From assembly GCA_041660605.1 (NCBI GenBank), contig JBAZWB010000002.1, positions 170,408 to 234,407 of the forward strand: a DNA stretch of 64,000 nucleotides, given 5' to 3'. Numbering within the stretch: position 1 is the stretch's first letter; the number at the start of each line of letters is the position of its first letter. The stretch comes from Patescibacteria group bacterium (GTDB taxonomy: Bacteria; Patescibacteriota; Patescibacteriia; UBA10025; JAHIVO01). A program made the position numbers and the translations under genes. Shown here piece after piece: positions 1 through 64,000 of this stretch. The notes beneath the pieces are model-generated. The model was not told where the DNA came from and made no database searches. It worked only from the letters and a program-made list of their open reading frames with translations.

Positions 1-978
1 TATATCCATAATCCAATTTTTATTAAAATGGGCGCGACGGGCAATTTCGTTATACATAAAACTGGCTCCGTAATCGGATAAAAAGAACGCTTCCACCCGT
101 CTGTTACGGACATAGGAGTGATAGCGAGCCTGTGTTATTATCCTACGGAAATTTGGTTTAGGCTTCACTTTATTAAGTGCCCATTGATATTCCTCTTTGA
201 TTTTCTGCGGCGAGCTTAAATGGATGAGCTCATTTAACCCTTTTTTATCGCTCCAAGCTTGCCTAATCCGGGCAATTATATTGGAAAAGGTATAGGCCTT
301 GCTTGTTGCCAGGCCGCGATTGATATAGGCGTATGCATCCAGATGGCGTTCAATGATTTTTTTCGCCTGAGGAGACGGTTTAGATAAATTCTCTCGCTTC
401 TTTTTAAACTCCTTGGCAATTTTCATCAGCTTCCATTTCTCATTAGCCACGTCAGTCATCTGCCGCGGATCGGTAAATATTAAAACAATTTTTCGGAAAT
501 CAGGATGATCGGCCGGCAGATATTTAACTAGCTCAATTTCAATGGTCGTTTCAAAATACTCATCAAGCGGGTACTGCGTGTACCACGAGCATGTCACATA
601 ACGGTACTTGTTTAACTGGGTATCCAGCACTTCACTAATCTCCTGGTTGGATTTTTTCGCCCAATCAATTTTTTTTAGCTGCAACCCGCGCCGGTACAGA
701 TCATTGTATTTAACAAATTCTTTTCGATAGAAATGCTCCAGCCAATTTTTCTTATACTTCACGTAATCAATGATTTCCTTTTCAAAAGCATCATACTCCT
801 TCGCCGGCCAGTACATCATGTGATGAAGATACGTTCGGTTCACCATATGATGTTTAAAACCGATAGCGGCTGAAATTTTGTGGGAAAATCCCGAATTGAT
901 TATAAACCGCAAAAAAATTGGCAGCTTCCCGGAGGGCTTGATCCGCCAATCGCCGTATCGTTGCACTGCTGAGGACAT
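1..978 (-). CDS. partial CDS (N-terminal part only; the 3' end runs off the window start). Helical protein, possibly a further paralogue of the downstream swivel-domain array
   Basis: An uninterrupted minus-strand frame runs from ATG at 976-978 (MSSAVQRYGDWRIKPSGK...) to position 1 with no stop. The Lys/Tyr/Trp-rich helical composition resembles the N-terminal halves of the array members. The C-terminus is not visible. Confidence 0.4.
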   Translation of the reverse strand, partial: MSSAVQRYGDWRIKPSGKLPIFLRFIINSGFSHKISAAIGFKHHMVNRTYLHHMMYWPAKEYDAFEKEIIDYVKYKKNWLEHFYRKEFVKYNDLYRRGLQLKKIDWAKKSNQEISEVLDTQLNKYRYVTCSWYTQYPLDEYFETTIEIELVKYLPADHPDFRKIVLIFTDPRQMTDVANEKWKLMKIAKEFKKKRENLSKPSPQAKKIIERHLDAYAYINRGLATSKAYTFSNIIARIRQAWSDKKGLNELIHLSSPQKIKEEYQWALNKVKPKPNFRRIITQARYHSYVRNRRVEAFFLSDYGASFMYNEIARRAHFNKNWIMDI

Positions 979-1000
979 ATTATTTATTATTAATATTAAA

Positions 1001-2566
1001 CTATTTCAATATTACCTTATTATAGCTACTTTTTAATTTCCGGACAATTCCCTGCTCCATATCCATTTCTACGCGATCGCCCGTTTTTAATACCCGGGTG
1101 GCAACTTTACAGCCGATAATGCAAGGTTTTTTTAGTTCACGTGATATAATCGCCGCATGGCAAGTTAAGCCTCCCTCATCAGTTATCACTGCTTTGGCGC
1201 GCCGCAAATAAGGGATAAAATCAGGTCGGGTCATAGTGGTGACTAAGATATTGCCGGAAGAAAACTTTTGCTTATTGACATCCATCACTACCTGCACTAC
1301 GCCGGTCATTTTTTTTACCGGCGCGCTGGCCACCTGTCCGGTTACAATCATGGATTTTATTTTTACTCCCAGCTTGAAAGCTTTGAATATTTGCCGGGCC
1401 TGACGGCCATAATAAATTGTTGGAATGGCCTGATGGCCATGCTTGACGATGGCATAAACAGATAACTTCCTGCGCGCTTTGGCAATTTTTTGATCAAGGC
1501 GCCGGCCGTTCAGCAATAAATTCTTAACCTCCTTATATAAATAGTATTTAACCTCCCAAATGTTTATGGCAAAACGCCTGGCCAGCTCTTCGCAAAAAAG
1601 AGTAATAAAATGACTGGCTATAAGCATATGCTGTTTGCGATCATCAATCAATTCTCCAAAATACCGCACTAAGAATAAATGCAGCCTTAAATCGGGGGAG
1701 AAATGATATTTTGCCGATATTTTATGATGTTCTTGCCTTAGACGTACGGTTTTTGTATTTAAACTGGCAAGTTCATTTTTTAACTTTTGATATGAATTTT
1801 TTCTAATTTCCTCCGTTATCTCCAGGAAATACTGTTCTCTGGTAATAACCCGCGTTTGTGCAAATGAATTCCTGGTCCAAAAATAAAGCTTCTGCAGCCT
1901 GGTGATTTCTTTCAGCCATTTTTCCGAAGAGATATCCGAGAGACTGATTTTTTTTCGCTTTTTAATCTGGCGATGCAGGCCTAAACAAATTTCCAAAAAC
2001 AACCGCCGCTCTTGTTCAATAAAGCTTAGATGTGCTGGCATAGCCATCAGGCTGGTAATCTCCCTGGCTGCGGCTTCAGGTACTGCCGGCAATTCATCCG
2101 CAACCAACGGTTCCAGATAATATGCAGTGAAAACGTCCACGCACTCCCAAGCAGCGCCGAATCGCAAAAAATCAATATAACTCTGCATAAAAGACTCATA
2201 GATCCGCCAGAACTTCTGGTTTGATAATTTATGCTTATTTTTTCCAAAATACTGCCCCAAGGTTACAAACTTTTTTCTTTTTTTTACCTGACGCTTTTTT
2301 AAAGCTAAATACCGATTATTTATTTTTGATTTGTTAAAAATATATTTATACACCTCATACTTCTCCTGCTCCGGCGTTTCTTCGTAGAAAAAATCATCCT
2401 GGAAAGGCAAAACGGCAATTGTCAGATATTTCGGATGGAAATACCTGGACTGCTCAATGAAAGCATGCATTATTTGCGCAACACAATGATAAGCAGCCGG
2501 CGCTTTCTCCTCCCACCAGCTGATATTTTTAATAGTTTTCTGTAACTGAGCAAAATCCATAAGCAA
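1001..2566 (-). CDS. PEP-utilizing-enzyme mobile (phosphohistidine swivel) domain protein, array member 1 (521 aa)
   Basis: The C-terminal block TRPDFIPYLRRAKAVITDEGGLTCHAAIISRELKKPCIIGCKVA..VEMD matches the PEP-utilizers swivel domain with the catalytic His. The N-terminal ~430 aa are helical with no PPDK_N ATP-grasp motifs. Confidence 0.8.
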   Translation of the reverse strand: MLMDFAQLQKTIKNISWWEEKAPAAYHCVAQIMHAFIEQSRYFHPKYLTIAVLPFQDDFFYEETPEQEKYEVYKYIFNKSKINNRYLALKKRQVKKRKKFVTLGQYFGKNKHKLSNQKFWRIYESFMQSYIDFLRFGAAWECVDVFTAYYLEPLVADELPAVPEAAAREITSLMAMPAHLSFIEQERRLFLEICLGLHRQIKKRKKISLSDISSEKWLKEITRLQKLYFWTRNSFAQTRVITREQYFLEITEEIRKNSYQKLKNELASLNTKTVRLRQEHHKISAKYHFSPDLRLHLFLVRYFGELIDDRKQHMLIASHFITLFCEELARRFAINIWEVKYYLYKEVKNLLLNGRRLDQKIAKARRKLSVYAIVKHGHQAIPTIYYGRQARQIFKAFKLGVKIKSMIVTGQVASAPVKKMTGVVQVVMDVNKQKFSSGNILVTTMTRPDFIPYLRRAKAVITDEGGLTCHAAIISRELKKPCIIGCKVATRVLKTGDRVEMDMEQGIVRKLKSSYNKVILK

Positions 2567-2604
2567 ACTTATAAAAAATTATGCACCTAAATTTTTGAAT
2601 AATT

Positions 2605-4062
2605 TTATTTGACTATTTTTATCAGCCCATGGTTCGCCCTGACTTCAACAATCATGCCATCTTTCAACACTTTCGTGGCGATTTTTGTGCCGATAACGCA
2701 GGGCAGGCCAAGTTCACGCGCAACAATAGCAGCATGACAGGTGATACCGCCTTCATCTGTCACAATGGCGGAAGCCTTTTTCAGGGCGGGTAAAAACTCC
2801 GGCCGGGTCATTGAAGCGACAATCACGTCGCCCTGGCCTACCTTGCTCAGGGAGGCGATGTTGCGGCAGACCGTAACGCGCCCGACCGCCGTACCGCCAT
2901 TGGCCACCGAACCATGTATGGAGCTGCCGTCGGCGGCTGAGCGCTGTTCCACTGCGCGGATCAAAGGCAGAAGCTTGCGGTATTGTTGGCCACTAACTTT
3001 ATATTCTCCGTCTTTTTCCATTAAAATCAACATGCCCAGCTGCCTTTGCCGCAATAGAGGTGATATTGATTTTAACGCCTTTATTGAACGAACTGACAAT
3101 GATTCGTTTACCCCAAGCTGATAAATTTGTTCAACAGTTAAATCAGACCGGCGGGCTAATTCACGCGCCACTAAAGCTAAGTATGAAACATTTCTAAGGA
3201 TGTTAGCTTTCCTGCTATCCTGCCAAATCGTGGTAAATTCAATCAAATTGATAAATTCTCTAAGCGACCGGCTAATTTTCAGACGGGCGAGCAAACGCAG
3301 TTTTTTCCTGCGAACAGACCCGGGATTAACCAGCTTGATTGATCGAACAGCTTCAAGCCGGCGCATAAAGTCATTGATCGTTAATTTTTTCGGGCCGCTA
3401 TAGCTGTTTTGAATCCAGAAATATTTTTTAAGATGCACGGCAAGGTTTTTCTTGCGTAACGACCTCGGCAAACGGGCGATACGCTGTAAAGCGGTTTCCT
3501 GCTGACCGATAAAAGACGCTTCCGCCGGGGTAGTCAAAAGGTTATAAATCTCATTAAAATCCGGCTGTACGCCGATCGACCGCAGCAGCATAGATTTGAA
3601 TTCCTTTTCTGCGGCGACACTGATTATCTCAACTAAATGACCGACTCCTACCGTATCTATCTGCGCCTGCACAGAATGGCGAAAAAAATCCATTAACTCG
3701 TCCTCACTAAGACGGTGCAGCACTGTCTTGCTGATTTTTACTTGAAACGCCTCAGCTTCTGAGATTTTTTTATCGTATAATCGTTTAACCTTTACCAAGT
3801 AATTTTTATCTCGCTTCAAAAGTATTTTTATCTTCTGCCAAATGGCGGCAATATCTGTATTCAAATAGGCCATCTCCCCGTAGCCATCACGATAATGGAA
3901 GAGGAAGCCGTGATAGCCGAAACCAAGATCATGCCTCATGTTAATACCGCTAATGGCCGAGGGGCCGAGAAATAGTGGCACAGCATTAAATCCCTGAACA
4001 TACCAGTCCAGATTTATGGCCTTTTTTATTTTTTTAAAATCATTCATTATAAAATTTTCCAA
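2605..4062 (-). CDS. PEP-utilizing-enzyme mobile domain protein, array member 2 (485 aa)
   Basis: The C-terminus TRPEFLPALKKASAIVTDEGGITCHAAIVARELGLPCVIGTKIATKVLKDGMIVEV matches the swivel domain. The N-terminus carries the shared motifs KKYFWIQNSY and IWQDSRK...ELARR. Confidence 0.8.
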   Translation of the reverse strand: MENFIMNDFKKIKKAINLDWYVQGFNAVPLFLGPSAISGINMRHDLGFGYHGFLFHYRDGYGEMAYLNTDIAAIWQKIKILLKRDKNYLVKVKRLYDKKISEAEAFQVKISKTVLHRLSEDELMDFFRHSVQAQIDTVGVGHLVEIISVAAEKEFKSMLLRSIGVQPDFNEIYNLLTTPAEASFIGQQETALQRIARLPRSLRKKNLAVHLKKYFWIQNSYSGPKKLTINDFMRRLEAVRSIKLVNPGSVRRKKLRLLARLKISRSLREFINLIEFTTIWQDSRKANILRNVSYLALVARELARRSDLTVEQIYQLGVNESLSVRSIKALKSISPLLRQRQLGMLILMEKDGEYKVSGQQYRKLLPLIRAVEQRSAADGSSIHGSVANGGTAVGRVTVCRNIASLSKVGQGDVIVASMTRPEFLPALKKASAIVTDEGGITCHAAIVARELGLPCVIGTKIATKVLKDGMIVEVRANHGLIKIVK

Positions 4063-4077
4063 TAAAATTAATTTATG

Positions 4078-5643
4078 TCAACTTCTCTTAATCACCGTAA
4101 CCACGCCGTGGTTGCCATTAACTTCTACAATGTCGCCGTTCCGCAGAACTTCAGTGGCGATCTTCGTGCCGATGACGCACGGGATATTTAACTCACGTGC
4201 GACTATGGCTGCGTGGCAGGTGACGCCTCCTTCGTTAGTAACAATGGCCGCCGCTCTTTTCATGCCCATAATATAATCCGGACGGGTCATCACGGCCACC
4301 AGCACGTCGCCAGGCCTGACATTTTTAGTTTCCGTAGCGCTTTTTACGATTCTGGCCGGTCCGCGCGCCACACCCCGGTTTGCCGACAAACCGCGAAAAT
4401 CATTGACTGCCTGCAAAGATCTTTTCTCAAAAATTTTCTTAAACGTCCCCCGGGCGTTGGAGGTAATTACTTCATACTTATCTGCTCCTAATTGCAGCCA
4501 TAGGCATTTTTTCCATCTGGCACGCGCTTCCTGCGGTGTCACTAGGGGCCTGGCAAAAAGCGAATCAACCTCCGGTGGCGCCAAATACTTCATCTCCTGC
4601 AGAGTAAATCCGAAGCGCCGGCCGATTTCTTTGAGCAGAATACTGCCGTAATGCGTGGACCAATAGGTCATTTTCTTACGATTGTCCTGCCACCAGGTGA
4701 AATCCTCGGAGATTTCCAGAAGCACACGGATTTTTTTTGGCGGATTAAGTTTCTTCAGTAATATTTTTTTCTCCTGAAGGCTGCGCTGAGGCGTAGCCAC
4801 AATCTGCCTGATCTGCTGGCCAATATTAATGCTGGATTTGAACACGGCCTTCAGCTCACCAACCCACTTATTTACATCCAGATAATTATTGTGGACATAG
4901 TTATTCTTACTCCAGAAATAGTCCTGCTCCTGCTTCTCTAGCAATTTTATAATAGCTGGATAGTAACGAACGATTTTTTGTAGATTTTTTATTGGGCGCT
5001 TCCGAAAGGCTCGACTCAAGACTGGGATTCCTTTGACTCTATTCGCTATACGCAATAAGCTGACCTCCGCTTCATTGATAAACGAATGGTGCACAGGAGC
5101 AGTAAGAACGGAAAAAAATCTGGATAACTGCTTCTCCAATCCCTTTGCTTTTAATACCATCATCAATTCTTTTTGGATCAGATAGTCAGTGCCCAGGGCA
5201 AAACCATCGATGATTGAACTGGATGTGACGAATTTCAAATCACGCCGGATATACTCATCGTACAATTTTACTAAATTTTCATTATCTAATTGTCTCAAAT
5301 GCTCCCAATCAGTGTCCAGACAAAACCGGTAAAACGCCGCTTCATCAGCAGACCAACGCTTCATTAATCCCTTGGTGAAATGCTTTTTATGCATGGCCAA
5401 ATCAGTCAACCGTTTCGCAATGCGATCAATGTCCTCCTGATCAATATACCAGTCCGATTTATCCTGTTCAAACAAGCCGAAGTGGCTGGTGGCATGGCAA
5501 CCAAACTTGCGCGCTTCTGACGCCAACTCGGCCATGGAAATGAGAAAAATAAAATGCGGGCTGCCATCAAACCGCTGATGGTACCACTTTTTACCCTGGA
5601 TTAGAGATAAATTCCTTTTTATCAACCCCTTAACTGGCTTCAT
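4078..5643 (-). CDS. PEP-utilizing-enzyme mobile domain protein, array member 3 (521 aa)
   Basis: The C-terminus TRPDYIMGMKRAAAIVTNEGGVTCHAAIVARELNIPCVIGTKIATEVLRNGDIVEV matches the swivel domain. The N-terminus has the motifs DYFWSKNNY and WWQDNRK. Confidence 0.8.
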   Translation of the reverse strand: MKPVKGLIKRNLSLIQGKKWYHQRFDGSPHFIFLISMAELASEARKFGCHATSHFGLFEQDKSDWYIDQEDIDRIAKRLTDLAMHKKHFTKGLMKRWSADEAAFYRFCLDTDWEHLRQLDNENLVKLYDEYIRRDLKFVTSSSIIDGFALGTDYLIQKELMMVLKAKGLEKQLSRFFSVLTAPVHHSFINEAEVSLLRIANRVKGIPVLSRAFRKRPIKNLQKIVRYYPAIIKLLEKQEQDYFWSKNNYVHNNYLDVNKWVGELKAVFKSSINIGQQIRQIVATPQRSLQEKKILLKKLNPPKKIRVLLEISEDFTWWQDNRKKMTYWSTHYGSILLKEIGRRFGFTLQEMKYLAPPEVDSLFARPLVTPQEARARWKKCLWLQLGADKYEVITSNARGTFKKIFEKRSLQAVNDFRGLSANRGVARGPARIVKSATETKNVRPGDVLVAVMTRPDYIMGMKRAAAIVTNEGGVTCHAAIVARELNIPCVIGTKIATEVLRNGDIVEVNGNHGVVTVIKRS

Positions 5644-5663
5644 AATATATTATTATATGAAAA

Positions 5664-6251
5664 CTACGAATATTTTTTTATTAATAATCTGGCTGCTTCT
5701 CCAATATCCTCAACGCGGTAAAAAATAAATTTTCCTTGAGTAGTTATTCCCCACTCCAGTATAACATTTTTCAAGGTTATTTTCCTCTCAGCCTGCAATA
5801 CTTTTTTACGTTCAGCCGATGTTAAAACATTCCGATCTCCAACTACCGCAGTCAGCTTACCTCGTTTATAAAAATAACTGGCTTCCACTTGCCCATGCCG
5901 CATCAAGTCAACAATCGCACCGCGCCGTGCTTCTATGACAGTACGGTTTTTTTCCAGCAGGACGGTTCCGGCTTTTTTCCACTTCCATGACGGGTAAATA
6001 ACGAATAAAGCTTTGTTCTTGTGTTTTTTCTGCAGTTTATCAACCACAGAAGGCACATCTTTTTTAGCCACCCAGTTGGCATAATGATTCATCCATGGGC
6101 CATTAAACACTTTCACGGTCCTGATGGTCCAGCCGACATAATCTTTAATCCTGGCTAAATTTTTTATCTCCCGGGAACTGCTGACAAACTGCCAGGTCGG
6201 ATGGGGAAATTCGTATTTATCAATTATTTTTAAACCTTGGTAAATGGTCAT
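5664..6251 (-). CDS. hypothetical protein (195 aa) lying between array member 3 and the IS200-like transposase
   Basis: Complete ORF tightly spaced with its neighbours. It has no recognisable motif and is possibly cargo of the adjacent insertion element. Confidence 0.45.
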   Translation of the reverse strand: MTIYQGLKIIDKYEFPHPTWQFVSSSREIKNLARIKDYVGWTIRTVKVFNGPWMNHYANWVAKKDVPSVVDKLQKKHKNKALFVIYPSWKWKKAGTVLLEKNRTVIEARRGAIVDLMRHGQVEASYFYKRGKLTAVVGDRNVLTSAERKKVLQAERKITLKNVILEWGITTQGKFIFYRVEDIGEAARLLIKKYS

Positions 6252-6269
6252 AGCTCGGGGCCTTTCGGA

Positions 6270-6833
6270 TTATAAAACTTTAGTTTTATCAAACTTACCA
6301 TGTACGCCGGTATAATCAATAATGGGATAATAATACTCGGTATTATTTAAAAATTCCTTCCCGAGCTTATTTTTATAGTAATTATAACTGGAAAACATAT
6401 AATTGCCATTAGCAGCTGCATAGCCGTGTTTGACTGGATTATGGTGGATGTAATTAAATCTTTTAAAAAAATCTTTTTCCTCATGAATACAGCGGTCCCA
6501 ATAGTTCCACCAAATCTTATGACCCGGAGTATTATCAAGCTTATTTATATCATATGAACTCCCGCCATTAATAAATTTAATAATTTTACTCAATTCAGTG
6601 CCTTTACCCAAGGCGAATAGAATATGGTAATGGTTAGGCAATGCTACCCAGGCATGGAGTGTAATTTTAAACTTTCTTCTGGCCTGTTCTAATCGATTAA
6701 CTAATAGTATAAGCTTTTCTTTTGAATTAAAATATTTCTTCTTATCAAACGTACGCGCGGCAACAAAATAAGTTTGGTTATCCAGATATAAATGGAAAGG
6801 AATGTGCTTTTTAAATTTATTTTCTTTTATCAT
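6270..6833 (-). CDS. IS200/IS605-family (Y1 HUH) transposase-like protein, TnpA or REP-associated tyrosine transposase type (187 aa)
   Basis: The HUH motif is present in VALPNHYHILFALG. The segment YIHHNPVKHGYAA matches the IS200-like Y..NPVKAG signature. The size is typical of IS200 TnpA. Confidence 0.65.
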   Translation of the reverse strand: MIKENKFKKHIPFHLYLDNQTYFVAARTFDKKKYFNSKEKLILLVNRLEQARRKFKITLHAWVALPNHYHILFALGKGTELSKIIKFINGGSSYDINKLDNTPGHKIWWNYWDRCIHEEKDFFKRFNYIHHNPVKHGYAAANGNYMFSSYNYYKNKLGKEFLNNTEYYYPIIDYTGVHGKFDKTKVL

Positions 6834-6854
6834 AAATCTATCTTCGGCTTCACT

Positions 6855-6912
6855 CAGATTAAAAAAGATTTATAAACCGAAACCCGACTTCGGACTATCA
6901 AGCTTTAGCTTG
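6855..6912. repeat. two short hairpin-forming palindromes (CCGAAacccgacTTCGG and CAAGCTttAGCTTG) immediately 5' of the HUH transposase gene
   Basis: Both inverted repeats are read directly from the sequence. IS200/IS605 ends carry subterminal hairpins that TnpA recognises. Confidence 0.4.
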
Positions 6913-6924
6913 ATAAAAAACTCC

Positions 6925-8376
6925 TCACAGCTTCCTAATGACCCCTTTATTAGCGTCAATTTCCACTCTATCCCCATTTTTAAAAACTTTTGTGGCCACC
7001 TTTGTGCCTACAATACAGGGTATGCCCAGCTCTCGGGAAACAATGGCCGCGTGGCAGGTCAGGCCGCCAGTATCAGTTATTATTGCCTTCGCACGTCTAA
7101 TGGCGACGATATATTCCGGAGCTGTCATGCTGGATATCAGGATTTTTCCACTGGGAAATTTTTTGATATCATTTGGATTATTAACTATATAAACCTGGCC
7201 GCGTATATTTAATTTTCCGGAGCTGACCACTAATCCAGAAATAACTTTCTCTTTCAGCGTGGTCTCAGGCGCCTCCCAGAATTTTTTTATAAAATCGGCT
7301 GCCGCCTGCGGTCGTAGGACGCTAAGTTTATTCTTGGCAAACCTGGCAACTTTAAGGTGCCATTTGCTTCTAAGAAATAACCGCTGCTTATCGACTGCTT
7401 TTAAAGGCAACCGTATTTCGTCAAGATAAGCGTAATGGAATGAACTGAATGGCATATGATTGCGCCGGGCAATCTCCCTTACTAGCGTCTCAAAATAATG
7501 TAAATACTGAAAAATTAATTTTTTACGCTGGTCCTGCCACCAGATGCAAAAACTTAATTTATCGGCCGTCTGTATTAACTTTTTATCTAGCTGATAAAGT
7601 TTGATAATCTTCTTTTTTCTTTTCTTAATCTCCATCAAACCCGCTTTTATCTTACTAATTTCGTTTAAACCATTGCTAACTAGCCTCTTCTTTTCTCTTA
7701 ATCGCTTGAGAAAATATTCTACTGGTAGTACCCTCGTGCTAAAATAACTGTTTTCCAGCCAAAAATATCGTTGCTGATGATTGTTAAGCAGATTTTTAAA
7801 ATTATTCTTTCTATAACTAGCAATAAGCTTCAATAAATCAATTTCTTCTTCCTGATAAAAAGACAGGCGTTCAGGCGCGGCAATTACTGAAGATATTTCA
7901 TTTAGCTCATTCTTTGACAAATGCTCCTTTATCAACATCCGATTCAAGATACTTTCTCCGCCGTACGCCGCTAATTCCGGGACAACTCCCGCTTCCCAAA
8001 ACTTGAAAAGCAGGTTGTTGTATTTTTTCCACAAATCAACCAATGCTCTATCGCTCATTGCTGAGAAATTATCAAGAGAAATTTTTTTATGGAAGGCTGA
8101 TAAATCAACTACTGCTTTATTCCAGGCAAACCAAATTGATTTCCCGCGGACAGTTCCGACCAGTTTTTCGAAAATACTGGCTCCGACTGCTTCGAGTTTT
8201 TGGCGTTCACATATAAATAGTCCCCTGGTCCCGTTGAAAATTACATAAGATTCCGGCCATAAATAATGATGCAGCCTGCCTGGATAATCATTGTAAATTA
8301 CCAGCCAGTGGGTGATATACATCAAGCGAAGCGGAATGGGACCCCAGCGAAATATATTTTTTTTAATATCAAGCAT
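6925..8376 (-). CDS. PEP-utilizing-enzyme mobile domain protein, array member 4 (483 aa)
   Basis: The C-terminus TAPEYIVAIRRAKAIITDTGGLTCHAAIVSRELGIPCIVGTKVATKVFKNGDRVEIDANKG matches the swivel domain. The N-terminus has QRYFWLENSY and IWWQDQRK...EIARR. Confidence 0.8.
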   Translation of the reverse strand: MLDIKKNIFRWGPIPLRLMYITHWLVIYNDYPGRLHHYLWPESYVIFNGTRGLFICERQKLEAVGASIFEKLVGTVRGKSIWFAWNKAVVDLSAFHKKISLDNFSAMSDRALVDLWKKYNNLLFKFWEAGVVPELAAYGGESILNRMLIKEHLSKNELNEISSVIAAPERLSFYQEEEIDLLKLIASYRKNNFKNLLNNHQQRYFWLENSYFSTRVLPVEYFLKRLREKKRLVSNGLNEISKIKAGLMEIKKRKKKIIKLYQLDKKLIQTADKLSFCIWWQDQRKKLIFQYLHYFETLVREIARRNHMPFSSFHYAYLDEIRLPLKAVDKQRLFLRSKWHLKVARFAKNKLSVLRPQAAADFIKKFWEAPETTLKEKVISGLVVSSGKLNIRGQVYIVNNPNDIKKFPSGKILISSMTAPEYIVAIRRAKAIITDTGGLTCHAAIVSRELGIPCIVGTKVATKVFKNGDRVEIDANKGVIRKL

Positions 8377-9697
8377 TTTTATTTATTTTTATAATAATCC
8401 CCTTATTAGCATCTACTTCCACTTTATCTCCATTTTTCAAAACCAGCGTGGCAATTTTCGTACCAATAATACAGGGTTTTTTCAGCTCCCGTGCAATAAT
8501 AGCGGCGTGGCAGGTGAGCCCACCTTCATCGGTCACAATCGCAGCTGCCTTGCGAATCGCGGGTAAATAATTTGGAGTGGTCATGTGTGCAACCAATATA
8601 CCACGTAATTTGAAACGCCGTATATCAGCAGAATTTCTGACTATTTGAACTCGTCCAATAATATTTTTTTCAGGGCCAAAAGCAACTTGGCCTCGTAAAT
8701 CAATAGAGGATAAGGAAATTTTTGGTGACTCCCGCAGCATTTTCGCACCGTGACCGGAAAAAGAAAAGGCTTTCCCATTCTTTATCATAAACCCATACAA
8801 CTGCAGACGTTTTTGGATTTTTCGCAACGGAACAGCATCTCCGCGAAGGCAACCGGCAATTTCTTCAGCCGACATCGCGGTGACCTTTTCCCAACCCAGA
8901 CGACAGCGCCTGGCGCTCTCTTTCAGCAATCGCCGATAGTTATACTCTGCCTTCATAAATTCCTCTGCCTCTAGATTCCGATCGTGTGATAAAATTTTCA
9001 TTTCCGTAACGAGTGGCCCACGTAAAGAGATTGAATGCTTTTTCGAAATACTTGATGATCGAATATTTTTTGAATCCCTAATAATTTGCCGCTCCGTGAG
9101 CTCGTCACCGATGAAAAAAAAGCTTCCAAGCCAATAATATTTTTCCAGAATTTTTCTTACTTGGGTTTTTAAAATGCGCTTATTACTGATGGATGCCAGC
9201 TGTGCAACTTCATGATTATAGCTAGTTAATGAAGTTTGGTCATTAAAAAACATTTGAGAATATCTTTTACCGTATTTTTTCAGCAATTGCCGGTTTAGAT
9301 AGTCCGTATAGAGTGTACCCAGGCCTAGAAAACTGTTTACCCGCGCATACAAATCATCAGCCGCGAGCAACCTGACGGCTAGTTGTCCATTGGTAAGATT
9401 ATGGCGCTGCTGGCTAATTTTTATTAATCCTGAAATACTTTTTCGATATTCCTTGCGCCTCATCCTGATATATCCGTTTACTCCGCCCAAAGCTTGGTGA
9501 ATACTCCTATACAATTGCGCGAGTTCACGCTGATAGGTGATAAAACTAAAATGAGCATGATCAATATATTTATAATTCCACAAAAGATGAGGGAGACCAG
9601 AAAACACGCGCATATAGTGGTTGATACACTTAAATACCCCATTATGCCTCGCTAAGTAGGTACTTGCTTTTGAGCCAAATTTAATCCAGGTGCCCAT
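8369..9697 (-). CDS. PEP-utilizing-enzyme mobile domain protein, array member 5 (442 aa)
   Basis: The C-terminus TTPNYLPAIRKAAAIVTDEGGLTCHAAIIARELKKPCIIGTKIATLVLKNGDKVEVDANKG matches the swivel domain. Its start overlaps the stop of member 4 by 8 nt. Confidence 0.8.
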   Translation of the reverse strand: MGTWIKFGSKASTYLARHNGVFKCINHYMRVFSGLPHLLWNYKYIDHAHFSFITYQRELAQLYRSIHQALGGVNGYIRMRRKEYRKSISGLIKISQQRHNLTNGQLAVRLLAADDLYARVNSFLGLGTLYTDYLNRQLLKKYGKRYSQMFFNDQTSLTSYNHEVAQLASISNKRILKTQVRKILEKYYWLGSFFFIGDELTERQIIRDSKNIRSSSISKKHSISLRGPLVTEMKILSHDRNLEAEEFMKAEYNYRRLLKESARRCRLGWEKVTAMSAEEIAGCLRGDAVPLRKIQKRLQLYGFMIKNGKAFSFSGHGAKMLRESPKISLSSIDLRGQVAFGPEKNIIGRVQIVRNSADIRRFKLRGILVAHMTTPNYLPAIRKAAAIVTDEGGLTCHAAIIARELKKPCIIGTKIATLVLKNGDKVEVDANKGIIIKINKNA

Positions 9698-9732
9698 ATT
9701 ACAAAATCTTATTTATTAACCCATGCCTGCTT

Positions 9733-9830
9733 TATTTTCATATTTTTTTCACTACTCCTTTGGTGGCATCCACCTCTACTCTATCCCCATTTTTTGCCGA
9801 TTTTGTCCCTGAAGACAAGCGAAGTGCTGA
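9733..9830 (-). pseudogene. 3'-terminal remnant of another swivel-domain paralogue (encodes ...LRLSSGTKSAKNGDRVEVDATKGVVKKI*)
   Basis: The reverse complement of 9733-9806 translates to KNGDRVEVDATKGVVKKI followed by a stop. This is the same C-terminal consensus seen in the intact array genes, and no upstream body is present. Confidence 0.5.
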
Positions 9831-9914
9831 CTGAAGGGGTACAAAATCGAGTATCCCGCTGACCCCTGAAGCTGAGCCTGCCGAAGCTGAAGGGGATAGC
9901 GGGAAAAAACTGCC

Positions 9915-11006
9915 TCATATTTTCCTAACAACCCCATTATAGGCATCAACCTCTATTTTGTCACCATCCTTGAACACTTTTGTGGCAATTTTCGTACCAA
10001 TAATACAGGGAATACCGAGCTCTCGCGCTACTACTGCCGCGTGCGAAAGCATCCCGCCCTCATCCGTGACTATAGCGCTGCAACGTCGGATAAACCTGAT
10101 ATCATCCGGATGAGTCATGGGCGAGACCAAAATAATTTTATTTTTTCGGGCTGGGCGTTTGTGTGATTTCGCCAGCAGAATATTAAAAACTATGCCTCGC
10201 ACTATTCCCGGATGTGCCACATGGCCGCTGACAACCTTTTGCCCTCTGGTGTTAAAAAAATTATTTAATAAACTCCTGGCTGCACGATTATCTGCCTGCA
10301 CAGTTTCCTGATTATTCCGCAATAAATAGACAAACCCGCGTGTCCGCTGGCGTAACCCTCTAATTTGTTTTTTAGATAAAGCCCTGCCATTCAGAAAAAA
10401 ATTCATTTCATTTCTCGTCATAGCTAGCAGTAATTCTGGCTTGAGATGCAGGGGCTTGCCAAGCTGACCCATAGCAGTACGCAGCCAGCCTTCAACCACC
10501 GAGTAAAACCTGCCAACCTGATCACGCTGTTTAGCGATTAACACGACAGATTTCCTTGGCAGTACGCGGGTTTCCTGGGCATCACCGAGATAGCGCATCA
10601 AGGCACTATAAATTCCCAAACTGATGAAGTAGCGCGGAAATTCATTAATGGCCAAACTAATAAATTTTTTTGGATTTTTTCTCGCACCTGATGCGGACCG
10701 CCGCAGCCGCAAAGAAATTTGGTGATACATGCTTTGCGCTAATTTAAGTGTAGTACTGAGCCAGTGGTGGCTGTTTTGCAACGCTTGTCCAACTTTTCTG
10801 CCAATGTCTTCCTGATTCATTAACGTCAAACATTCTCTCCTGTCGCCAACGCCTCCGATTATGGTATACCGGAAACCAATTGCCCGCTTTAACTGACGAT
10901 AATAAGCTTCGCTAACGCAACTCAATGTAAAAATAGAAATTGGACGCCTTACTCCAGTAGTTAAATTATACTTTTTAATAAAAGAAGCTGATAATAGGCT
11001 ACCCAT
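9915..11006 (-). CDS. PEP-utilizing-enzyme mobile domain protein, array member 6 (363 aa, shorter N-terminal domain)
   Basis: The C-terminus THPDDIRFIRRCSAIVTDEGGMLSHAAVVARELGIPCIIGTKIATKVFKDGDKIEVDAYNG matches the swivel domain. Confidence 0.75.
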   Translation of the reverse strand: MGSLLSASFIKKYNLTTGVRRPISIFTLSCVSEAYYRQLKRAIGFRYTIIGGVGDRRECLTLMNQEDIGRKVGQALQNSHHWLSTTLKLAQSMYHQISLRLRRSASGARKNPKKFISLAINEFPRYFISLGIYSALMRYLGDAQETRVLPRKSVVLIAKQRDQVGRFYSVVEGWLRTAMGQLGKPLHLKPELLLAMTRNEMNFFLNGRALSKKQIRGLRQRTRGFVYLLRNNQETVQADNRAARSLLNNFFNTRGQKVVSGHVAHPGIVRGIVFNILLAKSHKRPARKNKIILVSPMTHPDDIRFIRRCSAIVTDEGGMLSHAAVVARELGIPCIIGTKIATKVFKDGDKIEVDAYNGVVRKI

Positions 11007-11008
11007 AA

Positions 11009-12085
11009 TTATTTTTGTAACAATTTTACTTGCCCACGCGTTGCATCCACCTCCACCTTATCACCATCTCTTAAAACTTGAGTGGCGATTTTCGTACCGA
11101 TGACGCAAGGGATCCTTAATTCGCGGGAAATAATTGCAGCATGCGATGTAATTCCGCCCTCATCAGTAATAATAGCTTTTGCCCTCTGGTATGCCAAGAT
11201 AGTATCAGGGCGAGTCATCTCGGTTACTAAAATTTCATTTTTTCTGAATTTTCTGATTTGATTGGAGATATTATGCGATTTGTGGAGTACCAACCTTACA
11301 CTACCCCTGACTTTTCCTTTGTACGCTATTGTACCAGTAATTGCTTGTTTTGAATTAGTAAAATAATGATTAACCCATTTCCATATTTTTTTATATTCCT
11401 GACCGGTTAAAATAATTTCCCGACCACCCATTTTCCATAAAAGATATCCCTTTTTTCTACGCGAAATTAACTTTTGCGGAACACTTTTCCCTGTAAACAC
11501 TTTATTTATCTCTTTGCTGGTATAAAAATATAAATCTTGAGCGGCAATATTGAAACTTTTCCCAACTGTTGTTAGCAATTCTTTAAAAAGCAGATAAAAA
11601 ACTTGCTCGCCGGCCTTCCGCAGTTTAAAACGCAAGCGGCCAAGCTGATGCATTGTTTTTTTCTCCTTGGCACTGGCCAATGATTCAAATTTTTTTAGCC
11701 TCACCTCCTCAGTCCAGGTATAAATATTACTGTATCTATTGAGCAAGGAAACCATTTCCTCAAATAAAACCTTCAGCTGTCTATTACTCAACTTTTTGAT
11801 ATCAGTATTCCCGTATTTTTTGATGAATTGCCCAATTTGAAAAATAATTCGATCAGCATTTTTATGATACGCAGCAAAAGCGCCTGCCTGACTAAAAAAA
11901 CGGTGGCCTTTCTGGATTTCCTCATTATAACGGCCATTAATAAAATACAGATGTAAAACCGATTTATTATAAAAACACAGTAAATTATCATTTAAAATTA
12001 AATGGCGCTTATCAGTCAGCCAAAAAAGCGGTAACAAATATTCACGCGCCCAAAATTCTACTGATTTAATTTCTGATAAGCTCAT
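11009..12085 (-). CDS. PEP-utilizing-enzyme mobile domain protein, array member 7 (358 aa)
   Basis: The C-terminus TRPDTILAYQRAKAIITDEGGITSHAAIISRELRIPCVIGTKIATQVLRDGDKVEVDATRG matches the swivel domain. Confidence 0.75.
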   Translation of the reverse strand: MSLSEIKSVEFWAREYLLPLFWLTDKRHLILNDNLLCFYNKSVLHLYFINGRYNEEIQKGHRFFSQAGAFAAYHKNADRIIFQIGQFIKKYGNTDIKKLSNRQLKVLFEEMVSLLNRYSNIYTWTEEVRLKKFESLASAKEKKTMHQLGRLRFKLRKAGEQVFYLLFKELLTTVGKSFNIAAQDLYFYTSKEINKVFTGKSVPQKLISRRKKGYLLWKMGGREIILTGQEYKKIWKWVNHYFTNSKQAITGTIAYKGKVRGSVRLVLHKSHNISNQIRKFRKNEILVTEMTRPDTILAYQRAKAIITDEGGITSHAAIISRELRIPCVIGTKIATQVLRDGDKVEVDATRGQVKLLQK

Positions 12086-13578
12086 GATATTTTTTTAACT
12101 ACGCCTAGCTTCGCATCCACCTCAACGCGGTCGCCGTCTTTTAAAACGCTGGTGGCCGTCTTCGTGCCAACAATACAGGGTTTTTTCAGCTCCCGGGCAA
12201 CGATGGCTGCGTGGCAGGTGATGCCGCCCTCGTCAGTGACAATCGCCCGGCACTTGCGCATGGCCGGCACAAAATCAGGGTGCGTGGTAACCGCAATCAT
12301 AATATCGCCCTGCCTGATTTTCCGTAAGTCATGCTTGGTATAGATTACCTGTGCCGAACCCACCACCTGCCCGGGCGAACCCGCCATCCCGTGCAGAATA
12401 CGCGTTTCGTGAATACACTGGCCGCCAAGTTCCTGCTTGATCATTTTTTTAAGCTCTGGGCCTTGCATCACGACAACCTCGCCCCCATGCTTCCGCAATA
12501 ATCCATAAGCTTTAACCCGTGTCTTTAATACTGTTTTGTCCACTGGTAATTTTCCCTGCGTAAGGTAGGCAATCATTTCCTTTCGGATTAGATGGGTTAT
12601 TTCTTTAATAGTAACGCCTGCCCGACGGGCTAACTCATGATAAAGCGGTTGGATATTGTGGCTACCTAAACGGCGGTAATCATCGCGCTGATCCTTAATA
12701 AACGACATTTCATGCGCCATAATCAATAGTTCTCGCTGGCGGGGAGTAGGATACAGCTCATGCAATATTTTCTTGAACATCCGCTGGCGGTAGGGGAAAC
12801 GTTTTCTTAGCTGGCTTAACTCAAGCTTTAGACTAGCAATATTCTTCCGGAGCAACTTGTTTAATTCCGACATAAAGTATTCCCTTGTCCATGGCTTATC
12901 ATTAATGTCATAACATGGCAGCCAGCGGTACTTCTGCCAGTGGAGATTAATCAGGCGGCCAATAGCTGCTTGCTTCAGCCGAGGCTGGCTTTTTGTCCAA
13001 ACAGCCAGCTTAAGTAAATTTTCATGTTCGCTAATTACAGCATTCTTTTTTTCCGGTGAAAATATTATCTCAACAATTTCCTCCGTATCCGACACGCGCT
13101 GGTGCTGACGGAGGAGCTTTTGCAGCTCTTGTTCGGCGACCTGCGAAATAAAAGGTTCCGTAATAAATGGCACCCAGATCGGGCCATTGAAAAAATCCAG
13201 ATGCAGCCGATCAAACGCTAAATAACGTCTTCTCAGCTCTCTCCATGATAGTTTAGTCAGGTTACCGTTGGCCAGCTTCTGCGCGCCGCTGCCATATCTA
13301 ACCTGCCATCGCCGGACCAACTGCATATAGTAATGAAAAGTTGGCAGGTTTTTACAGGTGCCGTAATATACTTTTTTGGTAAAACGCTGCCATTCTGCAT
13401 TTTCATAATATATCGTATGATTGCCACGTTCGGGAGCGACCAGGTTGTTCTGCAGACTGGCATGAAAACGCTTCCGGTAGAAATCCGAAATAAAAACCCG
13501 GATGACAATTTCGAACCGCTGGCTGCAGAATTTCCGGGAAAAATAATGGGTCCAAACTATTTTTTTATCTTTACTCAT
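12082..13578 (-). CDS. PEP-utilizing-enzyme mobile domain protein, array member 8 (498 aa)
   Basis: The C-terminus THPDFVPAMRKCRAIVTDEGGITCHAAIVARELKKPCIVGTKTATSVLKDGDRVEVDAKLG matches the swivel domain. The start codon overlaps the stop of member 7 in an ATGA arrangement. Confidence 0.8.
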   Translation of the reverse strand: MSKDKKIVWTHYFSRKFCSQRFEIVIRVFISDFYRKRFHASLQNNLVAPERGNHTIYYENAEWQRFTKKVYYGTCKNLPTFHYYMQLVRRWQVRYGSGAQKLANGNLTKLSWRELRRRYLAFDRLHLDFFNGPIWVPFITEPFISQVAEQELQKLLRQHQRVSDTEEIVEIIFSPEKKNAVISEHENLLKLAVWTKSQPRLKQAAIGRLINLHWQKYRWLPCYDINDKPWTREYFMSELNKLLRKNIASLKLELSQLRKRFPYRQRMFKKILHELYPTPRQRELLIMAHEMSFIKDQRDDYRRLGSHNIQPLYHELARRAGVTIKEITHLIRKEMIAYLTQGKLPVDKTVLKTRVKAYGLLRKHGGEVVVMQGPELKKMIKQELGGQCIHETRILHGMAGSPGQVVGSAQVIYTKHDLRKIRQGDIMIAVTTHPDFVPAMRKCRAIVTDEGGITCHAAIVARELKKPCIVGTKTATSVLKDGDRVEVDAKLGVVKKIS

Positions 13579-15071
13579 AGTCTTTTAATTATACCCTTAT
13601 TTGCATCCACCTCAACCATTTCGCCATTTTTAAATAACCGCATGGCAAAACGGGTGCCCACCACACAAGGTATTTCCAATTCACGGGAAATAATTGCGGC
13701 ATGCGAAGTCAGGCCGCCTTCATCAGTGACGATCGCGCCGGCCCTACGAATCAGCGGTACAAAATCCGGCCTGGTCATATATGTCATCAGCACTTCGCCT
13801 TTTTTTAATTTTTTCCCCTGCAAACCAGGTGTCTCAATCTTTCTGACACGCCCGCGATAATATCCCGGCGAAGCCGCTATGCCTTTCAATTCATTAACGC
13901 CACTTTTTAAATTCATCTCATTAATAATTTTCCAAATAGCGGCAAGCTGGCGGCCGGTTAAAATACCTTCCTGGCCATCGGCAAAAACATAATACAGCAT
14001 TCCCGATATTCTTTTTTTCAGATCCGCTCGGACAATTTTTTTTCCTTTAATGCTGGCAATGAACTCCTGCGGTATTAAATGCTGAGCCTCTGAAACCGAT
14101 AAATTGGAAATTTTCGTTACCTGGCTAATAAAACGATTGCACCAATAATTACCCAATAAATTAGCCACTTTTCTCTCATCCTGCCAATGGGCGGCGAAAC
14201 CGATGCGCTTCAGCTTTTTTATTTCCTCCTTGGATAATTTGGTCTTTTGTTCTGCCTGATGCTGCCGCCGACGTAAATCCTTTTCATAGTTTTTTAAATA
14301 GATATGCCTATTATTAATTTTCTGGTAATTTTCACTATCAAGCATTCTTAACTGGCTGTAAAATTTCCCCAATGACAACGGCTTTGTATCGCGATAGTTA
14401 AAATGCATCCAGTAATATTCTTTTTGGATCTTAATTAATTTTTGATAAGCCGCCGGCTGTTTCTTCTTAAAAATTTCCAGAGTTTTTGGCAATCTGCCTT
14501 TCAATTTCAAATACAAATCAAGCAGTCCCAGCTCTGCCATTTGTAAAAATGCCAGTTTTGGTGGGCTGGCAAATAATATGATATCCTCGTCAATTTTTGA
14601 TAAAAACCCATATTTACTCTTTAAGTTTTTAATCAATTTATCACCAGCCAGGGAAAAATACTCGGTAATCAAAGGCAGGCTGTATTCATACAAATATAAA
14701 TTATAAAAATTAAGGAAATCCCGCTGCAAATTTTTGATCCCCCTATGCGCCAGGTGATCTAAATTTTTATAATACCGTCTTTTATCCTTCTCCCACTGAA
14801 AATATATTTTGTTTACAAAATCAACATGGCCTAAACACCACTCACCCAGTTTGGTTAATTCGTCTTCGTCAAAAATCCAATACGCGCGATTGCCCCCATT
14901 GAAGGAAGCGATAATAATTTTTTTCGCTTGTAAAATAGGGAATCGCCGGTGCATAATCTTCGTTATTGCCTCAGCTGGTATGATAAACATTAGAGGTACG
15001 CCAACTCCGCCTTGGATTACCCAGCGCTTTGTGTTTATTAATATTTTCTTTTTTGTACTTTTAAAATTCAT
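13575..15071 (-). CDS. PEP-utilizing-enzyme mobile domain protein, array member 9 (498 aa)
   Basis: The C-terminus TRPDFVPLIRRAGAIVTDEGGLTSHAAIISRELEIPCVVGTRFAMRLFKNGEMVEVDANKG matches the swivel domain. The N-terminus has KEYYWMHFNY and HWQDERK. Confidence 0.8.
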   Translation of the reverse strand: MNFKSTKKKILINTKRWVIQGGVGVPLMFIIPAEAITKIMHRRFPILQAKKIIIASFNGGNRAYWIFDEDELTKLGEWCLGHVDFVNKIYFQWEKDKRRYYKNLDHLAHRGIKNLQRDFLNFYNLYLYEYSLPLITEYFSLAGDKLIKNLKSKYGFLSKIDEDIILFASPPKLAFLQMAELGLLDLYLKLKGRLPKTLEIFKKKQPAAYQKLIKIQKEYYWMHFNYRDTKPLSLGKFYSQLRMLDSENYQKINNRHIYLKNYEKDLRRRQHQAEQKTKLSKEEIKKLKRIGFAAHWQDERKVANLLGNYWCNRFISQVTKISNLSVSEAQHLIPQEFIASIKGKKIVRADLKKRISGMLYYVFADGQEGILTGRQLAAIWKIINEMNLKSGVNELKGIAASPGYYRGRVRKIETPGLQGKKLKKGEVLMTYMTRPDFVPLIRRAGAIVTDEGGLTSHAAIISRELEIPCVVGTRFAMRLFKNGEMVEVDANKGIIKRL

Positions 15072-16530
15072 TTCTCAATTTTTTTACATAACCGGAGTTG
15101 GCATCAACCTCTACTTTGTCACCATCCTTGAACACTTTAGTACCTATTTTCGTCCCTATTATGCAGGGCTTACCTAATTCACGGGAGATAATCGCTGCGT
15201 GGCAGGTGATGCCGCCCTCATCGGTTACCACCGCTGATGCCCTTTTCATTGCTGGAGCAAAATCCGGCGTCGTCATGGAAGTTATCAGAACATTCCCCTG
15301 CTTTAGTCTGCCTAAGATATCACCCGCTTGATGCGATACCCTGGCAATACCCCTGGCCTTGCCTGGCGAAGCTGCTATACCTTTTATCTTGTCAATATTG
15401 GCAAAATTTTTCCGCCCAAAAACTTGGAGCTGCTTGTCTTTTGCCTTTTGGCCGCCTAAAACAATAAACTTACCCCTAGTGGCTTCGCAATACAAATATT
15501 TCTGGCGGCTTCGCACTTCCTGCCAGTCAATTGCTTTATTTATCATAACCTCGTTTATTTCCTCGGGTGTGCACCATAAAAGATCGTTAAAACTGATCTG
15601 CCTTTGCCGATTTATAAATTCCCGTAATAACAGACGGCTGGCATACATGGCCTTCATCTGAATTTCTTTCCTCCAATCATGCAAAACCGCAATTTTTTCA
15701 ATCAATTCTAAATATGAACTAATTTTTTCCGGCAGATGATATTTTCTTTTTATTTCACTTTTTTTGCGTTTGATGTTTTTAGGAAAATTCCTGGCTTCTT
15801 TGATCTTTTGATCAAGCTGTTCGGGCGTAAAATTTAATAACTGCTTAATTCTGGTTTTAATATCGGCTATAGTCTGAATTTCAACGTAGCCCCAGCCAAG
15901 TGAGATCCACCAAAATTCATTATAATGCCTCATGATCAAGGCATCTTTGCGTTTCCTGACGAGCTTGTCTTTTATTTTTCTGGCAATAGTTAAAAGGCTC
16001 AGCTCTTCCTTTTGTAAATATGTAGGCTTAGTGGGGGTTAATAGTATATTTTGGGCATAATGATCCGTTGATGGTATCAGCTTATTGAGCAGTGGCGGCA
16101 AGATCACCTCTAAAGCTTCATCAACGCCATCCAAAGGCATTCCCAAATTAGCAAAGTGCAGATAATTACTGCTGAATTCCGTATATGATTTATAAAGAGC
16201 TTTATTGGAATACTGCTTTAAATTTGCGGTAACAATTTCTTCAGTAAAACTAATATTCTTTTTCTGCCAATACTTCCAGATACGGAGATAAGTATTTTTA
16301 AATTTATCTGAATTTATCAATCTATCCGCTATTCTTATGCCATACTTTAAATTATCTTTATAAGGATAAAACCAGCTTAAATTTTTTCCGGTTGAGATGT
16401 AAATAATCCTGCTAAAATCAATATCTAATTTTGAAAGGTTATGATTTACAGGGCCAATAACCCAATAGTAAAGCACCTGGGGTACGCAATTACCACGGCT
16501 ATACTGCATCCATTTTGTGCCAATTATCAT
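15061..16530 (-). CDS. PEP-utilizing-enzyme mobile domain protein, array member 10 (489 aa)
   Basis: The C-terminus TTPDFAPAMKRASAVVTDEGGITCHAAIISRELGKPCIIGTKIGTKVFKDGDKVEVDANSG matches the swivel domain. The N-terminus has NEFWWISLGW and HDWRKE. Confidence 0.8.
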   Translation of the reverse strand: MIIGTKWMQYSRGNCVPQVLYYWVIGPVNHNLSKLDIDFSRIIYISTGKNLSWFYPYKDNLKYGIRIADRLINSDKFKNTYLRIWKYWQKKNISFTEEIVTANLKQYSNKALYKSYTEFSSNYLHFANLGMPLDGVDEALEVILPPLLNKLIPSTDHYAQNILLTPTKPTYLQKEELSLLTIARKIKDKLVRKRKDALIMRHYNEFWWISLGWGYVEIQTIADIKTRIKQLLNFTPEQLDQKIKEARNFPKNIKRKKSEIKRKYHLPEKISSYLELIEKIAVLHDWRKEIQMKAMYASRLLLREFINRQRQISFNDLLWCTPEEINEVMINKAIDWQEVRSRQKYLYCEATRGKFIVLGGQKAKDKQLQVFGRKNFANIDKIKGIAASPGKARGIARVSHQAGDILGRLKQGNVLITSMTTPDFAPAMKRASAVVTDEGGITCHAAIISRELGKPCIIGTKIGTKVFKDGDKVEVDANSGYVKKLRNEF

Positions 16531-16673
16531 ATAAAATTATGAATTCTGCCTAAAAATAAAAACATTTAGCTCTACTTATTCGCCCTTCTTTTCCTTTATT
16601 CTCATTAAAAAACCAAAAAAAAGCAAGCCCCAAGCAGCCATGCCGGCAATTGTGATTTTTTAATAAAGTAAAT

Positions 16674-18374
16674 CTATTTTTCTTCCTTGGACAGATTCAA
16701 AATAATCGCTAGTGAATTAAAATCCAACAATTGCAGATATTTTTCCGTTTTACTGTTGGTATGCCGGAAGCGCAGGTTCTCGGGCGCAATATTATCCAAA
16801 TGAAGCTTCGCCTGCAAATCCAAACCCAGGCCTTTTTTCAGGTTATTAAAAGCCAGTAAAATATTATTAGTGCGATCGCCAATAGTATCAATTTTTGACA
16901 GGTTCAGTCCGCGCGTCTGCTCCAGTAATTGGCCTAGTTCCTCTCTGATACCCTCTAACAACTTTACCTGGGGCTTTTTTAATCCCTTTCCGACAGCTTT
17001 AAGCTCAGCGGCGCTTAACTTCTGCAGACTCTCCGCCGCTTTTCTATTATTAATAACCTGGGTAATTTCTCTTATTGCCGATTCCATTGATTGCCAGGCA
17101 GTCCAAAATTCGTTAACCTTTTTATCTTTTGATAATTTAGCTGCCTCATAAGCGCTATGCGCTTCCTTGGCCTGGCTGGTCAGTTGTTTCTGGACGCTCT
17201 CCAGGTCTCCAGACTTTGCATCAGGGCGTAGGCCAATTGATGCCGGGTTATCCAGGGCACTGGCTTCCACTGGAACTAAAATTTCCTGGCCGGCCTGAAC
17301 CCTCAGGCTATCCAATCGGGGATTATAGTTCACTACCTCCCCTTTATTATTAATAATTGTAGTTTCCGCTGCCTTTTTATCCTGCAAATCAACAACGTCG
17401 TCATCATCCCATTTGTCTTCATGTCTTTGATCGCTGACCCTTTGGACATTATGCCAATACTTTTTATCCTGGCGGTGTGACAACGCTTCCAGTACCAGTT
17501 CGCTGTACTCGGCATCTGCCTTTTCTCTGGCTTCAGCTTCAGTCAGGCCCTCTTCTTCCATAATTTTTTCCATTAACGCCTGCTTATTCACGCCCTTCCC
17601 TTCATCCAAATCAAGTATGCCAGCAGATATTTTACCAATAAAATCCTCTATCTTGGCCACTTGGGCTTCTGTTAGTTCTACCTGTTTCTGTGCCTCTGCG
17701 TCATCACGATGTTCCTTGGCATTACGTTGCTGCGCCTTTACCCGCTCCACCCATTCAACCAATAAATCTAAATTTTCTGCGAATGCATCAAACAATTCGC
17801 CCTGAAAATGCTCTGTTTTTACCTCCAGAAGTTTGCTCACACTTTCCTTCAGATTCCATTTTCCCACATTACTAAGCTCGCGAAAGGCTATATTGTTTTC
17901 ATCATCTGCTGCCTCTAAAAAATAATCCTGACGTCTCTGCTTCTGGACAAAAATCCGGCCTTCACGCTTTTTATTAAAATTAGCTGAAATTTCTGCTCCT
18001 TCATCTTGCCGCCAGTCATCCGTACCGCATTTACTCCATATTATCTCACTTGACTCAGGGTCAAAAGTGGTAATCCCTTTCAACCAGGCATCCTGGTTTT
18101 TTAACCCCAATTCTTCAAGACGCCTGGCGAGCATCAGTGTGCCACGCGTATCCCCAAACATATGCTTCAATAGTACCTGTGTCGCTGCTTGCGACACCAC
18201 CCCTGGCCTGATATTGTTGTTTTTGAACCTTTCAACCTCTTCCGGCTTCCGCAATAAATCCATAGCTTCTTCTGGAGAAGCCAGCTTCTCTTCCATATTA
18301 TTTACTTCCAAACTATCGCCACCTAAACCATGTTCAGAAGCCAAAATTTCGCCCCCTGGTATTTCACGGCTCAT
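16674..18374 (-). CDS. hypothetical soluble protein (566 aa) with a coiled-coil C-terminal half. Its N-terminal domain is paralogous to the C-terminal domain of the 1060-aa membrane protein
   Basis: It shares the motifs LLKHMFGD, WLKGI, QKQRRQ(D/N)Y and NVGKWNL with ORF 19762-22944. The composition is acidic and helical. Confidence 0.55.
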   Translation of the reverse strand: MSREIPGGEILASEHGLGGDSLEVNNMEEKLASPEEAMDLLRKPEEVERFKNNNIRPGVVSQAATQVLLKHMFGDTRGTLMLARRLEELGLKNQDAWLKGITTFDPESSEIIWSKCGTDDWRQDEGAEISANFNKKREGRIFVQKQRRQDYFLEAADDENNIAFRELSNVGKWNLKESVSKLLEVKTEHFQGELFDAFAENLDLLVEWVERVKAQQRNAKEHRDDAEAQKQVELTEAQVAKIEDFIGKISAGILDLDEGKGVNKQALMEKIMEEEGLTEAEAREKADAEYSELVLEALSHRQDKKYWHNVQRVSDQRHEDKWDDDDVVDLQDKKAAETTIINNKGEVVNYNPRLDSLRVQAGQEILVPVEASALDNPASIGLRPDAKSGDLESVQKQLTSQAKEAHSAYEAAKLSKDKKVNEFWTAWQSMESAIREITQVINNRKAAESLQKLSAAELKAVGKGLKKPQVKLLEGIREELGQLLEQTRGLNLSKIDTIGDRTNNILLAFNNLKKGLGLDLQAKLHLDNIAPENLRFRHTNSKTEKYLQLLDFNSLAIILNLSKEEK

Positions 18375-18394
18375 ATAATTATTATTTAATATTT

Positions 18395-19744
18395 TTAATC
18401 GTTCTCTGAAACTAGCTTGCTGTTTTTTATATAATTCTTTGCCCAGGTAAAATTGCCTGTCTCCTGGTCGCCATAAGCTAAGCCTTCATAGCGCACGCCC
18501 ATTAACTGTCCGATTTCCACTCCGACGAGCGCTGAATCATTTTCATCAAACTCAAGTTTTTCCCTCAATAAATACTGCAATAATTCTGAAATTCCCGCCG
18601 GTGAACCAGGGTCGCTTTTAAGCGCGAAAGTAGCGCTATTTATTTCATCAGGTTTATATTGTGAAGCGTACTTTTTTTGTATATACTCCTGCACCGCGGC
18701 GTGCCAGGCCAGGTTATCGCTCAAAGCGGTCGCCAATGATCCCTGCCGAGCCAATATTTTTAAGCAGGCGATAACTTTTATTTTCTCGTTTTGCCGTGAA
18801 GCCTGCGCCAGTTCTCTTTTTACCATTTCTGGCTCGCCCTTGGTGTCGTTAACCAGCTGGTCTTCCAGGTCCAATACAACCTGTCTCTGCAGGCGGTAGT
18901 CCTGATATTTTTTCTTCAATAGTGCCAGAGGGTCTGACTGCCCGACTGGCGCTGATTCCATTACTGATTTATCAATATTTATAACTTGTGACTTGCCGTT
19001 TTTTGGCTTCATTGGTTCAAATGTCTTTTGTTTTGCTATAAGTACAAACCGTCCGTTCTGTAAATCAAAGATATTACCGTCATCATCAATCATGGTCATG
19101 GTATCTTCAATACCTTCCGGCGTTAATGACGGGATGCCTAGTCTCTCAAAAAGATGAAAAAGTTCTTTGAGCTTTTTCTGTTCAGTATAGGGTAGTTTTT
19201 TAAAATTAATATTATCAGAAAAATACTGCGCTTCTTTTAATTTGTCCACGCCCTCTGTCCCTACTTTCCGGAAATAATCGCGAAACCAATTTTTTACCAC
19301 GCTGGGCACCTGTTCATTGTTTATTACCAGAGAACCCGGCACTCTCTGGTTATTACGTAATAATGCCTGGCGCAGGCGCTCCTTAAAAGCATCTCTCTCG
19401 CTAATATAGATCTGCACCAGTCTCCCAATTACAACGTCCATTAAATCAAAATCTTCGGAGCCAAGCGCATCATAAATCCTTTGCTCAAAAAATGATTCTA
19501 CTTCTTTTTCCGAATAAAACTGCAAGCCGGCAAACCGCAGTTTGGATATCCATAATGAATAGCTGCGCTCTAATTCGTTCATCGCTCCCTCCGGTCTGAT
19601 CTGCAGGGTTTTATCGAGAAATTCGGCCAGCTGATAAGTCCGCCGCTCAACAAACCTGACATAATCATAAGCTTCGCTAAAAACCCGCTTGGCGAATTCC
19701 GGCTCCAGAAGCTTTTGCCTGGTTGTATTTTTCAGATCAATCAT
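18395..19744 (-). CDS. hypothetical protein (449 aa)
   Basis: Complete ORF in the same operon-like minus-strand run. No recognisable motif. Confidence 0.5.
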   Translation of the reverse strand: MIDLKNTTRQKLLEPEFAKRVFSEAYDYVRFVERRTYQLAEFLDKTLQIRPEGAMNELERSYSLWISKLRFAGLQFYSEKEVESFFEQRIYDALGSEDFDLMDVVIGRLVQIYISERDAFKERLRQALLRNNQRVPGSLVINNEQVPSVVKNWFRDYFRKVGTEGVDKLKEAQYFSDNINFKKLPYTEQKKLKELFHLFERLGIPSLTPEGIEDTMTMIDDDGNIFDLQNGRFVLIAKQKTFEPMKPKNGKSQVINIDKSVMESAPVGQSDPLALLKKKYQDYRLQRQVVLDLEDQLVNDTKGEPEMVKRELAQASRQNEKIKVIACLKILARQGSLATALSDNLAWHAAVQEYIQKKYASQYKPDEINSATFALKSDPGSPAGISELLQYLLREKLEFDENDSALVGVEIGQLMGVRYEGLAYGDQETGNFTWAKNYIKNSKLVSEND

Positions 19745-19761
19745 AGAGATGCTATTTTAAT

Positions 19762-22700
19762 CTAAGTTGTGGGTTCCCCTGGCTCGCTCTCTGGAGCCGC
19801 TTCTTGCTTCGTCTTACTGGCTTTCTCTTTGGAAACTTTCAGGGTGTCCAGGATCTTGCCCAATACGGCAAATGTCCTGTATTGAGTTTCATTATTGGCA
19901 AAAGTACTGGTGTTTGATCCCTTTTGTATCCCTTCCAGTTTTTCTTTCAGTTCCTTACCTATCTTATCCGGCAGACTGCCTATTACTTCATTCAGCTGCG
20001 TGACGCTTTCAGCTATCATTCTGGAAAAATCATTTAAATTGAGGCCTTCTGACGTGGTGTTCGCAACTTTATCCATTGCTTCTTTTATGCTCTGGGATAA
20101 TTTGTTTATTGATCCATCCGGTAATTTTTCTTTAGTGCTGGCAATTTTTTCCTCTGCGTCTTTTACGCTTCCAGCCATTATATTCTTTGTGTCTGTAGGT
20201 ATTTTTACAGGGACAGCCAGTTCCTTGTCAACTTTTATATTGAAATTTTCAACTACCTTTTTAATTTCCGGCTCTGCATTTTTATAAGCCTCCTCAACGC
20301 CAACGTCGCCCTTATTATCTCGCAAGGTCGCTTTAACTAGTTGCGGAGTTGCCTCCCCTATGCGCTTTCTCAGGGCATTTAAGCGTGGATTGTAATGGCG
20401 CTTCTCTCCATCTTCATCTTCAAAAAGATTGTTTCTGGCATAATCATCCATTTCACGGTCATAATCATCATTCTTTGACCAGCCCATCTGGTCACGGTTA
20501 TCGTTCACCGAATGTAAATTATTCCAATACTTAGACCCCTGCCGGCGCTCCACAGCTTTTAGCACATTTTGTCCCCATTGAACTTCAGCTTTCCTCCTTA
20601 AGTCTTCTTGTTCTTTTTCATTCGGCTCTCTTTTATTGTCTCTATCAAAATCCACAAATTTCTCCTTATAAATTGATTCCGGAGAAATATCCTTGACCTC
20701 ATCCAGGCCCAGTTCGCTGGCGGCTAATTTACCTATTACCCCTTTTAATTTGGCTAACTCTGACTTTTCCAGTTCGGCCGGCTCATGATTGTCATGCTGC
20801 TGCTGCACCTTTTCCGCCCATTCTACCAGCAAATCCAGGTTTTCTATCATGGCATCTTTGAATTCACCCTGATAGTGCTCCAGTTTAGTGCTTAAAAAAT
20901 TCTCCGCATTTTTTTGCAGATTCCATTTCCCTACGTTACTGAGTGACCTGAAAGATAAATTATTATTTTCATCCGCGCGCTCAGTTAAATAGTTTTGGCG
21001 CCGTTGTTTCTGGATAAAACCGCGGCCTTCAAGTTTTGAATTAAAAAAAGCGGATTGTTCCGCGGCCTTATCTTCCCGCCAGTCTTCCGTACCGGCTTTA
21101 GCCCACGAAAGATTGCCCTGCTTATCCATGGCGACTATGCCTTTTAGCCAGGAATCAGACTGATGCAATCCCTGTTCTTCTATTTTTTTTGCGATACGCT
21201 TTGTATCTTTAGAATCGCCAAACATATGCTTCAATAGATTTTGGGCATCCTCCTGTGATACTTTACCGCCGCCATTATTATATTGCGTCATAACATTGGC
21301 AAATTCTCTCCTCTTCAGCACTTCATTAAAGTCATGCGAACCTAGCAGAAGTTCTAAGGAACCTTCTGCTTCCGCTACTTTTGTCGGTAGGACTCTCATA
21401 TCTTTCGATGTTCCAGAGTTGACCATTCTGCTTATAATGACTTCCTGCTCAGTACCGGCAGCCGCTATCTCAGATTTGGCTTTGGCAGCGCGCGCGGCTC
21501 TGGCCTGCGAAACATAATCAGTTTTTTCCCTGCCCTGGCTATACACCCGGAACAAAATATCCTCTGCTACCGCCGGCGCTTCACCGAGACGCTGGGCCTC
21601 AATTCTCTGCTTCCTTGATTTCCAGGCAGTAGGGATGGCCCGGATTTGGATGCCATGTTCCTGGATTTTTTCTAAGCCAATTGCTTTGCCTAATTTAGTA
21701 TTGGCGATAGCGCTCCCCAATCTGGTATTCATAAACCGGCGCTGCAGCCCGGCTTGCGAGTCATCAAGCCTTTTTACGCCCCAACCGCCAGCCGCCGAGG
21801 CCGCACCTTTCATAGCTCCGAGGGGAGCCATAATAGAGGCAGAACCCATTTTCTGTATCCTCTGGCTCATCTTACCGGCAAAAGCACCGGCGATGCCGCC
21901 CAGCGACCCAGCCACTGACAAGGCTATTAAAAACATGCTGACTGCCAGAATAAAGCCCAAAATATTTTCTGAGGAAGAAACGCCGGAGATGCCGGCAGCG
22001 ATAACTCCGCCGCCGCCGGATAAAACCTGACCGGCCGCTTCTTCCGTACTGCCGGGTTTTATGCCCATATTACCATTGCCTACAGTCAAAACTGAAAGTG
22101 CCAGCCAGATAAAAAATGCCAATATCGGGCCAATCGTTACCCATTGTCCGAATTTCTGCCACCATTGGGAAGAGTATGAAGCGGCCTTGCCCGGCAATAC
22201 CGACAGGAGATAAGCCAGCGGCGACAACACGACCAGCACCCATAAAACTATGATGCGAATCAAAAAAACCACTACCATGGCCAGCATAACCATCAGGGCG
22301 ATTACCAGTAGAATTATCGCCAGGAAAGGCACGCCGACAACTTCCATAAACGAAGGGGAGCCAGCCGCATCTACCTGGTCGGGGACCGTGGTATTCAACA
22401 TTTCCCGCAGTTTCAGCACTGAAGTAAAATTTCCCGTGGCCGTATTGGCGAAGGCATTCACGAAAGTCAGCATGACTACCTGCCCCAGGTCAATGAAAAA
22501 CGCTGAAATGGTTTTGGAAAAATTTATCAATACCGCCATAATGATCAGCTTGGCCAGGAGGCGGTTATATTTATAATTTTCAATTTTTAAGATAGTACCG
22601 AAGGCAATAACCAGCAGAACAATAATAAAAAACATGTTGCACAAATCTCTGAGCACTGCCCAGCCTTTGCTTACCGCATCCGCCGTGGCAAAATCGTTGT

Positions 22701-22944
22701 ATTGCACTACTCCGATAAGAATATCAATAACGACGACTAATATCTTGCCCAGTATAGAGGCTATCCATAACAATACAGTGGCCAAGACAGAAGCAACTGA
22801 ATCTATGCCCCAGCTGAAAATACTGGCGTTTGCTTTTAATGGCAAGGCCAGAAATGCAGCCGCTACTCCCGCTACCAATAATAAAACTATCCACGGTTTC
22901 GGGCTGTTAAATATTTTAATTTTCTGCCACGCTTTTTGCAACAT
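19762..22944 (-). CDS. polytopic membrane protein (1060 aa). The N-terminal ~450 aa hold multiple TM helices plus a Gly-rich segment, followed by a large soluble domain
   Basis: Several 20-25-aa hydrophobic stretches are visible. One example is VVGVPFLAIILLVIALMVMLAMVVVFLIRIIVLWVLVVLSPLAYLL. A Gly/Ala/Ser-rich linker follows. The C-terminal domain is homologous to ORF 16674-18374. The overall topology is reminiscent of VirB6/TrbL-like proteins, but no family assignment is possible. Confidence 0.55.
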   Translation of the reverse strand: MLQKAWQKIKIFNSPKPWIVLLLVAGVAAAFLALPLKANASIFSWGIDSVASVLATVLLWIASILGKILVVVIDILIGVVQYNDFATADAVSKGWAVLRDLCNMFFIIVLLVIAFGTILKIENYKYNRLLAKLIIMAVLINFSKTISAFFIDLGQVVMLTFVNAFANTATGNFTSVLKLREMLNTTVPDQVDAAGSPSFMEVVGVPFLAIILLVIALMVMLAMVVVFLIRIIVLWVLVVLSPLAYLLSVLPGKAASYSSQWWQKFGQWVTIGPILAFFIWLALSVLTVGNGNMGIKPGSTEEAAGQVLSGGGGVIAAGISGVSSSENILGFILAVSMFLIALSVAGSLGGIAGAFAGKMSQRIQKMGSASIMAPLGAMKGAASAAGGWGVKRLDDSQAGLQRRFMNTRLGSAIANTKLGKAIGLEKIQEHGIQIRAIPTAWKSRKQRIEAQRLGEAPAVAEDILFRVYSQGREKTDYVSQARAARAAKAKSEIAAAGTEQEVIISRMVNSGTSKDMRVLPTKVAEAEGSLELLLGSHDFNEVLKRREFANVMTQYNNGGGKVSQEDAQNLLKHMFGDSKDTKRIAKKIEEQGLHQSDSWLKGIVAMDKQGNLSWAKAGTEDWREDKAAEQSAFFNSKLEGRGFIQKQRRQNYLTERADENNNLSFRSLSNVGKWNLQKNAENFLSTKLEHYQGEFKDAMIENLDLLVEWAEKVQQQHDNHEPAELEKSELAKLKGVIGKLAASELGLDEVKDISPESIYKEKFVDFDRDNKREPNEKEQEDLRRKAEVQWGQNVLKAVERRQGSKYWNNLHSVNDNRDQMGWSKNDDYDREMDDYARNNLFEDEDGEKRHYNPRLNALRKRIGEATPQLVKATLRDNKGDVGVEEAYKNAEPEIKKVVENFNIKVDKELAVPVKIPTDTKNIMAGSVKDAEEKIASTKEKLPDGSINKLSQSIKEAMDKVANTTSEGLNLNDFSRMIAESVTQLNEVIGSLPDKIGKELKEKLEGIQKGSNTSTFANNETQYRTFAVLGKILDTLKVSKEKASKTKQEAAPESEPGEPTT

Positions 22945-22979
22945 GGGGAATAAATTGCTACTTTTTTAGTAATAGCTTC

Positions 22980-25900
22980 TTAAGTCGGATCGTAAGTTAT
23001 ATAAGTCTGTAAATAATCACAGTCGTCTCCGTCCGCGTTCCACCGGCAATCGCCTGAAACGCAAACTCCCGCCGCAGTCACGCCGCACCAGTCCCAATTA
23101 TCAACAATTTTAATTCTCACGCCAGTACCGTTAGGATCAGCGGGGTTATATGGCGTAAAAGGCTGCGCGAAATTATAAGTATGGGTCAAATAAATTGTAT
23201 TTGAGTCGTACTTGCCCTGGATGATAAAGTTTGAACCGTCGCCCCAGTTGACCTCAATGCGTTTGAGGGGCTTCTGCTCTTTATCAACATTGACATTAAA
23301 TGCCAGGTGAACTTCGCCGGTCCATAACGACAAACTAACCGGATTCAGTGGATCAGGCTCGGCCATAGTCGTTTGCGAACGGCCCACCCTGATGTCGCTG
23401 ACCACCGGCGGCATGCCGCAGTAATCACCGGGATCATCGCCGAGATTATCAGGGCGCGTGGCAACATTGCACACAGGCATATCGTTATACCCAAAGTAAT
23501 GCTTGCCGCTGATGTCATATCCATTTATCCAGTCATCCATAAAAGAACTGCCAACGCCAATTTTAATATACTGCCTTTGCTGGGAATCCCATCCCCAGCC
23601 GGCCACCGGCTTGGCGAACAAACGTTTTATGGTGTTAATGGCATCTGTCCGGGTCCTACCGGAGGCAAAAACACCGGCGCCCTCCAGGACGCATCTATTG
23701 TCCGCGCCAGTACACTGGGCATTTTCCGTACAACGGATTTTAGTATCTTTCAGGCAAAAACCCGAACCTAAGCCAACGCAAATGCCGTCATTGAGATCCA
23801 TATTCCCGTCATTATGCGCTAAGCATTTGCTAGTTAAATCATTTGACGAGCAATCGTTGGTTTCGTCCCAATTGCATCCCCTGTCCCAGCAATTGCCTAC
23901 GCATGAATATGGGCTGCCGGCCCGGGCGTTGTTGCTGGTTAGCGGATTTTCACGCTGCTCAACTGGTATCATAGGCCAGGAAGTCGGATCCAGTTCGTTG
24001 CGGCCTTGCGATGTGCTGGGATTTACAAAAGCGCCAAAAGGTTTGTAGTCCTGCTCATATTGATACTTCAATCCTTCCGGCACGTCTGGCGGCGGAGGAT
24101 TATCCTGAAGTATATAAGTCGAACTGGAACCGGTACGGCTCGACCAGGCTATCGGCTCTTCAGATAAATCAACTGCCTGGGCGATGGCACTGCAGGATTC
24201 CTTCAGATAAAAATTCAAATGAAATGCTCCATACTCATCCTTTCCTGCTGTTGAATCTTCACCAATAGTTCGGATTTCTTTCAATTTGCCGGTATTATTA
24301 TCAAATATTATCTGCAGCCACATGCACTGATACCCAGAATTTTCGTGGCAGGTGTCAATTGGATATAACCGCCATATCCTGTCACTGCCGCTAACCACCC
24401 TGTCCACTCTCCCCGCGGCGGCGCCACTGTCGCATTTTAATGGCGAAGAATTTTTATTACAGGCATAACCAGCCGTGGTCATTGTCTCTGGCGTGAAATA
24501 TCCGCTATATCCGCCCCAGCCAAAACTTGCATTAGTGACCCACTCCAATTCTACCCTGGATATGTCATCTTCGGTAATATTGCTGGTAATTTTAGAATCA
24601 TAATAGCTATTTGTACTGCTCCAATTGCAATCTGCACCAGGAGGATTGCCAGGCCAGATGCTCGGGGGGTATGGCTGACATGCATCGTCGCCGCCGGTTT
24701 GCACTATCCAGGAGTTTGTATATACTGTACTCGCAAATTCATCATCATGCCATTGAGAGGCAGTCAGCGGCTGTATATAATAATTATCACCAGTAGTCGC
24801 TGCAGGAAAAGTGCCCTCGTTCGTGGTAGTTGATAAGGTCATGCTCGGCTTATTGTTTCCCGGCGCTTCCATACAATAATACAAAGGCCGTCGGCCGGAG
24901 TATTGCGTTGTTTTCAGATTGCTGAAAATGTCAGTCTCACCGGAAATCAGGTCAACCGGCCACCAATTCAGGCAGTACTTGGAATTATTGGGATCCGATT
25001 CAATGCAATAGCCATACCAGCCGTTGAAAGTAGTATTATTTTCGTCAGTATAGGTGCAGTATGGCGCTTCAGCGTTCGGATACATGCGGCAGGACCGGGC
25101 CAGGTTGGTCTGCGTATAGCAATAGCCGCTAGGACAGTTATCGTCCGTTTCGCAGTAATTACCGTCATTGGCGCCGCCGATGCACTTGCGCTCCTGCACC
25201 TGCAGGACCGGCTTCATCGATACGTCATCCAAATAAAACTCCAAATCAGTGAACGGGGTCAGCAAAGAATCACGTACATAGATGATGTTCAGGCGGGCAT
25301 TGACAAAATCTTTAGCGTCGTCATTGCCGTCATCATCAACGCCAGCCGTAATCGGACCCAGAGCGAATTTCTGCCATTCCAAAGACGGCTTGATCCTGTC
25401 AAAAGTCATATAAGTTCCGTTTGGCGCGTTTATTTGATTGCCATCATTATCTAAATATTCCAGCTGCACGTAGATATAATCATCCGGCCGAAACACCTGG
25501 TTGGTTTTTATCTTGAAAGAGACCGCGTACTCTTCGCCCTTGAAAACCCTGGTCTGCAGATCATAGGTCGCGCCGGTATAGTTGCCCGCGGCCACCACGT
25601 GCCCAATATTATTCTCATCCAGGTTGGCGTTCGGCGAGGGTATCTGCCCGCTAGCCGCCTCTTCGCCCCAGAGCATTACTGGCGCGGGCAAGGAATTTGG
25701 AGGCAATATGGGATTCTGCCGTGCGGACCACAAACCGATAGACTGGGTGGGGGTTAGTTTGGAGAATTCTATTTCCAGCGGGGCGTCAGCTTGGCCGCTT
25801 TCATCAACCGCGGACAGCACTTTGCTTAATTCCGCGTTTTTGAAATAACTGCTGTCGCCAAAATCCCCATAACTGATTATATCGCCTTGCGGGGAAGTAG

Positions 25901-28900
25901 TGCCGACTTCTTCCATGGCCTGATAAGGGAAGTCACCCTCAGTCAGCTGAGGTTCCGGAGAGCAGGTGCCATTGTCCACGCAATCGCCGCCCGGGCAATC
26001 GCCCCCGACGGTACAAATCTCATCGGCACGAACGCCGCCGCCGCAACGCATGCAATCAGCATCAATATCGCAAACGTAATTCATATTTTTGCTGCAGCGC
26101 TTATCCCAATCCATGCCGGCCAAAACCATGCCGGAATAATTTTTTATCTTATCGGCAAAAGCAGGCGAGGAATAAGTGTCATTCACCCGTTCATACTGGA
26201 CTTCATCGGTACAGACGCCGGTCTGCTCATCCATTTCATCACAGAGTTTCAGCTTCAGGCACAAATCCTGATTCTGCCCGCTTTCATTAGTGGTAATCAA
26301 TTTATCGGCGCACTCCAGCCACTTGTTGCACACCCTGTCCTTCTTCGCCTGAATGACGCTGTTAGAGTCACAATTGGTCTCCAGATATTGCGGCAGAGGA
26401 GGATCGCCTCCGGAAAAAATATAAGCAACTATATAATTTATATCATCCATATCCACATCACCATCATTATCAGCATCTCCCCGCTCAACCGGAGTTATTG
26501 TTCCTGTTCCATTCAGATAAGCACCAATAAGCTGTGGGTCGCCAATATTTATTTCATTATCATTATTGGTGTCGCCCCGCATTATCCTGGAATTTCGCGG
26601 TATAGTGCACAGAGCGGGGGACTCCTCATTTTTCGTTTCAGTAGCGTCGTAATTCAGGGTTGGCACGCTGGTGTCATTGAACATGAGGCAGCCGCTCTTG
26701 CGATCGACTAAATTATTGCAGCTGGATTTATCCACGTTGCCTGACAAATAATAATATGAATTGCAATCATAAGTTAAGACTCCGTCTCCGCCGCCGTCAG
26801 CCAGATAAACATCACAAGGCTTCGGATGGTCAGGATCGGAATAATCCACCGGATTTTCTGGATCGCGGTATTCCGTACAGCCGGTAGCGGTCGCCGGACA
26901 GGCGCCCACCCAGCCAGCCGCCGGCTGAGCTACGATCTTATCGCGCGGTACGCATAAATCAGCGCCAATAGACGGCCAATCATCGCAATCATTGAATTCT
27001 TGATTATTCAGGGCAGTATTGCAGGCCTGTCCTTTATTATGGCCTCCGACGCAGACACCGTTGGTCACCGGGCAATTAGCCGTCCCCTCGGTAGTGCCGC
27101 TCTGATACCAGCCGGCCACGCTCTGACCCGGAACTTTTGTAAAGTTACAAACCGCCTTGCCCGGATCTTTGAAATAATATTTTGCTCCGCTGGATGAAGT
27201 GTACTCATTGCAGCTGCTGTTTTCGTAATAGCACATGGTCTGGCCGTAATTATCCGGCTGATTAGCCAGATATGCGTCACTGAAAGACGAAACGCTGCCA
27301 TCGGCTTCTATGACCGGCTTGCCCAGGCGCTCACAGCCTACGGCGGTAGCGGAACAGCTTTTCTCCGGATCATTAACAACGAATATCATGCTGTCATTGG
27401 CCACGCCGGTTTTTACCTGCCCAGTGATGTAGCGCGGCAATGGAGATGGACCGCCGTTATGCAAAAATTGATAAAGATAGGTGGAATCTTCCTTGCTAAG
27501 ATTTCCGGAATTATTCAAATCAGCTATTTCAGCCGGGTCAGGGCAGCCAACTGCCGAATTAATACAAATATCCAATAAGGTCTGATCAGCATCATCAACA
27601 GTCCCATCTTTATTAATATCACCCCTTAAGAATCTGTTTACATTGGCCACGGTATAATCGGAAGCGCTGGGACCGACAGTATTCTTAGTGTCAATCATCG
27701 CCTCACATCCAACTTTGTCGTCTCGGCAGAGGCGCGTAAATGATTTCAGATAATGGATAGTGTTTGACCTGTCTTTATATTGATCGCAATTTTCATAACC
27801 GGAGCATTCTTTATATGAATCCTTAATCAAATAAGTGTTTTCATACACCTCATTTATTATAATATTATCAATGTAAAAGGCGTTGGTGCCGAAAGCCACC
27901 AGCTGTACAGCGCTTAAATCCGTGCCCGCTGGTACATATACCGGACCCAGATGGAACTGATTCCAATCTTCGGCTCCGGCCACCGCTTGTCCCGGAAAAA
28001 CCAGCGGGGTGGCGGTATTGAGGGTAAAGGTGATTGGCGTGTCCGCCGTAGCCTTGGCCCAGAAGCTGACTTCATAGGATTTATCAGCGGTCATGCCAAG
28101 GGCCGTGCCGACATTAGCTATCGCGCCGTTATTATTTATAAGCATGGAATGCCCGCCGACATTGACGGATTCGTTGCTGTAGGTAACATTGCCGATCCAC
28201 GGAGAGATTGTGCCATTTTCAAAACTTTCGCTATACACCTGGCGCACGTTATCGCCGGCATTTCCTTTATAAGAACGGCAGCCATTCTGACTGGCAGAGC
28301 AGGAAACGCTCTGTTTGGGAATCAAATGATATATCGCGCTCGCGCCGTCGATGGAGTTGCGGTAAGCATTACAATCCGCGGAAGCGAAAATGACGCGCGA
28401 CTTGAGATAATAATATGTCAAACCGTTGTCATCATAAAATTCCGTACAGTCGGGATTTACTCCGACTTCGGCCGCCAGGCAGGTCGCCGCTAGGTGTGAC
28501 TCAAGAAATCCGTCGCCATTATCATCAAAATCCTTGCCATCAACACAATTAGGCCACCTATTTTCCGGAGCGAGAGCGGAATTTTCTGCCATCATATTAG
28601 TACATGGCCCGAATTCTCCGGGATTTGTCAGATCAGGCCAGTTGCTTTGTTTCAGAGAATATTTTTTCAGCTGATAGCCGAATTCATCAGAACCTTCCCA
28701 GGCATAAAACGTCTTAATTGATGCATCGTCTTCCTGCACGCACAGGCGGATATTGCTGTAATATTCCTTGCCTTCTCCGCCCTGGCCTACGGCATCCAGA
28801 TTCGTATATTCTTCGCAGCCCACGGCTGAAGCGTTGCAGCTCTGGCCGGTGGTGGCGATGAAGGAAACCGGATCCCTGGCCGGCCGCTGCGGTACATGTT

Positions 28901-31900
28901 CTATGGGCATCTCGCGATAAGCCCGGCATCCGACAAATTCCGCCGGGCACTGGTCGCAGGAATCAGGATTATTAGGATCGCAATTATTAGGATCAGAAAT
29001 AATGCCGCTGACCTTTTGGTTTGAGGTCAGGGAAGTGTATAATTCGCAGCCAACCTCATTGGCTGAACAAAATAAAGCATACTCGCCGCAGGCCTGATTG
29101 TCGGACTGCGAATTTCCGGTACAAGAAAGGAAATCGGGGGCGATGCGCAAATTAGTTTTTGGGTTGTCCTCATAGGCGATATAATTGCTGGACGCGCCTT
29201 CTTGCACCATTATATCGTCGATGATCACATCGCAGGCGATATCATCTGGCCGGGTAATCAGAGGCACGATTCCCTGCATCATCCAGGCTGAACCCCATTG
29301 TCCGGTCGGTATGCTGGGATAAGTAATAGTATAAACATAACGCCGCCACTCATCCGAAACATTTATTGAGGACGGATGGACCTCTGAATTTGCGGCGTCA
29401 ATCGGGCGCATTAAATCAATGTCTAATTGACCGGCATTTCCCGTACAATCAGGATCATCCGCCGCTCTCTTGGCATACAAAGATAAAGTAAAAGTCCGGT
29501 GATCCGTCAGATATCCCGTGGAGACGATTGTCGGCGAACCGGATGACGTATCGCCTATATAGAGAATCGCAGAGTCGTTAGAGCCTGGGTACATTTTGAT
29601 CCGGGCGGCTGTCGAGCCTTCATACGCGTCTGAAACGGCCACCAGGCTGTCGCCACAGGCCGACCCGGCACAATTCTTATTATAGTTCCAGTCATCAAAT
29701 GAGTCAGGCAAAGCGGTATCTTTAATGCCGTCATCACCGGCTACGCCTTTGCCAAATTGTTCAAGTCCGCCATTATAAATCAAATTCGCTCCAGCGCCGT
29801 ACTGCCGGATCAGCTGAGTGCATCCTTCTGATGAGGCATCGCAGGCCGTAATGCTATTATTAAAACTGATTTTACCGCCGGTGCCCAGCATAGTCGGAGG
29901 TTCGCCGGTGCAGTTCCATTTTCCGGTGGCGGCATTCCAGTCCTGGCAGTACCAGCTGCAGCCGACATTTGAAGAATTGCAGCCGTCTGTGTTGGTGGTG
30001 CTGGTCAGATAAGCTACCTCATCGCCGGTGCTGTTGGCCAGGGACTGGCAGCTGTTATACTGGGATTCGCAAGACTCGCTGTTAAATTTCCAGATCGGCT
30101 TTTCCTCCACGCAGTAACCGAACTTTTTGCAGGTGCCGTCGTCATTCTCCGCCAGGCACATCTGTTCGTCAGCGCAGTAATTATCCTGGCGCTGCACCAT
30201 ATTATTGGCCACGTCCTTCAGATCTACGGTACCGTCTCCGTTTGTATCTTCGCTCCTGATCGCCTGCGTTGATACCACCTTTTCTCCCGATCCTTCGCGC
30301 TTACAGAAAATTTCCGGGGATTTCAGCACCCAGTTCGGATCCACCAACCGGTAGAACGGTGAGATAGGATTATCGTATTCAGCGATTAGATCACTAAGCG
30401 TATAGTCCTGTTTGGCATAATCGCGGATATATTTCGCGGCTAGTTCCCAGCCTACAGGAATAATCCGATATTTGCGTAAAATTACCAGACTTCTGTATGG
30501 ATAGCCGTTATAATACTCCGGCTGGGTGCCGTCGGAATAAAATCCAAAAATTTTATTACTATCATCTTTGGCATCCAATAATCCCTGGTCAATCGCCTGC
30601 TGTACTGTCAGTTCCTGCTCAATGGCCGTCTGAAGGCGGTTATCAATCACGCAGGTATCAGGCGTGGAGTTCTCCGTGTCCGGACAGCTGGCCAGAGTTG
30701 GCAGCACTTCCTCTGCTCCGCCGGTGGAATATTCAGTCTTTTGCAAATCAGAAAAAAGCAGCTTCGCGGCAGTAATCCCAGGCGAAGTTCCGCCAAAGAT
30801 ATCGGCAAATAAGCTGGTGGATGATTTTGTCCCGCCTTTTGAGGCAAAAGGATTCCAGCCCTGGTTAATGAGACGATCCAGAAGTTTACTGGCTAAAGTA
30901 TTAGTAAAAGTACCAACCGCGTCGGCGACCATTGATCCTGTTTGTACTAACGATTGGCTGATAGATTGATTGAACAAAACTCCCTGCGCCTGCTCGATAA
31001 ATTTAGCCGGTGTTTTATTTTCTTTGGTGACCGCGGTAGTGGCCGGCTCCATCTCTCCGGACAACGACTGCGTGAATTTTTTATTATCTTCCGCTTTAGC
31101 CGCTTCCTCGTCCGCTTTGCGCACTATTTCCAGATAAGCACCGATCTCCGTCGCTTCAGGATTGAAACTCTTGGAAAATTCGAAAAGGCGCTGCTTGGAA
31201 GTGGCATTTACATTATCAATTATTTCAGAGAGGGTGCATTTGGCGGAAACGTCCTGCGGTCCGCCAAAAGTTGCTTCCCTGGCCCAGGTCTGCAGTTTGA
31301 TCTTAGTGGTAATATCTTGTGGTTCGCACAGACTGAAATCCTTGATGCACTGCGGCGCACCGGTTCGCGGAGCGAACTCATAATTTTTATATTTTTCCGG
31401 TACCTGTCCTGACCCCTCCCATGAAGGGCAAGACTGATTTTTTCCGCATTCGAGCAAGATACAGCCGCGTGAGATACAAAACTGTTTGGCTTCCACGCTA
31501 CTGTCACATTCAGTAAAACAAGCACCCGATCCTTGTCCGAAGGCACAAGGAGAAGACGGAATGGCATTTTTTGGACAGAGCAACAGCGGCGCATAGCTCT
31601 TGCAGTCATTATCACTACCGCAAGATTGATAGTTATGACCCTGGCAGGTACCACTGGACCAGGAATTTGCCATACTATCCAGGAAATCGCCAGCTGCGGC
31701 ATCGGCGGTTTGTTTCAATAAAGTGGAAGGATTAGTGACAAAAAGCGGTTTCTGGCCTGGTTTGCCAGTGGCGATTTTTACCGCATAGTTATAAGCTAAA
31801 TTATTTAAGTAGTTCTTTAATATGTTTTTAAAAGCGACATCTGAGGCTGTCTTTATAGCCTTAGACACGGCTTCCATCAGCTTGGCGGCGGGATTAGCCA

Positions 31901-32057
31901 CCACGGTGGTGAGGGTAATATCGCCAATGCCAAAAATCGCCAATGCCGGTTTTGGCTGCAGGGCGATTGGCAGGGATATCTGCAATACAAAAAACATCAT
32001 GGCGCCAAAAATTGCCCACCTTTTGCCTCTGCTTATTTTCGTCCCCTTATTGAACAT
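22980..32057 (-). CDS. giant Cys-rich cell-surface protein (3025 aa) with dockerin-like Ca-binding repeat pairs and CBM4/9-like beta-sandwich modules
   Basis: A single 9-kb ORF with an N-terminal signal/anchor (RWAIFGAMMFFVLQISLPIALQP). Dockerin-type repeats are present (GDINKDGTVDDADQTLL...ADLNNSGNLSKED and GDTNNDNEINIGDPQLIGAYL...GDADNDGDVDMDDINYIVAYIFSG). NGGLE/FENG...W segments resemble carbohydrate-binding modules. Cys clusters occur throughout. Confidence 0.7.
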   Translation of the reverse strand: MFNKGTKISRGKRWAIFGAMMFFVLQISLPIALQPKPALAIFGIGDITLTTVVANPAAKLMEAVSKAIKTASDVAFKNILKNYLNNLAYNYAVKIATGKPGQKPLFVTNPSTLLKQTADAAAGDFLDSMANSWSSGTCQGHNYQSCGSDNDCKSYAPLLLCPKNAIPSSPCAFGQGSGACFTECDSSVEAKQFCISRGCILLECGKNQSCPSWEGSGQVPEKYKNYEFAPRTGAPQCIKDFSLCEPQDITTKIKLQTWAREATFGGPQDVSAKCTLSEIIDNVNATSKQRLFEFSKSFNPEATEIGAYLEIVRKADEEAAKAEDNKKFTQSLSGEMEPATTAVTKENKTPAKFIEQAQGVLFNQSISQSLVQTGSMVADAVGTFTNTLASKLLDRLINQGWNPFASKGGTKSSTSLFADIFGGTSPGITAAKLLFSDLQKTEYSTGGAEEVLPTLASCPDTENSTPDTCVIDNRLQTAIEQELTVQQAIDQGLLDAKDDSNKIFGFYSDGTQPEYYNGYPYRSLVILRKYRIIPVGWELAAKYIRDYAKQDYTLSDLIAEYDNPISPFYRLVDPNWVLKSPEIFCKREGSGEKVVSTQAIRSEDTNGDGTVDLKDVANNMVQRQDNYCADEQMCLAENDDGTCKKFGYCVEEKPIWKFNSESCESQYNSCQSLANSTGDEVAYLTSTTNTDGCNSSNVGCSWYCQDWNAATGKWNCTGEPPTMLGTGGKISFNNSITACDASSEGCTQLIRQYGAGANLIYNGGLEQFGKGVAGDDGIKDTALPDSFDDWNYNKNCAGSACGDSLVAVSDAYEGSTAARIKMYPGSNDSAILYIGDTSSGSPTIVSTGYLTDHRTFTLSLYAKRAADDPDCTGNAGQLDIDLMRPIDAANSEVHPSSINVSDEWRRYVYTITYPSIPTGQWGSAWMMQGIVPLITRPDDIACDVIIDDIMVQEGASSNYIAYEDNPKTNLRIAPDFLSCTGNSQSDNQACGEYALFCSANEVGCELYTSLTSNQKVSGIISDPNNCDPNNPDSCDQCPAEFVGCRAYREMPIEHVPQRPARDPVSFIATTGQSCNASAVGCEEYTNLDAVGQGGEGKEYYSNIRLCVQEDDASIKTFYAWEGSDEFGYQLKKYSLKQSNWPDLTNPGEFGPCTNMMAENSALAPENRWPNCVDGKDFDDNGDGFLESHLAATCLAAEVGVNPDCTEFYDDNGLTYYYLKSRVIFASADCNAYRNSIDGASAIYHLIPKQSVSCSASQNGCRSYKGNAGDNVRQVYSESFENGTISPWIGNVTYSNESVNVGGHSMLINNNGAIANVGTALGMTADKSYEVSFWAKATADTPITFTLNTATPLVFPGQAVAGAEDWNQFHLGPVYVPAGTDLSAVQLVAFGTNAFYIDNIIINEVYENTYLIKDSYKECSGYENCDQYKDRSNTIHYLKSFTRLCRDDKVGCEAMIDTKNTVGPSASDYTVANVNRFLRGDINKDGTVDDADQTLLDICINSAVGCPDPAEIADLNNSGNLSKEDSTYLYQFLHNGGPSPLPRYITGQVKTGVANDSMIFVVNDPEKSCSATAVGCERLGKPVIEADGSVSSFSDAYLANQPDNYGQTMCYYENSSCNEYTSSSGAKYYFKDPGKAVCNFTKVPGQSVAGWYQSGTTEGTANCPVTNGVCVGGHNKGQACNTALNNQEFNDCDDWPSIGADLCVPRDKIVAQPAAGWVGACPATATGCTEYRDPENPVDYSDPDHPKPCDVYLADGGGDGVLTYDCNSYYYLSGNVDKSSCNNLVDRKSGCLMFNDTSVPTLNYDATETKNEESPALCTIPRNSRIMRGDTNNDNEINIGDPQLIGAYLNGTGTITPVERGDADNDGDVDMDDINYIVAYIFSGGDPPLPQYLETNCDSNSVIQAKKDRVCNKWLECADKLITTNESGQNQDLCLKLKLCDEMDEQTGVCTDEVQYERVNDTYSSPAFADKIKNYSGMVLAGMDWDKRCSKNMNYVCDIDADCMRCGGGVRADEICTVGGDCPGGDCVDNGTCSPEPQLTEGDFPYQAMEEVGTTSPQGDIISYGDFGDSSYFKNAELSKVLSAVDESGQADAPLEIEFSKLTPTQSIGLWSARQNPILPPNSLPAPVMLWGEEAASGQIPSPNANLDENNIGHVVAAGNYTGATYDLQTRVFKGEEYAVSFKIKTNQVFRPDDYIYVQLEYLDNDGNQINAPNGTYMTFDRIKPSLEWQKFALGPITAGVDDDGNDDAKDFVNARLNIIYVRDSLLTPFTDLEFYLDDVSMKPVLQVQERKCIGGANDGNYCETDDNCPSGYCYTQTNLARSCRMYPNAEAPYCTYTDENNTTFNGWYGYCIESDPNNSKYCLNWWPVDLISGETDIFSNLKTTQYSGRRPLYYCMEAPGNNKPSMTLSTTTNEGTFPAATTGDNYYIQPLTASQWHDDEFASTVYTNSWIVQTGGDDACQPYPPSIWPGNPPGADCNWSSTNSYYDSKITSNITEDDISRVELEWVTNASFGWGGYSGYFTPETMTTAGYACNKNSSPLKCDSGAAAGRVDRVVSGSDRIWRLYPIDTCHENSGYQCMWLQIIFDNNTGKLKEIRTIGEDSTAGKDEYGAFHLNFYLKESCSAIAQAVDLSEEPIAWSSRTGSSSTYILQDNPPPPDVPEGLKYQYEQDYKPFGAFVNPSTSQGRNELDPTSWPMIPVEQRENPLTSNNARAGSPYSCVGNCWDRGCNWDETNDCSSNDLTSKCLAHNDGNMDLNDGICVGLGSGFCLKDTKIRCTENAQCTGADNRCVLEGAGVFASGRTRTDAINTIKRLFAKPVAGWGWDSQQRQYIKIGVGSSFMDDWINGYDISGKHYFGYNDMPVCNVATRPDNLGDDPGDYCGMPPVVSDIRVGRSQTTMAEPDPLNPVSLSLWTGEVHLAFNVNVDKEQKPLKRIEVNWGDGSNFIIQGKYDSNTIYLTHTYNFAQPFTPYNPADPNGTGVRIKIVDNWDWCGVTAAGVCVSGDCRWNADGDDCDYLQTYITYDPT

Positions 32058-32098
32058 GATTGATATTTAGCTGAAAAACTATTTTCGGGAATTATTTT

Positions 32099-32941
32099 TT
32101 ACTGGGTTTGAAAATTTTGAGCCAAGCTTTCCAGGTATATTTGTTTGAGAGTTGCGTCGTCCAATTGATTCAATGTATCTTCGGGCACCCCATTCTGTAC
32201 CAGTAATGAACGGATTTCCGCGATGGTAAGATTGGCCAGCTGTTCATAAGTTACCCCGCCCGTATCCTGAGTATTCGTATTGGTCGCGGAGTTAGTATTG
32301 GCATTACCGCCTTCTTCTTCCAGTATTTGCTGGTAAGTGGCAATCAAAGTTTCGTCATCCAGCTGGTTCAGGCTGTCTTCAGGCACGCCGGCATTCAGTA
32401 GTACATCCCTTAATTGCTGGGTGGTCAGGTTGCCATAGACTGAATTAGTGTTGGTTGGCTTCAAATCAGTTAAAAATCCACTGTTGGTATTACTGGAATT
32501 TGTGCTTGAGGTATTGCTATTGGTTTCGTTGCCGCAGGCAGTGCCCTGTGGGCAGTTTGGATCAGAGCCCTGGTCTATTTCAATTTTATCGCTGATTTTA
32601 TCACTGTCGCTATCCGATAGATACGGGCTGGTGCCAAACACGTATAATTCATCATAATCAGACAGGCCATCCTGATCGGTATCCTTATCGCGCAAATTCT
32701 CCAGCGCTGCCAGTGAATTAGTATTAATCCCCAGCTCATCGGCGTTAACGCTGAAATTAGCCTCTGAATTCTCAGAATTGGCTATTTTTTTAATTTCAAA
32801 GGGGCTGTTTAATTGCCATATTATATACCAACCTCCGAAACCGACTGATAATAAAGCGATAACCGATAGCAAGAGCAATCCTTGTTTTCTTAAACGCTGC
32901 TCCTTTTTATCATTAAAAATTGGAGTTTTTTCCTGTTCCAT
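32099..32941 (-). CDS. membrane-anchored protein (280 aa) with an Asp-rich Ca-binding segment and two internal repeats (..NAGVPEDSLNQLDDETL.. / ..NGVPEDTLNQLDDATL..)
   Basis: It has an N-terminal TM helix (LLLLSVIALLSVGFGGWYIIW) and DTDQDGLSDYDE...SDSDSDKISD thrombospondin-type-3-like loops. The ~34-aa internal duplication is read directly from the translation. Confidence 0.5.
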   Translation of the reverse strand: MEQEKTPIFNDKKEQRLRKQGLLLLSVIALLSVGFGGWYIIWQLNSPFEIKKIANSENSEANFSVNADELGINTNSLAALENLRDKDTDQDGLSDYDELYVFGTSPYLSDSDSDKISDKIEIDQGSDPNCPQGTACGNETNSNTSSTNSSNTNSGFLTDLKPTNTNSVYGNLTTQQLRDVLLNAGVPEDSLNQLDDETLIATYQQILEEEGGNANTNSATNTNTQDTGGVTYEQLANLTIAEIRSLLVQNGVPEDTLNQLDDATLKQIYLESLAQNFQTQ

Positions 32942-33027
32942 ATATTGAAGCTGATTTTTGTTTTTCCAGTGGCTGGAGTAATAATTTTACCTCTCCATTA
33001 TATCATAATATGTCAAATCTGTCAAAC

Positions 33028-33897
33028 TTACTTTCTGGCTAGTATTTCCAGTTCTTTGGTAATTTCTATCCATTGATTTATTGATAATTCCTGAGCTCTG
33101 ATCATCTGGTTTAAATCTATTTTTGAAAGTATTTTGCTGATTTCCTTGCCTGTGACTCCGAGGCCTCCGGATAAATTATTATGCAGCTGCTTTCTTTTTG
33201 CGGAAAATCCTAATTTAATAATTTTGAATAATTCTTTCTGATCCAGGCCATTTAAGCTTTGCAGATAATTATTCGGATCTTTGCCGATTTCTTTTATCTG
33301 CAATATCGCGGAGTCAACCTGCGGTTCCGGCCAAAAATCGCTTTTCGGTATATAACTGATGACGCGGGGGGAGCCGAAAAACTGTACGGCCACGCTTAAT
33401 AAGCTCAGGCTGCCCGGCTGTGCGCAGATACGGTCAGCCACCTCTTTCTGCACGAGTAAAGTCATGGCGCTCGGCCGCGGCTGATACTCTAAAAAATTTC
33501 TTAAAACCAGGGAAGTGATATTATACGGCAGATTGGCCACCAACTTGTAGCTTAGGTCAGGAAACCCAGCTGAAATTACCTTCCAATTCTGAAAAATATC
33601 CCCCAAAACCGCTTTTAAATTCGGGCTGACTGCGGAAATCTTCTGCAAAGCCCCAAACAGGCGTTTATCCATCTCAACGGTGGTTATTTGCCCGGCTTTT
33701 TCCAGCAGGGCGGTGGTCAGCGTCCCGAAACCGCCGCCGATTTCCAAAACCTTATCGTTAGAATTCAGATTGGCTGATTCAACTATTTTATTCAGGGTTT
33801 TTTCGGAGACGAGAAAATTCTGGCCGCTGCTGCGCGACGGCCAAAAATCGTACTTCCGGCACAAAAACTGGATGGTTTTTTTAGACGTTAAGTGCAT
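33028..33897 (-). CDS. rsmA: 16S rRNA (adenine1518/1519-N6)-dimethyltransferase RsmA/KsgA
   Basis: GQNFL, the SAM-binding segment VLEIGGGFGTLT and the NLPYNITS motif are all present. The length of 289 aa is typical. Confidence 0.85.
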   Translation of the reverse strand: MHLTSKKTIQFLCRKYDFWPSRSSGQNFLVSEKTLNKIVESANLNSNDKVLEIGGGFGTLTTALLEKAGQITTVEMDKRLFGALQKISAVSPNLKAVLGDIFQNWKVISAGFPDLSYKLVANLPYNITSLVLRNFLEYQPRPSAMTLLVQKEVADRICAQPGSLSLLSVAVQFFGSPRVISYIPKSDFWPEPQVDSAILQIKEIGKDPNNYLQSLNGLDQKELFKIIKLGFSAKRKQLHNNLSGGLGVTGKEISKILSKIDLNQMIRAQELSINQWIEITKELEILARK

Positions 33898-33898
33898 G

Positions 33899-35086
33899 CT
33901 AAGTTGTAGCGACTTTTTTTACGTCTTTTAAAAATAAATAAAAAAGCGAGAAAATAGCGGCCAGGATAAACAAAGGCACCCAGGGAGAACTAAATATATA
34001 AATAATTATTATCGCCAGCAGAGCGGCAAAAAACTTCGCCACCGCCAAAGATTGCTCAAAAAATACCGCATAAGATAAAGCCCCGATCTCCTTAGCCTTG
34101 CTGTAGGTAATCACCTGGAGCGGGACAAAAAGCATTTCCTTGGAAAATCTTGAGGAAGCGTCCAATCCGAAAACGTGCCAGGGGACGGAGGCGAAACCTC
34201 GCAGCAGCCAGGTAAAAAAATAAATGATTATTCCGGAACGCATAATTTTGTCCCGCCGGTACTTGTCAGAAGCGCGGCCAAGATACAAAACGATAATGCT
34301 GGTTACAAATGTTGTTACGGCTATCAAGGCGCCTATTTCCAGATAATTCTTGACTACTATGAAAATAAAGACCGGCCAAAGCGTCAGCACGATCATTTCT
34401 TCACCAAAACCGAAATAAGCCAGAGAGTAACGCCGGTGCTCTTTGTCAAAAAGCTGGCGCCAGGCCTGCGAATACGAGTAATCCATCTTGCCATGGATCT
34501 CTTTTATCCTGAAAAGCGGTATGGAGGAAATTATAAATAATATGGAAGCGCAAAAAAATAAAACGCCGAAGCTAGTCCATTCAATTATCGCTCCGCCAAT
34601 CAACGGGCCGAGAATATAGACGAAAACGCTCAGCGTTTCCAGGCCGCCGACTTCGCGGCCGCGCTGGCCATCCTGAGAAAATGAGACGAAATCAGCGTGA
34701 TAAGCCGGCCAATAAAACGATTTATAAAGAGCGCAAAAAAGCGGAGCAATATAAAAAAGCAGTCCGACCTGGGGAATGGAAAATAATAATATAAAGTAGA
34801 ATATCAGTACAAACTGGCTGTAAAAAATTGAGTGCTCCAAACCGATCCGGCTTATAACCCTCCCAAAAAGCGGCAGCAGCAGCACATATGCGCCATAGAT
34901 GATCAGATAGAACAACATGATTGACTGCAGCGAATAACCGAGAGTATATAAATAAATCGGCTCAAAAATCGTCACTGCCGCCAGGGCAAAATCCTTCAAG
35001 CCCACGGACCAGTACAGATCTTTTAAACCTTGCGACGGGTGCTGAGAAAAATAGTGAGGCCTTTGAAATTTGATTTTTTTAAACAT
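33899..35086 (-). CDS. polytopic membrane protein, MFS-like transporter (395 aa, ~12 TM segments)
   Basis: Twelve hydrophobic segments in two halves. There is no specific signature, so the call rests on architecture only. Confidence 0.4.
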   Translation of the reverse strand: MFKKIKFQRPHYFSQHPSQGLKDLYWSVGLKDFALAAVTIFEPIYLYTLGYSLQSIMLFYLIIYGAYVLLLPLFGRVISRIGLEHSIFYSQFVLIFYFILLFSIPQVGLLFYIAPLFCALYKSFYWPAYHADFVSFSQDGQRGREVGGLETLSVFVYILGPLIGGAIIEWTSFGVLFFCASILFIISSIPLFRIKEIHGKMDYSYSQAWRQLFDKEHRRYSLAYFGFGEEMIVLTLWPVFIFIVVKNYLEIGALIAVTTFVTSIIVLYLGRASDKYRRDKIMRSGIIIYFFTWLLRGFASVPWHVFGLDASSRFSKEMLFVPLQVITYSKAKEIGALSYAVFFEQSLAVAKFFAALLAIIIIYIFSSPWVPLFILAAIFSLFYLFLKDVKKVATT

Positions 35087-35190
35087 AGTGTTAATTATGC
35101 ATATAGCATATAGTGTATGGCATATAGTTCATTAAGCTAGAAAAATATTATATCGCTTACTATACGCTATATGCTATAAGCCATATACTA

Positions 35191-35802
35191 CTAAACAACC
35201 TTTACCGGCCCTTTTCGTATTACCTTGATCTTATTATCAACCACCTGCGCTACCGTGGAAACAGGCACCTCCGGCAGATCTCCGGCATCCAGCAGCAGGT
35301 CTGGCTGCGTTTCACTGTCCTGGAACATGCGCGTAACGCATTCCGGCGAATAACAATTGCCCTTGCCGGTAATATTGGCACTGGTTGAGGTCAACGGTTT
35401 ATTGCAGACTTTAACTAACGCCTGTGCCACCAGCGAATCGGGTATGCGTACTCCGATGGTAGGCAATCCCAGTGTGAGAAAAGGCGGGACGCTGTCTTTT
35501 TTATTGAAAATCACTGTCAGCGGACCAGGCCAATATTTAGCAATTAACTTTTTTTCTTTAGGCGTGACTTCCGCCACCTTTGACAGCATGGCCAGTGAGT
35601 TAACGATTATCGGCAGGGGTTTCTGCACGCGGTGCTTGATAATAAAAAGTTTGCCAATGGACTTCTCGTCCAGGGCGTTGGCAGCCAGGCCATAGGCCGT
35701 GTCTGTCGGGTAAGCAACGACTCCGCCGGCCAGAATAATGCTGACTGCCTGTTTGATCGCGCTACTCTCTGGTTTTTTTAGGTTTATTTTTATTACCTGC
35801 AT
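35191..35802 (-). CDS. tsaC: L-threonylcarbamoyladenylate synthase, TsaC/YrdC family (t6A biosynthesis)
   Basis: The YrdC signature is present in AIKQAVSIILAGGVVAYPTDTAYGLAANALD...KLFIIKHRVQKPLPIIV. The 203-aa length fits the single-domain form. Confidence 0.8.
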   Translation of the reverse strand: MQVIKINLKKPESSAIKQAVSIILAGGVVAYPTDTAYGLAANALDEKSIGKLFIIKHRVQKPLPIIVNSLAMLSKVAEVTPKEKKLIAKYWPGPLTVIFNKKDSVPPFLTLGLPTIGVRIPDSLVAQALVKVCNKPLTSTSANITGKGNCYSPECVTRMFQDSETQPDLLLDAGDLPEVPVSTVAQVVDNKIKVIRKGPVKVV

Positions 35803-35805
35803 TTT

Positions 35806-36276
35806 TTATCTGTTTAAATATTTTTTAATCGTCTTTTTTTTCAAATCCCAGTCTGACTGCGGAAGTTTCTTTAGTTTCAAATCGCTCATGACATGGCTGG
35901 TGACCAGACCAAGGCTTTTCTCGCTTAATTCCTGGGTCGGGAAGCCAAAATACATGTTGCGATGGGACAATTGCCGGATAAAATCCTCCAGCATGGCCAA
36001 GGGTTCTTCATTAACTGTCAGAGTCAGCGGATGGGCGAAAGATGGCGCGCTGTAAACCATGTAAATCGGAATGTAATCTTCCGCTTGTTCCTCCCAGCTG
36101 TAACCGGAATATTTTTCGATTAATTCCAGAATATTGTTGATATGCGCCTCATAAATTTTTTCAAAATCAGCCCCAATCGTGATAATCCTCAGCCAGGCAT
36201 CTTCAAAAATTCCTTCTTCATTATAAAGACGCTTGGCATATTCCTGATTGTAGATAATATCCGTGATTGGTAGCAT
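35806..36276 (-). CDS. hypothetical protein (156 aa)
   Basis: ORF only. No motif recognised. Confidence 0.4.
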   Translation of the reverse strand: MLPITDIIYNQEYAKRLYNEEGIFEDAWLRIITIGADFEKIYEAHINNILELIEKYSGYSWEEQAEDYIPIYMVYSAPSFAHPLTLTVNEEPLAMLEDFIRQLSHRNMYFGFPTQELSEKSLGLVTSHVMSDLKLKKLPQSDWDLKKKTIKKYLNR

Positions 36277-36360
36277 ACAAGTAATTTACCATTTTTTTCC
36301 CTGTTTGAGGAGGAGAAATGGAAAAAGCTATTTTTTATTAACCTTTATGTATTTACCGTA

Positions 36361-36467
36361 TACTCCTCTCCCCGCGGGAGAGGGACTAATAACACGAACC
36401 CTCAGGTAATTAATCAGGCATTCCTCTCCTTGAGGAAAGGAACTGAAGGTGAGGTGTTATTTACAAA
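36361..36467. repeat. copy A of a ~107-bp palindrome-containing repeat (REP/MITE-like). It overlaps the last 17 codons of the DUF559 gene
   Basis: About 80% identical to copy B at 36803-36918. It contains the hairpin-forming inverted repeats CTCTCCCCGCGGGAGAGGG and TTCCTCTCC..GGAAAGGAA and the shared tail GAAGGTGAGG..TTAT..ACAAA. Confidence 0.6.
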
Positions 36468-36824
36468 CCTGTATATTTCTTCCAATACACCATCAATATT
36501 TTCATATACTTCATTAGCCCAAACTCTGATAACCGAGTAACCGCGTCGCTTGAGATAAAAATCACGTTGCCTGTCTCGCTCTATTTGCTTGGGAAAATTA
36601 TGACCGCCACCATCAACTTCTAAAACCAATTTGTGCTCCATGGCACAGAAATCAGCAATATACGGCCCGATTGGGCACTGACGCCGAAATTTAATATTCA
36701 TGAATCTTCTATTCCTTAATAATGACCACATTATTGCTTCCGTCTGGGTTTGCCTTTTTCTAAGGCTACGAGCGATTTTTGTCATTTTTTTAGCCATTGA
36801 ATACCTCTCCTGGCCTCTCCCCAT
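36414..36824 (-). CDS. DUF559 domain protein (Vsr/restriction-endonuclease-like fold). The true start is probably Met10 at ~36797
   Basis: The DUF559 core is present in IMWSLLRNRRFMNIKFRRQCPIGPYIADFCAMEHKLVLEVDGGGH...RDRQRDFYLKRRGYSVIRVWANEV. The first 9 codons of the annotated ORF lie inside repeat copy B. Confidence 0.7.
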   Translation of the reverse strand: MGRGQERYSMAKKMTKIARSLRKRQTQTEAIMWSLLRNRRFMNIKFRRQCPIGPYIADFCAMEHKLVLEVDGGGHNFPKQIERDRQRDFYLKRRGYSVIRVWANEVYENIDGVLEEIYRFVNNTSPSVPFLKERNA

Positions 36825-36918
36825 GGGAGAGGGATTAATACATTCACCCTTGGGCTATTAATCAGTCCTTCCTCTCCCTCCGGGAGAGGAACCGAAGGTG
36901 AGGGGGTTATACTACAAA
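36803..36918. repeat. copy B of the ~107-bp palindrome-containing repeat. It begins exactly at the leuS stop codon and extends to the DUF559 start
   Basis: It contains CTCTCCCCATGGGAGAGGG and TTCCTCTCCCTCCGGGAGAGGAA inverted repeats. It is a direct repeat of copy A, and the pair brackets the DUF559 gene. Confidence 0.6.
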
Positions 36919-39900
36919 ATTTATTAATCGGCCTGGCACAAAAATCGTTTTTTTCGGCTGCTTGCCTCCCAGCCATTTTTTAATCTTTTCACTGGCCAGT
37001 GCCCTCTCCTGCGCCTCTGTTTCAGAAATTCCGGCTGGCACAGTAAACTGGTCGCGCACCCTGCCGTTCACCTGCACCACGAGGGTTATTTCTGCTTTAA
37101 CAATCAATTTCGGATCAAATTCTGGCCATTTTTCATTAAAAATACTCTTCTTATGACCTAACTTTTCCCACAATTCTTCGGCCAAATGCGGGGCAAAAGG
37201 CGATAAAAGCACTAAAAATGTTTCATATGCTTCACGTGGAACAATTTCCTCGGAAAACCATTCATTACTGGCCTCCATAAAATGGCTGACACAGGTGTTA
37301 AATTTAAAATTTTCAATATCATTAGTAATAAACTTAATCAGGGTATGCAATGATCTTTTCCCCTTATTAAGCTCGACATCGGCCACATTTTCACCGGCTT
37401 TATAAAGCCTATCTAAAAACCGGCGCACACCAATAATCCCCTGCATATTCCACGGCTTGGCGTCCTCAAACGGCCCCATGAACATTTCATACATGCGCAT
37501 GGTATCCGCGCCGTATTTTTCTATTACCTCGTCGGGATTAACGACGTTACCGCGCGACTTGGACATCTTTTGCCCGTCTTCTCCGAGGATTAATCCCTGA
37601 TTTTTTAATTTTTTAAACGGCTCATCTCCGCATTTCTCCGGCACCGCTTTGATATCAAATAAAAACTTGTAAATAAACCGCGCGTACAGCAGATGTAAAA
37701 CTGCGTGCTCTGCCCCGCCGATATATAGATTAACCGGCAGCCACTTCTTTAATTTCTCAGGATCAGCCAGTTGCTTATCATTATGCGCATCACAGTAGCG
37801 CAGGAAATACCAGTTTGACCCGGCCCATTGCGGCATGGTATTGGTCTCGCGTCTGGCCGGACCCCCGCACTGCGGACATTTGACGTTTACCCATTCTTTA
37901 ATATTGGCCAGCGGCGATTCGCCTGTGCCGGTGGGCTCGTATTTTTTTACGTCAGGAAGCAGTACCGGCAAATCTTTCTCCGGAACAGGCACCTGGCCGC
38001 ATATCTCACAATGTATGATCGGTATTGGTTCACCCCAATACCGTTGTCGGCTAAATAGCCAATCGCGTAGTTTGTAATTAATCGTAGCTTGAGCAACTGA
38101 TGAATTTGACGAGCTTTTCGGAAAGAATGGTAATATTTCCGGTAATGATGTCACACCTCCGGTAGATTCGCTGAAATGCGATTTACCTGGCATACAATGA
38201 ATCTCGGCTTCTGGAAGGTTTTCCTTATAATATGCCATGCTTTCGGGAGGAACGTATGGATCATTATCCGAGTGGATAATTATGAACCGTTTTGCCAGCG
38301 AGCGTATTTTTGGCCAATTAAAATTTTGGGCGCTGCTCATGTTCTTGACCGCGTCCCAATCGGCTTGGGGATACTTTTGCTTGAGTTGCGGCCAATATTG
38401 TAATGGATTTGTCGGCGCAACCAAAATAACCGTATCAACTTTTTTTTCTAATTGTTGTAGGTGAAATAAAATCGAAGCGCACCCTAGGCTATGCCCAACC
38501 AATACGGAATTTTCATTGATTCGCTGGTCGAACTGTCCAAGATACTCGTCCCATGAATTTAAAACCGGGTGGCCTGCGCCAGGCATAGTCGGGACTATCG
38601 TCTCCCAGCCGGCTTTATTAAGCTCCTCTTTCAGCCAAGGAAACCAATTTTCCCGTTTATGACCGCTGATCCCGTGAACGATAAGGCAGGCATTATGGAC
38701 CTGTTCTGTTTTGGAATTTAGCCACTCCACGATTTTTTTCCGGCCTTGTTCGCTGGAAATGCCGTTGAACTGCCCGGAATTAACCATCGTGCCGTCGCCG
38801 GTCCAGCATTGGCTCTCTAGATCCGCTTCTTTCACGCCCCAGGCAGACGCACTGCCCAGAGACGGATAGGTTTTCGGCATTACCGACGGGGGTTTGATGA
38901 CCTGGATAATTGGTAATTTAAACTTTTTGGCGAATTCAAAATCACGTTCGTCGTGAGCGGGGACAGCCATGATCGCTCCGGTGCCGTAAGTTGATAAAAC
39001 GTAATCCGCGATCCAGACCGGTATTTTCGCGTTATTAACGGGATTAATGGCGTAAGCGCCGGTGAACACCCCGGTTTTTTCCTTGGCTAAGTCTGTTCTT
39101 TCTAAATCAGACTTGGCGGCAGATTCTTTTTTGTATTTTTCCACAGCTTTAAATTGTTTCTCGGTCGTGATCAAATCAACCAGCTCGTGCTCTGGTGACA
39201 AAACCATATAGGTAGCACCAAACAACGTGTCAGGACGGGTAGTAAACACGGAGATAACCTTGAACTTAGAACTTAGAACTTCTGATAACTTACGACGCGG
39301 TTCTTTGTTCCCAGTCCAAAGTTCAAAGTTAACAATCGCTCCTTCCGACCGGCCAATCCAATTCCGTTGCAATGTTTTAATAGATTCCGGCCAGTCCAAA
39401 TCGTCCAAGCCGTGCAATAGCCGCTCAATGTATTTTTCATCGGTAATTTTCACCAGCCACTGCTTGATTTTCTTTTTCACCACCGGTGTGCCGCAACGCT
39501 CGCATTTGCCGTTAATTACCTCTTCATTAGCCAGACCGGTTTTGTCTTTTGGACACCAGTTAATGGGAGCGTAACTTTCATAAGCTAAGCCATGTTTGAA
39601 AAGCTGCAGAAAAATCCACTGCGTCCATTTATAATATTCTGGATCAGAGGTGATGACTTCACGTTTCCAGTCATAGGAAAAACCCAGGCTTTTTATCTGC
39701 CGGCGCATGTTATTAATATTTTTTGCGGTGGTAGTAGCTGGATGTGTACCGGTTTTGATGGCATAATTTTCTGCCGGCAGGCCAAAAGAATCAAAGCCCA
39801 TTGGGTGCAGGACATGATAACCCTTCATCCTATAAAACCGCGCGACAATGTCCGAAGCGGTATACCCCTCGGGGTGTCCGACATGCAAGCCCTGGGCGGA

Positions 39901-40047
39901 AGGATAGGGGAACATATCCAAAACATAAAATTTGGGAGACGAGCTGTTTTCTTTCGTGTCCCAAATTCCTTCCTGCTCCCATTGCTTCTGCCACTTTTTT
40001 TCTACCCGACTGCTGTCGTATTTTATATTCATAACTGATTGAATCAT
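36907..40047 (-). CDS. leuS: leucine--tRNA ligase (LeuRS) carrying an inserted alpha/beta-hydrolase domain (1046 aa)
   Basis: The HIGH motif is HVGHPEGY and the KMSKS motif is QKMSKSRGN. The CP1 editing domain is present ([19 protein letters not shown] ... [15 protein letters not shown]), as is the [19 protein letters not shown] segment. The protein is ~190 aa longer than typical bacterial LeuRS because of an insertion at aa ~450-640. Confidence 0.9.
38127..38700 (-). other. alpha/beta-hydrolase (YdeN/RBBP9-like serine hydrolase) domain embedded in LeuRS between the CP1 editing domain and the catalytic core
   Basis: The segment [14 protein letters not shown]...[13 protein letters not shown]...[12 protein letters not shown]...MPGKSHFSE has an HG oxyanion motif, the GHSLG nucleophile elbow, and Asp and His in the canonical triad order. 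It is in frame and flanked by LeuRS sequence on both sides. Confidence 0.75.
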
Positions 40048-40111
40048 ATCATTTTAATAGCTCAATTTCAAGCCATTAGACCGCTGAAAATATAGCGGCT
40101 GGCATGCATTA

Positions 40112-40140
40112 TTGACCAAAAAATACTCCTCTGCTACTAT
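40112..40140 (+). promoter_or_regulatory. candidate sigma70-type promoter (TTGACC-17 nt-TACTAT) upstream of the CDP-alcohol phosphatidyltransferase gene, in the divergent leuS intergenic region
   Basis: The hexamers and spacing are read from the sequence. It lies ~50 nt upstream of the ATG at 40190. The same TTGACC-17-TA.TAT arrangement recurs at 48718-48746. Confidence 0.35.
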
Positions 40141-40189
40141 GCATTAATAAATTGCACATATACAATTCAACCGCGGAAGGGATAAGCCC

Positions 40190-41071
40190 ATGAAAAAATG
40201 GTTCCGTTTTATTGACCATTTCAGGTTTATTCCTGAATGGATCAGCGTACTAAGACAAGAATTCAAACTCTCAAATCTCAAAATGTGGGCGCTAATGCCG
40301 CCACTACTGGAGATGGACATAATTGATATTGAACAGAAGGAAATTGATCGTTATCAATTGATTCCTGGATCACTGGTACGTCTGGCACTTGGTCTGGTCA
40401 ACTCCATCGTGCGGCTTCTGGTGCGCTTCCATGTTAAGGCTGATCACATCACCATGGCTGGAGCATACCTTAGTCTGAACTCGCTGCCCCTGCTCGCTCA
40501 GGGATATTTTACCTGGGGCGCCATACTGCTCCTGGCCGGCGGCCTGTGTGATTTGCTTGATGGAGCGGTCGCGCGCCTATCAAATACATGCTCACCCGTA
40601 AGCCAACGAAAGGACTTCCTGGCGGATAGGCTCTCGGATGCCGCGCCATTAGTAGGATTATTTTGCTTCTTCAGCAACGGAGACAATAACATGCTCCATA
40701 GTGCGCTCGCCGCGGGGGCACTGGAGATAAGTCTCAGGATAAGCTACATCAAGCGACTGGCCCTCCAAATCAAATTATACAAGCCCTGCGCCGGCATACT
40801 ACAGCGCCAGCATCGCCTCCTCCTACTCGTGTTCGGCCTCCTCTTATGTGGCGCGTATCCGCTACCACCGCAAGTTGCTACGCCCACCGTATTGTTCTTT
40901 TTCGGCCCGCAGGTAATTCTCGTGTGGCCACTAACCCTAGTGCTGATAATTATTCTACTACTAGGTACTATCACGTTTACGCAGCGGCTGGTCTCTGCAA
41001 TCCTCGGCACTGCAAACCTGCGGACAATACTGTCTATATTCCGTGGTGAAACGAGTCCACGAGCTGAGTAG
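40190..41071 (+). CDS. CDP-alcohol phosphatidyltransferase family membrane protein (293 aa)
   Basis: It matches the D-G-x2-A-R-x8-[GS]-x3-D-x3-D motif in DLLDGAVARLSNTCSPVSQRKDFLADRLSD. Multiple TM segments are present. Confidence 0.6.
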   Translation: MKKWFRFIDHFRFIPEWISVLRQEFKLSNLKMWALMPPLLEMDIIDIEQKEIDRYQLIPGSLVRLALGLVNSIVRLLVRFHVKADHITMAGAYLSLNSLPLLAQGYFTWGAILLLAGGLCDLLDGAVARLSNTCSPVSQRKDFLADRLSDAAPLVGLFCFFSNGDNNMLHSALAAGALEISLRISYIKRLALQIKLYKPCAGILQRQHRLLLLVFGLLLCGAYPLPPQVATPTVLFFFGPQVILVWPLTLVLIIILLLGTITFTQRLVSAILGTANLRTILSIFRGETSPRAE

Positions 41072-41357
41072 TACCACTCCCTATGTGGGTATGGAGCTCC
41101 AAGAATGAGTCTTCGTAACGGGCGGTTGTTATACGCAACTGACCCGTTTTTTTATGTCAAAAAACTTTTTGTCTTATTTCCTCCCAGGCAATAATCATCT
41201 ATCGCTCATACACCCCCTGTATTGACACGGCTATAATCTTATGATATTATTCCCAATTGAAACTACGGCTCCACCGATATCAAGTAAGTTTAGCTAAAAA
41301 TACCATTAACCATCAAAATATATTACTCTCAGAGTAAAATCACTAGGCCTAAAAATA

Positions 41358-42659
41358 TTGCTGCGGATTTTGGAGGTATTTATTTTAATCGGCAGGGGCA
41401 TAGAATATATTTTCTTTAACATAATAATCAGGCCATTAATTACAGTGGCCAGATTTTTGTTCAGGCATTTTCTGATCCATATCTATCGCCTATACCTGCT
41501 CGTTTCAAAAGAACTGAATAAAATATTTGCGCCAGCCAAAAATAAGATTTTTTATCCTTTGCTGAATAAATCCACGATACACGTGGCTTTAATTTTTATC
41601 GGTCTCGCTGTGCTGGTGAATAATTTCGTCATCCATGACACGCAGGCCGAAGAATTCGGGAAAAATACCATTTTAGCTTCAGTCGTTTCGGACGCTCAGG
41701 ATATAGAAATAACTGAAAAAGCGGCTTTACCGGCTCCAAGCAAACCAGTAAACTATTATCAAATCGCCGGTACACTGACCCTGGCCAGTGCTTCAAGAAA
41801 TGAAACAGCCTCTGAAAGCGGAGGAGAAAATGAAATAATAACTACGGCTAACAGCGCCGCTCTGGTGAACCCCGGGCTGTCCCAGACTACGATCGGCAAC
41901 CGTCCGCGGGAAGCAGTGGCCTACTATACCGTCGAGGGCGGTGACACGATAAGCACTATTGCGGAAAAATTTGGGATTTCGTCAAATACTATTTTATGGG
42001 AAAATAAGCTTGGCCCGCGCGATTACATTAAACCAGGGGAAAAGCTGACCATTCTGCCGATGTCAGGCGTCTCACACCAGGTGCAATCAGGGGACACCCT
42101 GGACAAGATAGCCAAGAAATACAGCGTTACGACTGATGAAATCTTACAATACAATAAATTGGCAGACGCCTCGGCCATTGAAAAAAATCAAATTCTGGTA
42201 ATCCCCGGCGGAGTGATGCCTGAAGAACCGAAGCCAAAGCCGCAGGCAAGCTCCTCGGGATTTGCGTTATTTAATATTCCGCCGCCGGCTTCATCCAGCA
42301 GCGGGACAAAACTGCAGTGGCCGACCACCGGACACAGGATCAGCCAATATTATAGGATTGGCCATCCCGCTATTGATATAACCGGTAATTACAGCCAGCC
42401 TATTTATGCTGCTGATGACGGGCGGGCTGAGGCAGTCGGCTGGGGAACCGGCTACGGCAACCGCATAATCTTGAACCACGGCAACGGGATTAAAACCTTG
42501 TATGGCCACGCCTCAAAAATTTTCATAAAAACCGGCGACTATGTTAAGCGAGGCCAGACTATCGGCATGATCGGCTGCACAGGCTGGTGCACCGGTCCAC
42601 ATATCCATTTCGAAGTTATCGTCAACGGCGCCAAGCCAAACCCCCTTTCTTACCTATAA
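41358..42659 (+). CDS. LysM-domain M23 family metallopeptidase (peptidoglycan hydrolase), membrane anchored
   Basis: Two LysM motifs are present (YYTVEGGDTISTIAEKFGIS and HQVQSGDTLDKIAKKYSVT). The C-terminal M23 signature is LNHGNGIKTLYGHASKIFIKTGDYVKRGQTIG...HIHFEV. Confidence 0.85.
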   Translation: MLRILEVFILIGRGIEYIFFNIIIRPLITVARFLFRHFLIHIYRLYLLVSKELNKIFAPAKNKIFYPLLNKSTIHVALIFIGLAVLVNNFVIHDTQAEEFGKNTILASVVSDAQDIEITEKAALPAPSKPVNYYQIAGTLTLASASRNETASESGGENEIITTANSAALVNPGLSQTTIGNRPREAVAYYTVEGGDTISTIAEKFGISSNTILWENKLGPRDYIKPGEKLTILPMSGVSHQVQSGDTLDKIAKKYSVTTDEILQYNKLADASAIEKNQILVIPGGVMPEEPKPKPQASSSGFALFNIPPPASSSSGTKLQWPTTGHRISQYYRIGHPAIDITGNYSQPIYAADDGRAEAVGWGTGYGNRIILNHGNGIKTLYGHASKIFIKTGDYVKRGQTIGMIGCTGWCTGPHIHFEVIVNGAKPNPLSYL

Positions 42660-42712
42660 TTTTATCGCCAAAAAAAGCTCCTGATTTGTAGATCGAAGCT
42701 TTTTATTATTTA

Positions 42713-43555
42713 CTATTTTTTCTGCGCTAAAACTTTTCTGATTTTTTCTATAATTTCATCAATAGTAAAATTTGATTTTATCAGATAATCATCGGCTCCC
42801 AAAGCTCTGCCTTTTTCAATATCCGCTTCCTGGCCTAAATTTGACAGTAAAATAACCGGCGTGCGGGCAATGGACATATTCGGATTGATCCTCACGCGTT
42901 TTAATATTTCGAAGCCATCAAGACCGGGAAGGATAATGTCCAGTAACACGACTTCCGGCCTTGTTTCAGTTATTTTTTCCAATCCGCCCGGACCGTCAAT
43001 AGCCGAAGTAACTCCAAAATTTTCCCGTTGCAGCTTGGTTATCAGCAAATCACGTAAAAATTGATCATCCTCAACCACCAAAACGTCAGCTTCTTTCGCT
43101 TTGCCCGAAGACACCGGTTTTACCATCGGCTTCGCCTCAACCTCGGCTTCCAATTCCTCGCCAAACTCACTTGATTGGCCCATTAACTTATTTACTTTGC
43201 TTATGACTTCTTCCGGCGTAAACTGTGCTTTTATAATATAATCCCTAGCCCCCAAATTTATAGCTTTATCAATTTCTACGGGCTGTCCGGAATTTGAAAT
43301 AATAATAACCGGAGGCATTTTATCCCGCCCATATTTTTCCTGCAATACGCCCAGTACCTCATAACCGTTCATTTTTGGCATGACAATATCCAATAAAATC
43401 AAATCCGGCTTCACTTTTTCAATAACATCCAGGCCTTTTTCCCCGTCCACGGCGGAAAAAACCTCATAATTCTCTTTATCAAGCTTTTTCTTCAGCACGT
43501 CAACAAGAATCTGCTCATCCTCAATTATTATTACTTTTCCTTTATTTTTTGCCAT
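42713..43555 (-). CDS. response regulator with two tandem receiver (REC) domains and no output domain
   Basis: REC1 is KVIIIEDEQ...DLILLDIVMPKMNGYEVL. REC2 is DVLVVEDDQ...VVLLDIILPGLDGFEIL. Both have the acidic pocket and the phospho-acceptor Asp. Confidence 0.8.
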   Translation of the reverse strand: MAKNKGKVIIIEDEQILVDVLKKKLDKENYEVFSAVDGEKGLDVIEKVKPDLILLDIVMPKMNGYEVLGVLQEKYGRDKMPPVIIISNSGQPVEIDKAINLGARDYIIKAQFTPEEVISKVNKLMGQSSEFGEELEAEVEAKPMVKPVSSGKAKEADVLVVEDDQFLRDLLITKLQRENFGVTSAIDGPGGLEKITETRPEVVLLDIILPGLDGFEILKRVRINPNMSIARTPVILLSNLGQEADIEKGRALGADDYLIKSNFTIDEIIEKIRKVLAQKK

Positions 43556-43582
43556 ATATTATTCTCTTAATTTTATTATACA

Positions 43583-44398
43583 CTATATTTTAGATTGAGT
43601 AACTTCCCCTTTTCTTTTATAAAGAATGCCGAAAAATATGATTAAAAAAGAAAACAGGGAAAATACTTCGGAAATGAAGGCAACCAGCGGAGTAGTGGCG
43701 ATATAATAGGTTAAAGCCGTGACAGTCAGCAGGGTCAGGCCGCTGCCGATAATTAACGAACGGGCGCGGACTATTTTTTCCTGCGAACGCCAGCCCTGCC
43801 GGAGAAAGAAAATCGCACTGGGGAAAAGCACTCCGCCAAAAATGATCAGACTGGAAATCCCCACCACCGGATTGATGTCCCAATTGATAATTCCCGTGAC
43901 GGAATTATAGGTAGGATACCCCAGATAGAAAATATTGAGCAAAGTGGCGATAGCGGAGAGAAAAATAACCACCCAGAAAGCGCGGGCGGCCCACTTTATA
44001 TTTATAAAAAACATGGTCACTTTTGAGAAATAAGCTATGGCAACGTAAAAGAAAGCATTGGCAATCATAAAACCAATGCCTATATAATAAGAATTATGCG
44101 GGGTAAAAATAAAAGGGAAAGAGAAAAAAATAAAAGAAAAAACCGTGGAAAAATATCCCTTAGAGAAATATAAAATCACCGGATTCCGGCCGCCGCCTTT
44201 TAAATAAGAACGATATAGTATCAGACTGCAAACACCGCAGATTATAGCGTTCGCTACATTAATAAAATTTGTAATGAATAAGGCCATATGTTTAAATGCT
44301 TTTAATAAACTTATCAAATTGCGTACCGGCCGAATATCTGCCCAACTCCACCGGCAGAGAAAAATAAAAAGTAGTGCCTTTGCCTTCCGTGCTTTCAA
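43583..44398 (-). CDS. polytopic membrane protein (about 235-270 aa). It probably starts at the internal Met at ~44287, just after the kinase stop
   Basis: Six to seven hydrophobic helices. The annotated ORF overlaps the kinase gene by ~100 nt, so a later start is likely. Confidence 0.45.
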   Translation of the reverse strand: MKARKAKALLFIFLCRWSWADIRPVRNLISLLKAFKHMALFITNFINVANAIICGVCSLILYRSYLKGGGRNPVILYFSKGYFSTVFSFIFFSFPFIFTPHNSYYIGIGFMIANAFFYVAIAYFSKVTMFFINIKWAARAFWVVIFLSAIATLLNIFYLGYPTYNSVTGIINWDINPVVGISSLIIFGGVLFPSAIFFLRQGWRSQEKIVRARSLIIGSGLTLLTVTALTYYIATTPLVAFISEVFSLFSFLIIFFGILYKRKGEVTQSKI

Positions 44399-45791
44399 AC
44401 CAGACAGTACCCTGATGATTTTCTACGATGCTTTTCACGATAAAAAGTCCAAGTCCGGAACCGTCGGTCTGCATGCGTATGACGTTATCTGCCCGAAAAA
44501 ATTTAGAAAAAATACGGCTTTGCTGGTAAGCAGGTATGCCCACACCGCCGTCAGCAATGCTGCAAATTACCTGATTTTCCTCATACAACATTGAGAGGAC
44601 GACCTTATTGCCTTTAGGCGTATATTTTATTGCGTTATCCAGCAAATTTTGCAGAACCAAGCGCATTTTTTGTGGATCAATATTGACCTTTGGCAGCGGT
44701 GATCTCGGTTTTTTATATTCAAACTTTATTGCTTTTTTCTTCACTACATTATACAGCTCCTGAACCACGCTTTCCACTACCTCCTCCAGGGACATATGAA
44801 TGAACCTGTATTGGAAGCGCCCCTCTTCAATCCGGGAAACATTCAGCAAGTCATTTATCAGCCCGATCATTCTCTCGTTAGTCTGGTACCCTTTGGCCAG
44901 CATTTCGCGCTGCTGGGGGTTTAACGGTCCCAGATCCCCGTCCAAAATCATGCGCAGCACCCACTTAGTGGCAGACAGAGGGGTTCTCATCTGATGGGAA
45001 GCGACCGAAATGAATTCGGTTTTCATCTGGTCGATCTCTTTTAAGCGCCTGTTCAGTTTTGAATAAACCTTATTCAGCCGGATTAATTCCTGATTCGCTT
45101 TCAATAACTCGCTTTCTACTGTGCTCAGGCTTCTGACCACATATCCGCTGCGATAAGTACTGATGCCCATCAGCCAGAGCATAGTGAATGAAGCGCCAAA
45201 AATATATGGCACATTCTGATATAAATTATCTTTAATAATGAATATCGCGTTGTGCGGCAGGATGCCGTAAAATTCCAGGATTATTACGGCGACAAACATT
45301 GAACCGCCGAATATCAAATTTAACGGAGCAGCGATAGAGCTGAAATGCACGTTGGTGCCGACTAACTGCAAAAGATATAGCGGCAAGAAAATACTTTCAA
45401 TTCCGCCGGTGGCATGGACGATCAAAGTAATGACGATCATATCCAGAAAAACACCGATGTATGGCCAAAATCTCGGGTAATTCACCGTTCTGAATACCAG
45501 GCCGGAAGTTAAATTATAAATAAAAGCAATAGTCACGGCAATCAGAATGCCAAAAAGGTCAAACTGAAAACCCGCCTCATATGAGATGAGGGAGATCAAA
45601 GCCACGACGGTAATCATTATATACCGCACGGCCACTGACCAGCGCATGCGCTTTAGTCTTTCCTCCGCTCCTATCGTCACCATATTCTTGCGCAAAGCGG
45701 TTATTTCCGCCTCCTCTTCGCTGCTTTTTTTATCCACCTCCTGGTCTTCGGAGTTATTTTTTTCCGATAGTATCGGACTGTTACCTTCCAT
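44292..45791 (-). CDS. sensor histidine kinase with an N-terminal multi-TM sensor domain
   Basis: The HisKA H-box is ISVASHQMRTPLS. The HATPase_c motifs are LLDNAIKYTP (N-box), DGGVGIP (G1) and GSGLGLFIVKSIV (G2). There are about 6 TM helices N-terminally. Confidence 0.85.
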   Translation of the reverse strand: MEGNSPILSEKNNSEDQEVDKKSSEEEAEITALRKNMVTIGAEERLKRMRWSVAVRYIMITVVALISLISYEAGFQFDLFGILIAVTIAFIYNLTSGLVFRTVNYPRFWPYIGVFLDMIVITLIVHATGGIESIFLPLYLLQLVGTNVHFSSIAAPLNLIFGGSMFVAVIILEFYGILPHNAIFIIKDNLYQNVPYIFGASFTMLWLMGISTYRSGYVVRSLSTVESELLKANQELIRLNKVYSKLNRRLKEIDQMKTEFISVASHQMRTPLSATKWVLRMILDGDLGPLNPQQREMLAKGYQTNERMIGLINDLLNVSRIEEGRFQYRFIHMSLEEVVESVVQELYNVVKKKAIKFEYKKPRSPLPKVNIDPQKMRLVLQNLLDNAIKYTPKGNKVVLSMLYEENQVICSIADGGVGIPAYQQSRIFSKFFRADNVIRMQTDGSGLGLFIVKSIVENHQGTVWFESTEGKGTTFYFSLPVELGRYSAGTQFDKFIKSI

Positions 45792-45980
45792 TGGTAATAT
45801 TTCGAAAAATTTGATAAACCAAATTTAATTATAACACATTTTTTTCAAAAAATCAATAGTAAAAATATTTTACTTAAATAGCCTGGCGATGATGTTTTAG
45901 GTAAGCAAGTGGATAGAAAGGCATATTGATGGTAAACTATAAATATAATTAATAAAGAGGAGTAGAGAGGGGGTGAATGA

Positions 45981-46733
45981 ATGAAAAAAATAATTGTGGT
46001 TTTCATTGTTGTAGTTGCCTCAACTATGTTGACAGCGGGAATTGTCCGGGCGGCCGCTTCTCATAACATCACCAGCGCACTTGGCGGCGTAGCAGGAGAT
46101 TCTTTTTCTTTGGATGGCACGCTGGCCACCAGTTCTCTGCGAGTCGGCAGCCAGGGCACCGGCGGTGTTACATATTTTAACGGAACCATTGTAAATACTA
46201 CGACCGGTACAGGCGGAACGGACAACCCCGTCACCTTCGGCGATAACGTCCGTGTTGACGGCCGGGTTTACCGCGGAGCTACAGCTGGTACAGCTGACTC
46301 ATTGCCATTTATTGTCAATGACAACATGGAGGTAGCAGGTACTTTAACCATTGGGGGCAAGGATGCTACGACAAAAACAGTACTGTCTGGTTCCCTAGAT
46401 TTAACCGCTGCCGGTGATGAGACTATAGAATATGATTACAGCGCTGACTGCATAGCAGAATATCCTGAAGGAGTAGCAAAGTATACCTATCACTATAGAA
46501 AAATTTTAGTTCCAGATTTAAGTGTTGATAATCCCATGGAATTGCGAGTTTTCACCTCAGTGGATGCGACTAGCGGACAGCTCGACCTGGAAAACCAATG
46601 GGTATCGGCGGGCTATACAATGACTGATGGCGCAATTTATGTTTATTTTAAATCCGAGACCCAATTGTGTGGTGGATCGAGTACTGTTGGATATGGCACT
46701 ACTGGTGATTACAAGGTAGTAATTGTGGATTGA
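45981..46733 (+). CDS. secreted Gly/Thr-rich hypothetical protein (250 aa) with a signal peptide
   Basis: The signal peptide is MKKIIVVFIVVVASTMLTAGIVRAAAS. A strong RBS (GGAGTAGAGAGGGGG) lies upstream. Confidence 0.6.
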   Translation: MKKIIVVFIVVVASTMLTAGIVRAAASHNITSALGGVAGDSFSLDGTLATSSLRVGSQGTGGVTYFNGTIVNTTTGTGGTDNPVTFGDNVRVDGRVYRGATAGTADSLPFIVNDNMEVAGTLTIGGKDATTKTVLSGSLDLTAAGDETIEYDYSADCIAEYPEGVAKYTYHYRKILVPDLSVDNPMELRVFTSVDATSGQLDLENQWVSAGYTMTDGAIYVYFKSETQLCGGSSTVGYGTTGDYKVVIVD

Positions 46734-46767
46734 TGGTAACTAAGCTTTTAAGAAAATAAAGGACTTC

Positions 46768-46800
46768 CGATCAGCTCGGGAGTTCTTTATGTTTAATGAA
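46768..46800 (+). terminator. rho-independent terminator after the secreted-protein gene
   Basis: GGACUUCCGA-ucagc-UCGGGAGUUC forms a 10-bp stem (with G-U pairs) followed by UUUAUGUUU. Confidence 0.45.
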
Positions 46801-47057
46801 TATTTTATAAATATGATGACCAAAGCCAGTCTTCAGAATTTTTACATAAACCGGCCTTAACGGGATTCAAATGAATATAATTAATCTTTTCTGTTAATTT
46901 TTTATCAGAATAAATATTGAAATCGTAAAACGAGAGCTGCCAGATTTTGTTTTCAATCGGGGTATGTACCGCTCCTGCATCTTTCCATTTGTAACCCGCG
47001 GGTAGCGGCGAGCCCGCCCGCCTCTGGGACGGGTGCGGTGTGTTTAGAAAAAACGTA

Positions 47058-48587
47058 TTACTCCATCTGCGGCCGGTACTGCAGGCTTTCGGCTAAATGC
47101 GCGGTGGTAATTTCTTCTTCGCCGGCCAAATCAGCGATGGTGCGGGCTACTTTTAAAACGCGGTGATAGGCACGGGCGGATAAATAAAACTGGTTGACTG
47201 CTTTCTTGAGAAATTCCCTTGACGGAGGAGACAGCCGGCAGTTATTATCGATTTCACGTATGCCCATTTCCGCGTTGGCAACGATGGATGTCGAGAAAAA
47301 TCTTTTCGACTGGCGTTGGCGGGCTGAAGCTACTCTCTGCCTGATCGCCCTGGAAGTCTCCCCGCCGGCTGCAGCGGAAATTTTTTCGTATTCCAGGCGC
47401 GGCACTACGATATGGATATCAATCCTGTCCAGTAATGGCCCGGAAATCTTTTTTTGATATCTGATAATTTGGTGAGGGGAGCAAGTACAGGCCTGCCGCT
47501 GGTCATTCAAGTAACCGCAGGGGCAGGGATTGCGCGCCGCTACCAGAGTGAACCGGGCGGGGAATTCTACCGACCCAGCGGCCCGGGAAACCGTCACCAC
47601 GCCGTCTTCCAGAGGCTGGCGCAAGCTCTCCAGCGCCAGACGCGAGAATTCGGAAAATTCATCCAGAAAAAGAACTCCGCGGTGGGCCAGGGAAATTTCC
47701 CCGGGTTTAGGAAAACTGCCGCCGCCTACCAGCGCTACCGACGAGATGGTATGGTGCGGCGAGCGGAAAGGCCTGGTCCTGACCATCGGCTCTCGCGCCG
47801 ACAATCTGCCCGAAACAGAATAAATTTTGGTTACTTCCAGAGATTCGTCAAAAGTCATTGAGGGCAAAATTGTCGGCATCGTCCGGGCTAATAATGTTTT
47901 GCCGGAACCCGGCGGTCCGGTCATCAGGACGTTATGCCCTCCGGCGGCGGCTATCTCCAGCGCCCTTTTGGCCTGTTCCTGGCCGCGGATGCTGGACATA
48001 TCACTCAAATTTTCAGGCTCCGGCTGCGTAGGCTCATTAATACCGACGTAACTGCCAATAACCTGCCTGCCCCTCAAATGTTCGACTAGCTGCTCCAGTT
48101 CATCAACCGGAAAAATCTTGATTCCTTTTACCAGTGATGCTTCTTTGGCATTCTTGGCTGCCAAGTAAAGTTCCTCGATCCCATTTTTCTTGGCAGCCAT
48201 GGCAATCGGCAAAACGCCGCTGACCGGACGCAGCCGGCCGTGCAGCGAGAGCTCCCCGATAAATAATTTTTTGTGGATTTTGTCCGGAGAACGCAGCTCT
48301 CCGCGTGCCATTAAAATCGCCACAGCAATCGGCAGATCAAATCGCGGCCCTTCTTTTTTTAGGTCAGCCGGCGCTAAATTTATGGTTACTGCCCCCGGCG
48401 GAAAATCAAAACCGCTGTTTTTAATGCCAGAGCGCACTCTTTCTTTCGCTTCCTGCACGGCTATATCCGGCAGGCCTACGATATTGAAGCGGACAAGCCC
48501 TCGGGAAGTGTCGGCTTCAACCTCCACTAGCCTGGCGTCCAAACCAACGACCGTGGCGGAATATACTTTGGCGGGTTTTTTAAACAT
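47058..48587 (-). CDS. comM: YifB/ComM family Mg-chelatase-like AAA+ ATPase
   Basis: The N-terminus is typical (VVGLDARLVEVEADTSRGL..FNIVGLPDIAVQEAKERVRSG). The Walker A motif is GPPGSGKT. The Mg-chelatase ChlI-like core and C-terminal domain are present. Confidence 0.85.
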   Translation of the reverse strand: MFKKPAKVYSATVVGLDARLVEVEADTSRGLVRFNIVGLPDIAVQEAKERVRSGIKNSGFDFPPGAVTINLAPADLKKEGPRFDLPIAVAILMARGELRSPDKIHKKLFIGELSLHGRLRPVSGVLPIAMAAKKNGIEELYLAAKNAKEASLVKGIKIFPVDELEQLVEHLRGRQVIGSYVGINEPTQPEPENLSDMSSIRGQEQAKRALEIAAAGGHNVLMTGPPGSGKTLLARTMPTILPSMTFDESLEVTKIYSVSGRLSAREPMVRTRPFRSPHHTISSVALVGGGSFPKPGEISLAHRGVLFLDEFSEFSRLALESLRQPLEDGVVTVSRAAGSVEFPARFTLVAARNPCPCGYLNDQRQACTCSPHQIIRYQKKISGPLLDRIDIHIVVPRLEYEKISAAAGGETSRAIRQRVASARQRQSKRFFSTSIVANAEMGIREIDNNCRLSPPSREFLKKAVNQFYLSARAYHRVLKVARTIADLAGEEEITTAHLAESLQYRPQME

Positions 48588-48717
48588 AAGACAAAAACTT
48601 TCCCTAAAATAAATTTGGGGAAAGTCTTTGATTAATTCACTCGCCTATAGATTATACCTGCTAAAAATTTTTGTCAAGCAGGTGGAAATTATTAAACATA
48701 TATATACAGCCGGGCAT

Positions 48718-48746
48718 TTGACCATTTTATTAACTCGTGATAGTAT
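48718..48746 (+). promoter_or_regulatory. candidate promoter TTGACC-17 nt-TAGTAT driving the ORF-less unit 48753-49098
   Basis: Hexamers and 17-nt spacer read from the sequence. Downstream there is no ORF of 30 codons or more on the + strand until a U-tract terminator. Confidence 0.35.
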
Positions 48747-48752
48747 GGAAAT

Positions 48753-49098
48753 CCGCTCATTAATTTGTATATAAAGGGAGGCTTGGGGAATTGCCAGGAT
48801 CTGCGCTCCGGCCATTCTGGACAGCATGTCCACTGTCTACGGTATTGGCGATGGTAAAAACGCTGCCTGTTTGCTACATCATTCCCGCGTTTTCGCGACA
48901 ATAGCCCTGCAGGCCGAACAGACACGTTTTTGGTGCCAATCATCTCATGTTTTCTAAGAGATGCCGATGAACTAAGAATTGGCATTTTGCGCGCCGAACA
49001 GGACGCAACCAAAAACGGACTAGCAGTCATCTGTGCTATTCTACTGAGCCTCCCATGTGGATACGAGCCTTGGGTCAACCGACTTGAGGCTTTTTTTA
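48753..49098 (+). ncRNA. candidate ~345-nt non-coding RNA or long structured leader (unclassified). It is bounded by a promoter-like element and an intrinsic terminator
   Basis: GC content is locally higher than the surrounding intergenic DNA. The longest + strand ORFs are under 30 codons. A 3' hairpin AGCCUUG-11 nt-CUUGAGGCU followed by UUUUUUU lies at 49065-49098. The only ORF of 60 codons or more (48692-49159, minus strand) has no RBS or motif. Confidence 0.3.
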
Positions 49099-49198
49099 TT
49101 TGACAATAAAAAAATTCTAGCACAAAATAAAGATGGCACCATTGGTTCGTACTTTTCAATTATTACCGCAGTTACTACTTCTTTTTTCAGGAGGAATC

Positions 49199-49480
49199 AT
49201 GCTTCCACAAAAAGCACGCCAGGAAGGCGCGCCTCCAAATTTTACCGGTGAAACCAAGGATTATTCCGCTGGTATGCTTATTGACGGTACTTACGACCTG
49301 ATCATGACCTGCGATGAATGCCACGAACAATTCGCCCTTCTCGCTAAAGACCAGGTCTACCTTGCCGGAAGAGGATTTGCAAAACCACCAAAACACTGCA
49401 AGACCTGCCACGCAGAACACAAAATGTCCAGGCAAAGAGCTTCACATCTAGACCAATTTCAAAATTCTGCCCAAGCCTAA
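49199..49480 (+). CDS. small zinc-ribbon-like protein (93 aa; CDEC...HCKTC)
   Basis: GGAGG lies 5 nt before the ATG at 49199. Two Cys pairs are present: CDECHEQF...x33...HCKTCH. Confidence 0.5.
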   Translation: MLPQKARQEGAPPNFTGETKDYSAGMLIDGTYDLIMTCDECHEQFALLAKDQVYLAGRGFAKPPKHCKTCHAEHKMSRQRASHLDQFQNSAQA

Positions 49481-49592
49481 AATCAGCTGAATAGTCAGCT
49501 ATTTCCCACAGATACGCCCTACCGAGCAAAACAACAAAAGATACCATTCCCAAACGAGCTTTTTCACACAACCAAAGTGCCAATCAATATCA

Positions 49593-49632
49593 AAAGCCGC
49601 ATTTACACTGATCATCAGGAATCTGCGGCTTT
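49593..49632. terminator. bidirectional hairpin (AAGCCGCA-22 nt-TGCGGCTT) between the convergent small-protein gene and the pseudouridine synthase gene
   Basis: An 8-bp perfect stem followed by UUUAUUUUAAU on the + strand. It overlaps the stop codon of the minus-strand gene. Confidence 0.35.
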
Positions 49633-50434
49633 ATTTTAATACTTCACTGCGGCTGATTATTTTAAAACCGCCAGACGGCAATCCGCCCAGCCGGTAATTA
49701 CCCTCGCTGACTCTGGTCAGGGAAACGATGTTTGCATTGACGGAGCCAAACATTCTCCTGATCTGCCTTTTCCAGCCTTGGTGCAAAGTAATAGTATAAA
49801 TATTTCCGCCGGATTTCTGCAGGGTATCGGCTTTGGCCAGGCCTTCTTCAAGTTCAACGCCATTTTTTAATTTTTGAATTGTTTCCGCACTCAGCGGCCG
49901 GCTGGTTCTGGCTTCGTATCTTTTCTCCTGTTCAAACTTCGGATGCGTCAGGCGATAAATCAAATCACCGTCGTCGGATAAAATTAAAAGCCCCTCAGAA
50001 TCTTTGTCCAGACGGCCGGCAATTTTCAGGTGGCGGAATTTTTCCGGCAATAAATCGAATATTGATTTTTCATTGTCATAATGCGCGTGCGTGCAGACAT
50101 AACCGCGCGGTTTATGAAAGGCCAGGTAAATAAAATTATCTTTAACCTGGCACAACTGCCCGTCAATAAAAACCCGGTCTTTCTCCGGATCAACCTCCAT
50201 GCCCAGCTGACGGACAATGGAATTATTAACCCGCACGCGGCCATGCTGGATTAGCTCATCGGCTTTTCGCCGCGAAGCCTGTCCGGAAAGCGAGATATAT
50301 TTATTTATTCTCATGACTACAGTATAACAAAAAAAGGACAATCGGTAAGGACTGCCCTTCATTGACGAAAAAACATTGATCGAAGAATTATTCAGAGAAT
50401 TGGAACAGGAATCCCCTGTCCCGTAGCTTGCCAA
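49631..50434 (-). CDS. rRNA pseudouridine synthase, RsuA/RluB family (S4 domain plus catalytic domain). The likely true start is Met42 at ~50313
   Basis: The S4-like N-terminus is MRINKYISLSGQASRRKADELIQHGRVRVN. The catalytic Asp motif is AGRLDKDSEGLLILSDDG. Confidence 0.8.
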   Translation of the reverse strand: MASYGTGDSCSNSLNNSSINVFSSMKGSPYRLSFFCYTVVMRINKYISLSGQASRRKADELIQHGRVRVNNSIVRQLGMEVDPEKDRVFIDGQLCQVKDNFIYLAFHKPRGYVCTHAHYDNEKSIFDLLPEKFRHLKIAGRLDKDSEGLLILSDDGDLIYRLTHPKFEQEKRYEARTSRPLSAETIQKLKNGVELEEGLAKADTLQKSGGNIYTITLHQGWKRQIRRMFGSVNANIVSLTRVSEGNYRLGGLPSGGFKIISRSEVLK

Positions 50435-50918
50435 TCCATTCGGTGACCAGCGTGCTAAGTCCGCTTCTGATTAAATCGTATTTAGAAGAAGCGAGTTCCG
50501 CATGATCTAAAAGGTTAGCGCAATAAAGAAGAAGATGATTGCTCCCGGGTATGCAGAGTTTCCCCTTATAGGTCGCAAGACACTGGGTTTCGGCGAATGC
50601 TCCTTTCTTATACGGAGTTTTGCCCGTAAGAGACTGCTCGACATAGCCGGTAAGTTCTTCTTTTGATCCCTTTTTGCTAGTCAGAAAAGTCTGCGCATAC
50701 AATTCACAACATACGAAGTCGCTGTCTGACCGCATCTGATACGAAGCGCGAATTGCAGTGACATGCACTCCATCAGTAGTGTGCAGTACGAGAACTTCTA
50801 CGCGATCGAGATTTGCAGAAGTAGACAATTGGCTCTGCGACCGAACGATGACGTTCCCATCGACTTCCATTACGTACTTGAGCAGCTTGTCTAGATCGCT
50901 ATTTACTTGAGCTTTCAT
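50388..50918 (-). CDS. hypothetical protein (176 aa). GC content is locally higher than in neighbouring genes
   Basis: ORF only. No motif recognised. Confidence 0.4.
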   Translation of the reverse strand: MKAQVNSDLDKLLKYVMEVDGNVIVRSQSQLSTSANLDRVEVLVLHTTDGVHVTAIRASYQMRSDSDFVCCELYAQTFLTSKKGSKEELTGYVEQSLTGKTPYKKGAFAETQCLATYKGKLCIPGSNHLLLYCANLLDHAELASSKYDLIRSGLSTLVTEWIGKLRDRGFLFQFSE

Positions 50919-51099
50919 GGTACCTCCTTATCAGCTCAAATGTTTCACATTTTAAGCAATTAGTGACAATGATCGAATGTCTAAAATTAACACAGGCCAT
51001 TAACGCTGTCAATGGCTTGTATACCAAACTGTCCCAGTACCGTTGCGCTCATACTCAATAAAGCTGTGGGTAGTGTAATTTATTTATTTATTTTCCTAG

Positions 51100-52362
51100 C
51101 TATAATTTTACGACAATAGCTGCCATATCATCATACTGTTTCAACCGGGGATATTTCCAGCACTCAGGATCTGATTTTTCCAGATCACGTATTGTCTGCC
51201 TTACCATATTTAATCCCCCTTGGCGGAACAATTCCACCATTTCAAAAAAATCTTCAGACTCTTCGGGATCTTCTTTTGGTATTAAAAAGCCGTCGGTAAA
51301 AAGAATAATATTTTTTACGCCTTTAACGCTTATTTCCCCTTTTTGGATGAAGCTTATCGCTCGATTATCGCCATTCAGAGCGCCATATTTGATATTAGTC
51401 TCCATCCTGACCTTCCTGTTTTGCTCCCGTAAATGCTGGCGAATATTCTTAGTCTTTTTTTGGGCAAGCGCTTTCCACATTTTTAACGTTTCCAGATCAT
51501 GGTTATGGTATTCACCCAGCAATTTGACAGAACCGTCCTGATTCAAAACCAGCAAATTACAATCTCCAATCTTTATCCATTCTGCGGTTTCGTCTTTAAT
51601 GCGCACTGCTACCAGCGAGGCGCTCCAGCGATTTACAGTGTTTGAAACATCAATATTATTTTTAATCATTGCTTCGGCTATAGCCGTATTGGCATTGGTT
51701 ACGGTTTCTATCAATGTTCCCTGGCCACCGGTAATTTTTTCTCTAACTACGGAAGCGGCTAAATAACCACCCGTCTTGCCCGAACTATCATGGTAGCCAT
51801 TCAGGCTAGAAGCGCCGTCAATTACGCAGAATAAATTTTCTTTCACTACCAGCCTGTCCTCATTCATTTCACCCGATCCCTTTTCTGAAACGCAGCTGCT
51901 CTGAAATTGCTGGCTCTTATAAATCTTTAAAATCAGCCAGATACCGCCGGCTAAAATAAAAATATCAGCTAGATTAAAGACCGGCCAAGAGGTTAAGACT
52001 ATCATGTCAACCACATACCCGTGCTGCAGACGGTCTAATAAATTTGAAAAAGCTCCGATGATTATCAAACTAATAGATAAAACGACCATCAATTCCTTTT
52101 TTTGTACGGCTTTGATTAATATTATAAACAAAACCAGTAAAATAAAAGTTACGACGGCTATCAAAACCGGACTGGGTATAGGGACGCTATACGCAATTCC
52201 CTGGTTTCGCTCCAAAACAAATCCGGTTACTTTTGGAATTAAAAAAACGCCCTCACGCGGCAGATTATTCAAGGCCAGCCATTTGGTCAACCGGTCAATT
52301 AAAAACAAACCAGCTATCAAAAGCGGTAGCCACCAATAGATCTTATTTTTTAATTTATCCAT
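51100..52362 (-). CDS. lspA: fusion protein: N-terminal lipoprotein signal peptidase (signal peptidase II, LspA) plus a C-terminal PP2C-family Ser/Thr phosphatase domain (420 aa)
   Basis: The LspA part covers aa 1-150. It has four TM helices and the conserved segments RNQGIAYS and VVDMI...FNLADIFILAG. The PP2C part covers aa ~165-420, with the motifs NEDR, VIDGASS, GDCNLLVL, LFTDGF and the terminal DDMAAIVVKL. Confidence 0.75.
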   Translation of the reverse strand: MDKLKNKIYWWLPLLIAGLFLIDRLTKWLALNNLPREGVFLIPKVTGFVLERNQGIAYSVPIPSPVLIAVVTFILLVLFIILIKAVQKKELMVVLSISLIIIGAFSNLLDRLQHGYVVDMIVLTSWPVFNLADIFILAGGIWLILKIYKSQQFQSSCVSEKGSGEMNEDRLVVKENLFCVIDGASSLNGYHDSSGKTGGYLAASVVREKITGGQGTLIETVTNANTAIAEAMIKNNIDVSNTVNRWSASLVAVRIKDETAEWIKIGDCNLLVLNQDGSVKLLGEYHNHDLETLKMWKALAQKKTKNIRQHLREQNRKVRMETNIKYGALNGDNRAISFIQKGEISVKGVKNIILFTDGFLIPKEDPEESEDFFEMVELFRQGGLNMVRQTIRDLEKSDPECWKYPRLKQYDDMAAIVVKL

Positions 52363-52371
52363 AGAAAATGT

Positions 52372-52728
52372 CTAGATGCCGTGGCACTTCAGGCAATGCC
52401 TGGCTTCTGGATTTGCCAATAAGCGCTCAGCATTTATTTCGTTTCCGCATTTCTCGCAAAGGCCGTATTTGCCTTTTTCAATCTTCTGAAGCGCTATCTC
52501 AATTTTCTCCAGGTTAGTCTCCAGGTTTCTTTCCAGCGAAATATTATCCTGGTACTGCGCGACCTCAACGGCGCTGTCTTCTTCCTTATCGCCCATTTCT
52601 TCCCATTTAGCTTGAACCCGATCTTTATCAAATGTCTTTTCTTTAGTCATCTCCTCAAGCTGGGCAACCAGCTGCTGCTTTCTCTCGAGAAGTTTGCCTT
52701 TTACTTGCTCTACGATCTCTTTTTCCAT
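52372..52728 (-). CDS. DksA/TraR-family C4 zinc-finger protein (118 aa)
   Basis: An N-terminal coiled coil plus CEKCGNEINAERLLANPEARHCLKC, which is the four-Cys signature of the family. Confidence 0.7.
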   Translation of the reverse strand: MEKEIVEQVKGKLLERKQQLVAQLEEMTKEKTFDKDRVQAKWEEMGDKEEDSAVEVAQYQDNISLERNLETNLEKIEIALQKIEKGKYGLCEKCGNEINAERLLANPEARHCLKCHGI

Positions 52729-52865
52729 AAAACTGGCTTAATAATTAAGGCATTAACAAATGCTGATAGCATTATATACTAAACAATTATTAGAGGCAAA
52801 TACCATCCCCCTCGCCCGAAATCGGACGAGGGGGATGTATTAAAATTCGCTAATAACTGTGGTTT

Positions 52866-55800
52866 TTACAGGGCTGGCATGCTACCAATATTGATGCCGC
52901 CGCGGAATCCCGTGTGGTGGGTAAAGAACTGGGCAATAACCTCACCGGCGTAGTTGAAGGCACGCACGTGCGGGCCCATACCTTTGCCAGGAGCAGTGAT
53001 AATGTCACTCGTGCCATCCTGGTTCAAATCCGCCAGTAATGAAGTGAAATTGCCGCGTAAGCTCTTTGAGTAGGCGAAGAACTGGGAAACCACCTCACCC
53101 TGGGTATTAAATACCCGGATGTGCGGACCAGCACCGCTTTCCGGTGAAGCGACAATCTCGTTCTCACCGTCACCGCTGACATCGCCAACTGAAACGTTCA
53201 GGCCGCCGCGGAAAGTCGTAGCATAGGCAAAGAACCGGCCTACCAGCGTGCCGTTGCCGTTAAACATAGCCACCTGCGGACCCAGTCCCGGGCCAGGCGT
53301 AACTATGACGTCTGCCGTCCCGTCTGCGTCAATGTCGCCGGTTGTTACATGGTAGCCTCCGCGAATCGAACTGGCATAAGCCATGAATTGTGAAACAACA
53401 GTGCCGTCATGGTCAAACACCCGGACTTGCGGGCCGCCGGCTGAAGCCGGTACCACGATGATCTCATTCACGCCATCGCCATCAACATCGCCGGTAGTCA
53501 AATTAACACCACCGCGGAAAGTAGTCGGGAAGGCGAAGAATTGCGATTCTACTTCTCCCTGGCCATTGAATATCCTGATCTGCGGACCAACGCCCGGCAT
53601 GGTAGTAACGATTATTTCATCTGTGCCGTCGCCATCAACATCGCTGACAGCTAAATTCAGGCCAGCGCGGATGTTTGTCGGGAAGGCGAAGAATTGGCCG
53701 ATGACCTGGCCGTGCATATTGAATATCCTGATCTGCGGACCAGCACCGGCTCCTGGCGCCACCACTATTTCATTTTCACCATCGCCATTAACATCACCGA
53801 CTACCGCCTGGATGCCCATGCGCAGGCTGGACGAATAAGCGAAGAAATTCACGAGCATGTTACCGTCGCCATCCCAGACAGTAACCTGCGGACCGCCGCC
53901 GCTGACCGGCGTAGCAATCACGTCAGCCGGACCGCCAGCAGAGGCTGAAGCGCCAAAGGTAGCTCCGGTGGTTAAAGCAAACTGGGTAAAGTGATCAACC
54001 TGCAAACATGCCTGACTATCGGTAACCACGGCTGTATCGGGAACCTGCCAGGCACCGGCGGTAGAATTCCAATATTTCGGGAAAACATCTTCAGCAGTCA
54101 AACCGACTACCCCCAGATATTCCTCCGGCAAAGGCATGCAAATCTGCACGCTAGAATCAAATTGCTCAACCAATTCAGTGTTAGAATCACTCTGTTTTGT
54201 TACTTCTAAATCCCAGGCAAAAGTCAAAGGCTTATCCGAATCAGTAAACATTAAATCGGTAGCCGGAGTAGCCCGGAAAGTATAGGTACTGTCATCAGAA
54301 CCAGCGGCATTAGCCGGCATCATTATGGTCGTACCGTCAGGCAGAGTAAAATTATTCTGTTGTGTGGCGGTGAATGTCTGGCTGAATGACTCTGGTATAT
54401 TAAATAATGCCTGTTTCATGACAAACGATTTGGATTTATCGTCGCCGGTTACTACTGATATCTGCTGCTCTTCTGACCGATAAAATTTATTCGTATCTGG
54501 GTTATATGTATCGCAGCCAATCCACCAGGAACCGGTAGTCAGCGGAATGCGCGCGTTGCCGCCCATCATTTCGCGACCGGAATTCCCGCCCTCCGGATTC
54601 CAGGCATGACAAAAGCCCATATTAGGCACGGTGCCGTCTTCTAATGTGCCTGAAGCCGTAACATATGCATCAGCATTGCGGTACTTCATCACAATCCCGG
54701 TAGCGGGAGTACCAGAGGTAACCGTAATCTCAACTCCTTCAGGCGACATATAGTCGGACTCAAATTCCGGGGGCAAACCTGAATTGAGCATGTATGTTCC
54801 GGACACTAGGTTTAACCTGAATGTACCGTCGCCCCTTGATTCTGTTCCGCTGCGTAAAACCTTTCCGCCCGCAAAATCGCCTTTCATCTTGCCTTCCATC
54901 TGCTTATAATTATCTGCGTTGATCCAGACATGCGGCATCGGGTTGCCACTGGGGTCCTGAACTACTCCTTCGACATAAGTATCAGCCCTGTATATTGTTA
55001 CAATTTTTACAACTTCAGTACTGGCTGGCACTGTCACCGCTTCTGAGGGCTCCGGCTGCGTAGCCACAAATTGGGAATTGCCCTCTTGGGCGCCAAAAAT
55101 ATTGATTTGGACAACAAAGGCATCATTAGTGCCTCCCAATAAGCTGATCCGGTAACTGCCGTCATCATTTATAATGCCCGGATGATATTGCATGTTGCCA
55201 CCCATACCAACAGCCGCTGCTTCAGCCTGTCCGGCCAATCCGGTAACAATATTTCCGTTCTGGTCTTTTACCCAGCCTATAATCGCTGAATCATTGTCTA
55301 CTAATGTTAACTTAATATCCTTGGTTTCTCCCTTGCCAACAGTTAATTCAACTTCATCAAGCAAAGAACGGTTTCCTTCTGGCGGCATATTCATACCGCA
55401 GACAAAATCGTATCCGCCTAATAAAGGAATGCTAGCTGAACCTCTGTCAACACCCGCGCCGAATTCCGATCCTGGGCCAAAACCGCCGCCTGATTTGCGG
55501 CAATATGCCCAGCCATAAGTATCGGTAACGGCATTGCCATTATTATCTACAATTTTTACGTTAACGCGTGCATCGGCTAGCTGGACGTTAATGACAATCC
55601 CGGTTACTGTTTGACCTTCTGTGACTAAAATCGAATCTGACTTTTGATTAGCGGAAATATAGTTACCACCTTCATTTCTGCCCTGGTCAAGCTGCAACTG
55701 CCAATCGCCTGCCTGAACATACATGGTAAAAGTACCATCCGCTTCGGTCTGTACATTACCCCAGCCTTGTCCGTTTCTCACCCAACCGTTAAGCCAGACA

Positions 55801-57206
55801 CTAGGCACACCATTGCCATCCGTATCCATAACTTTACCTTTAATAGCCGATGTTTTTTCTTTCATTACTACAGTAAGCGTCTTTGTCTGATCTTCACCGA
55901 CGCGTACTGAGATTTCATCAGAATAATATTTGGCTAGATCTGGATTCATGTTATCCGGGTAAACTGTCACTTTATAATCTCCGGCCTTAACATTGGCCGA
56001 AAAAGATCCCTGGTTTATGCCACTTCCATTCCCTCCCTGATTGCCTGATTTGATGTCTACGTAACCGCCAGTAAAAGGAGTTACTCCATCCGGAAAATAT
56101 ACCGTGCCTCTTATCCTGGCGTTGGTTTGCTGTACAGTAAATGTAATATCTTCGGACTCAATTGTGCTATTATTTGCAAAATCAACCATCGTTGCCTGTG
56201 AATTATACGACCAATCGCAATCTTTCTGCTGTTGCAGCTCCTGATCCCAACCGCAATTAACTCCGACATCCCAGCTGCCGCCGGACATGGACAGAAGCGC
56301 TTCACCATTGCTGTCCGTATCAGTGCCTACATGGCTGCCGCCGTCTCTTTTGTTTGCCCAGACATTAGCTGTAGTTACCGGGTCGCCATTTTCATATACC
56401 ACAGTGGCATTAATTGTTTTTGATGCTGTTATCAAGGTTATATTCTTGGTAATGGTCGAACCATTATAGACAAAACTTACCGTATCCGGAGAAATCACGC
56501 CGGGGGTACTGCCTGGCCAGGCATCTATCATATAGGTTGTGCCTGATACAAGCGTGCCATTCTGGGTGACTTTAGGAATAACATACCAGCCGTTTTGATC
56601 AACACCAGTACCATAATTAAAATTAAAATCCTGTGTCCTGACATTGACGCCGACACCATGCTCACTAGAAGCTGGATTGCCATCAGGCATCTTTACCTGG
56701 CCTTTTACCGCAATATTCCCCAGAAAAATCGGGTTATCAGCAAATGTATTTTCACCAGGGCCTTCTGACCCAGGCAAGCGCACCTCAATGCGCATACTAT
56801 ACATGCCAGAATTGGCTGGATTAAGCACGTCGCTTAATACAATTGTGCTAATACCTGCGGAAATGGAGCTGGACAATTGGACAGTAAAGCTATCATTCCA
56901 TGGCCAAATATCACCTGCTAAGTTAATTGTCGCATTCTCAAAGTTATGACCACAAGGAGTTTCTGGCGGACAATAGCCATTAAAATCCGAACGGAAGGTG
57001 AGCTGCGATCCTATCGGAATAAGCTGGCTAAAGGCTACTTCCAGAGTATAGTCCGTCGTGGCGCTAAGTGTAGTACTGTAGCCACTATCCACTGACATTC
57101 CTAATACAAGTGGGGTGACAGCTTGCACTGGCGCGCTTAAACTAAAAAAAGACACTAGCGCTAGGCCAGCTATCATGCTAACTGACCAAAATAATTTTTT
57201 ACGCAT
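52866..57206 (-). CDS. large secreted cell-surface protein (1446 aa) with a C-terminal FG-GAP beta-propeller (six or more repeats) and N-terminal Ig/carboxypeptidase-regulatory-like beta domains
   Basis: The signal peptide is MRKKLFWSVSMIAGLALVSFFSLSAPVQA. The unit GDVNGDGENEIVVAPGAGAGPQIRIFN..G..I.QFFA repeats about 7 times in the last ~360 aa. Confidence 0.7.
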   Translation of the reverse strand: MRKKLFWSVSMIAGLALVSFFSLSAPVQAVTPLVLGMSVDSGYSTTLSATTDYTLEVAFSQLIPIGSQLTFRSDFNGYCPPETPCGHNFENATINLAGDIWPWNDSFTVQLSSSISAGISTIVLSDVLNPANSGMYSMRIEVRLPGSEGPGENTFADNPIFLGNIAVKGQVKMPDGNPASSEHGVGVNVRTQDFNFNYGTGVDQNGWYVIPKVTQNGTLVSGTTYMIDAWPGSTPGVISPDTVSFVYNGSTITKNITLITASKTINATVVYENGDPVTTANVWANKRDGGSHVGTDTDSNGEALLSMSGGSWDVGVNCGWDQELQQQKDCDWSYNSQATMVDFANNSTIESEDITFTVQQTNARIRGTVYFPDGVTPFTGGYVDIKSGNQGGNGSGINQGSFSANVKAGDYKVTVYPDNMNPDLAKYYSDEISVRVGEDQTKTLTVVMKEKTSAIKGKVMDTDGNGVPSVWLNGWVRNGQGWGNVQTEADGTFTMYVQAGDWQLQLDQGRNEGGNYISANQKSDSILVTEGQTVTGIVINVQLADARVNVKIVDNNGNAVTDTYGWAYCRKSGGGFGPGSEFGAGVDRGSASIPLLGGYDFVCGMNMPPEGNRSLLDEVELTVGKGETKDIKLTLVDNDSAIIGWVKDQNGNIVTGLAGQAEAAAVGMGGNMQYHPGIINDDGSYRISLLGGTNDAFVVQINIFGAQEGNSQFVATQPEPSEAVTVPASTEVVKIVTIYRADTYVEGVVQDPSGNPMPHVWINADNYKQMEGKMKGDFAGGKVLRSGTESRGDGTFRLNLVSGTYMLNSGLPPEFESDYMSPEGVEITVTSGTPATGIVMKYRNADAYVTASGTLEDGTVPNMGFCHAWNPEGGNSGREMMGGNARIPLTTGSWWIGCDTYNPDTNKFYRSEEQQISVVTGDDKSKSFVMKQALFNIPESFSQTFTATQQNNFTLPDGTTIMMPANAAGSDDSTYTFRATPATDLMFTDSDKPLTFAWDLEVTKQSDSNTELVEQFDSSVQICMPLPEEYLGVVGLTAEDVFPKYWNSTAGAWQVPDTAVVTDSQACLQVDHFTQFALTTGATFGASASAGGPADVIATPVSGGGPQVTVWDGDGNMLVNFFAYSSSLRMGIQAVVGDVNGDGENEIVVAPGAGAGPQIRIFNMHGQVIGQFFAFPTNIRAGLNLAVSDVDGDGTDEIIVTTMPGVGPQIRIFNGQGEVESQFFAFPTTFRGGVNLTTGDVDGDGVNEIIVVPASAGGPQVRVFDHDGTVVSQFMAYASSIRGGYHVTTGDIDADGTADVIVTPGPGLGPQVAMFNGNGTLVGRFFAYATTFRGGLNVSVGDVSGDGENEIVASPESGAGPHIRVFNTQGEVVSQFFAYSKSLRGNFTSLLADLNQDGTSDIITAPGKGMGPHVRAFNYAGEVIAQFFTHHTGFRGGINIGSMPAL

Positions 57207-57260
57207 ATTCCTCTCCTTTTTTCGCCAATAGGCGATTAATAATGTAAAAATTTTATATTA

Positions 57261-57290
57261 AAACAAAAAGACCGCAAAAATTGCGGACCT
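57261..57290 (-). terminator. rho-independent terminator downstream of gdh
   Basis: On the minus strand, CCGCAA-uuu-UUGCGG (6-8 bp stem) is followed by UCUUUUUGUUUU. Confidence 0.5.
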
Positions 57291-57418
57291 TTCAGTTTGA
57301 TTCCACGTATTCTCTGGTTATTCTTTGTTGAAAAAATATCATAAGCTACTGACAAGCAAAATAGCTCTAATACCTAAAAAGTATACCCTATTTTATAATT
57401 TTTGTCAAATTTAACGCC

Positions 57419-58684
57419 TTACCTTGGCTTTTTCTCTGCTTCAATGATCCGGCCGATGCCAAGCATGAAAGCCGCCGTTCTCAAATCAACATTTTTTGTT
57501 TCTGAAATCAACCAAATATTATTGAACTCCTTTATTATGATTTTCTCTAATTTGTCCAAAATATCTTTCTCTGGCCAATGCTCATTCTTTAAGTTTTGCA
57601 GCCATTCAAAATAACTGACGACCACGCCGCCGGAATTTGCCAAAACATCAGGTACTATTTTTATTCCCCTCTGGCGCAGGATCTGGTCGGCTTCTGGTGT
57701 TGTCGGACCGTTGGCTAGCTCCACTACGGCTTTGGCCTTAATTTTTTCGGCGTTGGCCGCTGTCAGCTGATTTTCCAAAGCGGCCGGAATCAAAATTTCG
57801 CAATCCAATTCTAGAAGCTCCTCATTGGTTATTTTTTTATGATCAATCACATCGCAAACCGAACCTTCGCAATAAGCTCCGACCAAAACGCCTTTTTCCT
57901 TTTTTACGCGCATGACGTGTTCCGGCGTGAATCCGTCTTCAACCAGTATCCCGCCTTTTGAATCAGACACGGCGATAATTTTATAACCATGCTCATGAAG
58001 GATCTGCGCCGCATGATAGCCGACATTGCCGAATCCCTGGACTGCTACTCTGGTTTTTTCAGGCTTGAGCCCTAATTTTTTTGTTAACTCTCTGACAGCA
58101 TAAAATCCACCCATGGAAGTGGAAAATTCCCTGGCTTCAGATCCGCCTTTATCCAGCGGCTTGCCGGTAAATGCCGCCGGGGTATACTGGCCGGCTAGTT
58201 TTGAATATTCATCCACCATCCAGGTCATTATCTGGGGATTGGTATAAACGTCGGGCGCAGGTATGTCTTTTTGCGGGCCGATATCTTCATAAAACCCCCG
58301 CACCCAGGCTCTGGACAATCTTTCAATCTCTCCGGCGGACAGCTCCTTGGGGTTTACCGTTATGCCTCCCTTTCCGCCGCCCATGGGAATATTGGCAACG
58401 GCGCATTTGACGGCCATCAGCAAAGCCAGGGTTTTTACTTCATCAAGGTTCGCTTGCGGATGATAGCGTATGCCCCCTTTATAAGGGCCGCGCGCGTTAT
58501 TAAATTGAACGCGATAGCCATGAAAGGATTTATCCTGGCCATTATCCAGCTTGATATTTAACTGGCGCTCAATTACTTTGTCGGGTGTACTGAGCTTTTT
58601 GAACCAATTTTTATCCAAACCCAGCTGCTCTGTTGTTTTTTTAAGCCCCTTCAATACATTTTCAAACGGATTTATAGTTTTCAT
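57419..58684 (-). CDS. gdh: Glu/Leu/Phe/Val dehydrogenase family protein (NAD(P)-dependent glutamate dehydrogenase)
   Basis: The catalytic Lys-containing glycine-rich motif is NIPMGGGKGG. The dimerisation domain and the Rossmann domain (GFGNVG) are present. Confidence 0.85.
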   Translation of the reverse strand: MKTINPFENVLKGLKKTTEQLGLDKNWFKKLSTPDKVIERQLNIKLDNGQDKSFHGYRVQFNNARGPYKGGIRYHPQANLDEVKTLALLMAVKCAVANIPMGGGKGGITVNPKELSAGEIERLSRAWVRGFYEDIGPQKDIPAPDVYTNPQIMTWMVDEYSKLAGQYTPAAFTGKPLDKGGSEAREFSTSMGGFYAVRELTKKLGLKPEKTRVAVQGFGNVGYHAAQILHEHGYKIIAVSDSKGGILVEDGFTPEHVMRVKKEKGVLVGAYCEGSVCDVIDHKKITNEELLELDCEILIPAALENQLTAANAEKIKAKAVVELANGPTTPEADQILRQRGIKIVPDVLANSGGVVVSYFEWLQNLKNEHWPEKDILDKLEKIIIKEFNNIWLISETKNVDLRTAAFMLGIGRIIEAEKKPR

Positions 58685-58700
58685 ATGCTAAATGATATCA

Positions 58701-59900
58701 CTAAATTGTTAATTTCTTATTAAACTCCTCTAAAGCCTTTTTTAATATCTGCATTGCCATTTCTAATTTCTTTGATTCCAGCACATAGGCAATTCTCACC
58801 TCTTTTTTCCCCATTCCCTCCGTCACATAGAAACCGTTCCCGGGCGCCAGCATCACCGTGCTGTTTTCATATTGAAATTTTTCCAGCAGCCAGCGGCAGA
58901 ATTCTTCCGCGTCATTGACAGGCAGCTCGACGGTCAAATAGAACGCGCCTTCCGGATGGCCATATTTTACCCCCTTGATCTGGCTGAGTGCTTGAGCGAC
59001 TGTCTGCATGCGCCGTTGGTATTCAGTTTTTAATTTATCCGTGAATTTTTTTGAATCCGCCAATAAAGGCGCCACTCCCAGCTGTTCAATGGTAGGAGCG
59101 GACAACCGTCCCTGCGCAAATTTAGTTACCGACGAAATAATCTCCTGATTCTGGCTGGCCAGGCAGCCGATGCGCGCGCCGCATAAATTAAATCTTTTTG
59201 AAACGCTATCAACCACGATGGTCCTGGATTTCGCCTGGGGAAAATCCATGATACTGATGAATTTATTTTTCCCGAAAATCACCTCTCGGTAAGTTTCATC
59301 AGCAATAATGTATAAATCATTCTTTTCCGCGAGGTCAATCACGTCTTGCAGCTCCTCTCTGGTATATACGGCTCCGGTAGGATTGGATGGGTTGTTTACC
59401 AGAATAGCCCTGGTTTTTTTATTCACAAATTCCTGAATCTTCGCGGCCGGGGGCAGGTGGTAACTGTTTTTTATATTCAAGGTTACCGGGCGCAGCCTGA
59501 CATCCACCATGGAAGCGAACGAAAGATAATTCGGATATAAAGGCTCAAAAACGATAATTTCTTCCTCATAATCCGCCACTGCCACAAAGGCAAAAAGCAG
59601 CGCTTCACTGGCACCCATGGTCACAATAATCTGGTTCTCCTGAAAACTAATGCCAAAATCATGGAAATATTTTTGCCAGGCTTTTATGGTCTCTGTGTAT
59701 CCCGTGGAAGGAGCGTAAGACAGGGTTTTCTTAGAAAAATTCCCTATCTCGTCATAAAATTCCTGCGGCGTCGGCAAGTCCGACTGGCCGATATTCAAAT
59801 GATAAACCTCAAGTCCTCTTTTCTCGGCTGCCTCGGCAAGACAATACAATTTCCGTATTGGAGAGGAGGGCGTCCTAAATGCTCTGCGGGAAACATGCAT
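58701..59900 (-). CDS. class I/II PLP-dependent aminotransferase (aspartate/aromatic aminotransferase-like)
   Basis: The PLP-Lys motif is SKRFNLCGARIGCL. The conserved segments NPSNPTG and YIIADETY are present. Confidence 0.8.
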   Translation of the reverse strand: MHVSRRAFRTPSSPIRKLYCLAEAAEKRGLEVYHLNIGQSDLPTPQEFYDEIGNFSKKTLSYAPSTGYTETIKAWQKYFHDFGISFQENQIIVTMGASEALLFAFVAVADYEEEIIVFEPLYPNYLSFASMVDVRLRPVTLNIKNSYHLPPAAKIQEFVNKKTRAILVNNPSNPTGAVYTREELQDVIDLAEKNDLYIIADETYREVIFGKNKFISIMDFPQAKSRTIVVDSVSKRFNLCGARIGCLASQNQEIISSVTKFAQGRLSAPTIEQLGVAPLLADSKKFTDKLKTEYQRRMQTVAQALSQIKGVKYGHPEGAFYLTVELPVNDAEEFCRWLLEKFQYENSTVMLAPGNGFYVTEGMGKKEVRIAYVLESKKLEMAMQILKKALEEFNKKLTI

Positions 59901-59901
59901 A

Positions 59902-60855
59902 TTATTTATTTTTTATACCCCAGTCAATGCCCACCCCTCCGGCCTTATTGGCATTTAAATATTTATACGCCTGCAAGGCTGCCTTCGCCCCTTCACCAGC
60001 GGAGATTATTATTTGCTTATAAATAATATCAGTCACGTCGCCAGCGGCAAAAATTCCAGGCACCGATGTTTCATTGTTTTTGCTTATGATAATCTGATTC
60101 TTGTCATCAAGCTCCACCAGGCCCTTTACCAGGTCGGCTCTAACCTGAAATCCTATTTCCACAAAAATACCGTTCAGTTTTATCTCCCTTTCTTTTGCCT
60201 CATCTTTCACGTCAACCGCTGTCAGACTTTCGACAACGGTATTACCGCTTATTTTTTTTACTTTAGAATTATAAACCGCTTCAATATTTTCAGCGCTTTT
60301 TAGCCGTTCAACTAATATCTCTTCGCCGCGAAATTCATCGCGCCGGTGAATAAGATAAACCTTTTTAGCAATCTTAGAAAGAAGCAAGGCAGCGTCCAAA
60401 GCGGCGCTGCCGCCTCCGACTACCGCCACGTCTTTGTTTCTGAAAAGCGGCGCATCGCAGGTAGCGCAGTAGGAAACGCCTTTGCCGATATGCTCCTCTT
60501 CCCCGTCAACGCCGAGATGGCGATGGGTCAGGCCGAAGCATAATATTATTGTTTTGCTGTCATACTCTTTATTGCTGGAAACAACATGGAAATACTGGCC
60601 ATCTTTCTGTATAGCTTTAACTTCCTCAAAGGCAAATTCCGCCCCAAAGCTTTGCGCCTGCTTCTGAAACTTTTGCATCAGCTCCAGCCCGTCAACTTTC
60701 TCAAAACCGGGAAAGTTTTCCACATCAGGAGTAGTGGAGGCCTGACCGCCGATGTCCTGGGTAATCAGCAATGTTTTCATTTCCCGCCTGGTTGTATATA
60801 TCGCTGCAGTCATGCCGGCAGCGCCAGCACCAACAATGATTACATCATATAACAT
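59902..60855 (-). CDS. trxB: thioredoxin-disulfide reductase
   Basis: The FAD-binding motif is DVIIVGAGAAG. The redox-active CATC occurs in YCATCDAPLF. The NADPH site is VAVVGGGSAA. Confidence 0.85.
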   Translation of the reverse strand: MLYDVIIVGAGAAGMTAAIYTTRREMKTLLITQDIGGQASTTPDVENFPGFEKVDGLELMQKFQKQAQSFGAEFAFEEVKAIQKDGQYFHVVSSNKEYDSKTIILCFGLTHRHLGVDGEEEHIGKGVSYCATCDAPLFRNKDVAVVGGGSAALDAALLLSKIAKKVYLIHRRDEFRGEEILVERLKSAENIEAVYNSKVKKISGNTVVESLTAVDVKDEAKEREIKLNGIFVEIGFQVRADLVKGLVELDDKNQIIISKNNETSVPGIFAAGDVTDIIYKQIIISAGEGAKAALQAYKYLNANKAGGVGIDWGIKNK

Positions 60856-60875
60856 AATCGTTTTGTATTTTTAAA

Positions 60876-61202
60876 TTATTTAGGCAGGATCTTGCTTACC
60901 TCTTCGGTGAGCTTGCCTTTTTGATGCAGGCCGATGCCCTGCCAGGCGATTTTACCGTTTTTGAAAATTGCCAAAGTCGGTATGCTCATCACTCCGAACT
61001 TCTGGGCCATTTGCGGATTCTGATCCACTTCCAGCTTGCCAACTTTTGCTTTTCCTTCCAGCTCTTTGGCCAGCTCCTCCACGATCGGCCCTTGCATCTT
61101 GCAGGGCCCGCACCAGGTTGCCCAAAAATCAACCAGGACAGGCTTGTCCGATTTCAGCACCTCGGATTCAAAATTTTGATCGGTAAAAATTACCTCTGAC
61201 AT
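60876..61202 (-). CDS. trxA: thioredoxin
   Basis: The active site is WATWCGPCKM. The length is 108 aa. Confidence 0.9.
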   Translation of the reverse strand: MSEVIFTDQNFESEVLKSDKPVLVDFWATWCGPCKMQGPIVEELAKELEGKAKVGKLEVDQNPQMAQKFGVMSIPTLAIFKNGKIAWQGIGLHQKGKLTEEVSKILPK

Positions 61203-61252
61203 AAATTTTGTTATTAGTTATTATTAATTAGCAAATAGTTAATAGCAAATCG

Positions 61253-61564
61253 CTAGACAGCCTTGAATAGGGCAGCGACAATGCGGTTTAGATCACTTAG
61301 GGTCTGACCGCCTTTTTTGCTGGACAAACAGCCTCTAGCTTCGCTTTCTAAAACCAGTAGGGCAACCTGATCCAGAGCTTTGCGAACTGCCACGATCTGC
61401 TGTAAAACCGACAGGCAATCTTTCCTGGTATCAATCATTTTCTCAATGCCATTTATCTGGCCGCTAATCCGGTGCAATCGCGTCTGTATAGCGCTAAAAT
61501 CGCAGCTCGCCCCCCTACTGGACGGATTTTTTTTCAATAAAGTTCGCTTATTATTCATTGCCAT
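61253..61564 (-). CDS. CsoR/RcnR-family metal-sensing transcriptional repressor
   Basis: The core RLHRISGQINGIEKMIDTRKDCLSVLQQIVAVRKALDQVALLVLE matches the family helix pattern with the conserved Cys. Confidence 0.6.
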   Translation of the reverse strand: MAMNNKRTLLKKNPSSRGASCDFSAIQTRLHRISGQINGIEKMIDTRKDCLSVLQQIVAVRKALDQVALLVLESEARGCLSSKKGGQTLSDLNRIVAALFKAV

Positions 61565-61724
61565 TTTACGCTCGTTAGTATACTCCCCCCCAGTACCCCA
61601 CTACTTTATATGATCCATATTACTTTGTCAAGGGTCATTTAAAAAGAGAATTATTTTAAAAACCGCCGTGGTTTGGAAGACCTCGGCGGCTGGAGATGAC
61701 AAGCTGAATAAAGAATGAACTATG

Positions 61725-62093
61725 TTAGTGCCACATATCATCGAGCTTCAGCTGAAGCTCCGGGTGCTTGGTAGCCACAAACCACTCAAGCACCGGCGCG
61801 ATCTCAGCACGAGATGGCCATCCATAAGTTCCGCTGCTTCCTCGTGCGAATAAACTTATTCCGCTGGCGAATAAAAGTTCGCCGCCCCCACAAACCCGAA
61901 ACGGTTCATCCACCAGCTTTGCCTGCAACGCCTCGGCCACTAATTCTTTATGCGACTTACGGCCGGCGTACACCACTTTCATGGATGCAGAGACAAGAAA
62001 CACGAAACCTAAATCAAAATATACATTTCGGCTCTGCTTCAGGCTCTGCTCCGCCTCCTCTGGTATGTATACCAGAAAATTGGCTTTTGACAT
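61725..62093 (-). CDS. hypothetical protein (122 aa)
   Basis: ORF only. Confidence 0.35.
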   Translation of the reverse strand: MSKANFLVYIPEEAEQSLKQSRNVYFDLGFVFLVSASMKVVYAGRKSHKELVAEALQAKLVDEPFRVCGGGELLFASGISLFARGSSGTYGWPSRAEIAPVLEWFVATKHPELQLKLDDMWH

Positions 62094-62116
62094 TAGGTTA
62101 CTCCTGCCTAGGCATG

Positions 62117-62632
62117 CTATTTCTCAAGCGTGCCAACAATAACGATTGTCTTTCCCGGTTCCCGTTCATACGCACCAGTTATTAAGATTCGTGATGGAGC
62201 GGACTTACAGGCATATAGCTGCTCAATTCCGTGAAGGTGCGACGGACGAGGTGGCTGGGCGATTTTAAAGTTCTCCCAGCGATATACCGTCTGCGGGGAG
62301 ATGCCTAGTTGTTTAGCAAATTCAATCGGTGAAAGTTTCAACCCCAGTCTTAGTTTGGTCATCAACTTGCATCGCAGCAAATTATCGGCACTGTCGCTTC
62401 CAGTCAGATCAATAATTTTTTTTATTTGCGTTCTGGCTTGATCAAAGTCAACTGCTGAACCACTGTTATCAGAATTTTTCAGCAATGACGAACCTTCAGC
62501 TAATACCTGGCAATTCTTTAAATTGATTTCTCCGGAAACTAGGAATACATACCCCTGAATTTTATTAATGTCCACTTTTACTCCTTTGAGTTTTACAAGT
62601 AATTTATTTATTAATGTGTTATTATATAGCAA
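62117..62632 (-). CDS. helix-turn-helix DNA-binding protein (171 aa)
   Basis: The C-terminal segment LSPIEFAKQLGISPQTVYRWEN is a canonical HTH. Confidence 0.5.
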   Translation of the reverse strand: MLYNNTLINKLLVKLKGVKVDINKIQGYVFLVSGEINLKNCQVLAEGSSLLKNSDNSGSAVDFDQARTQIKKIIDLTGSDSADNLLRCKLMTKLRLGLKLSPIEFAKQLGISPQTVYRWENFKIAQPPRPSHLHGIEQLYACKSAPSRILITGAYEREPGKTIVIVGTLEK

Positions 62633-62642
62633 TTATTATTAT

Positions 62643-62734
62643 TGTCAATTATCCTGACATATATTTATCATAATGTACCCAATTATATTGAATATGTATT
62701 AAATCTATAATTATTGTTGTCAGAATTATTGACA
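62643..62734. promoter_or_regulatory. two 17-bp palindromic operator candidates TGTCA-N7-TGACA (62643-62659 and 62718-62734) in the divergent regulator intergenic region
   Basis: Both sites are read directly from the sequence. Each is followed by TGACATAT. They lie between two divergently transcribed putative regulators. Confidence 0.4.
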
Positions 62735-62771
62735 TATTTGTTCACATCTGATATCATCAAATCATAAAAAT

Positions 62772-63512
62772 ATGATGGAAAAATATTTAGAGGCAATCGG
62801 ATTATCCGACAAAGAATCGAAAGTATATCTCGCAGTTCTTGAGCTTGGCGAAAGTTCAGTGGTCACAATTGCCCGGAAATCATTATTAAAACGACCGACG
62901 GTGTACATTGTGCTTGATTCTCTGTTGCGACGTGGGTTAGTCAGAAGAGTGCCAAAAAATTCCAAATCTTTTTTTATTGCGGAAAATCCCGAAGCATTAA
63001 ATGAAATGCTGGCGACACAACAAAAAAGCATTGAACGCGTACTGCCCCTAATCCGAGCATTTTATAATTCACGGACAAAAAAGCCATCTATAAAATATTA
63101 TGAGGGCAGCGATGGTGTTAAAAAAATATACGCACAAATCTGCCAGGCTAAAAAGTCAGTATATTTTTATGGATCAATTAAGGATATTTTATCTAATTAC
63201 GAAGAGGTTATGCTAACTCCAGAAAAGGCAGTACAAATGAAAATATCAATCAAAGAAATTATGTCAACTAATCCAGTAGATAAAAGTTATGCTGCGCGAA
63301 TTAACAAAACAAAAAATAATAAACATGAGGTTCGATTGGTGGACGAAAATGATTTATTCGCCATAGATATGGCGATCATTGATGATCGCTCACTTGCCCT
63401 AATTTATCCTAAAGCTGATGAGTTTGGTTTATTAATTGAAAGTATAGAAATTACTAAATCACTTCGAACGCTTTTTGAGATGGCTTGGCAAGCTGCCACG
63501 CCGGTTGCTTAG
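62772..63512 (+). CDS. TrmB-family transcriptional regulator
   Basis: The N-terminal wHTH is LEAIGLSDKESKVYLAVLELGESSVVTIARKSLLKRPTVYIVLDSLLRRGLV. The C-terminal effector domain is of typical TrmB length. Confidence 0.7.
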   Translation: MMEKYLEAIGLSDKESKVYLAVLELGESSVVTIARKSLLKRPTVYIVLDSLLRRGLVRRVPKNSKSFFIAENPEALNEMLATQQKSIERVLPLIRAFYNSRTKKPSIKYYEGSDGVKKIYAQICQAKKSVYFYGSIKDILSNYEEVMLTPEKAVQMKISIKEIMSTNPVDKSYAARINKTKNNKHEVRLVDENDLFAIDMAIIDDRSLALIYPKADEFGLLIESIEITKSLRTLFEMAWQAATPVA

Positions 63513-63526
63513 AATAATTATTTATC

Positions 63527-63560
63527 AAAAAACAGTTCATCTTTTATTGAACTGTTTTTT
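63527..63560 (+). terminator. rho-independent terminator after the TrmB-family gene
   Basis: AAAAAACAGUUCA-ucuuuuau-UGAACUGUUUUUU gives a perfect 9-bp stem with flanking A and U tracts, so it is potentially bidirectional. Confidence 0.55.
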
Positions 63561-63635
63561 GGTGGACCTCAGGGGGATCGAACCCCTTACCTCTTCCATG
63601 CCATGGAAGCGCTCTACCAATTGAGCTAGAGGCCC
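63560..63635 (-). tRNA. tRNA-Ala (anticodon GGC), CCA encoded
   Basis: The reverse complement folds as a canonical cloverleaf: GGGCCUC / GCUC-AAUUGGU-AGAGC / CUUCC-AUGGCAU-GGAAG / AGGUA / AGGGG-UUCGAUC-CCCCU / GAGGUCC-A-CCA. It has the G3:U70 Ala identity pair. Confidence 0.85.
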
Positions 63636-63787
63636 TTATACTTTTTTACTAACCTATGAATTTTATCTTATTAGCCTGTCTAGTCAAGTACGTTGTTGGA
63701 ATTTCTTAAAAGTATTGCGCTTCTTGTATTTCAATGTTCCACGTGGAACGTTTTTAGCGAATCATGATTTTTCAGTGTAAGTTTCTG

Positions 63788-63868
63788 GTGGACCGTGCCG
63801 GAATCGAACCGGCGACCTCTGCAATGCGAATGCAGCGCCCCGCCTGCCATCGCCAATTGACCTAGGGA
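63788..63868 (-). other. tRNA-like element or probable tRNA-Ala(CGC)-derived pseudogene. The anticodon arm, T arm, U70 acceptor strand and CCA are intact, but the 5' half is aberrant
   Basis: The reverse complement reads ...CUGCA-UUCGCAU-UGCAG AGGUC GCCGG-UUCGAUU-CCGGC ACGGUCC-A-CCA. No canonical 5' acceptor or D arm can be paired with it. The only 5' strand with a G3:U70 pair is GGGGCGC, directly abutting the anticodon stem, which would give a D-arm-less minihelix. Confidence 0.35.
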
Positions 63869-63902
63869 GAATCTAATTTCCGTCTGAGTCCCGCTTTAAT
63901 TA

Positions 63903-63975
63903 TGGACCAAAGGGGAGTCGAACCCCTGACCTCCGCAATGCGAATGCGGCGCTCTACCAACTGAGCTATTGGCCC
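63903..63975 (-). tRNA. tRNA-Ala (anticodon CGC), CCA not encoded
   Basis: GGGCCAA / GCUC-AGUUGGU-AGAGC / CCGCA-UUCGCAU-UGCGG / AGGUC / AGGGG-UUCGACU-CCCCU / UUGGUCC-A. The G3:U70 pair is present. The gene is flanked by a 14-nt perfect inverted repeat (CCCGCTTTAATTAT / ATAATTAAAGCGGG). Confidence 0.85.
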
Positions 63976-64000
63976 ATAATTAAAGCGGGAAAAGTAATCA

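Follow-up and report, generated by a model that had tools for sequence, protein, structure and literature searches.

The leucyl-tRNA synthetase (LeuRS) encoded in the window, i.e. the whole stretch of 64,000 nucleotides analysed here, carries a small hydrolase domain at the C-terminal edge of its CP1 editing domain. Profile, motif and fold comparisons confirm that this insert is a Ser-Asp-His alpha/beta hydrolase of the YdeN/RBBP9 type, as the original prediction had it. Few enzymes are as conserved or as well studied as the aminoacyl-tRNA synthetases (aaRS), and their known editing reactions use a handful of dedicated folds, namely CP1, the INS/YbaK domain of ProRS, AlaX and the N2 domain of ThrRS, the B3/B4 domain of PheRS, and DTD. 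To our knowledge, none of these works by a Ser-Asp-His alpha/beta-hydrolase mechanism via a covalent acyl-enzyme, and catalytic domains of unrelated families are rarely nested in bacterial aaRS. The insert is unrelated to these modules in fold and chemistry; the likeness, an analogy, would be hydrolysis of an aminoacyl ester bond, if it indeed deacylates such esters.

Results and Discussion

The leuS gene occupies positions 36907..40047 of the window on the minus strand (the original prediction gave no strand), with an ATG start and the stop codon at 36907-36909, and encodes a protein of 1046 aa. It is a single open reading frame without frameshift or internal stop, and the whole protein scores 1052.9 bits against the bacterial LeuRS model TIGR00396 (leuS_bact, cut-off 548.4). 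The motif coordinates could all be verified, so the earlier description of one continuous LeuRS frame with intact motifs is correct. The match to TIGR00396 is split by the insert, with aa 10-447 corresponding to model positions 1-401 and the remainder starting at aa ~659.

The N-terminal part of LeuRS (aa 1-449, 38701..40047, minus strand as for all features below) comprises the first half of the Rossmann fold, the HIGH motif in the form HVGH (aa 55-58, 39874-39885), the Zn-1 region and CP1. The latter (PF13603, aa 228-443, 38719..39366, E 1.3e-62) contains TTRPDT (aa 269-274, 39226-39243) and a 15-residue motif (aa 355-369, 38941-38985) that includes the AHDERD editing residues. The C-terminal part (aa 656-1046, 36910..38082) runs from the beta-strand linker through the C-terminal domain. 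It comprises a 19-residue LeuRS segment (aa 658-676, 38020-38076), the Zn-2 knuckles HCEICG (37996-38013) and CPQCG (37864-37878), the KMSKS motif (aa 827-831, 37555-37569) and the anticodon-binding domain (PF08264 by Pfam, aa 899-1008, within 36910..38082). In an alignment of 28 LeuRS with and without inserts, the CP1 residues T269, T270, R271, D273, T274, D366 and D369 are invariant, and so are HIGH and KMSKS.

The position of leuS is orthologous and syntenic to that in related genomes, which suggests that it encodes the housekeeping LeuRS. Its neighbours in the window are a DUF559 gene, a 156-aa ORF, Sua5/YrdC, an MFS gene, KsgA and a divergent CDP-alcohol phosphatidyltransferase gene; within the window, this immediate neighbourhood gave no functional clue to the insert. 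Like the canonical bacterial enzymes (T. thermophilus 1H3N/2BYT; E. coli 4AQ7/3ZGZ), the window protein is complete in its domains and signature motifs, and its locus is syntenic with insert-less orthologues. Unlike them, it is interrupted by a foreign domain of ~205 aa (aa 450-655) at the C-terminal boundary of CP1. Comparison with the solved LeuRS structures places the insert at ~409-414 of the T. thermophilus enzyme, that is, after CP1 as predicted, and none of the structures matched has an insert at this position. In the alignment to the insert-less syntenic orthologue P0070, the insert forms one block in place of a loop of ~7-13 residues.

The span first assigned to the insert, 38127-38700, corresponds to the hydrolase module at aa 450-640, exactly 38128..38700. 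The module is followed by a low-complexity linker of 15 residues (aa 641-655, 38083..38127), which aligns opposite GVGRKAV of P0070; in this C-terminal region the pLDDT falls below 50 at aa 632-635 and 646-648. The PF06821 (Ser_hydrolase) match extends over aa 455-639 and covers profile positions 2-167 of 172, with an E-value of 2e-19 in context and 8e-21 for the insert alone (70.4 and 75.1 bits, respectively; cut-off 22). In the Pfam search, the insert alone matched alpha/beta-hydrolase families only, and none of the known aaRS editing families (CP1, YbaK/INS, AlaX/tRNA_SAD, DTD, B3/B4).

All elements of the predicted catalytic apparatus were located in the order originally proposed. The oxyanion HG is H458-G459, within VHGIS (aa 457-461). 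The nucleophile is Ser520 (38488-38490) in the elbow GHSLG (aa 518-522), the acid is Asp596 (38260-38262), the second D of SDNDP (aa 593-597), and the base is His624 (38176-38178) in GKSHF (aa 621-625). An extended lid is found at aa ~545-580; it measures 33 aa vs a median of 23. The AF2 model of the module has a pLDDT of 89.6, and judging from it the module is an independently folding unit. The best match is YdeN (1UXO) both by sequence (E 4e-16) and by Foldseek (TM 0.80/0.88, rmsd 2.0 A), and the next fold match is RBBP9 (7OEX, TM 0.73/0.81).

The YdeN-family protein ML-005 is a short-chain esterase, and YdeN has no hydrophobic lid (PMC6119806). The module shares with B. subtilis YdeN and ML-005 (PF06821, COG3545) the minimal alpha/beta core, the GHSLG elbow and the Ser-Asp-His order. 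It differs in being nested, whereas both of these are free-standing proteins of ~190-220 aa, and in having a lid that is ~10 residues longer; the identity is ~28%. Human RBBP9 (2QS9, 7OEX) belongs to the same family and has the same fold, and its S75/D138/H165 align with S520/D596/H624, but it is free-standing, eukaryotic and only ~20% identical to the module. In the pocket, F140 and L141 of RBBP9 correspond to Tyr and Ile/Val in the modules, so that the character is conserved, while Tyr99 and Leu103 are replaced by Thr and Gln in the modules at the insertion site of the window protein. The column of Glu108, the alpha-amine anchor of RBBP9, has Asp, Glu or Gly in these modules, with the reservation that the lid alignment is unreliable.

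Several other origins of the insert were considered. An intein can be rejected, in agreement with the original prediction: at the junctions, TEQ/VHNAC and QAT/INYK (the slash marking the join), neither splice position has Cys, Ser or Thr, the profile matches include no Hint, intein or LAGLIDADG/HNH endonuclease, and the hydrolase fold accounts for the whole insert. A mobile element or recent horizontal insertion was also rejected, as flanking repeats are at chance level only and there is no transposase signature. The GC content is 0.451 in the insert vs 0.457 in the host, and the codon-usage cosine is 0.852 for the insert vs 0.870 +/- 0.021 for host segments. An origin from a split gene, in which LeuRS halves flanking a hydrolase gene later became fused, is unsupported. 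The candidate P0294, whose upstream frame reads through an 11-residue stretch, is cut by the contig end, and P0215 has its stop codon 73 nt short of the contig end, beyond which no continuation could be recognised.

Another explanation would be an artefact, in which a chimeric join or missed frameshift had made a separate hydrolase gene appear as part of leuS. Nothing was found in favour of it, and we consider its likelihood negligible. Besides the single open frame and the uniform composition, the identical 1046-aa protein (P0060) is present on two contigs, under two NCBI accessions (MFA6098906.1 and MFA6496478.1), and also in JGI and ENA, and the window leuS protein is located on a 960-kb contig. 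Eight distinct orthologues with the module at the same site come from different samples. P0063 was recovered in identical form from an NCBI MAG and from an independent Logan assembly, and a single-cell genome (L015) contains a related architecture. The join is thus reproduced in independent assemblies, which strongly supports the contiguity of the locus.

We now turn to the distribution of such modules. The relatives were gathered with the full-length LeuRS as query of an index of 5.8 billion proteins, and the insertion sites were assigned by landmark motifs, as hmmalign does not resolve three of them (B, C and D). Around half of the 120 closest LeuRS, mostly from Patescibacteria, carry PF06821, NUDIX, Ham1-like or ASCH modules, which are confined to four or five discrete sites; a single protein may have as many as four of them, and some of the module-bearing LeuRS come from MAGs labelled DPANN. 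PF06821 modules occur at four sites: three of these (A, B and C) are within CP1 or at its edges, and the fourth (D) is ~20 residues beyond the CP1 return strand. The window module is at site C. The NUDIX, Ham1-like and ASCH modules occupy the same sites as the PF06821 ones. Even at syntenic loci the content varies, from no module (L003/P0070) through the window module to the window module plus a second one (L087/L088/P0063). The site-C orthologues were recovered by a metagenome scan; in a GTDB scan neither the window genome nor the site-C carriers were among the matches listed, the best of which was 41% identical.

This pattern bears on the novelty of the architecture. The original prediction knew of no described aaRS with an embedded alpha/beta hydrolase, and we found no published account of a hydrolase-in-LeuRS design, in a literature search that reached few subscription-journal papers. 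The window protein is, however, not unique but part of a lineage-wide LeuRS pattern. This context also weakens to some extent the earlier idea, put forward as a possibility only, of an extra tRNA-deacylation activity. An IleRS with a GNAT domain (NF040702, ileS_w_GNAT, an 'exception' family of NCBI), compared here by its NCBIfam entry only, likewise combines a class Ia aaRS and an unrelated catalytic domain in one chain, although both host and guest are different. The window protein scores 66 bits against this family (cut-off 1999), reflecting generic class I homology only.

The triad proves to be conserved in the orthologues. It is kept in 41 of 41 embedded PF06821 modules examined, with Glu for Asp in three, as well as in the extra site-C copies and in 16 of 16 LeuRS-embedded representatives; across 146 representatives the triad and HG columns are kept with two exceptions, a single one in each of the Asp and His columns. 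This speaks to the possibility that the fold is non-catalytic and kept as a structural spacer, as a ligand sensor (binding an amino acid, for example) or as a surface that modulates the CP1 hinge. The insertion at this hinge would fit such a role, as would the RBBP9 pocket, which binds free phenylalanine (7OEX). However, Ser, Asp/Glu, His and HG are retained in every embedded copy, at four sites and through several captures, which would be unexpected for a pseudo-enzyme, and we regard this option as very improbable.

The modules are distributed very patchily over the host phylogeny. The LeuRS that carry a module at site C, six in number, do not group together there but are interspersed with insert-less LeuRS and with others bearing different modules, yet their own modules fall into one tight clade. 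The divergences of module and host correlate moderately to weakly (Spearman 0.53 for site C, 0.16 for D and 0.28 for A), and the long-lid type of module is present at site A too (L092). It is important to note that the trees are neighbour-joining trees without support values, so that the incongruence may be partly noise. From the sequence comparisons, we take it that the embedded modules stem from several independent captures.

Such patchiness, together with the gathering of several unrelated module types at a few common sites, is also what one would expect if the modules were selfish or neutral cassettes, spread between leuS alleles by homologous recombination via the conserved flanks or tolerated as passengers in permissive loops. 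Yet no intein, endonuclease, transposase or repeat signature accompanies the insert, its composition matches the host gene, every copy has the triad, and the module is conserved beyond its essential host, with a mean identity at site C of 67% vs 59% for the LeuRS hosts. Such a cassette is therefore judged improbable. At the protein identity of ~60-70% seen here, changes at synonymous sites have reached saturation.

Our preferred explanation, to which we assign about an even chance, is that the module is a catalytically active hydrolase of soluble esters or aminoacyl esters, tethered to a functional LeuRS and not replacing CP1. It sits in the loop joining the last CP1 helix to the beta-strand that returns to the catalytic core, attached at its N-terminus by a very short join and at its C-terminus by the flexible linker of ~15 residues. 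Its Ser520-Asp596-His624 triad and HG oxyanion hole are predicted to be functional, and it would act on small water-soluble esters or alpha-aminoacyl-X compounds in a 'house-cleaning' activity. It would be made 1:1 with LeuRS, act independently of tRNA and play no part in CP1 editing. The catalytic activity, the substrate class and the tRNA independence are all points that we infer. The long-lid sub-lineage of PF06821, to which the window module belongs, would have been captured into LeuRS repeatedly at sites A-D, and in the related Patescibacteria LeuRS would serve as a platform for small hydrolases.

Several observations speak for this proposal. LeuRS with modules and LeuRS without them share the same invariant TTRPDT and AHDERD, which speaks against the module being an editing replacement. 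The proposed substrate class draws on the short-chain esterase ML-005 and on RBBP9 with its alpha-aminoacyl-X substrates. The presence of PF06821 at four different sites indicates that no single geometry to the tRNA 3' end is required, and the sharing of these sites with NUDIX, Ham1-like and ASCH modules points to LeuRS as a small-hydrolase platform. The module also combines freely with other domains outside LeuRS, in fusions with NUDIX (5 cases), HD, glyoxalase/bleomycin-resistance, aminoglycoside nucleotidyltransferase, TehB-like methyltransferase, peptidase S51 (P0273) and other partners, in keeping with the platform and house-cleaning reading. Finally, a triad in every copy of a module that is more conserved than its essential host argues for selection on the module's own activity. 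It should be pointed out, however, that co-expression could be had more easily by fusing the module to one end of the protein than by nesting it in frame in an essential gene, so that the platform idea leaves the internal insertion unexplained.

Some further observations concern the link to leuS. Three of them suggest a tie closer than mere co-expression: LeuRS is the sole aaRS host of the module among the matches examined, with repeated independent nesting there and none in IleRS, ValRS or MetRS despite their similar CP1; the sites are clustered on and around CP1; and a free-standing relative is adjacent to leuS. Of the 43 multi-domain representatives, 18 are LeuRS, more than for any other context. 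The long lid is found in 15 of 16 embedded modules vs 19 of 130 others (17 of 102 free-standing proteins and 2 of 28 other fusions). This lineage has a conserved acidic lid residue (P..DW or P-D/E-D-P) in the column of RBBP9 Glu108, as far as the unreliable lid alignment allows. The gene of this closest free-standing relative, P0180, immediately precedes an insert-less leuS, in the order TatD-hydrolase-leuS. At the 71 other loci of free-standing family members in GTDB genomes, leuS is not adjacent in any case, NUDIX, Ham1, ASCH, Sua5 and KsgA are not among the neighbours, and TatD occurs once; the contigs of P0183 and P0189 are too short for such a comparison. The long-lid PF06821 sub-lineage has a special relationship with leuS.

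In a different scenario, the module acts on aminoacyl-X species made at, or aimed at, LeuRS. We consider it possible, if rather unlikely. Two versions can be envisaged: (a), taking up the idea of the original prediction, a third site of proofreading or deacylation that acts on mischarged tRNALeu or on non-cognate aminoacyl-adenylates or esters after their release, and (b) an in-situ immunity against inhibitors that mimic leucyl-adenylate. In both, Ser520 would attack the aminoacyl carbonyl to give an aminoacyl-enzyme as in RBBP9, from which water would free the amino acid. Valacyclovir, the L-valyl ester of a nucleoside analogue, closely mimics aminoacyl-A76. RBBP9, a PF06821 member as well as the second-best fold match, hydrolyses alpha-aminoacyl-X via an acyl-Ser and requires a free alpha-amine (PMC8866121), and it reportedly activates valacyclovir (Shenoy 2020, as cited in PMC7730578). 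The restriction to LeuRS, the location of the sites relative to CP1, the enrichment of the long lid with its acidic residue and the operon-adjacent relative all fit this scenario.

Version (b) draws on the known immunity enzymes. MccF, an S66 serine peptidase, cleaves an aminoacyl-nucleotide link with a serine nucleophile, and MccE (a GNAT), MccH (a HIT protein) and S51 peptidases also inactivate aminoacyl-adenylate mimics that inhibit aaRS, while TM84 is a LeuRS-targeting leucyl-adenylate mimic (PMC8323819, PMC9239234). The S51 peptidase among the outside partners of the module and the IleRS with embedded GNAT listed by NCBIfam are consistent with this version. The Mcc-type enzymes differ from the module, however, in having other folds and families and in being free-standing or part of biosynthetic clusters, none being known inside its target aaRS, so that the immunity link is drawn by analogy only.

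Against the LeuRS-coupled scenario in general, the CP1 editing residues are fully intact, leaving no evident proofreading gap, and four sites that are also used by NUDIX, Ham1-like and ASCH modules fit poorly with a geometry tuned to the CCA end. The module is nearer to YdeN than to RBBP9, with Tyr99 and Leu103 unconserved, and the adjacency to leuS is a single case. In addition, we know of no alpha/beta hydrolase that serves as an aaRS editing domain. A more specific form of the scenario, which we would call doubtful, is that the long-lid lineage is a LeuRS-dedicated partner, operon-linked in the order above and then nested into the CP1 and Zn-2 loops, where it would provide a third, covalent-Ser site for LeuRS-linked aminoacyl-X. 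If true, the module would represent a new kind of aaRS domain, one for quality control or self-immunity, and the LeuRS of Patescibacteria/DPANN would be a multi-enzyme 'sanitation hub' together with NUDIX, Ham1-like and ASCH modules.

Conclusion

In the present work, an apparently active serine esterase, judging from its sequence, has been located at the hinge of a LeuRS editing domain. The genome-reduced, ultra-small clade concerned, i.e. Patescibacteria and some DPANN-labelled MAGs, repeatedly nests small hydrolases in a few loops of LeuRS. Should the substrates of the modules prove to be related to LeuRS, the modules would amount to a new mechanism of proofreading or immunity. If they instead are autonomous, as in the explanation preferred here, reduced genomes would be packing housekeeping enzymes into an essential scaffold, and the insertions would provide a natural map of insertion-tolerant LeuRS sites for protein engineering. 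Either way, the uncharacterised YdeN/PF06821 family gains a concrete, testable functional context.

Results and Discussion

The leuS gene is a single uninterrupted open reading frame on the minus strand of the window (36907–40047), encoding a leucyl-tRNA synthetase (LeuRS) of 1046 residues. At 1052.9 bits the protein clears the 548.4 cut-off of the bacterial LeuRS equivalog in NCBIfam, and the match is broken into two stretches, aa 10–447 and then from about aa 659 onward. Between the LeuRS halves lies a PF06821 (Ser_hydrolase) domain at aa 455–639, with an E-value of 2e-19 in context and 8e-21 for the insert alone. The Pfam editing domain (CP1) is located at aa 228–443 (E 1.3e-62) and the anticodon-binding domain at aa 899–1008. 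All motifs named in the original prediction were found and their coordinates confirmed. In the synthetase these are HVGH (aa 55–58), TTRPDT (aa 269–274), a 15-residue editing motif (aa 355–369), a 19-residue segment (aa 658–676) and KMSKS (aa 827–831); in the hydrolase they are VHG (aa 457–459), GHSLG (aa 518–522, with Ser520), SDNDP (aa 593–597, where the second Asp, Asp596, is the conserved acid) and GKSHF (aa 621–625, with His624). The hydrolase core (aa 450–640, window 38128–38700) is followed by a low-complexity linker of 15 residues, and the chain rejoins LeuRS at aa 656.

We now turn to the fold of the insert. The nearest solved structure by sequence is Bacillus subtilis YdeN (1UXO, E 4e-16), with RBBP9 farther away (E ca 5e-5). 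An AlphaFold2 model of the insert alone, based on a 59-sequence alignment, has a pLDDT of 89.6 and a pTM of 0.87, and a Foldseek comparison of this model with the PDB again places 1UXO first (TM 0.80/0.88, rmsd 2.0 Å) and RBBP9 next, including its phenylalanine complex 7OEX (TM 0.73/0.81). In the full-length model (pLDDT 80.6, pTM 0.70) the LeuRS secondary-structure pattern is retained and the insert forms a distinct beta-alpha-beta domain, with low confidence in the C-terminal linker. The insert is thus a YdeN/RBBP9-type hydrolase, as had been proposed, and the models indicate that it would fold independently. An intein was also considered; Pfam and NCBIfam profile scans gave no intein or endonuclease match in the insert and the junction residues are unlike those of an intein, in line with its earlier dismissal.

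To place the insertion, the flanking LeuRS sequence, with the insert taken out, was aligned to solved structures of LeuRS. The insertion point corresponds to ca 409–414 of Thermus thermophilus LeuRS, that is, the loop joining the last CP1 helix to the beta-strand leading back into the catalytic core. The placement after CP1 thus holds, and the module would hang from the hinge at the base of the editing domain.

It is important to establish that the gene is not an artefact of assembly. The identical protein is public as P0060, annotated as a Patescibacteria MAG leucine–tRNA ligase (NCBI MFA6098906.1 and MFA6496478.1; also JGI and ENA), and is found on two contigs, the longest of 960 kb. In GC content and codon usage the insert is indistinguishable from the remainder of leuS. 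The surroundings share their gene order with two related genomes: a ComM-like gene, histidine kinase, response regulator, LysM/M23 peptidase, leuS, small ORF(s), Sua5, KsgA, a TSP3-like gene and a giant CBM/dockerin protein. The syntenic LeuRS of one of these (P0070, GCA_034678405.1) is insert-less, with 833 aa and 69% identity over 833 aligned residues. That of the other (P0063, GCA_049325535.1) has 1160 aa, with this hydrolase at the identical site and another module farther along the chain; it was independently assembled from SRR32167788 too. The single-cell genome of Ca. Paceibacter normanii SCGC AAA255-P19 also has a related LeuRS–hydrolase architecture. A chimeric join is by these observations effectively excluded, and we give an artefact virtually no chance of being the explanation.

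Some differences between these loci were also observed. Directly downstream of leuS lies an ORF of the DUF559/Vsr-like endonuclease fold (PF04480, E 7e-36; window 36414–36824, minus strand), which is also found downstream of the insert-less orthologue (locus L003, 10852–11133) and at locus L004 and is missing at the P0063 locus. A comparison of the window, L003 and P0063 loci revealed no link between this ORF and the insert. Two genes are extra in the window relative to L003 and the P0063 locus, a CDP-alcohol phosphatidyltransferase-like ORF upstream of leuS (40190–41071, plus strand) and an MFS transporter between Sua5 and KsgA (33899–35086, minus strand). An MFS gene follows Sua5 at locus L093 as well.

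The nesting of modules in LeuRS is a larger phenomenon than the original prediction saw. About 60 of the best 120 LeuRS matches are over-long, and we mapped their modules using landmark motifs and an HMM built from free-standing PF06821 proteins. Five discrete insertion sites emerged: A, between NWIGRSEGA and TTRPDT in the first CP1 hairpin; B, shortly past AHDERD..FAKK..LPI in a peripheral CP1 loop; C, the site of the window protein; D, just past the first CxxC knuckle of Zn-2 (T. thermophilus C439/C442); and E, before KMSKS, in one protein. Among these 120 matches, PF06821 modules occur in 14 proteins at site A, five at B, six at C and 16 at D. Other small domains occur as well, namely Ham1/ITPase-like and ASCH at site A, NUDIX at site B and a weakly ASCH-like module of ca 130 aa at site D. 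Some LeuRS hold between two and four modules: P0150 (1554 aa) combines a Ham1-like module at A with NUDIX at B, PF06821 at D and, before KMSKS, a fourth, unassigned module of ca 180 aa with a weak NTP_transf_5 match, and the fragment or representative P0181 (aa 23–419) has two tandem PF06821 hydrolases at site A. TTRPDT and AHDERD are present in all 120 LeuRS, and no editing residue varies across 28 aligned sequences from decorated and plain proteins.

Two MAGs labelled archaeal, one Methanosarcinales (L006) and one Ca. Woesearchaeota (L007), encode bacterial-type LeuRS with a PF06821 module at site D, 43–45% identical to P0070. These genes reflect either inter-domain transfer of a leuS already decorated or mislabelled or contaminated bins.

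All 41 embedded modules retain the nucleophilic Ser and the His, and the acidic position is filled by Asp in 38 of them and by Glu in three, so that the triad proposed for the window protein is conserved among its relatives. The same pattern holds in 16 further LeuRS-embedded representatives and in additional site-C orthologues from JGI metagenomes (L090, L091). Judged by these residues, the embedded modules are predicted to be active enzymes, and a non-catalytic module appears very improbable.

A neighbour-joining tree of the modules, built from a trimmed alignment and carrying no support values, places the site-C modules in one tight clade (63–78% identity in that alignment) and most site-D modules in a second, with two site-B modules inside it. 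The site-A modules are spread over at least three clades, and the other site-B modules group with different free-standing proteins. At locus L092, a site-C-like module (48% identity) is located at site A. This pattern suggests several independent captures and movement between sites. The mean identity among site-C modules is 67%, versus 59% for their LeuRS hosts, and the distribution of modules over the host tree, computed with inserts masked, is very patchy, which together point to frequent gain, loss or exchange. No meaningful repeats flank the window insert, and we consider a selfish or neutral cassette an improbable account of it.

Searched exhaustively with HMMER at E ≤ 1e-3, a set of 1.84 billion representatives yielded 2,212 family members. 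The best 149 of these comprise 106 free-standing proteins, 18 LeuRS (whole or truncated at contig ends) and about 25 other fusions, and no aaRS host other than LeuRS is among them. The other partners are NUDIX (five cases), a second alpha/beta hydrolase, HD, signal peptidase II, peptidase S51, an aminoglycoside-nucleotidyltransferase-like domain, glyoxalase/bleomycin-resistance and a TehB-like methyltransferase. Patescibacteria and DPANN MAGs supply the overwhelming majority of the module's close relatives among the GTDB matches listed.

In the C/D lineage embedded in LeuRS, the lid is longer by about 10 residues (32–37 aa versus a median of 23–24). This long lid occurs in 15 of 16 embedded representatives, compared to 17 of 102 free-standing proteins and 2 of 28 other fusions. 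The closest free-standing relative in the HMMER search, P0180 (42% identity), has the same lid motif, P..DWDAV, and is encoded next to leuS in the order TatD, hydrolase, leuS (805 aa, insert-less), Sua5, MFS, where the ORFs for TatD and the hydrolase share 8 nt and leuS follows after a gap of ca 79 nt. This adjacency is a single case, leuS adjoining none of 71 other free-standing family loci in GTDB genomes. As a separate observation, the two closest free-standing relatives (L001, 1559–2868; L093, 3–1029) each adjoin a TatD-family nuclease gene, in opposite orders, as does one of 71 more distant free-standing loci.

In valacyclovir, a nucleoside analogue is esterified with L-valine. RBBP9 has been reported as a valacyclovir-activating enzyme, according to a title cited in PMC7730578 (Shenoy et al. 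2020), and is a serine aminopeptidase whose substrates must have a free alpha-amine, anchored by Glu108 (PMC8866121). YdeN itself is uncharacterised and has no hydrophobic lid, for which reason soluble esters or thioesters have been suggested as substrates, and the YdeN-like ML-005 is a short-chain esterase with a preference for pNP-butyrate (PMC6119806). Compared to the RBBP9 pocket, Phe140 and Leu141 are conserved in character in the modules, whereas Tyr99 and Leu103 are not. The Glu108 column holds an acidic residue in most C/D modules, in a part of the lid where the alignment is unreliable.

Other features of the window include a paralogous array at 1001–16530 (minus strand; ca 485–521 aa each). 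Four ORFs were scanned with Pfam (1001–2566, 4078–5643, 12082–13578 and 13575–15071), and three more (2605–4062, 6925–8376 and 15061–16530) are probable members by size and position only. The sole match in the four is a C-terminal PEP-utilising-enzyme mobile domain (PF00391, E ca 1e-24), with none in the N-terminal ca 420 aa. There are three giant minus-strand ORFs: 22980–32057 (3025 aa; CBM_4_9 and dockerin matches; syntenic in L003 and at the P0063 locus), 52866–57206 (1446 aa; FG-GAP and CarboxypepD_reg repeats) and 19762–22944 (1060 aa; no Pfam match). Finally, three tandem tRNA-Ala genes (anticodons GGC, CGC and CGC) lie within ca 420 nt at 63560–63976 (minus strand), one scoring only 34 bits in Rfam, which is an unusual redundancy for a reduced genome.

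Conclusions

A full-text literature search turned up no account of an alpha/beta hydrolase nested in an aaRS, of which the original prediction had also been unaware, nor of a multi-module LeuRS in Patescibacteria. Public entries for decorated LeuRS carry automatic names, one at JGI being 'leucyl-tRNA synthetase/predicted alpha/beta hydrolase family esterase', and a 2026 survey of domain insertions counts the LeuRS editing domain solely among inserts and never treats it as a host (PMC13114784). The closest analogue on record is an NCBIfam IleRS with an embedded GNAT domain, and the window LeuRS belongs to this known category of aaRS with an extra domain.

The facts support a picture in which the window module is predicted to be a serine esterase capable of catalysis, attached at the hinge of CP1 in a LeuRS that would itself be fully functional. 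One can speculate that its role is coupled to LeuRS, either in deacylation of aminoacyl esters, close to the proofreading activity first envisaged, or in destruction of leucyl-adenylate mimics, by analogy with the MccF, MccE, MccH and S51 immunity enzymes (PMC8323819, PMC9239234). The exclusive use of LeuRS as aaRS host among the best 149 of 2,212 family members, the clustering of sites around CP1, the enrichment of the long-lid sub-lineage in LeuRS, the closest free-standing relative adjoining leuS and the aminoacyl-X substrates of RBBP9 all argue for such a role, which we nevertheless regard as rather unlikely. The reading we favour, and to which we would give an even chance, is that the module acts as an autonomous 'house-cleaning' esterase. 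It is favoured because PF06821 is found at four different sites, unrelated small hydrolases use the same sites, CP1 is intact and the module fuses promiscuously outside LeuRS. For these organisms, LeuRS may then serve as the platform of the esterase.

Follow-up and report, generated by a model that had tools for sequence, protein, structure and literature searches.

The window considered here, a 64-kb stretch of DNA taken as a whole, comes from an uncultured lineage of the Patescibacteria (CPR). On its minus strand lies an open reading frame of 420 amino acids (51100..52362; start ATG at 52360-52362, stop TAG at 51100-51102) in which signal peptidase II (LspA) is joined to a domain of the PPM/PP2C fold, with Pfam placing Peptidase_A8 at residues 16-147 and PP2C_2 at residues 163-375. 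The features of this locus, in the direction of transcription, are as follows.

52771..52799, minus strand: sigma-70-like promoter match (TTGCCT-17-TATAAT, 10/12), upstream of the dksA-like gene; a match to consensus only
52372..52728, minus strand: DksA/TraR-type zinc-finger gene, 118 aa (Pfam zf-dskA_traR), 9 nt upstream of the fusion
51907..52362, minus strand: LspA (signal peptidase II, Peptidase_A8) half of the fusion, residues 1-152
51904..51912, minus strand: junction Q151-Q152-F153 (CAG CAA TTT), the end of the LspA tail and the first PP2C-aligned residue
51103..51906, minus strand: PPM/PP2C-fold domain of the fusion, residues 153-420 (268 residues)
50388..50918, minus strand: orphan ORF of 176 aa with a strong Shine-Dalgarno (AAGGAGG), 3' of the fusion
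49631..50434, minus strand: S4 and pseudouridine synthase (RsuA/RluB-like) gene, a conserved downstream marker of the lspA locus

The zinc-finger gene is assigned through Pfam; its yteA/DksA-like NCBIfam matches fall below cut-off. A consensus scan finds no terminator-like site directly after the fusion gene, and the promoter/terminator pattern is compatible with a candidate operon of dksA-like, lspA::PP2C and, perhaps, the 176-aa ORF. The latter has no Pfam or NCBIfam match and no homologue in any fetched locus, and its codon preference is poorer than that of its neighbours. The start of the RsuA-like gene is probably internal to the ORF 49631..50434, with 243 aa called in the Logan assembly and 226 aa in the relatives. 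An AT-rich direct repeat of 42 nt (71% identity) is seen after the fusion stop and again after the orphan ORF; as the only candidate for a mobile-element footprint, it was judged too weak.

The gene order of the window (FG-GAP giant, dksA-like, lspA, RsuA-like S4/pseudouridine synthase, ComM) is shared with four contigs (loci L089-L093) at 50-75% amino-acid identity, the dksA-like gene upstream of lspA being 65-68% identical. Standalone lspA genes are likewise flanked by a DksA-like zinc-finger gene on the upstream side and by a pseudouridine synthase gene on the downstream side, and by its shared gene order the fusion sits at the ancestral lspA locus. This order resembles the ylyA-lspA-rluD arrangement of Bacillus subtilis. 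In the syntenic relatives lspA is unfused (153-162 aa), and the next gene encodes a putative lipoprotein of 240-248 aa. This protein has a signal peptide and a Cys in a lipobox-like context, and it is unrelated both to PP2C and to the orphan ORF. Because the relatives hold this gene there, the slot 3' of lspA is variable; here it is occupied by the fused PP2C segment and the orphan ORF. The check for a second, standalone lspA suggested in an earlier note on this DNA found none within the 64-kb window.

Integrity of the open reading frame

Three-frame translation places the LspA and PP2C domains in one frame, the other two frames being closed across the junction. The merging of two adjacent genes by an indel or frameshift, about which the earlier note had asked, is therefore rejected. 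The N-terminus of the fusion aligns from residue 1 with its closest LspA homologues, so the 420-aa start is likely the correct one; the 406 aa of the Logan gene call for the same ORF is a difference between gene callers. At the other boundary, the structure model has the last LspA helix stop at residue 150 and the first strand of PP2C start at 154, leaving a linker of about three residues, and in the alignment F153 pairs with the start Met of the standalone PP2C homologues.

An identical 420-aa protein is present twice at NCBI (MFA6098917.1 and MFA6496489.1, both ‘MAG: signal peptidase II [Patescibacteria group bacterium]’), on MAG contigs of up to 960 kb. Over 15,423 nt, the window agrees at 100% identity with the Logan assembly of SRR6484324, which also carries the fusion (P0001), although the two deposits and this assembly possibly share reads or samples. 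Codon preference is 0.095 in the PP2C half versus 0.100 in the LspA half and 0.100 in rsuA, and GC3 is 0.42 in the PP2C half versus 0.43 in the LspA half. Such host-like codon usage speaks against chimerism at the join and against transfer in the very recent past. A simple chimeric misjoin is ruled out because synteny resumes beyond the fusion, at the RsuA-like gene and ComM; chimeric assembly was rejected on these grounds together, that is, synteny on both sides, host-like codons, and identical separate deposits. The fusion architecture is genuine, and it is apparently unique to one uncultured Patescibacteria (CPR) lineage.

The protease and phosphatase halves

The LspA half scores 95.4 bits with Pfam PF01252 (curated cut-off 25 bits) and 74.7 with TIGR00077, the NCBIfam lspA equivalog, which is above the cut-off of 73.95 by a marginal amount. 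Its closest homologues, 59-64% identical, are ordinary Patescibacteria proteins of 145-182 aa, and phmmer pairs residues 9-152 with LspAs of known structure, from P. aeruginosa and S. aureus (~1e-11). The predicted structure contains the four-TM-helix fold with a beta-cradle (model helices at 2-33, 64-87, 91-114, and 131-150). A catalytic dyad is predicted at Asp119 (52006-52008; VVDM) and Asp133 (51964-51966; FNLAD); in phmmer alignments these residues fall on the dyad of 9emz, 5dir, and 6ryo, with D124/D143 used as the P. aeruginosa dyad for comparison. In S. aureus LspA the dyad is Asp118/Asp136, and 14 highly conserved residues lie around the active site (PMC6952399). All 14 are kept in the fusion (D23, K27, N53, G55, G103, N107, D110, R111, V117, D119, F129, N130, A132, and D133). 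The normal four-helix LspA described in the earlier note is thus borne out by the dyad and the conserved residues, and this half looks complete and catalytically competent, as judged from its sequence.

The C-terminal residues of S. aureus LspA reach into the cytoplasm (PMC6952399), and in the fusion the Lys-rich N-terminus, the loop between TM2 and TM3, and the C-terminal end fit an N-in/C-in topology. Both observations support the cytoplasmic placement of the phosphatase that had been proposed. Standalone LspA proteins (MEROPS A8; 5dir, 6ryo/6ryp, 9emz) share with the fusion the four TM helices, the 14 residues, the Asp dyad, and the cytoplasmic termini. In contrast to the fusion, which runs on into a 268-residue enzyme domain, they are 145-190 aa long and end a few residues past TM4. 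Two other LspA homologues (P0026 and P0027) likewise have a cytoplasmic C-terminal extension, of 130-150 residues. The extension of the former is a Cys4 zinc-ribbon-like segment with disordered sequence and that of the latter is a Pro/Ala-rich low-complexity tail, so that neither is an enzyme domain or PP2C-like. That LspA tolerates C-terminal cytoplasmic extensions elsewhere was counted for the fusion reading.

The C-terminal half scores 40.6 bits with PF13672 (PP2C_2; cut-off 24 bits). With the NCBIfam Stp1/IreP model it reaches 17.3 bits against a cut-off of 230 bits, and for this reason the fusion PP2C domain is no Stp1 equivalog. No PDB sequence is matched by a profile of the PP2C subfamily to which the domain belongs. 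The PPM alpha-beta-beta-alpha sandwich is present in the structure model (pLDDT 95-98 for this half), and its best structural matches are, by a clear margin, bona fide bacterial Ser/Thr phosphatases. The residues on which the assignment of the motifs turns are listed below.

51871-51873, minus strand: Gly164, at the position of the classical phosphate-binding Arg
51856-51861, minus strand: PP2C motif residues E168/D169
51814-51819, minus strand: PP2C motif residues D182/G183
51562-51564, minus strand: PP2C motif residue D267
51289-51294, minus strand: PP2C motif residues D357/G358
51127-51132, minus strand: PP2C motif residues D411/D412

For comparison with a characterized enzyme, the PstP sequence was retrieved by means of a fragment of it, which matches 2cm1_A at 100% over 239 residues. 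In the hhalign alignment N167-E168-D169 fall on PstP N23-E24-D25, D182-G183 on D38-G39, and D267 on D118; the score is weak and the alignment ends at residue 283, but in register it is consistent with the fold match. The fusion therefore has motif 1 (xED) and, 13 residues further on, motif 2 (DG), corresponding to PstP D25 and D38/G39. In the model, LFTDGF (D357/G358) follows the strand 349-355, and D411/D412 precede the last strand, 413-419; the correspondence of motifs 8 and 11 to PstP (CSDGLS 189-194; D229) was set by motif and topology rather than by structural alignment. In PstP, D38 and D229 are Mn2+ ligands and R20 binds phosphate (PMC3052367). Of the metal-ligand Asp residues whose loss, according to the earlier note, would make the domain a pseudo-phosphatase, those of motifs 1 and 2 are in place (E168/D169 and D182), and D357 and D411/D412 are, by motif and topology, the candidates for the C-terminal ones. 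Both halves of the proposed two-domain architecture, a complete LspA and a PPM fold, were in this way recovered, with the motifs at the positions that had been quoted for them.

The phosphate-binding Arg was sought five residues before the motif-1 Asp (PstP R20, human PP2Calpha R33). This position is occupied by Gly164, with Glu165 at -4, and the classical Arg is absent. Across the PP2C subfamily, 62% of members have Gly at this position and 10% have a basic residue (Arg or Lys). The missing Arg does not make the domain a pseudo-phosphatase, because the R20G variant of PstP keeps about 40% of its activity (PMC3052367). On sequence grounds, the absent Arg marks the subfamily as atypical, and the substrate class of the PP2C domain is therefore uncertain.

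Standalone relatives and the search for further fusions

At least 19 standalone homologues, each about 270 aa long, can be aligned over their full length with residues 153-420 (35-48% identity), and against its homologues the PP2C half reaches 266 bits. The subfamily alignment has 30 invariant columns, including E168/D169, D182/G183, D267, D357/G358, and D411/D412, and all 30 are kept in the fusion. Motif counts within the subfamily are similarly high: NED is found in 93 of 109 sequences, a spacing of 13 between the D and DG in 90 of 109, xTDG in 118 of 125, and the terminal DD in 124 of 125. The signature that emerges is GSGxxNED ... YPR[FY]KxxDD over about 270 aa, and it defines a divergent branch of PF13672. 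Members of the subfamily occur at 392 genome loci; the best 80, which were inspected, have at most 47% identity and belong to DPANN archaea, several CPR phyla, and Desulfobacterota.

These standalone relatives (P0002-P0025, loci L009-L088) have the same length and the same invariant residues as the fused domain. In contrast to the fusion, which is membrane-linked, they are soluble and have no lspA within 4 kb. Because no TM segment was found in any other subfamily member checked, membrane tethering is specific to the LspA–PP2C fusion. The only other fusion seen in the subfamily is to NUDIX, in P0192, and a NUDIX gene follows the PP2C gene at three loci (L006-L008), which provides a weak lead. 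Clustering of neighbouring ORFs across 82 PP2C loci identified no kinase and no robust cross-phylum partner. In Desulfobacterota the neighbours include glycosyltransferase, FemAB-like, and ABC-transporter genes. One neighbour cluster that crosses phyla (cluster 8) was dropped as an indication of shared function, as it mixes proteins of very different lengths.

A word-index search of 5.8 billion clusters recovered both Pfam domains in a single protein only, the identical sequence P0001. In an exhaustive scan of 1.84 billion representatives, each of the top 150 matches covers one half only, and weak fusions of LspA to other PPM subfamilies could rank below these 150. A scan of JGI metagenomes produced no closer relative and no second fusion. 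No LspA-like sequence lies within 4 kb at 87 other loci of the PP2C subfamily. No LspA-anchored PPM was found in a 2025 survey of 57,520 PF13672 proteins and its supplements (PMC12088040), and literature searches did not find LspA as an anchor of a PPM domain. The architecture is thus as unusual as the earlier note had supposed. Its suggestion that the fusion be checked for conservation led to the opposite of a conserved arrangement: the fusion exists in one sequence only, and the nearest syntenic relatives are unfused and have no PP2C gene at the locus. As the fusion is a singleton, the fused state is without evolutionary evidence of selection. Fusion of a conserved gene pair was likewise rejected, given the 87 loci that lack a nearby lspA and the unrelated lipoprotein gene carried by the relatives.

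Origin and possible roles of the fusion

The reading that we consider probable is a lineage-specific, in-frame fusion in which both halves are active, LspA serves mainly as an anchor, and the two activities have no obligatory link. According to this proposal, a soluble PPM/PP2C gene of about 270 aa, belonging to the PF13672 subfamily, would have come to lie directly 3' of the housekeeping lspA in an ancestral dksA-like / lspA / pseudouridine-synthase locus, after which lspA would have lost its stop codon and the phosphatase gene its start codon. The product would be a four-helix inner-membrane aspartyl protease, still cleaving diacylglyceryl-prolipoproteins at the outer leaflet, whose cytoplasmic end leads through about three residues to an entire metal-dependent phosphatase domain kept close to the inner membrane face. 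Both enzymes are presumed to function, and the LspA half would mainly limit the phosphatase to membrane-proximal substrates, in the manner of the TM segments of PstP or SpoIIE, with no mechanistic link between proteolysis and dephosphorylation being obligatory.

Membrane-anchored PPMs are well known, and LspA–PPM is a new combination of two known modules in one uncultured lineage. SpoIIE, for example, has ten N-terminal TM segments (PMC12088040). In PstP of M. tuberculosis and SpoIIE of B. subtilis, the TM parts are a non-enzymatic anchor or sensor, whereas the anchor of the fusion is a complete enzyme; in both proteins a linker or regulatory domain lies between these parts and the catalytic domain, whereas the connector of the fusion is only about three residues long. 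PstP is 16-18% identical to the PP2C half and has Arg20 where the fusion has Gly164.

Several other readings were weighed against this account. The fusion might be an artefact or a non-fixed variant, in which an lspA and a standalone PP2C gene are joined through a stop codon lost by a base error or in a minority allele. Each of the codons Q151 (CAG), Q152 (CAA), and Q154 (CAG) is one substitution away from TAG or TAA, the fusion is unique in all searches, and the deposits might come from overlapping data. However, an indel offers no explanation when both domains share one frame, separate assemblies and deposits are identical, and consensus substitution errors are rare in short-read assemblies. 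Two separate genes would also need a second start, but the codon of F153 is TTT, and the sole ATG in frame, that of M166, comes after the conserved first strand; such an artefact is highly improbable. If the fusion is real, one half might still be inert, with LspA a mere anchor beside another lspA or with PP2C a decaying passenger or pseudo-phosphatase. This idea is encouraged by the singleton status of the fusion, by the missing phosphate-binding Arg, and by a search for a second lspA that covered 64 kb of a genome of about 1 Mb. Yet the conserved residues of LspA and the invariant columns of PP2C are retained in full (14/14 and 30/30), the PP2C half scores well against its homologues and is confidently modelled, the gene stands at the ancestral lspA locus, and the loss of the Arg is a property of the whole subfamily rather than decay of the fused copy, all of which leaves an inert half unlikely.

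The remaining alternatives concern what the phosphatase does at the membrane. The earlier note had proposed that the fusion physically couples lipoprotein maturation to Ser/Thr phospho-signalling, with the phosphatase regulating, or being regulated by, lipoprotein processing; possible targets of dephosphorylation would be, for instance, LspA, Lgt, Sec components, or prolipoproteins at their cytoplasmic N-termini. A three-residue connector that pins the phosphatase to the cytoplasmic face of LspA, the apparent catalytic integrity of both halves, and the position of the fused copy, probably the only LspA, at the ancestral locus would suit such a role. On the other side, neither the fusion nor an adjacency of lspA and PP2C is kept in any other genome searched, the other members of the subfamily have no membrane anchor, the window ORFs scanned include neither a Hanks-type Ser/Thr kinase nor an FHA gene, and no literature linking LspA to phosphorylation was found. 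A histidine kinase with a double-receiver regulator is encoded about 6 kb from the fusion. The proposed coupling is therefore unsupported, and we regard it as decidedly unlikely. A more specific and similarly doubtful proposal takes the fusion to be the sole LspA of a reduced CPR genome; the target of its PPM domain would then belong to lipoprotein processing or secretion, namely a cytoplasmic loop of LspA or Lgt, a Sec component, or the N-terminal part of a prolipoprotein. Finally, the C-terminal domain might be a hydrolase of the PPM fold that acts at the membrane not on pSer/pThr but on another modification, a small phospho-metabolite, or a nucleotide derivative. In a related variant, at which the NUDIX link hints, the whole YPR[FY]KxxDD subfamily would hydrolyse a non-protein or non-phosphoryl substrate and would here have been recruited to the membrane. 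The structural matches to bona fide Ser/Thr phosphatases stand against this possibility, as do the small number of loci with the NUDIX link and the lack of a conserved cross-phylum neighbour, and a hydrolase of this kind is very unlikely.

The gene adds to the cases in which CPR bacteria combine functions by gene fusion. LspA is essential in many bacteria, is an antibiotic target, and in nearly all cases consists of one minimal domain. A natural LspA bearing a folded cytoplasmic enzyme of 30 kDa indicates that this scaffold tolerates large C-terminal cargo, a property useful for protein engineering and structural work. The analysis also defines a widespread, patchily distributed PPM subfamily that usually is without the classical phosphate-binding Arg. 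Were the two activities coupled, the fusion would represent an unexplored regulatory layer for lipoprotein biogenesis, which is currently unsupported; and if it were the sole LspA and its phosphatase acted on a substrate of the lipoprotein pathway, it would provide the first case in which lipoprotein maturation is directly controlled by phosphorylation state.

Gene content downstream of lspA

In syntenic relatives with an unfused lspA, the gene directly 3' of lspA encodes a product of 240-248 aa that carries a signal peptide and a lipobox-like cysteine (VIAC, GFSC). Because of these sequence features, the protein is a probable LspA substrate encoded beside lspA. This gene is not present in the window, where an orphan ORF of 176 aa lies downstream of the LspA–PP2C fusion.

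Genes downstream of lspA on the relatives' contigs (L089, L090, L092; locus coordinates) and of the fusion (window coordinates)
L089 2084-2806, gene directly 3' of lspA
L090 5529-6257, gene directly 3' of lspA
L092 5525-6271, gene directly 3' of lspA
Window 50388-50918 (-), orphan 176-aa ORF

The 176-aa ORF has no Pfam or NCBIfam match and no homologue among the fetched loci, and its codon preference is worse than that of neighboring genes. It is flanked by an AT-rich 42-nt direct repeat (50295-50336 and 51078-51119; 71% identity), one copy of which lies right behind the stop of the fusion and the other right behind the stop of the ORF itself.

Other genes of the window

On the other side of the fusion, the gene directly upstream of the dksA-like gene (52866-57206, -) encodes a surface-type protein of 1446 aa (FG-GAP/CarboxypepD_reg), which relatives retain at 51-75% identity. 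The stretch 16674-32057 (-) holds consecutive genes for very large proteins of 566, 449, and 1060 aa, none with Pfam annotation, and after them a 3025-aa ORF. A tandem trio of tRNA-Ala genes (anticodons GGC, CGC, and CGC) is located at 63560-63976 (-).

Ten successive paralogous genes of 358-521 aa each occupy one strand at 1001-16530 (-), and the partial ORF at the start of the window may be an eleventh copy. All ten have a C-terminal PEP-utilizers mobile (phosphohistidine swivel) domain (PF00391, 83-91 bits), and the N-terminal 280-440 aa of each have no Pfam match. Two genes interrupt the array, one a 195-aa ORF and the other encoding an IS200-like Y1 transposase (6270-6833).

Further genes of the window are listed here.
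42713-45791 (-), group opening with a 499-aa HisKA/HATPase_c histidine kinase
36907-40047 (-), leucyl-tRNA synthetase, 1046 aa
36414-36824 (-), DUF559/very-short-patch-repair-like endonuclease domain protein (122.8 bits), adjoining the synthetase gene

Behind the histidine kinase are a 271-aa protein without a Pfam match and then a 280-aa two-receiver protein that has no output domain. Directly after its editing domain, the leucyl-tRNA synthetase has an insertion (residues 455-639) that is an alpha/beta-hydrolase domain and matches Ser_hydrolase (PF06821) with 70 bits. This enzyme is a further unusual fusion in the genome that encodes LspA–PP2C.

The PP2C subfamily and NUDIX domains

In P0192, a 454-aa member of the PP2C subfamily, an N-terminal NUDIX domain is fused to the subfamily domain. 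In the Paceibacterota loci L006-L008, a NUDIX gene lies directly 3' of the PP2C gene (at about 4887-5489). Both the fusion and the downstream gene hint that this PP2C subfamily may be something other than a classical protein phosphatase.
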